The notes below the pieces were generated by a model. The model had not been told where the DNA came from, searched no databases, and worked only from the letters and a program-made list of their open reading frames with translations. Positions 1-36,349 of a stretch of 36,349 nt of DNA are shown here, one piece after another. Within the stretch, counting starts at the first letter, position 1. The number at the start of each line of letters is the position of its first letter. Both the position numbers and the translations under genes were made by a program. This stretch comes from Candidatus Krumholzibacteriia bacterium (GTDB taxonomy: Bacteria > Krumholzibacteriota > Krumholzibacteriia > LZORAL124-64-63): NCBI GenBank assembly GCA_014859985.1, contig JACZKN010000487.1, positions 1 through 36,349 of the forward strand. Reading direction: 5' to 3'.

Positions 1-709
1 GGCGCAGGCCGGCCGGGGCGCGCACCGCAGCCAGGGGCGCCGCGTCGCCCAGCTCGTCGCGCAGGGCGCGGGCGATGACCCGCCACTTGCGGGTCGAGGC
101 GATCAGGCCCAGGTACCAGGGACGTGCGCCGGAGCCCAGCACGGCGGCCAGCACCCGCTGGTCGCCCACGTGGCCATGGGTGGCGATCACCACGGCGGAC
201 TCGTCCAAAGCCGGCAGGTCGGGCAGGGTCTCGTAGTCGGGTCCGGCCTGCAGGCACAGCCCGGACCGGCCGGCCAGGTACTCGGGGCGGCAGTCCACCA
301 GCACGGGCACGATGCCCAACGGCGGCAGCAGCGGCGCCAGGGCCTGGCCGATGTGCCCGGCGCCGAAGAGGTAGGCCCGCCGCGCGGGGGCCAGGCGATC
401 GTAGAAGAGGGTGACCTTGCCGCCGCAGAGCATGCCCGTGGCCACGTCGTGGCTGCCGGGGCGGTCCTCGTCCAGGAGGTACTCGCGCAGGAGGGGCTCG
501 CCGCTCGCCAGGACAGCCTGGGCGTCGGCCAGCGCGTGCTTTTCGATGGCCCCGCCGCCCACGGTGCCGGCCACGCGGCCACCGGCGTCGACCAGCATGC
601 GCGCCGGCGGGTCCAGGGGGACGTGGCCCTGCTTGGCGACCACCGTCACCAGCACGGCCGTCCGGCCCTGGCGCTGCAGGTCGACGATGGTGGTGAAGAT
701 GTCGTCCAT
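1..709 (-). CDS. XdhC/CoxI-family molybdenum-cofactor insertion accessory protein; 3' end runs off the left edge of the window
   Basis: Hand translation of the reverse strand from ATG at 709 gives MDDIFTTIVDLQRQGRTAVLVTVVAKQGHVPLDPPARMLVDAGGRVAGTVGGGAIEKHAL...GMLCGGKVTLFYDRLAPARRAYLFGAGHIGQALAPLLPPLGIVPVLVDCRPEY...VVIATHGHVGDQRVL...WYLGLIASTRKW. This is an XdhC N-terminal domain followed by the XdhC Rossmann domain. It is absent from the ORF track because no stop lies inside the window. Confidence 0.85.
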   Translation of the reverse strand, partial: MDDIFTTIVDLQRQGRTAVLVTVVAKQGHVPLDPPARMLVDAGGRVAGTVGGGAIEKHALADAQAVLASGEPLLREYLLDEDRPGSHDVATGMLCGGKVTLFYDRLAPARRAYLFGAGHIGQALAPLLPPLGIVPVLVDCRPEYLAGRSGLCLQAGPDYETLPDLPALDESAVVIATHGHVGDQRVLAAVLGSGARPWYLGLIASTRKWRVIARALRDELGDAAPLAAVRAPAGLR

Positions 710-858
710 GCCGTCACTCCGGCTCCGACCGGATGCGCCGGGACCGCCGGCGGGGGCCGCCGGCGGCGCGGGTCCGGACGGGAGGGTTGATCGTCAACTA
801 TAGTCAATCTGAAACGCCGCGGTCAATGCAAGTCCATGGGTGATAACGAGAATCAGGG
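222..858. repeat. Direct repeat copy 1: intact 5' half of xdhC plus its upstream intergenic region
   Basis: Aligns by eye with 18021-18517 at about 95% identity. Copy 2 carries a 2-nt indel and lacks about 140 bp (copy-1 positions ~506-644). Homology starts at ggcagggtctcgtagtcgg and runs to gataacgagaatcaggg. Confidence 0.9.
797..826 (-). promoter_or_regulatory. Sigma-70-type promoter for xdhC (TTGACC-N18-TATAGT on the minus strand)
   Basis: The minus strand reads TTGACCgcggcgtttcagattgacTATAGT. The -35 is the complement of 821-826 and the -10 the complement of 797-802, about 80 nt upstream of ATG 709. It lies in a locally AT-richer island. The -10 sits inside the 8-bp palindrome ACTATAGT, so TATAGT also reads on the plus strand. 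Confidence 0.5.
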
Positions 859-986
859 TGGTGGGGCGGCGCCTGCAGGCGGCACCTGCCAGCCGGCCGA
901 AAATCCGCCCGCGCTTTACGACTGGAACGGTTTGAATTACCCTGTCCATTCCCTGCGCCCAGGTGATTCCCCCCGAAAGGTCCCCG

Positions 987-3620
987 ATGATCGGCAAGAG
1001 CCTCGCCCACTACGAGATCATCGACCTGCTGGGCAAAGGCGGCATGGGCGAGGTCTACCGCGCCCGCGACACCAAGCTCAAGCGCGACGTCGCGCTGAAG
1101 ATCCTTCCGCACCAGGTCTCGGGTGATCGCGAACGTGCCGCGCGCTTCGAACGCGAAGCCCACACCCTGGCCAGCCTCCAGCACGCGAACATCGCGTCGA
1201 TCTACGGCTACGAGGAAGTCGAGGGCGTGCGCTTCCTCGCCATGGAGCTCGTCGAAGGCGAGGACCTGGCCCAGCGCCTGAAGCGGGCTCCGCTGTCCGT
1301 CGACGAGGCGCTGCGGATCGGGCTGCAGGTCGCGATCGGCCTGGAAGCCGCGCACGAACGCAACATCGTGCACCGCGACCTGAAGCCGGCGAACGTGAAA
1401 GTCGATCCGCAGGGCGCCGTGAAGATTCTCGACTTCGGCCTGGCGCGCGCGGTGAGCGGGGAGTCCGACAGTCCGGGCGATCCCGCGCTGTCGCCCACGA
1501 TCACGGCGGCGATGACGCATGCCGGCATGATCCTCGGCACCGCCGCCTACATGAGTCCCGAACAGGCACGCGGCAAGTCGATCGACAAGCGTTCGGACAT
1601 CTGGTCCTTCGGCGTGATGCTGTACGAGATGCTCACCCGCGCGCAGCTCTACAGCGGCGAGACGGTCACCGACATCCTGGGCGCGATCGTCCACGGCCGG
1701 CCCCACCTCGATGCCCTGCCGAAGGACGTGCCGCCGGCGGTGCAGACGCTGCTGCGGCGTTGCCTGACGCCCGACGTGCACGAGCGGCTGCGCGATATCG
1801 GCGAGGCGCGGGTCGTGCTGGGCCGGCCCTACGATGTCCCGGCCGGCGATAATGCACCGGCCGCGACGAAGTCCAACCGATCGCTGATCGTGGTGAGTCT
1901 CGTCCTCCTGGCGACCGCCGGCGCGCTGGGCGCGAAGCTGCTGCTGACGCAGAAGCCCCCCGCGCCGATCGTGCAGGCGTCGATCGCCCTCCCACCGCAG
2001 CACACGCTCCTGACGACGGGTCCGCGCGGGGGTGCGCTGCGCGTCTCGCCCGACGGGCGCGCGCTCGCCTTCGTGGCACAGAAGGACGGCAAGCGTCAGA
2101 TCTGGGTCCGCCAGGTCGACCAGCGCGACGCCTATGCGGTGCAGGGAACCGAAGGCGGACACCGTCCCTTCTGGTCGCCCGACGGGCGCTCGCTCGCCTT
2201 CTTCGTCGAGGGTGCGCTGCGTCGGGTCGCGGTCAGCGGGGGCGCTTCGCTCACGATCGCAGCGGCGCCTGACGGTCGCGGCGGTGTGTGGCTCCCCAGC
2301 GGCGAGATCGTCTTCGCACCCAGCCCGGGATCGGCACTGGTTGCCGTGCCGGCAGGTGGCGGCCAGCCCCGCCAGGTCACGCAGATGGGACTGCGCAGCC
2401 ATCGCGAACCGCGGGGTCTGCCGCTTCCGGGACGTTTTTTGTTCCTCGAGGATCGCGGCGGTGGGGTGTGGTTCGCCTGCGTCGGCAATGTCGACGGTTC
2501 GGCGCCCGTCGAGATCGTCGGCACCGGAGGTGGTGTCGAGTACGCCGACGGGCGTCTTCTGTACCTCAAAGGGCGCACGCTGGTGGCGCAGCCCTTCGAC
2601 CTCAACGCCCTGAAGCTGGGCGGCGATCCCACCCCGCTCGCCGAGAACGTCATCCGTGACAGTTCCTACGGGATCGGCGCGTTCTCGGTCTCCGAATCGG
2701 GAGTGCTGTGCTACCAGTCGGGCACGGGCGCCGGCGCCCAGCTCGCGTGGTTCGATCGGGCGGGAACCGAGACCGCAACTCAGGGTGCGCGCGCGGATTT
2801 CACCGAGGCGACCTTGTCGCACGACGGCACGACGATCGCCGCCGTACTCGACGATCTCAACGGGCGGTCCGACATCTGGTTGATCGACGTCGCGCGCGAC
2901 ACCCGGCAGCGCTTCACGTTCACGTCCGACGACGCCTCGAAGCGCCGGTCCGAGGTCCACTGGGCACCGGACGGCAGCTTTCTCGTCTTCTCCGTCGAGG
3001 ACGAAGATGGCAACGGCATCTATTCCAAGCGGACCGACGGCAGTGTTGGCGAGACGCTTCTGCTCAAGGAGACCGGAATCAACCTGTGGCCCTACGACGT
3101 CTCCTCCGATGGCAAATGGCTCCTGATTGGTCGCGAGGACGAGGCCAGCAACGAGGACCTGTGGGTTCTCCCGCTGACGGGCGACGGCGAGGCCCGGCCC
3201 GTATTCGAGACACCGTTCGACGAGTGGCCCTGCGCCATGTCGCCGGACGGCCGCTGGATCGCCGTCGACTCCGACGAGACCGGACGCCGCGAAGTCTACG
3301 TGATCCCGTTTCCCGCCGGCGGCGGTCGCTGGCAGGTCTCACGTGCGGGAGGACGCTTTCCGCGCTGGAACGCCACGGGTACCGAACTCTTCTTCGCCGA
3401 CCCCGAAGGGTCGATCCAGGTCGTGCAGGTCGAAGCGAAGGACTCGGTCTTCCGCACCGGCGATCCGCAGCGGCTCTTCGAGGCCAACCTTGCCCAGAGC
3501 TCGTACAACGAGTTCGACTACGATCGGGTGAACGATCGTTTCCTCATCCTGAAGCGTACCGTTCTGGACGCGCCGATCGCGTTGTACTTGAATTGGAGGG
3601 ACGCGTTGGAGGTGCGGTGA
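987..3620 (+). CDS. Ser/Thr protein kinase receptor: N-terminal Hanks-type kinase, single TM helix, C-terminal TolB-like (PD40/WD40-like) beta-propeller
   Basis: ORF-track frame 963..3620. Kinase motifs: GKGGMGEVYRA, VALK, HRDLKPANV, DFGLA, MSPEQ. TM segment: SLIVVSLVLLATAGALGAKLLL. Repeated PD40-type motifs: VSPDGRALAF, WSPDGRSLAFF, WAPDGSFLVF, VSSDGKWLL, MSPDGRWIAV. I prefer ATG 987 (MIGKSLAHYEI, preceded by GAAAGG at 6 nt) over the GTG at 963. Confidence 0.9.
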   Translation: MIGKSLAHYEIIDLLGKGGMGEVYRARDTKLKRDVALKILPHQVSGDRERAARFEREAHTLASLQHANIASIYGYEEVEGVRFLAMELVEGEDLAQRLKRAPLSVDEALRIGLQVAIGLEAAHERNIVHRDLKPANVKVDPQGAVKILDFGLARAVSGESDSPGDPALSPTITAAMTHAGMILGTAAYMSPEQARGKSIDKRSDIWSFGVMLYEMLTRAQLYSGETVTDILGAIVHGRPHLDALPKDVPPAVQTLLRRCLTPDVHERLRDIGEARVVLGRPYDVPAGDNAPAATKSNRSLIVVSLVLLATAGALGAKLLLTQKPPAPIVQASIALPPQHTLLTTGPRGGALRVSPDGRALAFVAQKDGKRQIWVRQVDQRDAYAVQGTEGGHRPFWSPDGRSLAFFVEGALRRVAVSGGASLTIAAAPDGRGGVWLPSGEIVFAPSPGSALVAVPAGGGQPRQVTQMGLRSHREPRGLPLPGRFLFLEDRGGGVWFACVGNVDGSAPVEIVGTGGGVEYADGRLLYLKGRTLVAQPFDLNALKLGGDPTPLAENVIRDSSYGIGAFSVSESGVLCYQSGTGAGAQLAWFDRAGTETATQGARADFTEATLSHDGTTIAAVLDDLNGRSDIWLIDVARDTRQRFTFTSDDASKRRSEVHWAPDGSFLVFSVEDEDGNGIYSKRTDGSVGETLLLKETGINLWPYDVSSDGKWLLIGREDEASNEDLWVLPLTGDGEARPVFETPFDEWPCAMSPDGRWIAVDSDETGRREVYVIPFPAGGGRWQVSRAGGRFPRWNATGTELFFADPEGSIQVVQVEAKDSVFRTGDPQRLFEANLAQSSYNEFDYDRVNDRFLILKRTVLDAPIALYLNWRDALEVR

Positions 3621-3627
3621 GCGACCT

Positions 3628-3660
3628 CGACGCCTCCGGGGCGTCTCGTCCGAGGCGTCG
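3628..3660 (+). terminator. Possible stem-loop just after the kinase stop codon
   Basis: cgacgcctc (3628-3636) is the exact reverse complement of gaggcgtcg (3652-3660). An alternative inner hairpin is gacgcc/ggcgtc. No U-tract follows, so an intrinsic-terminator function is uncertain. Confidence 0.3.
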
Positions 3661-3949
3661 GCCGGCATTCCTTGCTCTTGCCGCACCCTCCACCGCGACC
3701 ATCTCCTGCCCGGGGCCGGGGCAGTAGGGACGAAGGGGCGGTAGAGATTCCTTCCGCCGATTCCGCACAGGCTTGTGTTGGCAAGCGAACAGGCGTACGG
3801 CCGGCGTTCGTGTCGCGAAGACACCGCGAACGCAATATCGACATATTTCCCATGCCTTTGCCCATTTTCCGACCGTGCCGCCGATCCGGCTCGCCTCTTG
3901 AAAGGGCCTGGCCGGAACACGCAGGCCGATTTCAGAGGAGGCAGGCGCG

Positions 3950-4603
3950 ATGATCATTTTCGGTACGCGCGGCAAAGGCACGCCGGGCGAAGAACTTGTG
4001 ACCGAGGTCTGCCCGGTCTGCGGACACAGCCTGCATCGGACCTTCGGGATCACGAGCTACTTCCATGTCTTCTGGATACCGATCTTCCCCTATCGGAGAC
4101 GGGCGGGGCTGGTGTGCAGCCATTGCCAGTTGTCCCGGGTCGGCAAGAACCTGCCTCGCCGGGTTAATGAAGCGATTCGCCCGCAACTGTTCAGTCTGCC
4201 CAGGCTCCTGCCCTACTTCACGGGCCTATTCCTGCTGGCGGTGCTGGTGGCGTGGGGGAACTGGAACGACGCGCGCAAGCTGGAGCGGCATCTGGCTCTC
4301 ATCGACGACCCGCGGGTCGGCGACATCTACGAAGTGGACTCCTCCGAGATCTTTCGCGAGGCCGATCCGGAGTCCAAGTACCTGCTGTTGAAGGTCGTGA
4401 TGCGGGATGGCGAGGCCTTGGAGCTGGCGTCGGGCAGTCTGGGTTACAGCAGCTTCTTCGGCTGCAGGAACGCCATCGAGAACCGGGAGACCGAGCGGGG
4501 CCAGTACTTCCAGGCCGAGCGCATTCCCGTCGATATCAGGACCTTGAGGAAGTGGCGGGAACGGGGCGGCATTTTCGATGTCCATCGGCCCGCCGCGGAT
4601 TGA
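3950..4603 (+). CDS. Zinc-ribbon domain membrane protein of unknown function
   Basis: GGAGG lies about 9 nt upstream of the ATG. The N-terminus is IIFGTRGK...CPVCGH...FHVFWIPIFPYRRR...CSHCQ (CxxC...CxxC zinc ribbon with an embedded hydrophobic hairpin). A TM helix follows (LLPYFTGLFLLAVLVAWG), then a soluble C-terminal domain. The gene is visibly lower in GC than its neighbours. Confidence 0.75.
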   Translation: MIIFGTRGKGTPGEELVTEVCPVCGHSLHRTFGITSYFHVFWIPIFPYRRRAGLVCSHCQLSRVGKNLPRRVNEAIRPQLFSLPRLLPYFTGLFLLAVLVAWGNWNDARKLERHLALIDDPRVGDIYEVDSSEIFREADPESKYLLLKVVMRDGEALELASGSLGYSSFFGCRNAIENRETERGQYFQAERIPVDIRTLRKWRERGGIFDVHRPAAD

Positions 4604-4738
4604 AGGGAGCCCGTTGTTCCTGGAAGTGTGGGAGACCTTGGGGCAGTACGCGGCACACGCCGGCGGGTGGGCGACGGCGCAGCGGCGCGGGTGGCGACCG
4701 CAAGGGCGTCATTGGCGGGATACCAAAGGAGTGAAGGA

Positions 4739-4846
4739 ATGATCCTTCGCCAGCGCGTTTGGGGGCTGCTGACCCTATGCTGCTTCGTGGCGTCCTGCTC
4801 GAGTAGCCCGTGGCGGTCGGTCGTATTGCCAGGGGCGGAAAGATAA
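4739..4846 (+). CDS. Tentative 35-aa lipoprotein-like small ORF
   Basis: AAGGAG at 4726-4731 and GAAGGA just before ATG 4739. The product is MILRQRVWGLLTLCCFVASCSSSPWRSVVLPGAER, with a signal-peptide-like core and a VASC lipobox. It is too short for a confident call. Confidence 0.25.
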   Translation: MILRQRVWGLLTLCCFVASCSSSPWRSVVLPGAER

Positions 4847-5329
4847 TCTACGGTGAGCCGTCTGACAGGGCCGTGCTTTTCATTTCCCTGGGAGCGCTGG
4901 CGGCCATGCTGATCTGGCTTGGCTGGTCGACGACGATGGATACTTTGACGGCCAACTAGATCAGGCCACCGGCCGCGGGAGAGTCCCATGAAGGCGAAAG
5001 AGGGCCTGGTGGAGACCGTGGCGAACCTGGTGGACGCGGTGCCGGTGCGCCGTCTTCCATCCTGCCCTCACCCGGTCGCCGGTCTGCGCCGCACCGGCTG
5101 TTCGCGACCGGACACAGGGCCGTTCGCAACACCGCACACATCGGCGCCGTAAGCCGCCGCCCGACCGCCGCCCCTGCCTCAGCAAATGACTTAAATAGAA
5201 CAACTTATCGATTATCGGCCGGGGGCCACGGAATGGGCGCGCTGCTTGTTTGCAGCCCGGGCAGCGGCTGGCGGCGATTCCTCCGGCGACCGGAGGCCCG
5301 GCCGGCAGCCCAGCCCAGGAGGCAATCCC

Positions 5330-6598
5330 ATGCGACTGACCCATACCTTTCGTCCCCGTACCCTGGCGCTCGGCGCCTGCCTCTGCCTCGCGGCCCTCGG
5401 CGGCTGCAGCGACGACGATCCCCTGGGCCCGGTCGGCCCCACCGGCGAGCCTCTGGGCGATCCGTCGGCCAAGAGCGTGACGGTGATCCGCCAGGTCGGC
5501 CGCGACGCCCCGGCCGGCCAGGTGAGCGTCGTCGCCGATGGACGGACCTTCACCTGCTGGCCGTTCACGGGCACCTCGCTGGACGGCACGCCCAGCGACC
5601 CCGTGAACCTGGTCTTCACCGGCGCGGCCGACGTGCTCGCCATCCGCGAGGCGCTGCTGGGCCTGGACGGTGACCGCAGCGCCTTCGGTTTCCCGCCGGT
5701 CTACCCCTTTGACCAGCCCTGGCGCGACTGCGTCGGCGGCTACGCCCAGGTCACCTGGGAGGCCGACGCCGGCTGGGCCGGCTCGGTGGTGCAACTGACG
5801 GTGGGCGACTTCGGGCCGCTGCGCCTGCACCTGCGGCTGTTCCGCGTCGACGGGAACCTGACCCTCGGCGCCGCCCACTTCGAGCTGCAGATCCCCGGCA
5901 CGGCCGATCACCAGGTCCTCAGCTGGGAAATCGCCGAGCAGCTGGTGGCCGCGGACCTGCTGCGAGCCGGCCTGATCGACATGGCCAACCCGCCGGCACC
6001 GAGCGACCCCATCACCCCGGCGCCCTCGTTCCGCACCATCCCGGCGATGATCTACAACGGTCTGCCGCCGGAACTGGCCCAACTCATCGGCGGGCCGCTG
6101 CCGCCCGTGTCCGCGGACGTGCCCCTGCCCAACGACGGCATGGCGACGATCCTGCCCCTGGCCTGGACGCCGGCCGTGGCCGTCGGCCACCGCACCCTGA
6201 CCCACACCGCGACCTACGACCAGTTCGTGCCCCGCCCGTACTGCAGCGAGGGGCCCGCCGACTGGCTGTACGTCCAGGGCGACGTGGACTTCACCGTGGC
6301 CGTGGATGTGGACGCCCTGGGCGCCTTCACCCTCGAATCCTCCTACACCGGCGAACTGTGGGTCACGCCCATCGATCCGACGACCGGCCAGGTGCTGGGC
6401 GAGCCCTTCCGGGCCCGTGTCGCGGGCAGCCAGCACGGATTCATGTCGGCTGCGGGCAGCCTGCTCATGGCCCGCGACCGCATGATGACCCGGGAGGCCG
6501 ACGGACCGCAGATCACCGACACCGTGCTGCAGGTGCACGAGCGGGGCCCCGTCAAGTACCGCGGGTTCAACCGCTGCCTCGACGACGACACGCCGTGA
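5330..6598 (+). CDS. Lipoprotein of unknown function
   Basis: AGGAGG lies 7 nt upstream of ATG 5330. The N-terminus is MRLTHTFRPRTLALGACLCLAALGGCSDDD (lipobox LGGC). The longer ORF-track start at 5246 adds a non-signal, Arg/Gly-rich leader. I recognise no family motif. Confidence 0.8.
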   Translation: MRLTHTFRPRTLALGACLCLAALGGCSDDDPLGPVGPTGEPLGDPSAKSVTVIRQVGRDAPAGQVSVVADGRTFTCWPFTGTSLDGTPSDPVNLVFTGAADVLAIREALLGLDGDRSAFGFPPVYPFDQPWRDCVGGYAQVTWEADAGWAGSVVQLTVGDFGPLRLHLRLFRVDGNLTLGAAHFELQIPGTADHQVLSWEIAEQLVAADLLRAGLIDMANPPAPSDPITPAPSFRTIPAMIYNGLPPELAQLIGGPLPPVSADVPLPNDGMATILPLAWTPAVAVGHRTLTHTATYDQFVPRPYCSEGPADWLYVQGDVDFTVAVDVDALGAFTLESSYTGELWVTPIDPTTGQVLGEPFRARVAGSQHGFMSAAGSLLMARDRMMTREADGPQITDTVLQVHERGPVKYRGFNRCLDDDTP

Positions 6599-6669
6599 TC
6601 CGACGGCAGACCGCCGTAATGGGACAAACGCAGGCGCCGGGACAGCCCGGCGTCTGCTACAATGCGGCC

Positions 6670-9005
6670 ATGGTCAAGCGCTGGCACAGCAGGATGTCCT
6701 GGCGGCGGGTCGCCCTGGCCGCCGGGTTGCTCGGCCTCTTCCTGTGGGGGTTCGTGCACCAGGCCGAGGTGGCGAAGCTGCCCGGGGATTTCCCCTGGGA
6801 CAGGCTGGTCTATCCGGCGCTGATCGACGGCGTCACCGCGGCCTCGGCCAAGGAGGTGCGCTTCCTGGCCGAGGGACACGCGCACGGCACGCGGCTCACC
6901 GTCACACCGAACGTGGGTCCGCCGGTCGAAGCCCTCCTGGTCCCGGCGGGAACCGACGCCTACCTGGCCGTGACCGGCCTCAGCGGGCTGATCTTCTGGG
7001 CCGTCTGTGCGGGAGTGTTCCTGCCCCGCTACCGCGAACCCCACGTGCCCACCTTCTTCTGGATCCTGCTGCTGTACGGCTGCGGGGTGATGATGGGCGG
7101 CGTCTACTTCCACAACGACCCGCTGGACGACGCCAGCCTCTTCGGGCTGCTGCAACTGACCTGCCTGGCGGTGCTGCCGCCGGCCTTCCTGCGCCTGACC
7201 CTCACCTTTCCCGAGCGGTCACCCCTGCTGGACCGGCACCGCTGGCTGATGCCTACCCAGTGGGTTCTGGCCGCCGCGCTCATCCTCTGGCAGGCGCAAG
7301 CCTTCTGGTCCTACTTCGGCGCACCCGGACCCGCGACCGCGGCCGGCCTCGGGCCGCCACAGGCGGCGGCCGACGTGGTGATGCTGCTGACGGTCGCCGT
7401 CGGGTTCGGGGTGCTGGTGCGCCGCGTGCGCCGCCTGGGCGACTCGCGTGCCGGCAAGCAGATCCGCTGGCTGCTGTGGGGCTTCGCCGTGGGTGCAGCG
7501 CCCTACCTGGCCCTGCGCACGCTGCCGCAGCTGTTGGGTCTGACCCCGCCCCTGCCGGTCGGTGCCGACCGGGTCCTGGAGTTGGCGGTGCCCCTGTCGT
7601 TCGGCTTCGCCGTGGTCTGGGACCAGCTCCTGGACATCGACGTCATCATCCGCCGCAGCCTGCTGTACTCGGGCCTCGCCCTTGCGCTGGTGGCGGTCCT
7701 GCTGTTGCCGACGCTGGTGTTCGCGCATCACATGGGTGGACCCGCGCCCGGTTGGCCGACGGCGTTGCTGCTGGCTGCGGGGCTGGTCGCGGGCCTGGGC
7801 TTCTTCCCCCTGCGCACCCTCCTGGGCCGGCTCATCGACCGCTTCCTGTTCGGCCTCGGCCAGGACGACGAGGCGCGCCTGCACCAACTGGAGGCACGCT
7901 TCGCCGTCCTGCGGCGGCCCGAGGAGGTGGCCCCGGAGTTGACCGCGGCGCTGCGCCACCGTTTGGACTGCACGCTTTGCGTGGTCGAAGGCGCTCCCGA
8001 CCCCGTGCTCCCGGCGGACCTCGTGGGCCTGCCTGGCGCCACCGGCGACGACGAGGCCGATCACGACGGATTCCCCGCGAGCTGGCGGGAGCGCGGCTAC
8101 GTCCTGGCCCGTCGGCTGCACTGTTCGGGCGAGGACGACGCCGTCGTCCTGGTGGACCGGCGCCGCTCGGGCCGACGCTACGTGCCCGAGGACCTCGCCT
8201 TCCTGAACAAGGCCACGGCTGCCGCCGAAGGCGCCTGGGAGCGCCTGCACCTGAGGTGCATCGTGGCCGAGGAGGCCGAGGCGCGGCATCGGCTCGACGA
8301 ATTGAACCGGCTCAAGAGCCGCTTCCTGGCCCAGGCTGCCCACGACCTGAGGACTCCGGTGACGTCGGTCTCCTGGTCGGCGCGCAACCTCCTGGACGGG
8401 CTTGCGGGCGGCCTCACCCCGCGCCAGCGCGAGTACCTCGAATCCATCCGCGACGCGGCCGGACACCTGGACACGCTGGTGGCCAATCTCCTGCAGGCCA
8501 GCCAGCTGGAGCGCGCGGTGGTGGTGCCGTCGCTGGTCGACTTCGACCTTGCGCCGCGGGTGTCGGCGGCGGTCTCGGCGGTCCGGCCCCTGGCCGAGGG
8601 TGCGGGCGTGACCTTGGACGTCGATGCCCCGGCGGACCTGCGCCTGCACGCCGACGCCGAGAAGGTGGTCGAAGCCCTGGTCAACGTCCTGGACAACGCC
8701 ATCAAGTACACGCCGCCCGGCGGCAACATCCGGGTCACCTGCCGCGCCGGCACCCCCGGCCTGGCCGCCGTGGCGGTGCGCGACCAGGGCCCCGGCCTGG
8801 CCGGTCTGACCGACCCCTTCGCCCGCTATGCCCAGGGCGCACCCAGCCCCCATTCGACGCGGCGCGGCTTCGGACTCGGCTTGTACATCGTCAAGCAGTA
8901 CGTGGAAATGATGGGCGGCAGCGTCCGCGGCGAGAACGTCCCCGGCGGCGGCGCCGTGTTCACCCTGATCCTGCCGGCCGCCTCCCGGCCGGCGAAGGAG
9001 ATCCC

Positions 9006-9024
<19 letters not shown>
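6670..9024 (+). CDS. Sensor histidine kinase with a multi-pass N-terminal membrane domain
   Basis: H-box AAHDLRTPVTSV, N-box LDNAIKYTPPGG, G-boxes VRDQGPGL and GFGLGLYIV. Several hydrophobic helices lie upstream. The start is uncertain, with in-frame ATGs at 6619, 6670 and 6694. The ORF-track start at 6358 overlaps the upstream lipoprotein gene and is rejected. TACAAT at 6656-6661 could give a near-leaderless transcript for 6670. Confidence 0.85.
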
Positions 9025-10361
<1,337 letters not shown>

Positions 10362-10411
10362 CCAGCGCCCGATCCCCTGGTCCTGCCTCTTGCCCCTGGC
10401 CCGCACTCGAG

Positions 10412-10429
10412 TGTGCACAACTGCGCACA
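10412..10429 (+). promoter_or_regulatory. Candidate enhancer-binding (UAS) site: TGTGCACA-AC-TGCGCACA
   Basis: Two TG(T/C)GCACA octamers lie 10 bp apart centre to centre. The first is a perfect 8-bp palindrome, and the arms match 7/8 as an inverted repeat. They sit in the 256-bp gap between the NtrC-type regulator and the downstream operon. The TGCAC core resembles NtrC-family half sites. Confidence 0.3.
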
Positions 10430-10471
10430 GGGCGCCCCGGTTCCCGGCACCCGCCGGCGGTCGGCGGCCAC

Positions 10472-10486
10472 GGGCACGAGTTTGTC
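10472..10486 (+). promoter_or_regulatory. Weak -24/-12-like element (GGGCACGAGTTTGTC)
   Basis: A good -24 half (GGCACG) lies about 45 bp downstream of the palindrome pair and about 130 nt upstream of ATG 10618. At the canonical GG-N10 spacing the -12 dinucleotide is TC rather than GC, so this is not a consensus sigma-54 promoter. Confidence 0.2.
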
Positions 10487-10617
10487 AACTCCCTCTTACA
10501 CAACGGCTAACCCCTGCCCCCGGCGTGTCGCAGTCCGGCGGGCCCGGCGCTTGCGCTGGGGCAGGTGCATCCCGTGCGGCAGTACCGCCGCCGGAGCGTG
10601 GACGAAGGGGGAACATC

Positions 10618-11526
10618 ATGCTCGCCTTGCTGATGGTGGCTGCGCTGGCGGCCGGAGCGGCCCAGGACCTCGAGATCGCGCCCGACGAGCACCTGAACGT
10701 CCGCGACCACGGCGCAGGCCGAACGATCGTGCTGGTACCGGGCCTGACCGGCTGCGCCTACGGATTCCGGCACCTGATCCCGGGCCTCACGGCGGCGGGC
10801 TGCCGCGTGATCGTCATCGAGCCGCTGGGCATCGGCGCCTCGGCCCGCCCCGCCGGCGCCGACTACAGCCTGACCGCCCAGGCCGACCGCATTGGCGCGG
10901 CCATGGACCGATTGGGGGCCGGCCCTGGCCTCGTGGTCGGGCACGGGGTGTCCGGGTCGATGGTCCTGCGCCTGGCCTACCGCCGCCCCGACCTCGTGGC
11001 AGGCGTGGTGCTGATCGAAGGCGGGCCCGACGAGAACGGCACAACCCCGACGGTGAAGAGATCCCTCGGCCTGGCCTCCCTGGCGGCCAAACTGGGCGGA
11101 GGCCGGCTGCTGCGCGACCGCTTCCAGGCGGGGCTCGAGGAGGCGTCCGGCGATCGTTCCTGGATCGACGGCCTCACGGTGAAACGGTACTTCGCGGGTG
11201 CGGCTCGTGACCTGCACGGGACGATCGCCGCCCTGCGGGCCATGGCCGACGCCAGCGAGCCCGAGTCCCTGCGGGCGAATCTCGACCGCATCAGCTGCGG
11301 CGTCACGCTGCTGCTCGGAGCGGCCCCCCATGAGGGCTCGCCGCCGCCCGCGGACGTCGCACTGCTCGACGCGCAACTCGCCGACTTCCGCAGCCAATCC
11401 TTTGCCGGGGCCGGGCACTACCTCTTCGAGGAGGTCCCCGACGCCGTCACCGCGGCGATCCTGGCCGCCGCTCAACGCCCCCAGGTCGCCGGTCTGCCCG
11501 GGATCGCCCAAAGGAGCACCCCATGA
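10618..11526 (+). CDS. Alpha/beta-fold hydrolase with a signal-like N-terminus
   Basis: AAGGGGG lies upstream of the ATG. The product starts MLALLMVAALAAGAAQ. Family features: IVLVPGLTGCAYGFRHL, a nucleophile elbow region VVGHGVSGSMV, and a C-terminal GAGHYLFEE (catalytic His region). Confidence 0.8.
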   Translation: MLALLMVAALAAGAAQDLEIAPDEHLNVRDHGAGRTIVLVPGLTGCAYGFRHLIPGLTAAGCRVIVIEPLGIGASARPAGADYSLTAQADRIGAAMDRLGAGPGLVVGHGVSGSMVLRLAYRRPDLVAGVVLIEGGPDENGTTPTVKRSLGLASLAAKLGGGRLLRDRFQAGLEEASGDRSWIDGLTVKRYFAGAARDLHGTIAALRAMADASEPESLRANLDRISCGVTLLLGAAPHEGSPPPADVALLDAQLADFRSQSFAGAGHYLFEEVPDAVTAAILAAAQRPQVAGLPGIAQRSTP

Positions 11527-12503
11527 AATCGCTCGTGACCGGCGCCGCCGGCTTCGTCGGCAGCCATCTCGTGGAACAGTTGTTGGAGCGGGGCGACGAG
11601 GTCGTCGCCGTCGAGCGCGAGGGCGCATCGCGGGGCTGGCTGCGGGGCCTGGACGTCGATTTCCACGACTGCGGTTTGCACAGTCCCCAACGGCTGCGGT
11701 CGGCGATGCGCGGCGTGCGGGTGGTCTATCACCTGGCTGCCCTTACCGAGGCCCGACGGCCGAGGGACTGCTATGCCGTCAACACCGTCGGCACCGCCAA
11801 CGTGGTGCAGGCCGCGGCCGACAGCGCCGGGGCGCCGCCGCGGATCGTGTTCATGTCCTCGTTGGCCGCGGTCGGTCCAGCCCGCCCGGGCCAGCTGTTG
11901 GACGGCGATTCGATTCCCATGCCCCTGTCCCACTACGGGCGTTCCAAGCTGCAGGCCGAAGCGATCCTGCACGTCTACGCCGACCGTGTGCCTGCGGTCA
12001 TCTGCCGGTTCCCGGCCGTCTACGGACCGCGCGACCGTGCCGTCCTGAAGCTCTTCCAGATGGTGTCGCACGGCGTTGCCTTCACCGTAGGCCCCTGGCA
12101 CCGGAAGGTCAGCCTTGTCTACGTGATGGACGCCGTCGCCGGGCTCGTCAATGCCGGTGAATCGCCCCACGCCCCGGGGCGCACCTACTGCATCGCGCAC
12201 CCGACCCCGGCCACCTGGGGCGAGTTCGTGACCGCCGTGGCCCTGGTCCTGGACCGCAACCCCCGTCGGTTCGCCTTGTCGATGGGCGCGGCCCGCGCCG
12301 TCGCCGTGGCTGCCGAAGCCGTGGGCCTGATGCGCCGGCGCGCCGCGATCCTGAACCGCGACCGCGTGCGCGAACTGGCCCAGGCCAACTGGGTATGCGA
12401 CGTCGCGGCAGCCATGGGCGAACTCAGCTACGACCCGCGCTATCCGCTGCTCTCAGGTGTCGGTCGTACCGCCGACTGGCTCAGGAGGGAGCAATGGCTC
12501 TGA
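11523..12503 (+). CDS. NAD-dependent epimerase/dehydratase (extended SDR)
   Basis: ATGA start/stop overlap with the hydrolase gene. Motifs: MKSLVTGAAGFVGSHLV (GxxGxxG) and YGRSK (YxxxK catalytic pair). Confidence 0.88.
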   Translation: MKSLVTGAAGFVGSHLVEQLLERGDEVVAVEREGASRGWLRGLDVDFHDCGLHSPQRLRSAMRGVRVVYHLAALTEARRPRDCYAVNTVGTANVVQAAADSAGAPPRIVFMSSLAAVGPARPGQLLDGDSIPMPLSHYGRSKLQAEAILHVYADRVPAVICRFPAVYGPRDRAVLKLFQMVSHGVAFTVGPWHRKVSLVYVMDAVAGLVNAGESPHAPGRTYCIAHPTPATWGEFVTAVALVLDRNPRRFALSMGAARAVAVAAEAVGLMRRRAAILNRDRVRELAQANWVCDVAAAMGELSYDPRYPLLSGVGRTADWLRREQWL

Positions 12504-13369
12504 TCAACGACCACGCCGTGGTGTTGCGGCTGTTCGCCATCCACCGGGTGGCGGTGGCCGGCGTCTGCCTCGCCGCCCTGGCCACGCGGCCGCTCGCCGC
12601 GGCATCCCTCGTCACGGCCAACCTCGCTGCGGCACTGGTCCTTGCACGCCTCGCGCGCCCGTTGCCCGACGAACGGCGCTGCGCCTGGCGCCTGGTCCTG
12701 CCGTACGCTTTCTGGATCGCCTGCTGGATCGAGGTTGGCTGGTTGTACGGCCTGCTGGGCAGGATCCCGCATGATCCCGGCATCGCCGCGGCCGACCTGG
12801 CGGTCTTCGGCGTGCATTGGCATGTCCGCCTCGCGCAGATCCTGCCCGGCGCGGCGGCCGCCGAAGCGATGCACTTCGTCTACCTGTCGTACTACGCGCT
12901 GGTTCTGGCCCCGCCGCTGGTGCTGGCGTTGCGCGGCCGGCGCTCCGACTGCGCACGCTTCACGGCAATCGTGATGGGAACCTATCTCATGTGCTTCACC
13001 ATCTACGTGCTGCTGCCGGTGCAGGGACCGAGAACATTGCTGGGAGGGGCCGGCTCGCCCGAGGAAGGCGCCATGGCCGGCTACGCCGATCTGCTGCGCC
13101 GCACGGGGGATTCCGAAGGCACGGCCTTTCCCAGCTCCCACTGCGCGGGCGCCCTGGCTGCGGCCCTGGCTGCCGGCGCCGGCGCGACGCGAGGGTTGCG
13201 TCTGGCGCTTCTGCTATGGGCGGTGCTGATCGCCCTGTCGACCGTCTACACCGGCAATCACTACGCGCTCGACTCCTTCGCCGGCATCGTCGTGGCCGTC
13301 GTCGTGAGGATGGCGCTCGTGCGTGGTCCAGGGTACGCCGACCTGCGCATGGAAAGGAGCCCATCATGA
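12494..13369 (+). CDS. PAP2-superfamily (type 2 phosphatidic acid phosphatase-like) integral membrane protein
   Basis: AGGAGG lies 5 nt upstream. The gene overlaps the previous one by 10 nt and encodes multiple TM helices. PAP2 C2/C3-like motifs: FPSSHCAG and STVYTGNHYALDSFAG. Confidence 0.75.
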   Translation: MALINDHAVVLRLFAIHRVAVAGVCLAALATRPLAAASLVTANLAAALVLARLARPLPDERRCAWRLVLPYAFWIACWIEVGWLYGLLGRIPHDPGIAAADLAVFGVHWHVRLAQILPGAAAAEAMHFVYLSYYALVLAPPLVLALRGRRSDCARFTAIVMGTYLMCFTIYVLLPVQGPRTLLGGAGSPEEGAMAGYADLLRRTGDSEGTAFPSSHCAGALAAALAAGAGATRGLRLALLLWAVLIALSTVYTGNHYALDSFAGIVVAVVVRMALVRGPGYADLRMERSPS

Positions 13370-14373
13370 AGTTCTTCCTCGTCACCGGGGCGACCGGATT
13401 CATCGGCCGCCGACTGCTGCCGCGGCTGGTCGGCGACGACCGGGCCGTGCGGGTGATGGTGCGCGACCCGGTTGGGCTGCCGCTCCCGCTGGGTGGGCAG
13501 GTGGAGATCGTGCACGGTGGACTGGGTGATCCTGATGCGGCCGACCGCGCCATGCGCGGCGTGACCCACGTCCTGCATCTGGCCGCGCTGGCCACCGCCT
13601 GCGCCCGGGACGACACCCAGTACGATCGGCTGAACGCCGCTGCGGTGCAGGTGCTGCTGTCCGCGGCTGCGCGCCACCGCGTCACCCGTTTCGTCCATGT
13701 TTCGTCCATGGCGGCGCTGGCCCCCCTGGCCCCCACCCGTGCCGGCGGCGCCTCCCGGAGGTCGACGCCATACGCGCGGAGCAAGGTCGCCTCCGAGGAC
13801 CTCGTGCATCGCTACGTGGCCGCGGGCCACGACGCCGTGATCGTCCGCCCCACGCGCGTGTACGGACCCGGCCCGTGGAATGACGCCAACGGGACGACGC
13901 GCCTGATCGCCATGTACCTGAACGGCAATCTGCGCATCCGGTTGCGGGACGGCGACGTGCGCTCCAACTACGTCCACGTGGATGATGTGGCCCGGGGCAT
14001 CGAGTTGGCCGCACTTCACGGCCGCTGCGGAGCCGCCTACAACCTGGGCGGCGAGAACGCTTCCCTGCGCGGCTTTTTCGCCGCGGTAGCTGAGGTTTCC
14101 GCAGTTCGTCGGGTCATGGTGCCGATCGCACCGGGCGCCGTGTTGCCTGTGGCCGTCCTGGCCAAGGCCTGGTGCCGTCTCGGTGGCCGGACGAGCCTGA
14201 CGCCCGAATGGCTGGACTATTTCCTCGAGGACCGGCCGGTGGACAGCGACATGGCCCGCGAAGACCTGGGCTACGATCCGCTGCCGTTGCGCGACGGCCT
14301 GCGTCGAACCATCGCCTGGTTGCAGGACCAGGAGAAAGGACCCTGGCATGTGCCCGTCCTTCAGCACGCCTGA
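13366..14373 (+). CDS. Second NAD-dependent epimerase/dehydratase-family (SDR) protein
   Basis: AAGGAG lies upstream, with an ATGA overlap on the PAP2 stop. Motifs: MKFFLVTGATGFIGRRLL and YARSK (YxxxK). Confidence 0.88.
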   Translation: MKFFLVTGATGFIGRRLLPRLVGDDRAVRVMVRDPVGLPLPLGGQVEIVHGGLGDPDAADRAMRGVTHVLHLAALATACARDDTQYDRLNAAAVQVLLSAAARHRVTRFVHVSSMAALAPLAPTRAGGASRRSTPYARSKVASEDLVHRYVAAGHDAVIVRPTRVYGPGPWNDANGTTRLIAMYLNGNLRIRLRDGDVRSNYVHVDDVARGIELAALHGRCGAAYNLGGENASLRGFFAAVAEVSAVRRVMVPIAPGAVLPVAVLAKAWCRLGGRTSLTPEWLDYFLEDRPVDSDMAREDLGYDPLPLRDGLRRTIAWLQDQEKGPWHVPVLQHA

Positions 14374-15100
14374 GCGTCAGGTCCCGGGCCTGGACCGCTC
14401 GTCCGGACTCATCCTGGTCGCCGTCTTCACGCTGACGGTGTTCTACTACCGGCTGCGGACCGACACGATCGGCGTCACCGGCGGCGATGGGGGATTGAGC
14501 GCGATGACCGGGCCCGTGCTGTCGTTCATGCAGCACAATCTGGCCGCACTGGTCGTGCTCGGCCTGCTGCCGCTGGCAGCGGCGCGCTGGCTGTGCGGGC
14601 TTTCCCTGAGGGACGCGGGGCTGGGCCTTGGCCGTTGGCGACCGACGCTGATCTGGACGGCGATCGGGGTGCCGGTGGCCCTGCTGCTGGGCGGTCTTTC
14701 GGCCGCGGACCCGGTCATGCGGTCGGTGTACCCGCTGGAGGTCGGCCTGAAGCCGGCAATGCCCGGCTTCCTGGCGCACATGGCCGGGCAGCTCGCCTTC
14801 TACCTCGGCTGGGAACTGTTGTTTCGCGGCGTCCTGCTCGGCGGACTCACGCGCCGCTTCGGCTTCGCCGGCGCCAACACGATCCAGACCGCCCTGTCGG
14901 TGATCGCCCACTTCGGTCGGCCGCTGCCGGAGACGCTGGCGGCGATCCCGGCCGGTCTCGCCTTCGGCGGCGTGGCGCGGCGCACGGGGTCCATCTGGCC
15001 GGTGGTGATCATCCATCTCGCAGCCGGCGCGGCCCAGGACTGGTTCATTGTCGAGCTTTTCCCAATCCGCCCCGAGATTGTGATAATCTTGTCGCAATAG
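14348..15100 (+). CDS. CPBP-family (CAAX/Abi-type) intramembrane glutamic protease
   Basis: Overlaps the previous gene by 26 nt. Polytopic. Motif 1 is WELLFRGVL (the EExxxR-type motif, here ELLFR). Histidine motifs: SVIAHF and VVIIHLAAGAAQDW. Confidence 0.8.
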   Translation: MCPSFSTPERQVPGLDRSSGLILVAVFTLTVFYYRLRTDTIGVTGGDGGLSAMTGPVLSFMQHNLAALVVLGLLPLAAARWLCGLSLRDAGLGLGRWRPTLIWTAIGVPVALLLGGLSAADPVMRSVYPLEVGLKPAMPGFLAHMAGQLAFYLGWELLFRGVLLGGLTRRFGFAGANTIQTALSVIAHFGRPLPETLAAIPAGLAFGGVARRTGSIWPVVIIHLAAGAAQDWFIVELFPIRPEIVIILSQ

Positions 15101-15151
15101 AATGAACGGCATTCCGCCACACTATAGTCGGCCGGTTCGCCTCCGATCGAC

Positions 15152-17389
15152 ATGGGGTACCAAGCGATGGACAACGGCTCGAAACCTTCACATGCGAACT
15201 CCGGTCGCAGACGCGCCGTGGCCTTTTGCGCGGTCTTGGTTTGGGCGATGCAGGGCGGGACAGCCGGCGGGCAATGCATCCGCTACGAGGACTACCTGCA
15301 CGGCATCTGCACGGTGGACATACCTGGCGTCGCCCATGACATCGCCCTCGTCGGCGCCTATGCCTACATCGCAGCCGAGGATTTCGGTTTGCAGGTGATC
15401 GACATTGCCGCGCCAGGGAACCCGCGGATCGCCGGCAGCGTGGGCACGCCGGAGTGGGTCAGGGAAGTGGCCGTTGCGGGGGACCATGCCTTTGTCTGCT
15501 ACTCGAGCTACCCGTCGACAGGCGGGGTATATGTGGTCGATATCACGAGTCCATCAAGCCCGCAGATCGTCGGTAGCCTGGCCGTCACCGGGCCGGTTCT
15601 CGGCGTGGCCGCATCTGGCACCCATGTCTTCCTCGCGGCCGGCGATGGGCTCCAGGTTGTCGACGTGGGCGATCCTGGCAGCCCCCGCCTGGTGGGCGGT
15701 TTGGTGTGCGTGGGCGAAGCCCGGGATGTCGCGGTCTCCGGCGACTATGCCTATCTCATCGATCAGTATGGCCTTGAGGTCATCGATATCACTAGTCCGG
15801 CGAGCCCGATCAGCGTGGCCAGGACCGGCGAGCCCGCGGCCCCACGCCGTGTTGCGGTCGCGGGCGGCTTCGCCTACGTCACGGATGCCCATGGTCTCCA
15901 GGTGATCGACATCAGCGACGCCGGGAGCCCCCATCGCGTGGGAAGCGTGGTGACACCGGCCGGCGCAGGAACCGTGGTCGTTGCGGGCGGACGAGCCTAT
16001 GTGACAGGCAGTTCGTGCATCCAGATCATCGACGTCTCCATCCCCGAAAGTCCCACGTATCTGGACAGCGCCGACTCCTGGGCCGGCGTCAACGGCGTCG
16101 CGGTCTCCGGCACCCAAGCCTATGTGACGCTAACGGTTGAATGGATGGGCTCCGCAATCGGCCGCCTACAGGTCATTGATGTCGCCAGCGCCCAAAGTCC
16201 TCCCTTGGCGGGCCACGTAGCCACGCCGGGGTTTGCGCAGGATGTGGTCGTTTCCAACCATTACGCGTATATCGCCAACGGTTCTTCCGGCCTTCAGGTG
16301 GCTGATATCGCCGACGCCGCGAATCCCATGATCGTCGGCAGTGTTGCCACCGATGATTCCGCCATCGGTCTTGCGCTGGCCGAGCCCTATGCCTACGTCG
16401 CCGATGCCAACGGCGGGCTGAAGGCGATCGATATTGCGAATCCTTCGGCTCCCAGGATAGTGGCCTCGGGTGGTGCTCCATTCGCACAGGACGTTGCCGT
16501 CGCAGGCAGCATCGCCTACGTGGCCGGTGCCAACATACAGATGAGCGGCCTGCTCGTCCTCGATATCAGCGAACCGCTCGCTCCCCGACGCATCGGCAGC
16601 GTGGACACGCCGGGCGGCTACTGCGGCGTCGCGGTCTCGGGCAGCACCGTCTATCTGGCCGACGGGTACTTCGGGCTCCAGGTCATCGATGTCTCCAATC
16701 CCGGGAGTCCCGCGATCGTCGGGACGGTGGACACGCCCGGCAACGCCAGGGATGTCGCGTTCTCCGGCGGTTACGTGTTCCTGGCGGACGGTGAATCTGG
16801 CCTCCAGGTCGTGGATATCAAAGACGCACGGAACCCGGGAATCGTCGGCAGCCTGGCCACCTGGGACAACGCTGAAGGAATTGTCGTCAGCGGTGACATC
16901 GCCTATGTCGCGATTGACCGCGCCGGGCTGCAGGTGATTGACATTTCCGATCCCCGGAATCCCCGGGCCGTGGGAGACGCGGGAGTCGAGGGCTACTCCC
17001 TTGGGCTCGCCGTGTCCGGTGCAAACGTCTTTGTCGCGGCGAACGGCCTGCAGATCCTGCCGGGGCAATGCAGCGATTCCAGTTCCGAGGATCCGGAGAC
17101 CCCGGTTGCGGGCATCCGGTTGCTCGCCGTCTATCCGAATCCCTTCAACCCTGGCACGACGATAGCCTACGATGCCGTCGGCGGTACCCATGTCCGCCTG
17201 GCGATATTCGACATTGCCGGTCGACTGGTACGAGACCTGGTGGACGAACGACCGGCCGTGACTGGACGCTACGAATCGACCTGGAACGGCAGGGATTCAC
17301 GCGGCATGACGGCAGCGGCCGGCGTCTATTTCTGCCGCCTCACCGCCGGTCCCTACAGCGAGACAAGGAGAATGGTGCTGGTAAAGTGA
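15152..17389 (+). CDS. Secreted LVIVD-repeat beta-propeller protein with a C-terminal FlgD-Ig/T9SS-like sorting domain (paralog 1)
   Basis: About 14 tandem ~42-45 aa units of the form GLQVIDI(S/A)xPxxPxxVGxxxTPGxAxxVAVSGxYAYVA. C-terminal domain: VYPNPFNPGTTIAYD...LAIFDIAGRLVRDLV...WNGRDSRG...GVYFCRL...RMVLVK. A signal-like N-terminus (AVAFCAVLVWAMQG) is followed by GGQCIRYEDYLH. An alternative start is at 15167. Confidence 0.88.
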   Translation: MGYQAMDNGSKPSHANSGRRRAVAFCAVLVWAMQGGTAGGQCIRYEDYLHGICTVDIPGVAHDIALVGAYAYIAAEDFGLQVIDIAAPGNPRIAGSVGTPEWVREVAVAGDHAFVCYSSYPSTGGVYVVDITSPSSPQIVGSLAVTGPVLGVAASGTHVFLAAGDGLQVVDVGDPGSPRLVGGLVCVGEARDVAVSGDYAYLIDQYGLEVIDITSPASPISVARTGEPAAPRRVAVAGGFAYVTDAHGLQVIDISDAGSPHRVGSVVTPAGAGTVVVAGGRAYVTGSSCIQIIDVSIPESPTYLDSADSWAGVNGVAVSGTQAYVTLTVEWMGSAIGRLQVIDVASAQSPPLAGHVATPGFAQDVVVSNHYAYIANGSSGLQVADIADAANPMIVGSVATDDSAIGLALAEPYAYVADANGGLKAIDIANPSAPRIVASGGAPFAQDVAVAGSIAYVAGANIQMSGLLVLDISEPLAPRRIGSVDTPGGYCGVAVSGSTVYLADGYFGLQVIDVSNPGSPAIVGTVDTPGNARDVAFSGGYVFLADGESGLQVVDIKDARNPGIVGSLATWDNAEGIVVSGDIAYVAIDRAGLQVIDISDPRNPRAVGDAGVEGYSLGLAVSGANVFVAANGLQILPGQCSDSSSEDPETPVAGIRLLAVYPNPFNPGTTIAYDAVGGTHVRLAIFDIAGRLVRDLVDERPAVTGRYESTWNGRDSRGMTAAAGVYFCRLTAGPYSETRRMVLVK

Positions 17390-17404
17390 TCCTTGCGTAG
17401 CCAG

Positions 17405-17453
17405 CGGCGCGCCGACGCCGGACATGGGCAGCCCCCCACGTCCGGCGCGCCGG
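17405..17453. repeat. Paired GGCGCGCC palindrome element, copy 1; possible bidirectional hairpin between convergent genes
   Basis: cggcgcgccg (17405-17414) and ccggcgcgccgg (17442-17453) have centres exactly 38 bp apart. They can form a 10-bp GC stem with a 28-nt loop. The element lies between the stop at 17389 (+) and the stop at 17470 (-). The same architecture recurs at 29969-30018. Confidence 0.6.
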
Positions 17454-17469
17454 CGGCCTGCATCAACGC

Positions 17470-18018
17470 TCACGTTCGCCGCTCCGGCATCCGATCCTCA
17501 GGGCGTCCGCCCGCCTGCTCGGCACGTTCCTTGAGGCCGCCGGTCTCCTCCTGCCAACGCTGCTTCGCAGTCTGCTTCGCCTTATCGGCGACCTCGCCGG
17601 CGGCTTCGGCGGCGTCCTCGACCTTCCCCTTCACGTCCTTCTTGAGCGAGTCGGCCGCGCGGCCCATCGTCTTGTTCTCCCAGGGGGAGGCCGGGGCCGC
17701 GAGGCCGCTGGCGAGGCCCAGGCCGAGGGCGACCGCGCCGACCACCAGCGGTTGCTCCTCCATCGCCGACCAGAAGCCATTCTTGACCTGGCTGCCGCGT
17801 CGCCGCGCCTGCTCGCCGACCTTGTCCTTGCCGCGACCCATCAGACCGTGTCCGGAATCGCTGGCGTCGTCGCTCCAGTCCTTGGCGACCTCCGCAGCGC
17901 CGGACAGCTTGCCCTTGGCCTTGTCCATCATGGACGGGCCGTCGGCCTGCTTGTCGTCGTGGTCGGAGTCGGAATGGGTGGCCTTCTCGATGGCCAGCCA
18001 GGCCACGCCCAGTCCCAT
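17470..18018 (-). CDS. Hypothetical charged protein with one central TM helix (general-stress/DUF3618-like appearance)
   Basis: Frame of ORF-track entry 17470..18246, trimmed to the ATG at 18018 because everything upstream is xdhC-derived repeat read out of frame. The product is MGLGVAWLAIEKATHSDSDHDDKQ...EEQPLVVGAVALGLGLASGLAAPASPWE...KDVKGKVEDAAEAAGEVADKAKQTAKQ. The start is uncertain (alternative MMDKAKGK). Confidence 0.6.
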   Translation of the reverse strand: MGLGVAWLAIEKATHSDSDHDDKQADGPSMMDKAKGKLSGAAEVAKDWSDDASDSGHGLMGRGKDKVGEQARRRGSQVKNGFWSAMEEQPLVVGAVALGLGLASGLAAPASPWENKTMGRAADSLKKDVKGKVEDAAEAAGEVADKAKQTAKQRWQEETGGLKERAEQAGGRPEDRMPERRT

Positions 18019-18020
18019 CA

Positions 18021-18368
18021 GGCAGGGTCTCGTAGTCGGGGCCGGCCTGCAGGCACAGCCCGGACCGGCCGGCCAGGTACTCGGGGCGGCAGTCCACCAG
18101 CACGGGCACGATGCCCAGGGGCGGCAGCAGCGGCGCCAGCGCCTGGCCGATGTGCCCGGCGCCGAAGAGGTAGGCCCGCCGCGCGGGCGCCAGGCGTTCG
18201 TAGAAGAGGGTGACCTTGCCGCCGCAGAGCATATGCCTGTGGCCACGTCGTGGCTGCCGGGGCGGTCCTCGTCCAGAAGGTACTCGCGCAGGCTGGGCTC
18301 GCCGTCACCAGCACGGCCGTCCGGCCCTGGCGCTGCAGGTCGACGATGGTGGCGAAGATGTCGTCCAT
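18021..18368 (-). pseudogene. xdhC pseudogene fragment: N-terminal ~165 codons only, frameshifted and internally deleted
   Basis: Minus-strand pieces MDDIFATIVDLQRQGRTAVLVT (ORF 18018..18368) and MLCGGKVTLFYERLAPARRAYLFGAGHIGQALAPLLPPLGIVPVLVDCRPEYLAGRSGLCLQAGPDYETLP (ORF 17582..18232) lie in different frames. The C-terminal half of XdhC is missing. Confidence 0.85.
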
Positions 18369-18455
18369 GCCGTCACTCCGGCTCCGGCCGGATGCGCCGG
18401 GACCGCCGGCGGGGGCCGCCGGCGGCGCGGGTCCGGACGGGAGGGTTGATCGTCA

Positions 18456-18485
18456 ACTATAGTCAATCTGAAACGCCGCGGTCAA
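18456..18485 (-). promoter_or_regulatory. Duplicated copy of the xdhC promoter (TTGACC-N18-TATAGT, minus strand)
   Basis: Sequence identical to 797-826. It now points through the pseudogene toward the hypothetical gene at 17470..18018. Confidence 0.4.
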
Positions 18486-18594
18486 TGCAAGTCCATGGGT
18501 GATAACGAGAATCAGGGGGATGGGGTGGTGGGCCGGCGGCGACCGACGCAGCGGTCGTGGCGGGCCGATGTCCCCGGGCGGCCGGGTATCATTC

Positions 18595-18625
18595 TTGACC
18601 TGGCATGCGCAAAATATGGTATAGT
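18595..18625 (+). promoter_or_regulatory. Strong sigma-70-type promoter with an extended -10 (TTGACC-N19-TGgTATAGT)
   Basis: TTGACC at 18595-18600, TG at 18617-18618, TATAGT at 18620-18625, in an AT-rich island. It overlaps the ORF-track ATG at 18605. This argues that the true start of the downstream gene is 18680 (TAAGGAG 7 nt upstream) or 18728. Confidence 0.6.
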
Positions 18626-18679
18626 CAAGGAAACGAGCGTGTTCCGCTGCCGCAGCCCTTTCCCTTAAGGAGCGGGGAC

Positions 18680-21600
18680 ATGTTCGTATGTGCTTGGGCC
18701 ACCGGGAGCCCTGAAAGGTCGATTCCTATGCGCAAGCGCCGTTGCCTGGCGTGCTTGTCATGGGCGCTGGCCGTCGTCGCCGGGTGGGCGATCGCGACCG
18801 AGCCCGCGCCGGCGGCCGCCCAATGCGCCAACTACGAGAACTACATGCACTGGATCCAGGATATCGACGCGCGCGGAGCCTCGGTCCGCGGCATCGAGGT
18901 CGCCGGCACGACGGCGTATACCGTCGCTGCGTTCGACAACTATTCGGGCCTGCTGACGGCCTATGACATCTCCAACCCGGGCAAGGCGAGCCGTCTTGGC
19001 GATCTGGCCTTGACCGGGAGCTATTGGTTCGGACGAGGTGATGTCGAAGGATCGTATCTCTTCGTGGTTTCGGACAATCCCCGGCAGATGCACACGATCG
19101 ACGTTTCCGATCCGGCGCATCCCGCGGAGATCGCGGCCGTGAACCTGGTCTTCGCGCCGTTGGACATCGCGGTTTCGGGTTCGCTTGCCCTCATCGTGAC
19201 CTCCATGGGCCAGCTCCATGTCTTCGACGTCTCCAATCCCAGCGCCCCGGTGTCCGTCAGCATCGTGAATGTCCCCTCTAGCGGCCGCAAAGTGGAGATC
19301 GCAGGGGACTATGCGTACGTCTATTGCGAAGACGGCGGATTGCGGATCTACAACATCGCCGATCCGGCGAATCTCCTGGCTGCCGGTAGCGTGAGCCTGT
19401 TCGACGGCCACCCCGCCCATGAGTCGTCGAGGGACTTCGCCCTGGCCGGCGACCGCATCTATGCTCCGGTCATGGAGTCGGGGAAGGTCCACATGGTCGA
19501 TGTCCTGGATCCGGCGAACCCACAGCTGATCGCCAGCCTGGATCTTGCCAACGGGGGATTCATCGATGTCAGCGGTGACCTCGCCTACGTTTCGGATCCG
19601 ACTGGGATGTCGGTCATCGACGTTTCGAGTCCGACGGCCCTCGAGTTCCTGGGCTGGGTCCCCTATGCCAGCTCGGGCTCCGGATGGCCGGCCGTGGACG
19701 TCGTGGCGGCCGGGTCGTTCCTCTACCTGGCCTTCGGACGAACCGGCGACAACACGCTGGACTCGGAGGTCTTCTCCCTCGGCTCACCCTGCGACCGGGG
19801 CGTCGTCGGCAGCCTGGACACGCCGGGCAGCGCCGAAGCGGTCGTCATCGACGGCAACTACGCCTATGTCGCCGACGGCCCCGGCGGGGTGCGGATCATC
19901 GACGTGACCGATCCCCTCGTCCCGGTGGAGGTCGGGTCCTACGACACTCCCGGTTACGCCACGAAGCTCGTCGTGTCGGGCGGATTCGCCTTTGTTGCCG
20001 ACGGCGAACAGGGGTTGCAGATTCTCGACGTCGTCGATCCCTTGAATCCCGTCTTCAAGGGTGCGACGGGGACCGCCCACGACGCCGTTGCCCTCGATAT
20101 CGCCGATTCCCTGGTCTACATCGCCGACAGCGATTCCGGTTTGACCGTAGTCAACGCGGCGGACCTCGCGGCCCCTGTCGTCATCGCCCGCGTCGACACC
20201 GGAGGCAGCACCCGGGACGTCGCCGTGGCGGGCGAGTACGCGTTTCTCGCCGACGGCTCGGGCGGGCTCCGCACGGTGAACCGGAACGTGGAGGAGCCCT
20301 CCGATCCGTGGATCATCGGCGGCGTGAAGTCCTTCAGCGTGAACGATGCCAGGGGCGTGATGGTCGACGGGACCCTGGCCTATGTCGCCGACGCGGATTC
20401 CGGACTCTACATCATCGACGTCTTCGACCCCGCGACGCCGATTCCCCTGGGCGAAGCCGCCACCCAGAGCGCGGCCAGTGACGTTTTCGTGTCCGATTCC
20501 TTCGCGTACGTCGCCGACGGCGGGTCCGGCCTGAAGCTGTTCAACGTCCAGACGCCCGCAGAGCCCTACATCGCAGCCAATCTGGCGGTGCCGTCGGTGA
20601 CCAGGGGTGTTTTCGTCACCCAGTACTACACGTTCATAGCCGCCGCGGATTCGGGGCTGCAGATCGTCCCGTCGCAGTGTGCGTTCGCCGAGTACCCGAC
20701 GGCGTTCTTCAATATGAGTTCCGCGACCGCCTTCAGGCCGGCCGCCATCGCCTTCTTCGACAACTCCACGGGATACATCACGGGATACGACTGGGATTTC
20801 GGCGACGGCACGGCGCACAGCACGGCGGTCAGCCCGGTCCACCTGTACGATGTCCCGGGCGACTATCTCGTGACCCTGACGGTTTCCAGCCCGACCACGT
20901 CCGACAGCATGACACGATCACTCACGATACTGACCGAGGCGCCCTACATAACGGCCGTGACGGACGTCCCGGCGGACCAGGGCGGGTTCGTCTACCTGGA
21001 GTTCCACAAGAGCTTCTACGACGACACGCTGCCGAGCGACGCCGGCCCCGACAAGGCCGCAGAGATCTACACGATCCAGCGGCAGGATGACGGACGTTGG
21101 GTTACCGTCGCGACCTCGGGCGCCTACGGGGACCAGTACTACTCGGTCCTGGCCGGTACCCAGGGCGACGGCGCGGTGGACTGGACCACCGTATTCCGGG
21201 TCATCGCGCACATGGATGAGGGGATCTGGATCGGTCCCGAGGCCAGCGGTTTCAGCGAGGACAACATCGCTCCGGCGGCCCCGACCGATCTCGCCTGGCA
21301 GGAGGACGGCATGCTGACCTGGTCGCCGGTCGCAGCCTACGATCTTGCCTACTACAAGGTCTGCACGGGGCCGAACGGATCCTTTGCGGAATCCACGCCG
21401 TTCGGCACCACCGTCGAAACCCGGATGGACCTCTCCAGCTCGACCGATAGCTGGGTATTCGTCGTCGCGGTGGACGATGCCGACCTTGAGAGTCTCCCCT
21501 CCACGCCCGTGGCCGTTTCCGGCGTGCCGGATGCCGGCAACGCGCTTCGGCTCTTTCCCGCGGTCCCCAATCCGTTCAACCCCAGCACGACCATCCGGTT

Positions 21601-21817
21601 CGTCCTGCCGGAGGAATGCAGGGCGCGCCTGGCGATCTACGACGTCAGCGGTCGTCTGGTCCGGGTCCTGGTTGACCGGTACATGGCGCCCGGGATCCAC
21701 GGAGCGGTCTGGCTGGGAGAGGATCAGGCGGGTCGAGCCGTGGCCTCGGGGACCTATTTCGGCCGGCTGGATGCGGCGGGGAAGGTCCTGACCGGACGCA
21801 TGACACTCGTAAAATGA
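18680..21817 (+). CDS. Secreted LVIVD-repeat protein with a PKD domain and a C-terminal FlgD-Ig/T9SS-like sorting domain (paralog 2)
   Basis: AAGGAG at 18667-18672 lies 7 nt before ATG 18680. Signal peptide: MRKRRCLACLSWALAVVAGWAIA (alternative start 18728), then AAAQCANYENYMH. LVIVD-type units: GVRIIDVTDPLVPVEVG, GLQILDVVDPLNP, GLYIIDVFDPATP, GLKLFNVQTPAEP. PKD motif: YDWDFGDGTAHS...VTLTVSS. C-terminal domain: VPNPFNPSTTIRF...LAIYDVSGRLVRVLV...GTYFGRL...RMTLVK. Confidence 0.88.
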   Translation: MFVCAWATGSPERSIPMRKRRCLACLSWALAVVAGWAIATEPAPAAAQCANYENYMHWIQDIDARGASVRGIEVAGTTAYTVAAFDNYSGLLTAYDISNPGKASRLGDLALTGSYWFGRGDVEGSYLFVVSDNPRQMHTIDVSDPAHPAEIAAVNLVFAPLDIAVSGSLALIVTSMGQLHVFDVSNPSAPVSVSIVNVPSSGRKVEIAGDYAYVYCEDGGLRIYNIADPANLLAAGSVSLFDGHPAHESSRDFALAGDRIYAPVMESGKVHMVDVLDPANPQLIASLDLANGGFIDVSGDLAYVSDPTGMSVIDVSSPTALEFLGWVPYASSGSGWPAVDVVAAGSFLYLAFGRTGDNTLDSEVFSLGSPCDRGVVGSLDTPGSAEAVVIDGNYAYVADGPGGVRIIDVTDPLVPVEVGSYDTPGYATKLVVSGGFAFVADGEQGLQILDVVDPLNPVFKGATGTAHDAVALDIADSLVYIADSDSGLTVVNAADLAAPVVIARVDTGGSTRDVAVAGEYAFLADGSGGLRTVNRNVEEPSDPWIIGGVKSFSVNDARGVMVDGTLAYVADADSGLYIIDVFDPATPIPLGEAATQSAASDVFVSDSFAYVADGGSGLKLFNVQTPAEPYIAANLAVPSVTRGVFVTQYYTFIAAADSGLQIVPSQCAFAEYPTAFFNMSSATAFRPAAIAFFDNSTGYITGYDWDFGDGTAHSTAVSPVHLYDVPGDYLVTLTVSSPTTSDSMTRSLTILTEAPYITAVTDVPADQGGFVYLEFHKSFYDDTLPSDAGPDKAAEIYTIQRQDDGRWVTVATSGAYGDQYYSVLAGTQGDGAVDWTTVFRVIAHMDEGIWIGPEASGFSEDNIAPAAPTDLAWQEDGMLTWSPVAAYDLAYYKVCTGPNGSFAESTPFGTTVETRMDLSSSTDSWVFVVAVDDADLESLPSTPVAVSGVPDAGNALRLFPAVPNPFNPSTTIRFVLPEECRARLAIYDVSGRLVRVLVDRYMAPGIHGAVWLGEDQAGRAVASGTYFGRLDAAGKVLTGRMTLVK

Positions 21818-21847
21818 CCGTGGACCTGCGGGTCGGGGAGTAGGTCC

Positions 21848-24121
21848 GTGAGCCAATCCGAAGCCGGCCCCTATGTCTTCCTCAGCTACTCCAGGGGCGA
21901 TCGCGAATTCGCCGGGCGGCTGGCGCAGGCCCTGCAGAACCAGGGTCTGCACGTCTGGTGGGATGCTGAGATCCCCGCGGGGGTCCATTATCCCAAGTAC
22001 ATCGAAGACGGCCTGAAATCCGCAGCATGCGTGGTCGTGCTCTGGTCGGCCCACAGCGCCGCCTCGCGCTGGGTGCGCAACGAGGCGGATTGGGGTGCCG
22101 AGAACGCCACGCTTGTGCCCCTGCTGATCGACGACATCGAGATCCCGTGGGAGTTCCGCAACTTCCAGACTCTCGACCTGTCGCACTGGGATGGCAAGCC
22201 CGACGACCCCGCCTTCCGGAAACTGCTGCAGGGACTGCAAGGCCGATTGGGGGCGTCCCGGGCGGTCCCCGGCGCACCGGAAGGGCCTGTCGGCGCTCCC
22301 TCTGTCCGGCAAGGGGCCTTTTCCCGAAGCCGCGACCGGAGCGCGACGGGGGTGGCCCGGAAGCGGTGGTTCGTCCCCGTCGGGCTCCTGTTGGCGGCGG
22401 CCCTGGGCATCGTGCTGTACTCCTTGTCGCCCTTGCGCCCCCCGCGGGCGCTCGAACCGGCCGAGGAGACGATCTCCTTCAAGCCCCTGACCGGCGACGG
22501 GCTGACCCATTCCTCGGCGATCTCGCCGGACGGCAAGTACCTGGCCTACACCCGCATCGAGGCGGGCAGGACCGGCCTGCGCCTCAAGCAGATCGAAACG
22601 GGAAGCGAAAGCACCCTCGTGCAGGGCGGTGCCCGCGGGATCAAGTCGCCGATCTTCTCGCCGGACGGTGTGTACGTCTTCTTCGTGATGAACGCCGGGA
22701 CTCCGGAAGCCCCGGACGGGGCGGTCTCCAATCTCTACAGGATCTCCATGCTCGGGGGCGAGCCCAGGATCGTCACCAGCGGGGTGGTCGACCGCAGGTT
22801 CGACTGTTCGCCCGACGGGCGCCGACTGGTCTTCAAGAGGATCGTCGGGGATTCGACCCGGATCATGGTCGTCGGTACCGACGGAACGGGGGAGCGGCAG
22901 ATCGCGGCCGGGCGGCACGAGCAATCGATGCGCCACTGTATTGCCTGGTCGGCTGACGGCGCCGAGGTTCTCACGGCCAGGCGCGACTCGATCTCGGGGT
23001 TCCTCGATCTGATCGCCTTGCCCGTTGCCGGCGGTACTCCGCGGATCGTGGGAGGGGACCCGTGGCAGACCGTCCTGGACATCCGCCCCCTGGTGGACGG
23101 ATCCGGGCTGCTCGTCCTGGGCAAGCCGGTGCCGGCGGTCGGCTTGAACATCAACCTGTGGCTGCTGCGGACGGGTGCGGAGAATTTCACGGCGCTGACC
23201 AACGACGTGACGATGTACTACCAGGTCACCTCCGACAGGTCGTGCCGCAACCTGGCTCTCAACTACTACGGCGCCAAGAGGACGCTGCGGATCATCGAGA
23301 TGGGGCCTGGGGGGCGCGTCCGGGACATCTCGACCGACCTGGTCGCCAACGGACGGGTGCTCTGGGCCGGGGATGACCGGTTGCTGGTCAACCAGAGCGT
23401 CGGCAGCAGGATCGGCCTTGTGCTTGTGGACGTCCGCGACGGCACGATCAGGAATGTCCCGACGGACGTCGAGTACGTCGCGGAGATGGATCTGTCCACC
23501 GATCGCCGCGTCATGGCCTTCCGCTCGTACCTGGGCGGCGGCAACGCCATCTGGCTGGCCAATGGTGACGGGAGCTCTCCCCGGAACCTGACGGAAAGCG
23601 GGGGAGACGAGATCAATCCCCAGCTCGCTCCCGACGGCCGGTGGCTCGTCTATTCCCGCCGCGACACCCCCGCGAAGCCGTGGTACATCTGGAAGAGATC
23701 CCTCGTCGACGGCTCAGCGTCGCCGCTTCTGGACACGCCAGGCACGGGGCCCAGGATCTCGCCGGACGGGACCCGTCTGGTGGCGGTGTTCAGGGATCCG
23801 ACAACGGGGGGCTCCCGGCTGGCCTTGGCGTCCACGGCGGGGGGCGAACTCCAGCCGGTGACCGTGCCGGACGACCACGATCTGTTGTGCTGGAATCCCG
23901 ATGGATCCGGATTCACCAGTTCGAGCAGGGCGGGGGGCCGCCTGGTGATCTGGGACCTGCCGCTCAGCGGCGGGGCGCCGAGACAACTGGCGGAGTTTCC
24001 TGCCAACCTGGAGAAGATCACGGACGCCGCGTGGAGCCCCGACGGCGGGTCCCTGGCTGTCTGCCTGGAGGTTGCGGCGTACGACGCGCTCCTGTTGCAG
24101 CGCTCGGGCGGCGCACGCTAG
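21848..24121 (+). CDS. TIR-domain protein with a single TM helix and a C-terminal TolB-like (PD40) beta-propeller
   Basis: GTG start with GGGGAG 7 nt upstream, 30 nt after the LVIVD gene. TIR_2-type N-terminus: YVFLSYSRGDREFAGRLAQALQNQGLHVWWDAEI...CVVVLWSAHSAASRWVRNEADW, with putative catalytic Glu79 in WVRNE (nt 22082-22084). TM helix: WFVPVGLLLAAALGIVLYSL (nt ~22367-22426). PD40-type motifs: ISPDGKYLAY, FSPDGVYVFF, CSPDGRRLVF, WSADGAEV, LAPDGRWLVYS, ISPDGTRLVAV, WNPDGSGF, WSPDGGSLAV. Confidence 0.88.
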   Translation: MSQSEAGPYVFLSYSRGDREFAGRLAQALQNQGLHVWWDAEIPAGVHYPKYIEDGLKSAACVVVLWSAHSAASRWVRNEADWGAENATLVPLLIDDIEIPWEFRNFQTLDLSHWDGKPDDPAFRKLLQGLQGRLGASRAVPGAPEGPVGAPSVRQGAFSRSRDRSATGVARKRWFVPVGLLLAAALGIVLYSLSPLRPPRALEPAEETISFKPLTGDGLTHSSAISPDGKYLAYTRIEAGRTGLRLKQIETGSESTLVQGGARGIKSPIFSPDGVYVFFVMNAGTPEAPDGAVSNLYRISMLGGEPRIVTSGVVDRRFDCSPDGRRLVFKRIVGDSTRIMVVGTDGTGERQIAAGRHEQSMRHCIAWSADGAEVLTARRDSISGFLDLIALPVAGGTPRIVGGDPWQTVLDIRPLVDGSGLLVLGKPVPAVGLNINLWLLRTGAENFTALTNDVTMYYQVTSDRSCRNLALNYYGAKRTLRIIEMGPGGRVRDISTDLVANGRVLWAGDDRLLVNQSVGSRIGLVLVDVRDGTIRNVPTDVEYVAEMDLSTDRRVMAFRSYLGGGNAIWLANGDGSSPRNLTESGGDEINPQLAPDGRWLVYSRRDTPAKPWYIWKRSLVDGSASPLLDTPGTGPRISPDGTRLVAVFRDPTTGGSRLALASTAGGELQPVTVPDDHDLLCWNPDGSGFTSSSRAGGRLVIWDLPLSGGAPRQLAEFPANLEKITDAAWSPDGGSLAVCLEVAAYDALLLQRSGGAR

Positions 24122-24154
24122 TTCGGCGCGCGTATCCCCGCTCCCGACGGCCGG

Positions 24155-25831
24155 ATGAATCTCGTACGGGCGAAAGGTGTAGACCGCATGGCCATGCCCA
24201 ACGGTTTGAGAATCGGGGTGACCGGTCACCGCAGGCTGGCCCATTGCGACCAGACGGCAGCAGCGGTCCGTTCCGTCCTCGCGGAGATCATCGGAGGGGA
24301 TATGCGGTCGTCCGCGGCTGCTCCGGAAACGGGCGCTCCCGGCGTTCTGGTAGCCGTATCCCCGCTGGCCGAAGGTGCCGACCGGCTGGTGGCCCGGGAG
24401 ATCCTTCGCCGCCCCGGCGGCCGGCTCCAGGCCGTCCTGCCCCTGCCCGCCGAGGAGTATGCCAGGGACTTCCCGACCGAGGAGTCGCGGCGGGAGTTCG
24501 CCGCGCTCCTGGGCGCCGCGGAAGAGACGTTCACCGTGGCGGACCAGGCCACCCGCGGCGAGGCCTACCGTCTCGTGGGGCGGGAAGTCGTGGACCGCTG
24601 CGATCTTCTCATCGCCATCTGGGACGGAGACCCTGCGCGGGGTAAAGGCGGCACTGCCGAGACCGTCGCCTACGCCCGCAGCAGGAACAAACCCATCTAT
24701 CTGATCGACGGCGAGAGTCCGACCAGGATCACCCGGGAAGGGTTTGTTGCGGACCGGGATTCCACCGGAGGCGAGGGCCTGGCAACAGGGCCGGCTCCGC
24801 GGCCGCCCTCGGCCCCGCTCGACGGACTGAACAACCTGGGTGACCTGGACCGCGCTCTGGAGGAATGCAAGGGTTCCGGAGCCGGGGAGGACGAGGAGGG
24901 CGCGGGGCGGGCCCTGACCCGCAGGCTCCAGCAGGTCATTGCCCATTTCGGTCCCGCGTACCACGAAGCGGGCGCGCGTGCCGAGAGGGCCCAGAACACC
25001 TACCGCCAGACCTCCAAGGCCGTCTACATCCTGGCCACCCTGGCGGTGCTGATCGTGGCCGCGCAATCGATCTTCGGGCTTTCCCACTGGATCATCGCCG
25101 GGGAATTCGGCGCCATCGCAGTCATCCTGTTGATGACCAAGCTGGGCAATCGGCGGGGCTGGCACATGTTATGGCTGGAGAACCGTCTTGAGGCCGAGTG
25201 GTTGCGCCACGGCATCTTCGTGGCCTTCCTCAGCGGCCAGACCACTCCCGGGATCGACCGCCACTGGGCGTGCCGTTGGGTCGCGAGATCGGACGGGGTG
25301 GCCAAGGTCAAACAGGTCTGGAACGAGCTTCCCCACCTGGGAGCGCCCCCGGAGGCTGGCCTGGGCATCCTCAAGGCTTTCATGAGGAGTGCCTGGCTCG
25401 AGGAGCAGCGGGACTACCATGCGCGGAAGGCCGCCCACGAGGTCGCCAAGCATCACCGCATCGAGCGTGCCGGTGAACTGGCGTTCTGGCTGACGTTTGT
25501 CGCCGCCGCCCTGCATCTGGTCCCCCATTCGATCTACCACCATTTCCACCTGCCGGACAAGCCCATCATCAGGGTATTGACGATCCTGGCCATCGGCCTG
25601 CCGGCGCTGGGCGCGGCCCTGACCGGCCTGCGCGCTCATTTCGAGTACAGGAAGATCGCCGCCCGGTCGGCCATGATGGCCGAACATCTGGAGATCCTGA
25701 TCGGGGACCTGGCCGGCGTCCGGACGGTCACGCAGCTGGGTGAGCTGGTGAAGGAGACCGAGACCCTGATGCTCCAGGAGAACTCGGACTGGTACTTCAC
25801 CATCGGCCTGCACGAACTGGAAAAGGGGTAG
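24155..25831 (+). CDS. SLOG-like (LOG/DprA-type Rossmannoid) N-terminal domain fused to two 2-TM SLATT/DUF4231-like modules
   Basis: Lies 33 nt after the TIR gene. N-terminus: LRIGVTGHRRL...VLVAVSPLAEGADRLVA...LQAVLPLP...YRLVGREVVDRCDLLIAIWDGDPARGKGGTAETVAYAR..KPIYLI (aa ~17-190). Module 1, aa ~262-355: YHEAGARAERAQNTYRQTSKAVYILATLAVLIVAAQ / IIAGEFGAIAVILLMTKL. Module 2, aa ~405-520: EEQRDYHARKAAHEVAKHHRIERAGELAFWLTFVAAALHLV / VLTILAIGLPALGAALTGLRAHFEYRKIAARSAMMAEHLE. Alternative starts at 24188 and 24194. Confidence 0.8.
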   Translation: MNLVRAKGVDRMAMPNGLRIGVTGHRRLAHCDQTAAAVRSVLAEIIGGDMRSSAAAPETGAPGVLVAVSPLAEGADRLVAREILRRPGGRLQAVLPLPAEEYARDFPTEESRREFAALLGAAEETFTVADQATRGEAYRLVGREVVDRCDLLIAIWDGDPARGKGGTAETVAYARSRNKPIYLIDGESPTRITREGFVADRDSTGGEGLATGPAPRPPSAPLDGLNNLGDLDRALEECKGSGAGEDEEGAGRALTRRLQQVIAHFGPAYHEAGARAERAQNTYRQTSKAVYILATLAVLIVAAQSIFGLSHWIIAGEFGAIAVILLMTKLGNRRGWHMLWLENRLEAEWLRHGIFVAFLSGQTTPGIDRHWACRWVARSDGVAKVKQVWNELPHLGAPPEAGLGILKAFMRSAWLEEQRDYHARKAAHEVAKHHRIERAGELAFWLTFVAAALHLVPHSIYHHFHLPDKPIIRVLTILAIGLPALGAALTGLRAHFEYRKIAARSAMMAEHLEILIGDLAGVRTVTQLGELVKETETLMLQENSDWYFTIGLHELEKG

Positions 25832-25997
25832 CACGGCGTTATCGGGCTTCCTGCAGGAGCAGGTTGGTGTCGAAGGCCGCCCCCACGGGGCCGATGCCAT
25901 CATGGCAGGGAACGCATTGACAGACAGGCCCGTTGTACGGCATCCTGATCGGCATAGGTCCCCGCACGAATCGCCCCCTCGGCAATGGAGGGATGCC

Positions 25998-26762
25998 ATG
26001 AAACATTTTTCAGCATTGACCGGCTTCATGATGCTGGCGGCGGTACTCGCCGGCTGTGGCGAGGACGAGTGCCCGACCTGCCCCGAACCTCCGTCATCCC
26101 CTCTCCTGTATGCGACGGGCACCGTGGCGGTCGACGACGAGGTGTTAAAGGCATTCATCGAGTTCTACGATATCAACGGCACCGGCGACAGGGTGGATTC
26201 CACGTTCGTGGACGGAGAGTTCGGATACTTGTGTTTCACCGAAGAACCGGGAACGGTCGCCGGCGACGGCCGGCAGCTGATCTCCCATATCGGGTCCGAC
26301 CTGTGCCCGTCAGATGTACTGTTCGAATATTATCCTGGAGAGACCACGGAATTGACCTTCTTCTGCCGCGGCGTCGAGCACAGCATGCGGCTCCACCTGC
26401 TGGACGAAACGGCTTCGAGGCCCGCCAACCTCCAGGCGACACCGGACGAGGCGACCGGCACGGTGCAAATCAGCTGGAACCCCGTCCCGGGGGCGGAATG
26501 GTATGCCCTGCGAATGCGCACGTCTACAGATCGCGCCGGTCCCTGGATGTGGGACTACTTCAGCGTGGACTCGACTTCGCTAGACGCGCCGCTTCCCATC
26601 CCCTACGGCATGATCGACTATCTCGATATCTACGTGGCGGCGGGCACCGGACCGGAAACCGTCGAGGGCCGGCCCGTGAGCAATATCTCGGGGAGGTACA
26701 TCACCGGAACGATATACAGCACATCGCACGAAGCGTATCGCAACGTCCCGATCGCTCACTGA
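25998..26762 (+). CDS. Lipoprotein of unknown function with an FN3-like segment
   Basis: GGAGGG lies 5 nt upstream. N-terminus: MKHFSALTGFMMLAAVLAGCGEDECPTCP (lipobox LAGC). FN3-like stretch: PANLQATPDEATGTVQISWNPVPGAEWYALRMR. Visibly lower GC. Confidence 0.8.
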   Translation: MKHFSALTGFMMLAAVLAGCGEDECPTCPEPPSSPLLYATGTVAVDDEVLKAFIEFYDINGTGDRVDSTFVDGEFGYLCFTEEPGTVAGDGRQLISHIGSDLCPSDVLFEYYPGETTELTFFCRGVEHSMRLHLLDETASRPANLQATPDEATGTVQISWNPVPGAEWYALRMRTSTDRAGPWMWDYFSVDSTSLDAPLPIPYGMIDYLDIYVAAGTGPETVEGRPVSNISGRYITGTIYSTSHEAYRNVPIAH

Positions 26763-26776
26763 TCGGGGAGTGCCGG

Positions 26777-26795
26777 CCCCCGCCGCGGGCGGGGG
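26777..26795. terminator. GC-rich hairpin between convergent genes (possible bidirectional terminator)
   Basis: cccccgcc (26777-26784), gcg loop, ggcggggg (26788-26795): a perfect 8-bp stem. It sits in the 40-nt gap between the stops at 26762 (+) and 26803 (-). There is no clear U-tract. Confidence 0.45.
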
Positions 26796-26802
26796 ATCCC
26801 CC

Positions 26803-29307
26803 CTACTCGCAAGGCCAAGCCCCGCCGCCCCAATACGCGGCCCGGATGTCCACGTCCACCCCGATGATCGAGGTCGGGGTGCCGTCGACGTCCAGCTGGA
26901 AGGCGTTGCCCGTGAAGCGGCCGATCATCGTGGTCTCCGTCAGTTCGGTGATGGTCAGGATCACGCCGGGCAGGGGCACGTTCTCTTCGTCCCAGACGCT
27001 GGCCCAGGATTCGTTCGCGGTGACGAACCCGAACGACACCTTCCACTCGCCCGTGTCGCCCGGAACGGGGGAAGGCTTGTCGTCGTGGAAGCCCAGGTTG
27101 GCCGTGATGGCGGGGAAGTCGTCGCTGCCGATGTCGAACCAGAACTGGTAGAAGTAGTCGTCGAAATAGCTGACCGTGTAGGCGGCCTGCGAGCCGGAGG
27201 AGTTCCAGACGGCATCGCCGGTGATGGCGATCGTCACGGCGCAGTTGCAGGCGGCGGCATCCAGTTCGGCCTGGCCGGCCACGGTATCGATGGCGGCGAG
27301 CCGGGCCTCGATGACGGCGTTGCTCGTGCCCTCGCTCAAGGAACGGTAGAGTCCGTTCTGGTCGATGGTCCCGTAGCCCTCGATCACATCCCAGACCACC
27401 GTCGAGTCCTGCACGCCCGTGACCTTGGCGGTGAACTGCTGGGTCTCGCCGGGCTGGATGCAGGCGTACGGGGGCTCGACGCGCACCGTCGGCCGACCCA
27501 GGCGGACGGTCGCGAAGCCGACCCGCGGGGGCAGGCCCGAGGCGCGCGCGCCGTACCGCGTCAAGGATTCCACCGACACCAGGAACGGATAGGCGCTCGC
27601 CGCCTCGGGGGTGCGCAGGGGGCGCGTGCGGCCGTCGTTGGTGTCGGTGCCCAGACCGTCCTGCCAGGTGCCGTGCGCCGCGGTCCAGCGCAGGGTCGTC
27701 AGGTCCGCGTGGCGGATCGCCGTGGTGATGTCGATGTCGCTGCCGGGGTCCATCACGTAGATATCGGGGGGTGTGACGTCCACCTGGATGCGCAGGACCT
27801 CCATGGGGACGTCCTTGTGTACTTGGCGCCCGCCGAACTTGGCGGACTGGGCCGAGACCCGCAGTTGGTCCTGGCCCGCTTCCTTCGGCGTGACCTTCTG
27901 GGTTTCGACGTTGACGTCGAAGCGGCGGGAAATCGCGGCCGCCGTGCAGTACACCGGGCTGGAGATGTCGACGTTCCACTCCTCGGGGCAGAACTCGATC
28001 AACCCCGTGTCCTCGAACACCTCCGCCGCCCCCAGGCCCAGGCCCGCCACGCCGATGTCGCGCAGGGTCCCGCTGTCGAGGATCTTCGCCTTGTCGGTGG
28101 CCGACAGATAGGCGCCCAGCAGGCTCGTCACCACGCCGGAGACCGCCTGGTCGGCCGACCAGCCGGTCGAGGCCGCCCGCACCCACACGTCGCTGTAGGT
28201 GGCGACCTCGCGGGAATCCTCATTGAACTCCTGCTTGTCCACCGCGCACTCGAGCCGGACGAAATAGCTGGGCAGCAGGCCCGCGACCGCGCCGACCGAA
28301 CCCTGGACCGAAGCCAGCACGGCGCCGGCGATGCCGGCCGGGACACCCAGCCCGGGCGCGATCCCCAGCCCGGCCATGGCCAGGCCGCCTTTGGAGAGGA
28401 TCTGTCCGGCGTCCGATGCGGGATCCGCGCCGAACTGCGCCACGGCCGAGCGGATCATGGCCTTCGACAGCTGGTACGCCGTCGAGATCTCCCAGCGGAC
28501 GCTGATGCAGGCCTTGCCGGCGGTCGCACCGGCGGCCTCAGCGGGTCCGGCGCCAAGCAGGGTCGGGCCTGTGCCCTCGTCCTCGGTGGTGTCCACGGCC
28601 GCGAACCCGTCGATCTCCAGCCGCAGCAGCGACTCCAGCGCGAACCAGCCGAAGACCCGGTCCAGCAGTTCGGTGTCCTGGTCGTCCAGGAACCCGTCCG
28701 CGCCGCCGGCCAGGTCGGTCAGGTCCCGCGGGTCGCCCGGGTCGTCCAGGTAGGCCTGGGCCACCTTCAACGGCAGCAGCAACGGCGCCAGCTCGCCCGC
28801 CGGCGTGGCCTGCAGCTCGGCGATGCTGGTGCCGGCCCAGACGGCGCGCTGCTCCAGGTGCTCGCGCATGGTGGCCACCAGGGAGGCGAAGGCGCCCGGC
28901 GCCGGCGGCAGAGCGCCGACGGTCAGGTCCTGCGGCGCGCTCTCGTCCGTGCCGTCGCCGATGCGCACCAGCAGCGCGCCGCCGTCGTTGGGCGTGACCG
29001 GGTGCAGGGGCGCCGGGAAGAACCAGCCCTCGGCGTCGTGGTCCAGGGGAAAGGAGAACGTCTCGGCCCCTTCGGTCTCGATGATCACGCGGAAGTCCTG
29101 CGCCTTGGCTTCCTCCTGGGGCGCCGGCAGGCCCGCCACGCCCACGCGGCCGAGGCTGACGGCGGTGCCGACGGCGAGCGTGGCGTCGCGGACGGTGCCG
29201 CCGGTCCGGTCCGGGGAGGCGGAATCGCTGCCGCAGCCGTGCAGCAGCAGGAGGACGAACGGCAGGGCCGAGAGCAGGAGCAGGAAGGCGCGCAAGGGGC
29301 GATTCAT
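26803..29307 (-). CDS. Large (834 aa) lipoprotein of unknown function with a Big_2-like Ig domain and a Gly/Ala-rich hydrophobic segment
   Basis: GGAG lies 7 nt upstream of ATG 29307. N-terminus: MNRPLRAFLLLLSALPFVLLLLHGCGSDS. The ORF-track start at 29358 adds a non-signal leader. Big_2-like stretch: VRVEPPYACIQPGETQQFTAKVTGVQDSTVVWDVIEGYGTIDQNGLY. Glycine-zipper-like stretch: GGLAMAGLGIAPGLGVPAGIAGAVLASVQGSVGAVAGLLP (nt 28270-28392). Confidence 0.8.
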   Translation of the reverse strand: MNRPLRAFLLLLSALPFVLLLLHGCGSDSASPDRTGGTVRDATLAVGTAVSLGRVGVAGLPAPQEEAKAQDFRVIIETEGAETFSFPLDHDAEGWFFPAPLHPVTPNDGGALLVRIGDGTDESAPQDLTVGALPPAPGAFASLVATMREHLEQRAVWAGTSIAELQATPAGELAPLLLPLKVAQAYLDDPGDPRDLTDLAGGADGFLDDQDTELLDRVFGWFALESLLRLEIDGFAAVDTTEDEGTGPTLLGAGPAEAAGATAGKACISVRWEISTAYQLSKAMIRSAVAQFGADPASDAGQILSKGGLAMAGLGIAPGLGVPAGIAGAVLASVQGSVGAVAGLLPSYFVRLECAVDKQEFNEDSREVATYSDVWVRAASTGWSADQAVSGVVTSLLGAYLSATDKAKILDSGTLRDIGVAGLGLGAAEVFEDTGLIEFCPEEWNVDISSPVYCTAAAISRRFDVNVETQKVTPKEAGQDQLRVSAQSAKFGGRQVHKDVPMEVLRIQVDVTPPDIYVMDPGSDIDITTAIRHADLTTLRWTAAHGTWQDGLGTDTNDGRTRPLRTPEAASAYPFLVSVESLTRYGARASGLPPRVGFATVRLGRPTVRVEPPYACIQPGETQQFTAKVTGVQDSTVVWDVIEGYGTIDQNGLYRSLSEGTSNAVIEARLAAIDTVAGQAELDAAACNCAVTIAITGDAVWNSSGSQAAYTVSYFDDYFYQFWFDIGSDDFPAITANLGFHDDKPSPVPGDTGEWKVSFGFVTANESWASVWDEENVPLPGVILTITELTETTMIGRFTGNAFQLDVDGTPTSIIGVDVDIRAAYWGGGAWPCE

Positions 29308-29472
29308 GGGACGTCTCCGCGGTGGGGTCATATGAGTGACGATACCGCGAGACAACATAGTGCCAACGGCGGGCCAAACGCCACGAAAACCGTTTTGTAT
29401 CGGCCTGCGGCCGGGCCGCGCCCGCCTGGATCAGCGGCGGATGACCCCGGGCCCGCCGCTCTTGATCACCAT

Positions 29473-29952
29473 TCAATGGGCACCAGGCCAGTGGAAGAAA
29501 CATCCGACGAACATCGACACGCCCATCAGGAGCACGAACAGGCCGACGGCCACCAGGACGACCATCAGCCCGCTGCCCATGATGATCGGGATCACCCGGC
29601 GGATCACCTTGCGTCCCACGATGGCCAGGATGACCGGGGCGATGAACAGCCCGAAGCCGAGCCACAGCGAGGGCGTCTTGCCTTCCTGATAGGCCCCGGT
29701 CCGATCGGCCAGGTAGGTGCAGCCCACGAACCAGGCGACGAAGAAGATCACGAAGGCCATGGGCGCGCTCGTGAAGAACAAGGCACAACCGCGTCCGGCC
29801 TCCTCGCCGGCCGCGACGGTCCCGTCGACGACGACGACCTTCTGCGGCCGGCCGGAAGTCGGGGGTTCGGTCATGGGCGCGCCGCAGTGCGGGCAGGCCG
29901 ACGCCCGGTCCGAAACGTTGCCGCCACAATCGGGGCAGGTACTCAGTCCCAT
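29473..29952 (-). CDS. Zinc-ribbon membrane protein
   Basis: N-terminus MGLSTCPDCGGNVSDRASACPHCGAPM (CxxC-N10-CxxC), followed by four hydrophobic helices. GAAGGA lies upstream of ATG 29952. The longer ORF-track start at 30024 lacks support. Confidence 0.75.
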   Translation of the reverse strand: MGLSTCPDCGGNVSDRASACPHCGAPMTEPPTSGRPQKVVVVDGTVAAGEEAGRGCALFFTSAPMAFVIFFVAWFVGCTYLADRTGAYQEGKTPSLWLGFGLFIAPVILAIVGRKVIRRVIPIIMGSGLMVVLVAVGLFVLLMGVSMFVGCFFHWPGAH

Positions 29953-29968
29953 GTCGTTCCTTCCCGGG

Positions 29969-30018
29969 CCGGCGCGCCCAGACGGCAAAAGCAGCAGCTT
30001 AGGCGACCGGCGCGCCGG
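29969..30018. repeat. Paired GGCGCGCC palindrome element, copy 2, in a divergent intergenic region
   Basis: ccggcgcgcc (29969-29978) and ccggcgcgccgg (30007-30018) have centres exactly 38 bp apart, as in copy 1. Same orientation, with the 12-mer on the right. The interior sequence is not conserved. Confidence 0.6.
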
Positions 30019-30121
30019 AAACAAGACATAATGTATCCTGGCTCCGTCAGTTCCTCCGCTTGAAGCCGGTAAGCGGATCGGCGATGATTATCCGCAGCGC
30101 GCAGGACCCGGAGGAGGGACG

Positions 30122-30718
30122 ATGCGTTCAGCGGTTCTCATGTCCTGCATCCTGGCGGTCTCCTGGTCCACCGCGTGCCCCGCGGAGACCATGACCGTGA
30201 GCGTCCCGGCGACTTCCGGCAGCCATACGATCCATCTCGGGGAGTCCCGTTACCAGGTCAGCGCGGTCTCCTACTCGGTTGCCGGTACGGCAGAGGGATC
30301 GCGGTGGGCCTGCTGGCGCTTCGACCAGCAGGAGTTCGAATGGGTCTTCAGCTACTACTTCGAAGTCCCCAAGTACATCGGCATCTACAAGACGATCGGC
30401 GCGTGCCAGCTCTGGGACGAGTGGCGGCAAGCGGCAAATGGCGGGTTCACCATCACGGGTCGTCCCGTTGAGATCACGGGAAACGACTGCGAGCCGCTGC
30501 TGGTGGATCGTGACCTGCCCCTGTCCATCAGTTTCGGGAACGATCCCGCCGTCCTGTCGGACACCTGCTGCGATTATTACACCTACCGCCTGGCGCAGGA
30601 ACTGGTATCGCCGGGGCAACTCACGTTCGCGACGGCCTTCACGTTCGTGATCGAGTACGAAGCTGTCGTTCCTGCCGGGCGATCCGGCTGGGGAACGGTC
30701 AAGGCGCGGTATCGCTAG
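30122..30718 (+). CDS. Secreted Cys-containing protein of unknown function
   Basis: GGAGGAGGG lies upstream. Signal peptide: MRSAVLMSCILAVSWSTACPA. The product ends ...SGWGTVKARYR. Lower GC than the flanks. Confidence 0.7.
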   Translation: MRSAVLMSCILAVSWSTACPAETMTVSVPATSGSHTIHLGESRYQVSAVSYSVAGTAEGSRWACWRFDQQEFEWVFSYYFEVPKYIGIYKTIGACQLWDEWRQAANGGFTITGRPVEITGNDCEPLLVDRDLPLSISFGNDPAVLSDTCCDYYTYRLAQELVSPGQLTFATAFTFVIEYEAVVPAGRSGWGTVKARYR

Positions 30719-32112
30719 CGACCCCCGCCCGCGTCGTCCTCGGCCCGCGCCAGCTGCGCCAGTGTCCAGTTGTCGTCGGCTGCCGCCAGCACCTTGTCCA
30801 GTGCGATCCAGCGGCGGGCCACCTCGCCGAGGGCGGATTCGGGCACCGGGTCGGGCGGCTCCACCCCGGGTGCAGTGCGGTCCTCGGTGGCGCCCGCGAG
30901 CGCGTCGATGGCCTGGACCACCTCCACCGTGGTGACCGCCTCGGGGTCGCGGGCCGGCTGGTAGGCCGGAGGCTGGCCGGGCGCGCCCCGCACTTCCACC
31001 AGGACCGACGCCGCCAACAGGTCATGCAGCACGGCGTGGGCCAGGCGCGAGGGTACGCCGATGTGCTCGGCCAGCGCGGCCGCCGTCGCCGGCGGCCTGC
31101 CCGCGATAAACCGCGCCGCGCAGATCGCGGCGAGGCGCACCGCCAGCATGCGCCGCTGGCGATGGCTGGCGCCGCCGGCAGCCCGCTCCCGGGCGTAGTC
31201 GCCGGCGTTGTCCACCGCGAACGACACCTCAGCCCCCACCAGCACGATGAGCCAACTCACGTAGAGCCAGATCAGGAACAGCGGCAGCACCGCGAAACTG
31301 CCGTAGACGGCGTTGTATCGCGCGACGTTCACGACCAACTGGATGGAGCCGAACTGCACGACCTGGATGAGCGTGCCTGCCACCACGCCCGCCGCCAGTC
31401 CTGCGCGCCAACTCACCTTGGTGTTCGGCAGGGCCAGGTACACCACGGTCATGAGCAGCCAGAGGAGGACGAACGGTACCAGCTCCAGGCCCGCCAGCAC
31501 GGCGCCGCTGACGGGCTCGGCCACGCCGAGCCCGGCCAGGGCGGCATCCACCCGGCCGCTGACCACCACCGAGAAGCTGCTGCTGGCCAGCAGCAGCAGG
31601 GGCCCCAGCACCGCGATGGCCAGGTAGTCGGTGATCCTGCGCAGCACGGTGCGCCCGCGATCCACGCTCCAGATGGCGTTGAACGACGCCTCGACGGTGC
31701 CGAGCAACCGCACCGCCGCCCACAGCAGCAGCGCCACGCCGACTCCGGCCACGAGTCCGCCGCGGGTGTTGTCGAGCAGGGCGCGGGAGAACCGGATCAC
31801 CTGGTCGAGGGCCTCCTGTTGGCCCGCCAGTTGCCGGCGCAGGGTGTCCTCCAGGGCGGCCTCCAGGCCGAAGCTCTTCGCGATGCCGAAGGCCAGCGCC
31901 AGGGTGGGCACGACGGACATCAGGGTGTAGTAGACCAGGGCCGACGCCCGCAGTTGCAGCGAGTTGGCGGTGAATCCCCGGGCCGCCAGGACCACGATGC
32001 GCAGCAGGCGCAGCAGGAACGAGCGGCGGCCCGCCGGGGTCTGCTCGGGCAGATGCCAGATGTCGTGCTGGATGAGGCGGCGGGTGCGTTGCCAGAGGTG
32101 GCGAAGGTTCAT
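30715..32112 (-). CDS. YihY/BrkB-family polytopic membrane protein with a C-terminal Rrf2-like winged-helix extension
   Basis: YihY features: LRASALVYYTLMSVVPTLALAFGI, YGSFAVLPLFLIWLYVSWLIVLVGAEV. C-terminal ~150 aa: RRMLAVRLAAICAARFIAGRPPATAAALAEHIGVPSRLAHAVLHDLLAASVLVEVRG...ARDPEAVTTVEVVQAID. I take the start at ATG 32112 (MNLRHLWQRTRR). The ORF-track start at 32232 adds an Arg/Pro-rich leader. Confidence 0.8.
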   Translation of the reverse strand: MNLRHLWQRTRRLIQHDIWHLPEQTPAGRRSFLLRLLRIVVLAARGFTANSLQLRASALVYYTLMSVVPTLALAFGIAKSFGLEAALEDTLRRQLAGQQEALDQVIRFSRALLDNTRGGLVAGVGVALLLWAAVRLLGTVEASFNAIWSVDRGRTVLRRITDYLAIAVLGPLLLLASSSFSVVVSGRVDAALAGLGVAEPVSGAVLAGLELVPFVLLWLLMTVVYLALPNTKVSWRAGLAAGVVAGTLIQVVQFGSIQLVVNVARYNAVYGSFAVLPLFLIWLYVSWLIVLVGAEVSFAVDNAGDYARERAAGGASHRQRRMLAVRLAAICAARFIAGRPPATAAALAEHIGVPSRLAHAVLHDLLAASVLVEVRGAPGQPPAYQPARDPEAVTTVEVVQAIDALAGATEDRTAPGVEPPDPVPESALGEVARRWIALDKVLAAADDNWTLAQLARAEDDAGGGR

Positions 32113-32449
32113 GGCCGGTGTTCGCTTCCGGAAATGGTGGACGGCCGCGCGCCATGGCCGCCGTGCCGGCGGATCCTGTCGTTCCCACACTAGCGCGAGA
32201 TCAGCGGCGCGTCCACGGAGCGGTCGGCACACGGCGACCCGGGCGGAGCTGATCCGCGTGTCGGGGGGTTGGTTCGACGGTATCTCGGGCCGTCTGAACC
32301 CGGGGCCCGCCCATGTCCGCAGGTCAACGGTAGCTGGACTTCACCGCTCCCCGGGCCTGATCCAGATTCGGAGTGCTTCCGCAGCCGGTCGCTTTTCTGA
32401 TGCGGGTGTCCGTGACCTCGGTGCGCCGGCACGAGTCCGTGAGTCCGGA

Positions 32450-32974
32450 TCATTCGCCCGCGCAGGTGATGTTCGTCGTCGAAGTCACCGTGTACGTATC
32501 GTCGGAGCGGGTTCCGACGGAATCGAACGTGAAGGCGGCGGTGCAGCCGGGCAGGACCTCGGACTCGCCTTCGCAACTGCTGGTGTAGGTGGCAGCGTCG
32601 GCCGACGACGTGCAGGTCAGCGTGAACCCTTCCTCGTCGGGATCCTCGAAGGTCTCGCCCGCCAGCGCCCGCGTCAGCGTGCGGAAGGACTGCGCGGCCG
32701 AAGTGCCCGTCGCGGCGTCGGCGCCGAGCCCCCCGCTCACGAAGAAGTCGGCGGTCGCCACCATGAACGTCGGCGCGATCGTGACGTCGCCGCTGAGGAA
32801 GACCCGGGACGAAGCCTGGCCGGCGTTCTCGAACACGGCACTGTCGGCGGGCGTCGCGTCGTTGCGGACGGGATCGCCGTCGGATCCGCAACCGGCGGCG
32901 AGGACCAGGCAGGAGGCCAGCAGGGCGGAGCGGAACTGGTTCAGCGGAAATCTCCTTGGGAAGGTGATCTGCAC
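32450..32974 (-). CDS. Small Cys-containing lipoprotein of unknown function
   Basis: Lipoprotein signal (N)QFRSALLASCLVLAAGCGSDGD, with no in-frame ATG nearby. The candidates are GTG at 32974 or CTG at 32944. The CTG lies exactly 7 nt after a perfect AAGGAG. The ORF-track ATG at 33250 adds about 90 Pro/Arg-rich residues and is rejected. Confidence 0.65.
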   Translation of the reverse strand: MQITFPRRFPLNQFRSALLASCLVLAAGCGSDGDPVRNDATPADSAVFENAGQASSRVFLSGDVTIAPTFMVATADFFVSGGLGADAATGTSAAQSFRTLTRALAGETFEDPDEEGFTLTCTSSADAATYTSSCEGESEVLPGCTAAFTFDSVGTRSDDTYTVTSTTNITCAGE

Positions 32975-33280
32975 CTCAGGCACTAAGCAGACATGCACGC
33001 TCCGCTTTTGTCCGGAGTCAATCCCCGGGACGCGGCCCGGCGGACCGGCAGCTTGCCGGTGGGCGGTCGGGGGGAGTACACTCGGAGGGATTCGCGCGGA
33101 ACGGGGCCGTGGCAGTGGAGGCGATGGGGCGGCTGAAATCCCGATTTGCCAAACACGTTGGCCGGGTCGGCAGGATTCGGCAGGTCCGAATCCCGCCGTT
33201 TGACAAGGTGGTGCGCACGTTCCAGCTTCGCGGTTTGGAGCAACCGCCACCCGGCTGCCCCCTGCCTAAGGAGATCCTCG

Positions 33281-36238
33281 ATGCGCGCGCTCCTGTACTT
33301 CCTGTTCCTGCTCTCGGGCGCCACTGCGCTGGTCTACCAGGTCGTCTGGGTACGCCAGCAGAGTCTCGTCTTCGGGGGGACGCACCTGGCGGTCTCGACC
33401 GTGCTGGCGGTGTTCATGGGCGGGCTGGCGCTGGGGGGCTGGCTCATCGGTCGCCGGGCCGATCGCTGGCGACGTCCCCTGCTGGTGTACGGCGTGCTCG
33501 AGCTGGGCATCGCGCTGTCGGCGCTCGCCGTCTACGGGATCCTGCGCCTGTATCCGACGATCTACGTCCCCCTGGCCCGACCGGTCCAGGACGTCCCGGC
33601 CGCCCTGACCGCCCTGCGCTTCCTGCTCGCGGCGCTCGCCATGATCGTGCCGACCACCCTGATGGGCGCCACGCTGCCGGTCCTCGCGCGGTATGCCCGC
33701 GCGAGCGGCGCCGGCCTGGCCCAGCACCTCTCGTTCCTCTATGCCCTCAACACGCTCGGAGCCGTCTCCGGCGCGGTCGCCGCCGGCTTCCTGCTCCTGC
33801 CGCGGTTCGGGGCGACCCGCACGCTGCTGGTTGCCGTCGCCGTCAACATCCTGGTCGGCCTGGCGGCGCTGCTGGTCGGGCGACGGCCGGCGTCGGCCCT
33901 GGGCCGCGTCGAGACCGATGAAGAGGCGGCCGCCACCGCCCGCGCCGGGACGCCCGGCGGCAGGCTCGTGCTCGCCGGCATCGGCATCAGCGGTTTCTGC
34001 GCCCTGGGCTACGAGGTGCTCTGGACACGCGCCCTCGGCACGACCCTGGGCACGTCGACCTACGGTTTCACGGTGATGCTCGCCGCCTTCCTGACCGGCA
34101 TCGGGCTGGGCAGCGAGGCCTTCGGCGGCGTCATGCGGCGCCGCGAAAGGCGTCAGGGCGCCGGCTCCCTCGTGCGCCTCTTCGCGGCCCTGCAGGCCCT
34201 GATCGGGCTCTCAGCGCTCGGCGTCACCTGGCTCCTCGGCGACCTTTCCGGCCGTGCCGCCTGGCTGATGAGCACGCTGGTCGACGCGGGCGTGCCGGAG
34301 TTCGACGCCCGCCAGATCACCAGTTTCGCGGCCGCGTTCTCCTACATGGTCGTGCCCGCGTTCCTGATGGGGGCCGCCTTCCCGCTTGCCGGCACGATCC
34401 ACGTCGCCCGCCGCGGGCGCGTCTCCAGTGCCGTCGGCGAGGTCCTGGCCTGGAACACCGTCGGAGCCATCCTCGGCGCGATGGCAGCCGGCTTCCTGCT
34501 GATCCGCCTGTGGGGCATCGAACGGTCGCTGGTCGCGCTGTCGGCGCTGAACCTGGCCCTGGCCGCGGCCGTGGCCGCGGCCGCGAGCGGGCAGCGGACG
34601 CGCCGCCTGGCGGGCGCCGCCCTTGCCGCCCTGGTCCTGGCGCTGCCGGTCGTGCTGCCGGCGGACGTTCGGCTCTGGAACGTGGACCTCATCGCGATCT
34701 ACCGCAACAACCAGCGCTCGGCCTTCGACAGCCCCGCGGATGTGCGCGCCGCGCTGGCCAACACGGAGATCCTCTACTTCCACGAGGGCGCGAACTCGAC
34801 GATCAGCGTCATCAAGGTCAAGGGCGGCGACCAGGCCCTCCTGGTCAACGGCAAGGTCGTCGCCTCCACCATGGAGGAGGACGTGCAGTGCCAGTACCTC
34901 CTCGGACACCTGCCGATGCTCCTGCACCCCGACCCGAAGAACGTCTTCGTGCTCGGGCTCGGCACCGGCATGACGCTCGGGGCGGTTTCCCTGCACCCCG
35001 GGACGGAGAGGATCGTGCTGGCCGAGCTCGAGCCCGCCGTGGTTCCCGCGGCGCGCACCTTCGCGGAGCTGAATCACGGGGTCCTGGATGACCCCAGGCT
35101 CGAGATCGCCGCCACCGACGGACGCAACTGGCTGCTGACGACCCGCGACAGGTTCGAGGTGATCACCGCCGATCCGGTGCATCCCTGGACGCGCGGCTCG
35201 GCCTACCTCTACACCGCCGAGTACTATGCCCTGGCCGCCAGCCGCCTGCTGCCGGGCGGCGTGATGCTGCAGTGGCTCCCGATCTACGAGCTCTCGGCCA
35301 CGGATCTGGCGACCGTCGTGCGCACGTTCCGCACGGCGTTCCCCCATACGCAGGTCTGGCTCACGCACTACGATGCGCACCTGGTCGGCAGTGACCGACC
35401 GCTGGGGATCGACGCCGGACTGCTCGAGGCGCGCCTGGCTCACCCGCCGCTGCGCGCGGCGCTCGCGCGGGTGGACATGGGCTCGCCTGCCGATTTCGTC
35501 AGCTTCTTCCACTTCGGCGACCGGGGCGCCGCCGCGTTCGCCTCCCTCGGCACGGTCAACACCGACGACAACCTCTACCTCGAGTTCTCGGCGCCGCGTT
35601 CGACCGGAGTGGCGAGCCGCCTGGCGGAGAACGTCGAGGCCCTGGCCCGCTTCCGCGAGAAGCCGGACTGGGACACGCCGTCACCCGAATCCGACTCCCG
35701 GAACCTGGTCGCCGGCGGCCTCTACGATCGGCTGCACGCCCTCTTCTTCAGGGCTCGATACCGGGAGCCGGAATTCGCGGCGCTGCGCGCCCGCCTGCGC
35801 GGCGTCGCTGCCGACTATGCCCCGGCCCGGGTGCTCGAGCGCATCGTCGCCAGGGACACCCAGCGGATGCCGCGACCGGTCGCGCGCACGCTGCTGCAGG
35901 TCCTCGAGGCGGACGGACGCCGGACCAGCCTCGAGATCACCTCCGTCACGATGAGCACCGGACGGGGCCGCGCCGCGCTGATGTTCGTCGACAATGCGGA
36001 GCGGACGATCTACGGCGAGACGTATCTTGCCGCCGACGAGGACCTACTCGAAGCCAGGATCCTGGCGGTCTCGACCGATGTCCTCGCGGCCCTGGAGGCC
36101 GCCGCGACGGAACTGACCGCGAAGTCGGGGAACGGGCGCCCGGGCGGATCGGCCCTGCGCGAGCGCGTCCGCCTCGTGGTCCGGGAACGCCTGGTGGCCA
36201 CCTCCCGCCCCGGGGACAGCCTCCCGGCGGAAGACTGA
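33281..36238 (+). CDS. Fused multi-TM (MFS-like) / spermidine-synthase-like aminopropyltransferase-fold protein with a long C-terminal extension
   Basis: TAAGGAG lies 7 nt upstream of ATG 33281. N-terminus: MRALLYFLFLLSGATALVYQVVWVRQ, followed by about 12 hydrophobic helices. Methyltransferase-fold core: VFVLGLGTGMTLGA...LAELEPAV...ATDGRNWL...FEVITADPVHPWT...LYTAEYY. The last ~300 aa have no motif I recognise. Confidence 0.85.
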   Translation: MRALLYFLFLLSGATALVYQVVWVRQQSLVFGGTHLAVSTVLAVFMGGLALGGWLIGRRADRWRRPLLVYGVLELGIALSALAVYGILRLYPTIYVPLARPVQDVPAALTALRFLLAALAMIVPTTLMGATLPVLARYARASGAGLAQHLSFLYALNTLGAVSGAVAAGFLLLPRFGATRTLLVAVAVNILVGLAALLVGRRPASALGRVETDEEAAATARAGTPGGRLVLAGIGISGFCALGYEVLWTRALGTTLGTSTYGFTVMLAAFLTGIGLGSEAFGGVMRRRERRQGAGSLVRLFAALQALIGLSALGVTWLLGDLSGRAAWLMSTLVDAGVPEFDARQITSFAAAFSYMVVPAFLMGAAFPLAGTIHVARRGRVSSAVGEVLAWNTVGAILGAMAAGFLLIRLWGIERSLVALSALNLALAAAVAAAASGQRTRRLAGAALAALVLALPVVLPADVRLWNVDLIAIYRNNQRSAFDSPADVRAALANTEILYFHEGANSTISVIKVKGGDQALLVNGKVVASTMEEDVQCQYLLGHLPMLLHPDPKNVFVLGLGTGMTLGAVSLHPGTERIVLAELEPAVVPAARTFAELNHGVLDDPRLEIAATDGRNWLLTTRDRFEVITADPVHPWTRGSAYLYTAEYYALAASRLLPGGVMLQWLPIYELSATDLATVVRTFRTAFPHTQVWLTHYDAHLVGSDRPLGIDAGLLEARLAHPPLRAALARVDMGSPADFVSFFHFGDRGAAAFASLGTVNTDDNLYLEFSAPRSTGVASRLAENVEALARFREKPDWDTPSPESDSRNLVAGGLYDRLHALFFRARYREPEFAALRARLRGVAADYAPARVLERIVARDTQRMPRPVARTLLQVLEADGRRTSLEITSVTMSTGRGRAALMFVDNAERTIYGETYLAADEDLLEARILAVSTDVLAALEAAATELTAKSGNGRPGGSALRERVRLVVRERLVATSRPGDSLPAED

Positions 36239-36349
36239 ACCGCGGAGCGGACGCGCAGGCGGCCGCCGCCGCCGCGAAGCGCCGCCACCGCCCCGGGCCG
36301 GGTCGCCCGCGGGATGACCGGCCCGCGTGCCATGCCCGGAGCGGTGATG

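Follow-up and report, generated by a model that had tools for sequence, protein, structure and literature searches.

Two adjacent genes in the window (the whole stretch of DNA analysed, 36,349 nt) probably encode a Thoeris-like second-messenger relay, in which a signal made by a TIR domain would be received by a SLOG domain and turned into a membrane effect by SLATT modules; the probability of this reading is put at roughly 0.6. The same wiring, a TIR producer plus a SLOG-SLATT sensor-effector, had been proposed in the initial annotation, and it is still the best reading because the domain calls hold, the pair co-occurs widely and the glutamate E79 of the TIR domain is invariant. Both genes lie on the + strand, separated by 33 nt. 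Gene 1 (21848..24121) starts with GTG and codes for a receptor-like TIR protein of 757 aa, as judged from the ORF, Pfam and NCBIfam matches, a structure model and full-length homologs (P0127-P0133, P0136 and P0191). Gene 2 (24155..25831) codes for a 558 aa SLOG-2xSLATT protein, a predicted sensor-effector, and the homologs of this ORF span residues ~14-556. The GTG of gene 1 is preceded by an SD-like GGGGAG (21835-21840), while gene 2 has an alternative start, ATG 24188, with an SD-like AAAGGTG ahead of it. A promoter-like site, CTGACC-16-TAAAAT, was found upstream of gene 1 (21788..21815, + strand); one such site against 0.3 expected is a weak indication. The search of the gap between the two genes for a promoter-like site found none.

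The N-terminal part of the gene 1 protein is a TIR_2 domain (aa 10-127; 21875..22228, + strand), a predicted NAD+-consuming signal synthase. It matched Pfam TIR_2 with an E-value of 1.8e-25 (90 bits, cut-off 28), and its matches among PDB sequences were BtTir, AbTir, PdTIR and TcpB. The domain is of the TIR_2 type, as had been noted from the sequence; its score against ThsB_TIR was 20.9, slightly under the cut-off of 21.2. The predicted catalytic glutamate, Glu79 (codon at 22082..22084, + strand), belongs to a W75-V-R-N-E79 motif (WVRNE, aa 75-79). In the PDB alignments it falls on the glutamate of WxxxE in AbTir, PdTIR and TcpB, and it is the sole invariant column among 42 TIR partners encoded in gene-2-type loci. 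With this alignment and this conservation, the domain looks catalytic.

A single transmembrane (TM) helix follows at aa 175-193 (22370..22426, + strand; hydropathy peak 2.29; helix 176-193 in the AF2 model). A basic stretch, RSRDRS...RKRW, precedes the helix on its N-terminal side, and the TIR domain is therefore placed in the cytoplasm. Beyond the membrane lies a tandem PD40/TolB-type beta-propeller, the predicted sensor (aa 208-753; 22469..24106, + strand), which matched PD40 (E 1e-20) and the NCBIfam TolB-propeller model (E 1.3e-24); it was modelled as a confident all-beta tandem propeller (pLDDT ~90), and its best Foldseek match was tricorn protease 1k32 (E 1e-16). The description given at the outset, of a TIR anchored in the membrane and bearing a large propeller outside the cytoplasm, is confirmed. 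The TM-propeller half is homologous to receptors (28-44% identity over ~570 aa), and the cytoplasmic domain was Pkinase in 30 of 55 TM-propeller homologs and Trans_reg_C in 23. By homology, therefore, the chassis of gene 1 is a receptor chassis, and the distinctive part of the pair is the TIR protein. Since the TM-propeller is shared with kinase-headed or OmpR/CadC-headed receptors, outside-in activation is implied, and the gene pair may be switched on by an extracellular cue.

The gene 2 protein begins with a YpsA-like Rossmannoid SLOG domain (aa 17-195; 24203..24739, + strand), a predicted nucleotide-signal sensor. In the AF2 model (pLDDT 86.5) this domain matched YpsA 2nx2 by Foldseek (E 6e-5, TM 0.70), and further matches were DprA, the SLOG domain of BcThsA 7uxs (TM 0.40) and LOG 5zbl. 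None of the Pfam SLOG models gave a significant match (cpYpsA E 0.066), and the domain went unrecognised in a profile search of PDB sequences; the SLOG assignment, which agrees with the original proposal, is one of modelled fold plus motifs. The pocket motifs GVTGHR, LAEGADR and WDG...GGT are invariant or nearly so among homologs, and three glycine-rich/charged loops are invariant. Invariant polar residues are H25, R26, E73, D76, R77, R134, Y138 and W156, with D157 nearly invariant. E169, the Glu of GGTxE at the catalytic Glu position of LOG, is replaced by Q, D or T among homologs; this variability is compatible with the SLOG domain acting as a sensor and is no proof of binding.

Two 2-TM modules of the DUF4231/SLATT kind had been recognised downstream of the SLOG domain, and both are found. 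The first is DUF4231/SLATT_3-type, with TM helices at aa 289-307 and 309-331 (24980..25210, + strand): aa 276-352 matched DUF4231 with an E-value of 1.6e-4 and a score of 22.5, slightly under the cut-off of 24.7, and NCBIfam SLATT_3 with an E-value of 0.048. The second, with TM helices at aa 442-460 and 471-489 (25397..25792, + strand), matched Pfam SLATT_1 over aa 415-546 with 28.8 bits, over the cut-off of 26.3. Among 31 gene-2 homologs, DUF4231 was matched in 20 and SLATT_1 in 29. Four TM helices are predicted in total, and no SIR2 domain was matched by Pfam in gene 2. With its SLOG fold, invariant loops and two SLATT modules, gene 2 looks like a sensor-effector.

The pairing was surveyed in 83 loci encoding gene-2 relatives from Chloroflexota, Acidobacteriota, Actinomycetota, Gemmatimonadota, Proteobacteria and other phyla. 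A TIR_2 gene was present within 1.3 kb of the gene-2 relative in 42 of them, and all 42 partner proteins matched TIR_2; the pair does, then, co-occur in other genomes. Same-strand arrangements were either TIR-first (16 pairs) or effector-first (14), while seven pairs were divergent and five convergent. Near gene-2 relatives the density of TIR genes, at 0.22 per kb, was 10.5 times the 0.021 per kb counted between 1.3 and 8 kb away. The adjacency recurs across distant phyla at ~30% identity and with unrelated flanks. The closest gene-2 relatives (46-50% identity) keep the pair despite inversion of gene 2; in loci L001-L003 and L085, the TIR gene still has gene 2 beside it, in inverted orientation. 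The pairing of the two gene types is not due to chance. The C-terminal half of the 42 TIR partners varies, with PD40 (9), WD40 (10), TPR (7) and AAA_16 (7), as would be expected of a sensor, and 20 of the 42 have a TM helix shortly after the TIR domain. About half of the gene-2 relatives have no adjacent TIR gene, and some of these have TrkA_N/AAA-RyR or DUF4062-STAND partners instead. Among nine close gene-1 relatives, two had no SLOG-SLATT gene beside them within the sequence available, and one further locus could not be scored. Related operons also carry genes for RyR-domain proteins; domains of this kind either bind 2'/3'cADPR or cleave it (PMC13232231).

Directly upstream of gene 1 lies a gene (18605..21817, + strand) that, according to its Pfam matches, encodes a secreted LVIVD-PKD-FlgD_ig beta-propeller protein with a T9SS-like tail; it might tentatively be considered an accessory. 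LVIVD-PKD homologs (38-42% identity) adjoin the TIR-TM-propeller gene in seven of nine related loci, where the other flanks differ. The neighbourhood in the window contains genes for secreted LVIVD proteins, epimerases and BrkB, and no defence genes. The neighbours of 41 related pairs were mostly housekeeping genes with few defence matches, and one relative adjoins Fic/HTH, AbiEii and transposase genes. Neither the window nor most related loci have the context of a defence island, and for this reason the biological role of the pair is unproven. The conflict-module role first suggested for it is retained in part: the domain calls hold, and an anti-phage role is inferred.

In the relay favoured here, the extracytoplasmic tandem PD40 propeller of the single-pass gene 1 receptor would detect a cue, and ligand-driven clustering would bring its cytoplasmic TIR domains together. 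Once assembled, the TIR domains would turn NAD+, through Glu79, into a signal derived from ADP-ribose, for which a cyclic ADPR isomer is the likeliest candidate. On the cytoplasmic side, the YpsA-like SLOG domain of gene 2 would bind this signal, and the bound domain would alter the packing or oligomerisation of the two SLATT hairpins (four TM helices), so that the inner membrane would leak and the cell would be arrested or die. The likeliest role of such a relay is an abortive-infection-type defence or another envelope-triggered conflict or stress response.

The same chemistry might instead serve envelope or cell-surface signalling, with the TIR-made nucleotide gating SLOG-SLATT as a regulated channel in a reversible response and the propeller reading the extracellular or periplasmic state, possibly via the adjacent secreted LVIVD protein. 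This is rather unlikely. In its favour, ordinary Ser/Thr kinase or OmpR/CadC-type wHTH receptors share the TM-propeller chassis, the surroundings are chromosomal, with housekeeping genes, the gene for the LVIVD-PKD surface protein recurs as a neighbour, and defence was not seen in E. coli with 'SLOG and 4TM' systems. Yet all characterised bacterial TIR-plus-effector pairs of such logic are anti-phage, and SLATT is the effector of type VII Thoeris. SLATT effectors in CBASS are toxic and pore-forming, which also argues against a signalling purpose, as do the patchy distribution over many phyla with highly variable sensor domains, typical of conflict systems, and the relative found beside Fic/HTH, AbiEii and transposase genes. 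Alternatively, the TIR domain could itself be the effector, a receptor-activated NADase that depletes NAD+, with SLOG-SLATT acting independently or upstream of it. PADLOC, which matched gene 2 to no defence model, returned effector-type TIRs (the SAVED-TIR of CBASS and a pAgo-associated TIR) as best matches of the gene 1 TIR, and the two close gene-1 relatives lacking an adjacent SLOG-SLATT gene point the same way; Yirmiya et al. (2025) also consider that the TIR of unverified putative Thoeris types might be an NAD+-depleting effector. This possibility is made improbable by the consistent pairing of the TIR with a partner combining a nucleotide-sensor fold with a membrane effector, by the RyR-domain proteins (cADPR-isomer binders) in related operons, and by type I Thoeris, in which the signal receiver is a SLOG domain.

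Much less probable is that the SLOG domain is a LOG-like or glycosidase-like enzyme acting on a nucleotide, as a signal terminator or maker of a second signal and not a passive sensor. LOG-family SLOG proteins are phosphoribohydrolases, the invariant polar residues listed above are many, and the TIR-SLOG effector of type IX Thoeris is not activated by the expected 3'cADPR; but the GGTxE Glu is variable, no enzymatic activity is known for the nearest folds, YpsA and the ThsA SLOG domain, and direct fusion to a pore module favours gating. That the genes adjoin by chance or inherited synteny, with no functional link, is very hard to believe. Some adjacency in the closest relatives could be inherited, the LVIVD neighbour being conserved too, but recurrence in distant phyla in four orientations, the excess of TIR genes beside gene 2 and the gene 2 inversions all contradict it.

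Gene 1 shares the TM helix and tandem propeller of TolB/PD40 propeller receptors, which have a Ser/Thr-kinase or OmpR/CadC wHTH head, but its predicted output is a TIR with a Glu at the catalytic position and not a kinase or DNA-binding domain. Its arrangement also mirrors the topology of Toll-like receptors, with the sensor outside, one TM helix and the TIR inside. The ectodomain of gene 1 is a propeller, whereas those of Toll-like receptors are LRR, with no homology between the two; Toll-like receptor TIR domains are scaffolds, not enzymes. In type I Thoeris (ThsB TIR plus ThsA SIR2-SLOG, 3'cADPR), as predicted here, a TIR producer is combined with an effector that reads the signal by a SLOG domain, and Foldseek matched gene 2 to, among others, the 3'cADPR-binding SLOG domain of BcThsA. 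The gene 2 domain is nearer to YpsA than to ThsA, the output of ThsA is a SIR2 NADase while that of gene 2 is a membrane module, and the gene 1 TIR is TIR_2-type, with a ThsB_TIR score slightly below threshold. Type II Thoeris (TIR plus TM-Macro, His-ADPR) likewise links a TIR signal to a pore-forming membrane effector via a cytoplasmic ADPR-binding domain, but its sensor is Macro, not SLOG, and its TM part is not SLATT.

SLATT owes its name to the association of this domain with SLOG, and SLOG-SLATT and TIR-SLATT conflict systems were reportedly predicted by comparative genomics by Burroughs et al. (NAR, 2015). These Aravind-group systems are predictions only, and the architecture of gene 2 is a YpsA-like SLOG plus DUF4231-type and SLATT_1 modules. 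In two papers of the group (PMC9503650, PMC7159879), pore formation in response to nucleotides or ADPR derivatives is predicted for SLATT effectors, and SLATT is linked to SLOG and TIR. The pair had been thought to lack a characterised precedent, a view that no longer stands: the TIR + SLATT composition and the '4TM SLOG' class are both on record, and the pair is not new in kind. '4TM SLOG' or 'SLOG and 4TM' is a putative Thoeris configuration found beside TIR genes (Yirmiya et al. 2025, Tables S1, S2), and its label fits gene 2, which has a SLOG domain and four TM helices and lies beside a TIR gene. Only eight TIRs, all of one TIR cluster, are listed for it, and their similarity to gene 1 and the 42 partners is generic TIR similarity only; of the 'SLOG and 4TM' systems, those from Streptomyces sp. 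GKU 895 and Ca. Nitrospira nitrosa were tested in E. coli, and neither conferred defence (Yirmiya et al. 2025). Type VII Thoeris, experimentally verified, consists of a ThsB TIR and the SLATT protein ThsH and, with canonical cADPR as its signal, protects against phage (Yirmiya et al. 2025, bioRxiv 10.64898/2025.12.03.692087). The present pair is likewise a two-gene TIR + SLATT module in which an ADPR-derived signal is predicted to act on a membrane-breaching SLATT. Compared by description, ThsH is SLATT only, with ligand pockets between SLATT protomers, whereas gene 2 adds a separate N-terminal SLOG domain and two tandem SLATT modules; and, unlike the type VII TIR, for which no TM or extracytoplasmic region is described, gene 1 codes for a transmembrane receptor of 757 aa.

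The pair comprises gene 1 (positions 21848-24121, + strand; 757 aa), which starts with a GTG codon preceded by GGGGAG, and gene 2 (24155-25831, + strand; 558 aa). These ORF positions agree exactly with those of the initial annotation, as do their shared strand and the 33 nt that separate them. A promoter-like site was detected just 5′ of gene 1 and none between genes 1 and 2, which fits, weakly, with co-transcription. The public gene call for the gene 2 ORF (P0001) is 480 aa long, starting at residue 79, and would drop half of the SLOG domain, including the GVTGHR and LAEGADR motifs. Since homologs span residues ∼14-556, the long 558-aa ORF is, judging from these alignments, the correct form of gene 2. 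Translation could plausibly begin instead at an ATG at position 24188, which follows an AAAGGTG.

The N-terminal part of the gene 1 product (aa 10-127) matched Pfam TIR_2 with an E-value of 1.8e-25. The glutamate of its WxxxE motif, W75-V-R-N-E79, aligned with that of the solved bacterial TIRs BtTir (7uxr), AbTir (7uwg/8g83), PdTIR (3h16) and TcpB (4c7m/4lqc), confirming the TIR domain and the WVRNE glutamate recognized initially. In an alignment of 42 partner proteins (TIR_2 proteins encoded within 1.3 kb of gene 2 relatives), E79 was the sole invariant column, which argues that selection maintains the TIR as an enzyme. A single hydrophobic helix was found at aa 175-193; since a basic stretch precedes it, the TIR domain is predicted to be cytoplasmic and the remaining 550 residues to lie outside. 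Gene 1 also matched PD40 repeats in Pfam (E 1e-20) and a TolB-propeller model in NCBIfam (E 1.3e-24), and AlphaFold modelled aa 208-753 as an all-beta tandem propeller with a pLDDT of ∼90, whose best structural matches were tricorn protease and other double propellers. The model was built on an alignment of 27 sequences; its TIR part was of low confidence, as few alignment rows contained the TIR. The helix and the propeller model agree with the earlier description of a membrane-anchored TIR bearing a large, presumably extracytoplasmic propeller.

Gene 1 was searched against 1.8 billion representative proteins and the top 150 matches were inspected. Full-length TIR-TM-propeller relatives numbered nine. 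Most matches aligned to the TM-plus-propeller part alone (28-44% identity over ∼570 aa), and these proteins have another cytoplasmic N-terminus in place of the TIR: a Ser/Thr kinase in 30 of 55 such relatives, and an OmpR/CadC-type winged helix in 23. Because the propeller is common to kinase and winged-helix receptors, gene 1 appears to be a single-pass receptor of a generic type whose cytoplasmic domain has been swapped for a TIR, the propeller being the predicted sensor and the cytoplasmic domain the predicted output; this suggests that the TIR might be activated from outside the cytoplasm. A TIR enzyme on a chassis of the kinase or DNA-binding type would mean that NAD+-derived signalling is started from outside the bacterial cell. 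What most sets the locus apart is this receptor-type TIR protein. Outside their TIR domains the 42 partners varied, carrying WD40 (10), PD40 (9), TPR (7) or AAA_16/STAND (7) regions, and in 20 of them a TM helix lay no more than 130 residues from the TIR; by their domain content, the TIR partners are apparently sensor-bearing proteins.

The AlphaFold model of gene 2 (pLDDT 86.5) contained a Rossmannoid domain at residues 17-195. Its best PDB fold matches in Foldseek all belonged to the SLOG superfamily: YpsA (E 6e-5, TM 0.70) and, further, DprA, the 3′cADPR-bound SLOG domain of BcThsA, and LOG. The SLOG-like Rossmannoid N-terminus proposed earlier was thus upheld by its fold. No significant SLOG match to gene 2 was obtained in Pfam, NCBIfam or PADLOC (cpYpsA gave an E-value of 0.066); YpsA was matched in only one of 31 gene 2 homologs (E 0.0013), and a profile of 22 SLOG domains found no match among PDB sequences. 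Since sequence models were silent, the assignment comes from the fold, and the domain is a divergent YpsA-like family not covered by current sequence models. The GVTGHR, LAEGADR and WDG...GGT loops (conserved forms GxTGHR, AEGADR and GxGGT) were invariant or nearly so among homologs 30-35% identical overall, and are probably the signature of the predicted ligand pocket.

A disordered linker separates the SLOG domain from two 2-TM helical modules, giving four predicted TM helices. The second module matched Pfam SLATT_1 at 28.8 bits against a cut-off of 26.3, and SLATT_1 was matched in 29 of the 31 homologs; the first fell just under the cut-off for DUF4231/SLATT_3, and DUF4231 was matched in 20 of the 31. 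Both 2-TM modules of the initial annotation therefore stand as DUF4231/SLATT-type, one above the cut-off and the other sub-threshold but recurrent in homologs; the HMM support anticipated for gene 2 was obtained for SLATT_1 and not for SLOG. The hhalign comparison of the two SLATT halves was weak (E 0.0018, probability 15%), so that an internal duplication is not claimed as proven. The SLATT name is said to have been taken by Burroughs and colleagues, in 2015, from an association with SMODS and SLOG.

A word-filtered protein search returned more than 838 homologs of gene 2, and at least 514 matches were confirmed in species-representative genomes. Pairing was assessed in the best 80 genome loci, three close-relative loci and the window, all ORFs being scanned with an iterated TIR profile. 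A TIR-like ORF lay within 8 kb of the gene 2 relative in 54 of 84 loci, and a TIR ORF within 1.3 kb in 42 of 83 distinct loci; all 42 partners matched Pfam TIR_2. TIR density within 1.3 kb was 10.5 times that of the 1.3-8 kb flanks. The pairs occurred in all orientations (16 TIR-first, 14 effector-first, seven divergent and five convergent), and in the closest relatives (46-50% identity; loci L001-L003 and L085) the two genes are still neighbours, with gene 2 inverted against the TIR gene. The check proposed initially, whether homologous genomes conserve the pair, thus gave a positive answer. From its domain make-up, gene 2 joins a predicted sensing domain to a predicted toxic output domain, and it is kept as a pair with a TIR. 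Some SLOG-2xSLATT genes lacking a TIR_2 neighbour adjoin genes for DUF4062-STAND(AAA_16/NACHT)-TPR proteins (L019:3471-7946, L070:1309-4536 and L063:8857-9576; coordinates after an L-number are positions within that locus). As DUF4062 resembles TIR, the count given here may understate how often the family is associated with TIR-type proteins.

The window was also compared with eight loci of close gene 1 relatives (L001 and L002 being counted as one). A SLATT-type effector occurs together with the gene 1-type TIR in six of these nine loci. In the window, the gene for a secreted LVIVD-PKD-FlgD_ig protein, the TIR gene and the SLOG-SLATT gene follow one another on the same strand. The SLOG-SLATT gene is convergent with the TIR gene in L001/L002 and L003, both without the LVIVD gene, and in L085, where the LVIVD gene precedes the TIR gene. 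L090 contains, on one strand, the LVIVD gene, separate genes for SLOG (202 aa) and 2xSLATT (354 aa), a gene for an 872-aa AAA-like RyR protein, and the TIR gene. In L088, the LVIVD and TIR genes are followed by a SLOG-less 2xSLATT gene (379 aa) and a stand-alone 96-aa RyR domain. The SLOG-SLATT gene is absent from the available sequence of two loci, L086 (TIR and LVIVD genes as neighbours) and L087 (LVIVD then TIR); in L089, also LVIVD then TIR, the contig ends directly after the TIR gene and is too short to tell. The link between gene 1-type TIRs and SLATT effectors is therefore strong, although not obligatory. The SLOG gene of L090 (622-1230) is 48% identical to gene 2 and overlaps the 2xSLATT gene (1220-2284; 40% identical), an arrangement that is either a genuine split or an assembly frameshift.

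An LVIVD-PKD-FlgD_ig homolog (38-42% identity) adjoins the TIR gene in seven of the nine loci, namely the window (18605-21817, + strand) and L085, L086, L087, L088, L089 and L090; the other flanks differ. It is a secreted beta-propeller protein with a T9SS-tail-like end, and could be a co-receptor, a guarded surface protein or a case of inherited synteny. A second LVIVD-repeat protein (15152-17389, + strand), a paralog of the first, has a Por_Secre_tail/FlgD_ig C-terminus, which suggests T9SS-type sorting in the organism.

Genes with an RyR domain (PF02026) recur in or beside TIR/SLOG-SLATT operons, also in other phyla; none was found in the window. They lie at L090:2325-4943, L088:7572-7862, L011:4178-6685, L017:5814-7733, L029:2376-5006, L039:8232-10106 and L070:5408-8245, and take the forms TrkA_N-RyR, AAA-like-RyR, RelA_SpoT plus RyR, and the stand-alone 96-aa domain. 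Ten homologous TrkA_N- or AAA-type proteins form a cluster, one of which adds RelA_SpoT and a sub-threshold LSDAT SLOG. Phage RyR-domain proteins bind 2′/3′cADPR at nanomolar affinity or cleave them (2026 preprint, PMC13232231). Taken with the host RyR genes in these operons, this is independent, indirect evidence hinting that the SLOG-SLATT/TIR family signals with cADPR-type molecules; by analogy, host RyR proteins may natively sense or terminate the TIR signal. In L088, the 2xSLATT gene without SLOG (6392-7531; DUF4231 plus SLATT_1) follows the TIR gene and is itself followed by the 96-aa RyR gene, suggesting that RyR can stand in for SLOG as the ligand-binding part. The recurrent RyR genes offer a direct route to the role of host RyR domains in TIR signalling.

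From the observed domain identities, topology, conserved residues and gene linkage we infer a relay, with a probability of about 0.6, each biochemical step of which, like its trigger, is put forward conditionally. The propeller of gene 1 would sense a cue and the TIR domains would gather; NAD+ would then be converted, in a Glu79-dependent manner, into an ADPR-derived signal that would occupy the SLOG pocket of gene 2, whereupon the SLATT hairpins would rearrange or oligomerize and membrane integrity would be lost. A defence role for such a relay is suggested by analogy and not by the neighbourhood. Annotation revealed no defence genes near the pair in the window, its neighbours being secreted LVIVD proteins, sugar epimerases, a BrkB-Rrf2 protein and a spermidine-synthase-like protein; there were no tRNAs in the window and no obvious island in its GC content, and PADLOC had no model matching gene 2. 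Most of the 129 genes examined around 41 related pairs are housekeeping genes, and few of them matched a PADLOC model; one relative adjoins Fic, AbiEii and transposase genes. With no clear enrichment in the PADLOC and Pfam scans of these neighbours, a 'defence island' was dropped as support. The BrkB-Rrf2 protein is a 505-aa ORF (30715-32232, - strand) with a BrkB-type membrane domain (E 1e-52) and a C-terminal Rrf2-like region below the cut-off (E 3.5e-6); L088 likewise has an Rrf2 gene, at the flank of its LVIVD-TIR cluster.

Given these surroundings, the same relay might instead serve non-immune envelope signalling, which we hold to be a minor but real contender. That the TIR acts as the effector itself, by depleting NAD+, is rather improbable. 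That the SLOG domain is enzymatic, instead of receiving the signal of the relay, is very unlikely, and that genes 1 and 2 have no functional link is scarcely credible, chance adjacency having been ruled out by the all-orientation pairing and the 10.5-fold density. A more specific version of the relay, more speculative than the relay itself and less likely than not, treats gene 1 as a 'receptor TIR' of TLR-like topology. The propeller would detect an event at the envelope, for example damage, an adsorbing phage or the condition of the secreted LVIVD protein conserved alongside it; a cyclic-ADPR-type TIR product would open a SLOG-gated SLATT pore, and the RyR proteins of sister operons would be native sensors or terminators. 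Tentative as it is, it would, if true, describe the first outside-in Thoeris-type pathway.

Thoeris systems generally have a TIR with a glutamate at the catalytic position, which gene 1 shares (E79), and an adjacent effector with a sensing and an output domain, matched by the SLOG and SLATT of gene 2. In type I the receiver is also a SLOG and the output a SIR2, ThsA consisting of SIR2 plus a STALD-type SLOG; gene 2 gave no SIR2 or STALD match in Pfam, NCBIfam or PADLOC, and its output is SLATT in place of SIR2. In type II the effector is a TM protein that senses through a Macro domain. Type VII pairs a TIR with SLATT and signals with canonical cADPR (Yirmiya et al. 2025, bioRxiv 10.64898/2025.12.03.692087). 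Its effector trait, the SLATT domain, is present in gene 2 (SLATT_1, 28.8 bits); compared by description, its effector ThsH consists of SLATT alone and takes up its ligand in pockets between protomers, whereas gene 2 has an extra SLOG and a second SLATT. A '4TM SLOG' or 'SLOG and 4TM' effector is one of the 29 putative types in that work (eight TIRs, one cluster), and the two such systems tried in Escherichia coli gave no defence (Yirmiya et al. 2025). Gene 2 fits this label: it adjoins a TIR gene and combines a SLOG with four predicted TM helices, a likeness of architecture that makes it a candidate member. The published '4TM SLOG' TIR sequences (Table S1) showed generic TIR similarity alone to gene 1 and its relatives, and the TIR domains of the Nitrospira and Streptomyces 'SLOG and 4TM' systems, used as queries, did not return the exact proteins. 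Papers from the Aravind group regard SLATT as an effector that forms pores under the control of ADPR derivatives, and place it beside TIRs (PMC9503650, PMC7159879).

The composition is therefore not without precedent: TIR plus SLATT is type VII, '4TM SLOG' is already catalogued, and TIR plus SLOG-SLATT was predicted and partly catalogued, and is not a new kind. Of the original proposal of a producer TIR with a SLOG-SLATT sensor-effector, the plausible wiring and the conserved pairing stand, the novelty was overstated, and the function is a putative one. The SLOG-2xSLATT family is large, is paired with TIRs across many phyla and has a putative function; a native-like test case is valuable because the catalogued examples failed in E. 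coli. In the Thoeris descriptions compared, the TIR protein recognizes phage invasion and an extracytoplasmic sensor domain is not mentioned, whereas the TIR of gene 1 sits on a predicted transmembrane propeller receptor, an arrangement (sensor outside, TIR inside) that parallels the topology of animal Toll-like receptors. The locus is thus a SLOG-2xSLATT Thoeris-like module whose TIR is carried by a transmembrane propeller receptor.

Follow-up and report, generated by a model that had tools for sequence, protein, structure and literature searches.

The protein encoded by the 558-codon ORF described here has a cytoplasmic SLOG domain of the YpsA clade, from which a flexible linker leads to two SLATT-clan hairpins that differ from each other, each with two transmembrane (TM) helices and accompanied by cytoplasmic helices. 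It is probably the membrane-damaging component of a Thoeris-like TIR signalling module made up of two genes, a reading to which we assign a probability of about 0.6. The gene that lies immediately upstream in the window (the whole stretch of 36,349 nucleotides that was analysed), and which ends 33 nt before the effector ORF, encodes a TIR protein whose catalytic glutamate is intact, and a TIR gene was found within 6 kb of the effector in 51 of 71 genomes. The coordinates of the features are provided in Table 1.

Table 1. Position and supporting evidence of the features annotated in the effector gene and its TIR partner.
Feature	Residues	Position (nt)	Strand	Basis
Partner gene: TIR, one TM helix, PD40/TolB-type beta-propeller	757 aa	21848..24121	+	Pfam, NCBIfam, TM prediction
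Effector gene: SLOG-linker-2xSLATT (4TM)	558 aa	24155..25831	+	ORF, composition, homologue alignment
YpsA-clade SLOG domain	aa 16-195	24200..24739	+	AF2 fold, Foldseek, hhalign, invariant columns
Disordered Gly/Pro/Glu-rich linker	aa 196-228	24740..24838	+	pLDDT <50 at aa 200-222
Membrane module 1, DUF4231/SLATT_3-like	aa 245-360	24887..25234	+	Pfam, NCBIfam, hydropathy, helices, conservation
Membrane module 2, SLATT_1	aa 400-551	25352..25807	+	Pfam, NCBIfam, hydropathy, helices, conservation

Effector gene and SLOG domain

The ORF has a composition of coding type (GC3 of 0.84 versus GC2 of 0.49). Its true start is probably M12 (ATG at nt 24188), because homologues begin to align at aa 13-14 and the sequence AAAGGTG precedes this codon. 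The version of the gene caller (P0001) is 480 aa in length and its SLOG domain is truncated. The AF2 model of the effector reached a pLDDT of 87.9. A previous sequence-only reading had proposed a SLOG-like sensor followed by two 2-TM modules of SLATT/DUF4231 type, and this domain order was borne out by Pfam, NCBIfam, AF2/Foldseek and hhalign. The Gly/Pro/Glu linker that it placed between sensor and membrane part is present as well, although not over aa 195-255, given that disorder is confined to aa ~196-228 and aa 229-288 are helical. The interval corresponding to aa 195-245, which contains the linker, spans between 36 and 54 residues across homologues.

The N-terminal domain belongs to the YpsA clade of the SLOG superfamily. 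In the AF2 model it displays an alternation of strands and helices consistent with a Rossmann-like fold, and its best Foldseek match in the PDB was YpsA (2nx2, E 7.7e-5, TM 0.70); other best matches were DprA (4ljk) and the SLOG domain of ThsA with 3'cADPR (7uxs, prob 1.0, TM 0.40). Phage cpYpsA and DprA-like SLOG proteins also matched this domain in Foldseek, with TM values of up to 0.85. The direct Pfam search for SLOG with the effector protein was not significant (cpYpsA, 0.066), and searches of PDB sequences with the full-length profile, the single SLOG domain and the SLOG-only profile gave no significant match. Therefore, the link to SLOG was made through the predicted fold and through a phage protein with bona fide membership of Pfam YpsA, to which the SLOG profile of the family aligned in hhalign with a probability of 98.9% (E 3e-17). 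The SLOG motifs are G21xTGHR26, A72-E-G-A-D-R77 (the GxD/E motif), C149D..W156DG and G163xGGT167. Both predicted ligand loops are conserved in the family: G74-A-D76, TGHR and GGT are invariant, as are H25, R26, E73, D76 and R77, and position 169 (E169 in the window) is E or D in 78 of 87 members.

Membrane modules

Hydropathy revealed four TM helices (aa 289-307, 309-327, 439-460 and 471-489), all of them inside the ranges where the two hairpins had been anticipated (nt ~24938-25220 and ~25366-25715). The two charged amphipathic stretches described ahead of the hairpins were likewise located, YHEAGARAERAQNTYRQ at aa 268-284 and RDYHARKAAHEVAKHHRIER at aa 419-438. In module 1, TM1 forms the C-terminal end of a long helix, after which come TM2 and a juxtamembrane helix; the invariant residues of this module are E317 in TM2, in the middle of the membrane (nt 25103-25105), and R344 and R351 in the juxtamembrane helix. 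Module 2 consists of a long helix ending in TM3, then TM4 and two C-terminal cytoplasmic helices, with Q418 and W546 invariant and H454, P483 and R504 nearly so. Polar and charged residues are conserved in both modules.

Module 1 matched Pfam DUF4231 (PF14015) over aa 276-352 with an E-value of 1.6e-4 and 22.5 bits, just below the cutoff of 24.7, and NCBIfam SLATT_3 over aa 267-349 with an E-value of 0.048. Among 87 family members, 59 matched DUF4231 (best E 5e-8) and 34 matched SLATT_3 (best 9e-8) at E<0.01, and the member from Caballeronia exceeds the DUF4231 cutoff with 30.9 bits. By these profiles, the DUF4231/SLATT_3 membership of module 1 holds at the family level and is borderline for the sequence of the window. 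Module 2 matched Pfam SLATT_1 (PF18181) over aa 415-546 (E 1.4e-6, 28.8 bits versus a cutoff of 26.3, model positions 6-122 of 122) and NCBIfam SLATT_1 (NF033634) with E 4.7e-10 and 39.5 bits, just below the cutoff of 41. SLATT_1 matched 84 of the 87 members, and on this profile evidence module 2 is assigned to SLATT_1 within the SLATT superfamily.

The TM modules match SLATT-clan families and not an unrelated transporter family, the outcome that would have spoken against the sequence-only reading. A transporter identity of the membrane part was discarded, as the ABC-transporter matches in Foldseek were insignificant (prob <0.5, TM <0.15). The description of the module as duplicated was overstated. 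Comparison of module 1 with module 2 by hhalign gave a probability of only 39% (E 3e-4) over 37 columns, which led us to reject a recent internal duplication. Judged from their profiles, the modules are old, anciently diverged SLATT-clan relatives, each one with its own invariant residues. In every case inspected, DUF4231/SLATT_3 came first and SLATT_1 second. The sequence-only reading had raised the possibility of a pseudo-dimeric pore built from the two modules of one chain. Since each chain has four TM helices, oligomerisation is more likely than a monomeric pore.

Family size and distribution

The tandem modules had also been regarded as unusual, but they are an invariant architecture throughout a very large family. 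At E<=1e-30 it comprises 679 clusters at 50% identity. More than 838 full-length effector homologues were found, and the family is present in the genomes of at least 526 species from many phyla, including Chloroflexota, Acidobacteriota, Actinomycetota, Gemmatimonadota, Desulfobacterota, Nitrospirota and others. The database names among the matches listed are mostly "hypothetical protein" and occasionally SLATT- or DUF4231-domain protein. No dedicated model for the family was found in Pfam, NCBIfam or PADLOC, and the PADLOC models did not match the effector. The tandem hairpin unit also occurs as a stand-alone protein of ~350 aa without SLOG. Variants of 700-800 aa, considered as possible TIR-SLOG-4TM fusions, carry a second SLOG domain and not a TIR.

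Viral contigs searched for full-length members yielded only stand-alone SLOG domains. On plasmids, each tblastn match covered at most 37% of the query, in the SLOG part; nevertheless, a direct comparison identified the gene of a Caballeronia plasmid as a full-length family member (27% identity, E 4e-26). The match on a Streptomyces plasmid lies in an unrelated-looking context of a stand-alone SLOG.

TIR partner and genomic context

The sequence-only reading of the SLOG-2xSLATT ORF did not mention the TIR gene next to it. The partner protein has a TIR domain at aa 10-127, predicted to be cytoplasmic, in which E79 (nt 22082-22084) is the catalytic residue. One TM helix follows at aa 174-193 (nt 22367-22426), after the residues RKR, and the beta-propeller is predicted to be extracytoplasmic. 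The protein matched TIR_2 (1.8e-25) and PD40 (1e-20) in Pfam and the TolB propeller (1.3e-24) in NCBIfam. An identification as ThcB4 of type III Thoeris (NF058526) was rejected, with 21.7 bits against an equivalog cutoff of 220.

Linkage was assessed in 71 species-representative genomes with a full-length effector homologue. A TIR ORF was located at no more than 650 bp from the effector in 40 of them and at no more than 6 kb in 11 more, in all four orientations. This linkage is far more frequent than expected by chance. The first four long-contig homologues (30-51% identical) all had an adjacent TIR gene, arranged convergently, co-directionally downstream, or co-directionally upstream and overlapping. 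In a cultured example, Caballeronia plasmid pSBC2-4, genes for a TIR and a WD40 protein lie after the effector (WP_165106806), and at one locus a single effector is followed by three TIR genes. The catalytic glutamate was invariant in 68 of 68 partner TIR domains. Among the 40 adjacent partners, 26 are membrane proteins and 22 have the layout of TIR, one TM helix and a C-terminal domain. The C-terminal domains observed are a PD40 propeller, a periplasmic binding protein, CARDB, PDZ, PEGA and CarboxypepD_reg. In most partners, as in the TIR protein of the window, a single TM helix connects the TIR with a large domain across the membrane.

Some of the loci lie among restriction-modification systems, integrases and AbiEii, Fic and STAND NTPase genes. 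The neighbours in the window are LVIVD/PKD surface proteins, a kinase-PD40 protein, BrkB and a spermidine-synthase-like protein.

Proposed mechanism

It must be noted that the SLOG plus SLATT architecture fits that of a putative ligand-binding domain coupled to a toxic output domain, and that SLATT has been predicted to be a nucleotide-responsive pore-former (PMC7159879, PMC9503650). In the mechanism that we propose, the activated TIR would use NAD+ to make a nucleotide derived from ADP-ribose, for instance a cADPR isomer or a similar molecule, which would be bound by the SLOG pocket formed by the GxTGHR, AEGAD and GxGGT loops. The long helices leading from the cytoplasm into TM1 and TM3 would transmit this binding event, after which the 4-TM units would oligomerise or rearrange and the inner membrane would become leaky, with the invariant E317 as a candidate lining or gating residue. 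The cell would then cease to grow or die, abortive infection being the most plausible form of this outcome.

Several observations count against this Thoeris-like reading. No TIR gene was present within 6 kb at 20 of the 71 loci, and the window cannot be recognised as a defence island. A TIR with an ectodomain is an unexpected form for a sensor of intracellular phage components. In addition, two "SLOG and 4TM" operons, each tested once in E. coli, gave no defence (bioRxiv 10.64898/2025.12.03.692087); this was a heterologous host, and the operons match the present family by description only.

Comparison with known systems

According to papers that cite the study, SLATT and SLOG were defined by Burroughs et al. 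(2015), and SLOG-SLATT effectors beside TIR genes were predicted computationally in that year. In Tables S1 and S2 of the December 2025 preprint mentioned above, a "SLOG and 4TM" effector beside a TIR is given as a putative Thoeris type. By description, this class is like ours, with SLOG and four TM helices beside a TIR gene, and its examples come from Actinomycetota and Nitrospirota, two phyla that also hold the SLOG-2xSLATT family. The published TIR domains of that class matched the partner TIRs of this study weakly (E ~1e-4 to 1e-5). The Ca. Nitrospira nitrosa TIR protein was absent from the protein database and its relative with 59% identity had no SLOG-4TM neighbour, and Streptomyces sp. 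GKU 895 was not among the matches of a family search seeded with an Actinoplanes member. The passages, Table S2 rows and Table S1 excerpts of the preprint give the class no type number and mention neither tandem SLATT nor TIR partners bearing an ectodomain.

Type I Thoeris (ThsB TIR plus ThsA SIR2-SLOG) shares with this pair a TIR partner and an effector whose SLOG receives the signal. The SLOG domain of ThsA, which binds 3'cADPR (PDB 7uxs; 10.64898/2025.12.03.692087), is a structural match of the effector SLOG (prob 1.0). However, the killing domain of ThsA is a SIR2 NADase and not a membrane module, ThsB proteins are usually small and soluble, and the SLOG described here is of the YpsA clade and matches ThsA weakly (TM 0.40). 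In type VII Thoeris (ThsB plus ThsH SLATT), cADPR activates a SLATT effector paired with a TIR; as in the present pair, a TIR accompanies a SLATT membrane effector predicted to oligomerise on nucleotide binding. ThsH is annotated only as SLATT, with predicted ligand pockets between SLATT protomers, whereas the effector reported here has a dedicated SLOG before two different SLATT modules in one chain.

With YpsA of B. subtilis and phage YoqJ (2nx2), the best structural match, the effector SLOG has a sequence link at profile level and the TGHR, GxD/E and WDG...GGT motifs in common. Unlike the effector, YpsA is a stand-alone soluble protein, without membrane part or TIR partner, which has been implicated in cell division and oxidative stress (PMC6459960). 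Finally, in the SLATT effectors of CBASS and of reverse-transcriptase systems (DRT10/UG17) the 2-TM SLATT is also the membrane-acting toxic output of nucleotide or nucleic-acid sensing, but the signal generators are different (CD-NTase and reverse transcriptase) and one SLATT module is described.

Alternative explanations

The pair could serve physiological transmembrane signalling instead of suicidal defence, the TIR ectodomain sensing an envelope or extracellular cue, the TIR producing a second messenger and the SLOG-4TM protein acting as a reversible ligand-gated ion channel or as a regulator of membrane potential or ion flux. This would agree with the predominance of membrane proteins among adjacent partners and with their C-terminal domains, which are typical of the periplasm or the surface. 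Among the other proteins of the window is a Ser/Thr kinase that has the TM plus PD40 layout of the TIR partner, both the window and several other loci lie among housekeeping or surface-protein genes, and the invariant glutamate in mid-membrane would suit ion selectivity. We nevertheless regard this explanation as unlikely, since the characterised SLATT domains are toxic effectors (CBASS, type VII Thoeris, reverse-transcriptase systems), some loci have mobile or defence contexts, and one effector with several diversified TIR genes resembles a repertoire of immune receptors.

Two further explanations assign other roles to the proteins. The SLOG domain might process nucleotides as a LOG/DprA-like hydrolase, by which the signal would be made, matured or destroyed, and the 4-TM part would mainly anchor this domain beside the TIR protein. 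The GGT(A)E loop of the effector SLOG presumably resembles the LOG catalytic loop, the acidic residue at position 169 is largely retained, and the invariant H25, R26, E73, D76 and R77 could be catalytic; moreover, members of SLOG include enzymes and the YpsA clade has been discussed in terms of "signal-generation or sensing" (PMC6459960). Yet the membrane modules are conserved as strongly as the SLOG, with invariant polar residues, which a mere anchor would not need, the 4-TM unit also exists without SLOG, and the SLOG of ThsA, the one solved case with a TIR partner, is a ligand sensor, so that we consider an enzymatic role improbable. A reversed flow, with the TIR as an NAD+-depleting killer and the SLOG-4TM protein as an upstream or independent sensor or regulator, seems to us improbable as well. 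Many bacterial TIR domains are indeed effectors, and the passages of the preprint note that the TIR may be an NADase effector in unverified types (10.64898/2025.12.03.692087). Against this, the fusion of SLOG to a SLATT module fits a receiver-plus-effector design, and the large domains of sensor type (propellers, TPR, STAND) are found on the TIR protein and not on the SLOG protein.

Significance

The effector is a new member of a class already predicted, in which SLOG-SLATT/TIR pairs were proposed in 2015 and "SLOG and 4TM" was listed in 2025 without validation. Its SLOG-2xSLATT architecture is common and not an oddity, and it is the TIR neighbour that gives this architecture its meaning; the conservation of a TIR gene beside the effector is the most informative evidence on its function. 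If the Thoeris-like mechanism is right, it would add a major and environmentally dominant type to these systems, with a dedicated soluble receptor of the YpsA-clade SLOG; the ligand of this receptor could in turn disclose a novel product of TIR domains. TIR proteins with extracytoplasmic sensors would be added as well, with implications for the way in which bacterial TIRs sense threat and for the place where they do so.

In this regard, a less likely reading is that the pair and its many relatives may form a bacterial TIR pathway of receptor type, in which a TIR held at the inner membrane face by one TM helix would be governed by a variable extracytoplasmic sensor, and a diffusible nucleotide would carry the signal of the TIR to a SLOG-gated 4-TM effector. 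The sensors may be PD40 or WD40 propellers, periplasmic binding proteins, CARDB, PEGA or PDZ domains, sometimes with several receptors per effector, and a recurrent AAA/STAND-RyR-domain protein may constitute a third, alternative or additional input. If true, this would be a topology in the style of Toll-like receptors (ectodomain, TM helix, TIR) in bacteria, and what the pathway detects would take place beyond the cytoplasm, for example the adsorption of phage, damage to the envelope or the presence of neighbouring cells.

The proposed effector gene and its product

The SLOG-4TM gene (see the table) encodes 558 aa, with guanine plus cytosine contents of 0.70, 0.49, and 0.84 at the three codon positions in a window of ~69% GC, which is the pattern of a genuine gene. 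Since the codon-position GC, the transmembrane (TM) scan, and the Pfam and NCBIfam matches agree, what the sequence-only reading noted here is real, its coordinates hold, and the agreement lies well above chance. Translation probably starts at M12 (ATG 24188), because alignments with homologues begin at aa 13-14 and that codon has a purine-rich AAAGGTG upstream. The stored automatic gene call (P0001) has 480 aa; it begins ~78 codons after the ORF start and loses the first SLOG strands (window 24155-24391). Automated annotation may be concealing the sensor domain of some family members in a systematic way. The AlphaFold2 (AF2) model of the 558-aa protein had a pLDDT of 87.9 and a pTM of 0.69. 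The low-complexity linker proposed at aa 195-255 is shorter in the model, with a disordered stretch at aa ~196-228 and helix already at residues 229-307.

Coordinates of the features in the window and list of homologous loci with the RyR protein
Feature	Position	Strand	Remarks
Ser/Thr protein kinase with PD40 beta-propeller region	963-3620	+	Pkinase 6e-51
LVIVD-repeat beta-propeller proteins	15152-17389; 18605-21817	+	one with PKD domains, one with a FlgD-Ig-like end
TIR partner gene	21848..24121	+	3' end 33 nt upstream of the effector ORF
SLOG-4TM effector ORF	24155..25831	+	
AAA/STAND-RyR protein at homologous loci			L009, L010, L016, L020, L025, L028, L033, L035, L038, L042-L045, L061, L066, L074, L078-L080, L083, L086, and others

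The SLOG domain

Predicted structure and sequence place the N-terminal domain within the YpsA clade of SLOG on three grounds: the predicted-fold matches, a profile link to the phage protein L095, and the conserved ligand-loop residues. The direct Pfam signal was weak (cpYpsA, E 0.066), and profile searches of the PDB gave no match to the effector family or to its SLOG domain. The predicted fold matched best B. subtilis YpsA (2nx2, E 7.7e-5, TM 0.70), and also DprA (4ljk) and the SLOG domain of ThsA with bound 3'cADPR (7uxs, probability 1.0); among viral proteins it came closest to phage SLOG proteins of the DprA-like and cpYpsA types, which reached TM 0.85. L095 belongs unambiguously to Pfam YpsA (9.7e-19), and the family SLOG profile aligned with it over 147 columns (hhalign, probability 98.9%, E 3e-17). 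The invariant or near-invariant residues on the ligand loops are G21xTGHR26, A72-E-G-A-D-R77, W156-D-G, and G163xGGT167. The A72-R77 stretch includes the GxD/E signature, through which proteins of the YpsA clade are predicted to bind substrate (PMC6459960).

The two membrane modules

A 19-residue hydropathy scan placed four TM helices in two tight hairpins (aa 289-307 and 309-327; aa 439-460 and 471-489), each preceded by the charged helix that had been quoted for it. The second hairpin falls in a Pfam SLATT_1 match (aa 415-546) that exceeds the gathering score, and the first in a DUF4231 match (aa 276-352) slightly below it; NCBIfam agreed for SLATT_1 (4.7e-10) and matched SLATT_3 weakly (aa 267-349). 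Together with the fold and profile matches, these models bear out the original domain reading of a SLOG-like sensor followed by two SLATT/DUF4231-type modules. The wider interpretation is supported in part, the ligand-gated pore put forward with it being hypothetical. The order DUF4231/SLATT_3, then SLATT_1, was found in every relative whose positions were inspected, and among 87 aligned full-length relatives the SLATT_1, DUF4231, and SLATT_3 models matched 84, 59, and 34, respectively. The pair had been described as an unusual duplication; the architecture is in fact common across relatives, and the modules are only distantly alike (profile-profile probability 39% over 37 columns, which lie in the pre-TM helix and TM1), so that a recent duplication was rejected.

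The invariant residues of module 1 are E317, midway along TM2, and R344 and R351 in the next helix, where E348 is almost invariant; in module 2, Q418 and W546 are invariant and H454, P483, and R504 nearly so. The AF2 model predicts for each module a single very long helix running from the cytoplasm into the membrane (aa 245-307 and 400-455), then a TM helix that leads back and one or two further helices in the cytoplasm, a modelled geometry that would suit the transmission of conformational changes from the cytoplasm to the bilayer. The predicted-fold search of the PDB gave no solved structure resembling the membrane part, and matches to ABC transporters were rejected as noise.

Family distribution and variants

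The architecture is widespread. A word-indexed search returned more than 838 matches, of which the best 120 were nearly all 520-590 aa long with ~97% coverage, and when 1.84 billion cluster representatives were searched exhaustively, 679, 4080, and 7037 of them matched at E<=1e-30, <=1e-10, and <=1e-3, respectively. At least 526 relatives were confirmed in a one-genome-per-species scan. Those listed come from Chloroflexota (SAR202, Dehalococcoidia), Acidobacteriota, Actinomycetota, Gemmatimonadota, Desulfobacterota, Nitrospirota, Ignavibacteriota, Planctomycetota, and Proteobacteria, under database names that include "hypothetical protein", "SLATT domain-containing protein", "DUF4231 domain-containing protein", and "phage-like protein YoqJ".

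The two hairpins move together as one unit, as shown by tandem DUF4231/SLATT_3 plus SLATT_1 proteins of ~350 aa that lack SLOG (P0226, P0229, P0286, P0287, P0295, P0301, and P0317). SLOG-SLOG-4TM proteins of 700-805 aa (P0018, P0238, P0279, and P0302) have degenerate motifs in the second SLOG domain, and stand-alone SLOG proteins are 44-52% identical to the SLOG domain of the window protein. The IMG/VR viral contigs examined (L088-L121) carried stand-alone SLOG proteins only (24-37% identity over aa 18-192), the 4-TM part being absent from every one; these phage proteins could be signal sponges or mimics.

The TIR partner and other neighbors

The partner encoded upstream contains a TIR_2 domain (1.8e-25), a single strong TM helix at aa 174-193 preceded by RKR, and a PD40/TolB-type beta-propeller. 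Because there is just one TM helix, the propeller and the NAD+-using TIR domain must be on opposite sides of the membrane. An adjacent TIR gene was present, in differing orientations, at all of the first four homologues on long contigs (P0005, P0006, P0038, and P0063; 30-51% identity to the query). A jackhmmer TIR profile was then run on all fetched loci, among them those of 71 species-representative genomes with a full-length member: a TIR ORF lay within 650 bp at 40 loci and within 6 kb at 11 more, and none was found within 6 kb at 20. The 40 adjacent ORFs were upstream (18) or downstream (11) on the same strand, divergent (9), or convergent (2). The catalytic Glu (E79 in the window, within WVRNE) was invariant in 68/68 distinct partner TIR domains. 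The TIR-one TM-C-terminal domain layout was found in 22/40 adjacent partners, a C-terminal 2-TM hairpin in 4/40, and large proteins without predicted TM helix in 14/40; domains beyond the TM include periplasmic binding protein, WD40 propellers, CARDB, and PDZ. In the metagenomic locus of P0057 (JGI 3300075153), one SLOG-4TM gene is followed by three TIR genes (with CARDB, PEGA, and CarboxypepD_reg domains) and an RyR protein, an arrangement suggestive of several diversified TIR receptors that share one effector.

Where a TIR gene was missing, the SLOG-4TM gene often had different large neighbors, namely DUF4062-NB-ARC/AAA-TPR proteins, WD40 giants, and AAA/STAND-RyR-domain proteins. At three such loci (L030, L034, and L124) an N-terminal DUF4062, regarded as TIR/DRHyd-related, is fused to NB-ARC, NACHT, or AAA_16 plus TPR repeats. 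The AAA/STAND NTPase with C-terminal RyR (ryanodine-receptor repeat), 600-930 aa long, was detected with an RyR-region profile within 6 kb at 19/71 full-length loci; no RyR ORF was found in the window. It occurs with or without a TIR gene (TIR only, 40 loci; TIR and RyR, 11; RyR only, 8; neither, 12) and also adjoins stand-alone SLOG genes. The presence of RyR domains beside TIR (cADPR-type) signaling genes curiously recalls cADPR/RyR biology in animals.

Elsewhere in the window, the kinase resembles the TIR partner in domain order (signaling domain, then PD40 propeller), their C-terminal regions being 25-29% identical. The LVIVD genes lie directly upstream of the TIR gene on the same strand, the second ending 31 nt before it; they were not kept beside SLOG-4TM homologues at the loci examined.

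Proposed mechanism and relation to known systems

SLATT stands for "SMODS and SLOG-associating 2TM effector domain" (Pfam descriptions), and it was predicted to be a nucleotide-responsive pore-former (PMC7159879, PMC9503650). According to a December 2025 preprint (bioRxiv 10.64898/2025.12.03.692087), the SLOG domain of ThsA in type I Thoeris binds a cADPR isomer that the TIR protein makes, His-ADPR activates a Macro-TM effector in type II, and cADPR activates a SLATT effector in type VII. Domain composition, conservation pattern, and linkage to catalytically competent-looking TIR genes were obtained directly here. By analogy with these three types, the TIR partner would produce an ADPR-derived nucleotide, the SLOG domain would receive it, and the double-SLATT unit would oligomerize and then breach or gate the membrane. 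We give this entire chain a probability of about 0.6, with higher confidence in the functional coupling to TIR and in SLOG as receiver, and lower confidence in a lethal pore and an anti-phage role.

Some loci have mobile or defense settings (type I restriction-modification with integrases; Fic, AbiEii, and IS21; XcyI restriction-modification with an integrase and STAND NTPases), and others, the window included, show no evident one. Of the rival readings, a reversible physiological signaling pathway from envelope sensors seems unlikely to us, and we consider it improbable that the SLOG domain is an enzyme. Reversed polarity, with TIR as an NADase killer, is a caveat that the preprint raises for unverified types (10.64898/2025.12.03.692087), and we regard it as the most improbable of the three.

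Among the 29 Thoeris types that the preprint proposes is "SLOG and 4TM" beside TIR; the operons tested in E. coli, one from Streptomyces sp. GKU 895 and one from Ca. Nitrospira nitrosa, gave no defense and were assigned no type (10.64898/2025.12.03.692087). This description fits our family, although sequence comparison did not establish that the two are the same. The family therefore belongs to a computationally predicted, experimentally unverified kind, and SLOG-2xSLATT with a TIR neighbor does not amount to an entirely new type of architecture. In the sources consulted, three features seem under-described: the conservation of the two non-identical SLATT modules as a tandem unit, the YpsA-clade membership of the sensor, and the predominantly receptor-like topology of the TIR partners. 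A doubtful but conceivable reading of the family is a bacterial receptor pathway with ectodomain-TM-TIR topology, whose output would be a SLOG-gated membrane effector. Plasmid pSBC2-4 of the cultured Caballeronia sp. SBC2 (L122) carries a member (WP_165106806.1, "DUF4231 domain-containing protein", NZ_CP049320.1 26196-27929; 27% identity, E 4e-26), followed by genes for a TIR protein and a WD40 protein, and this plasmid-borne locus in a cultured host offers a practical entry point for experiments.
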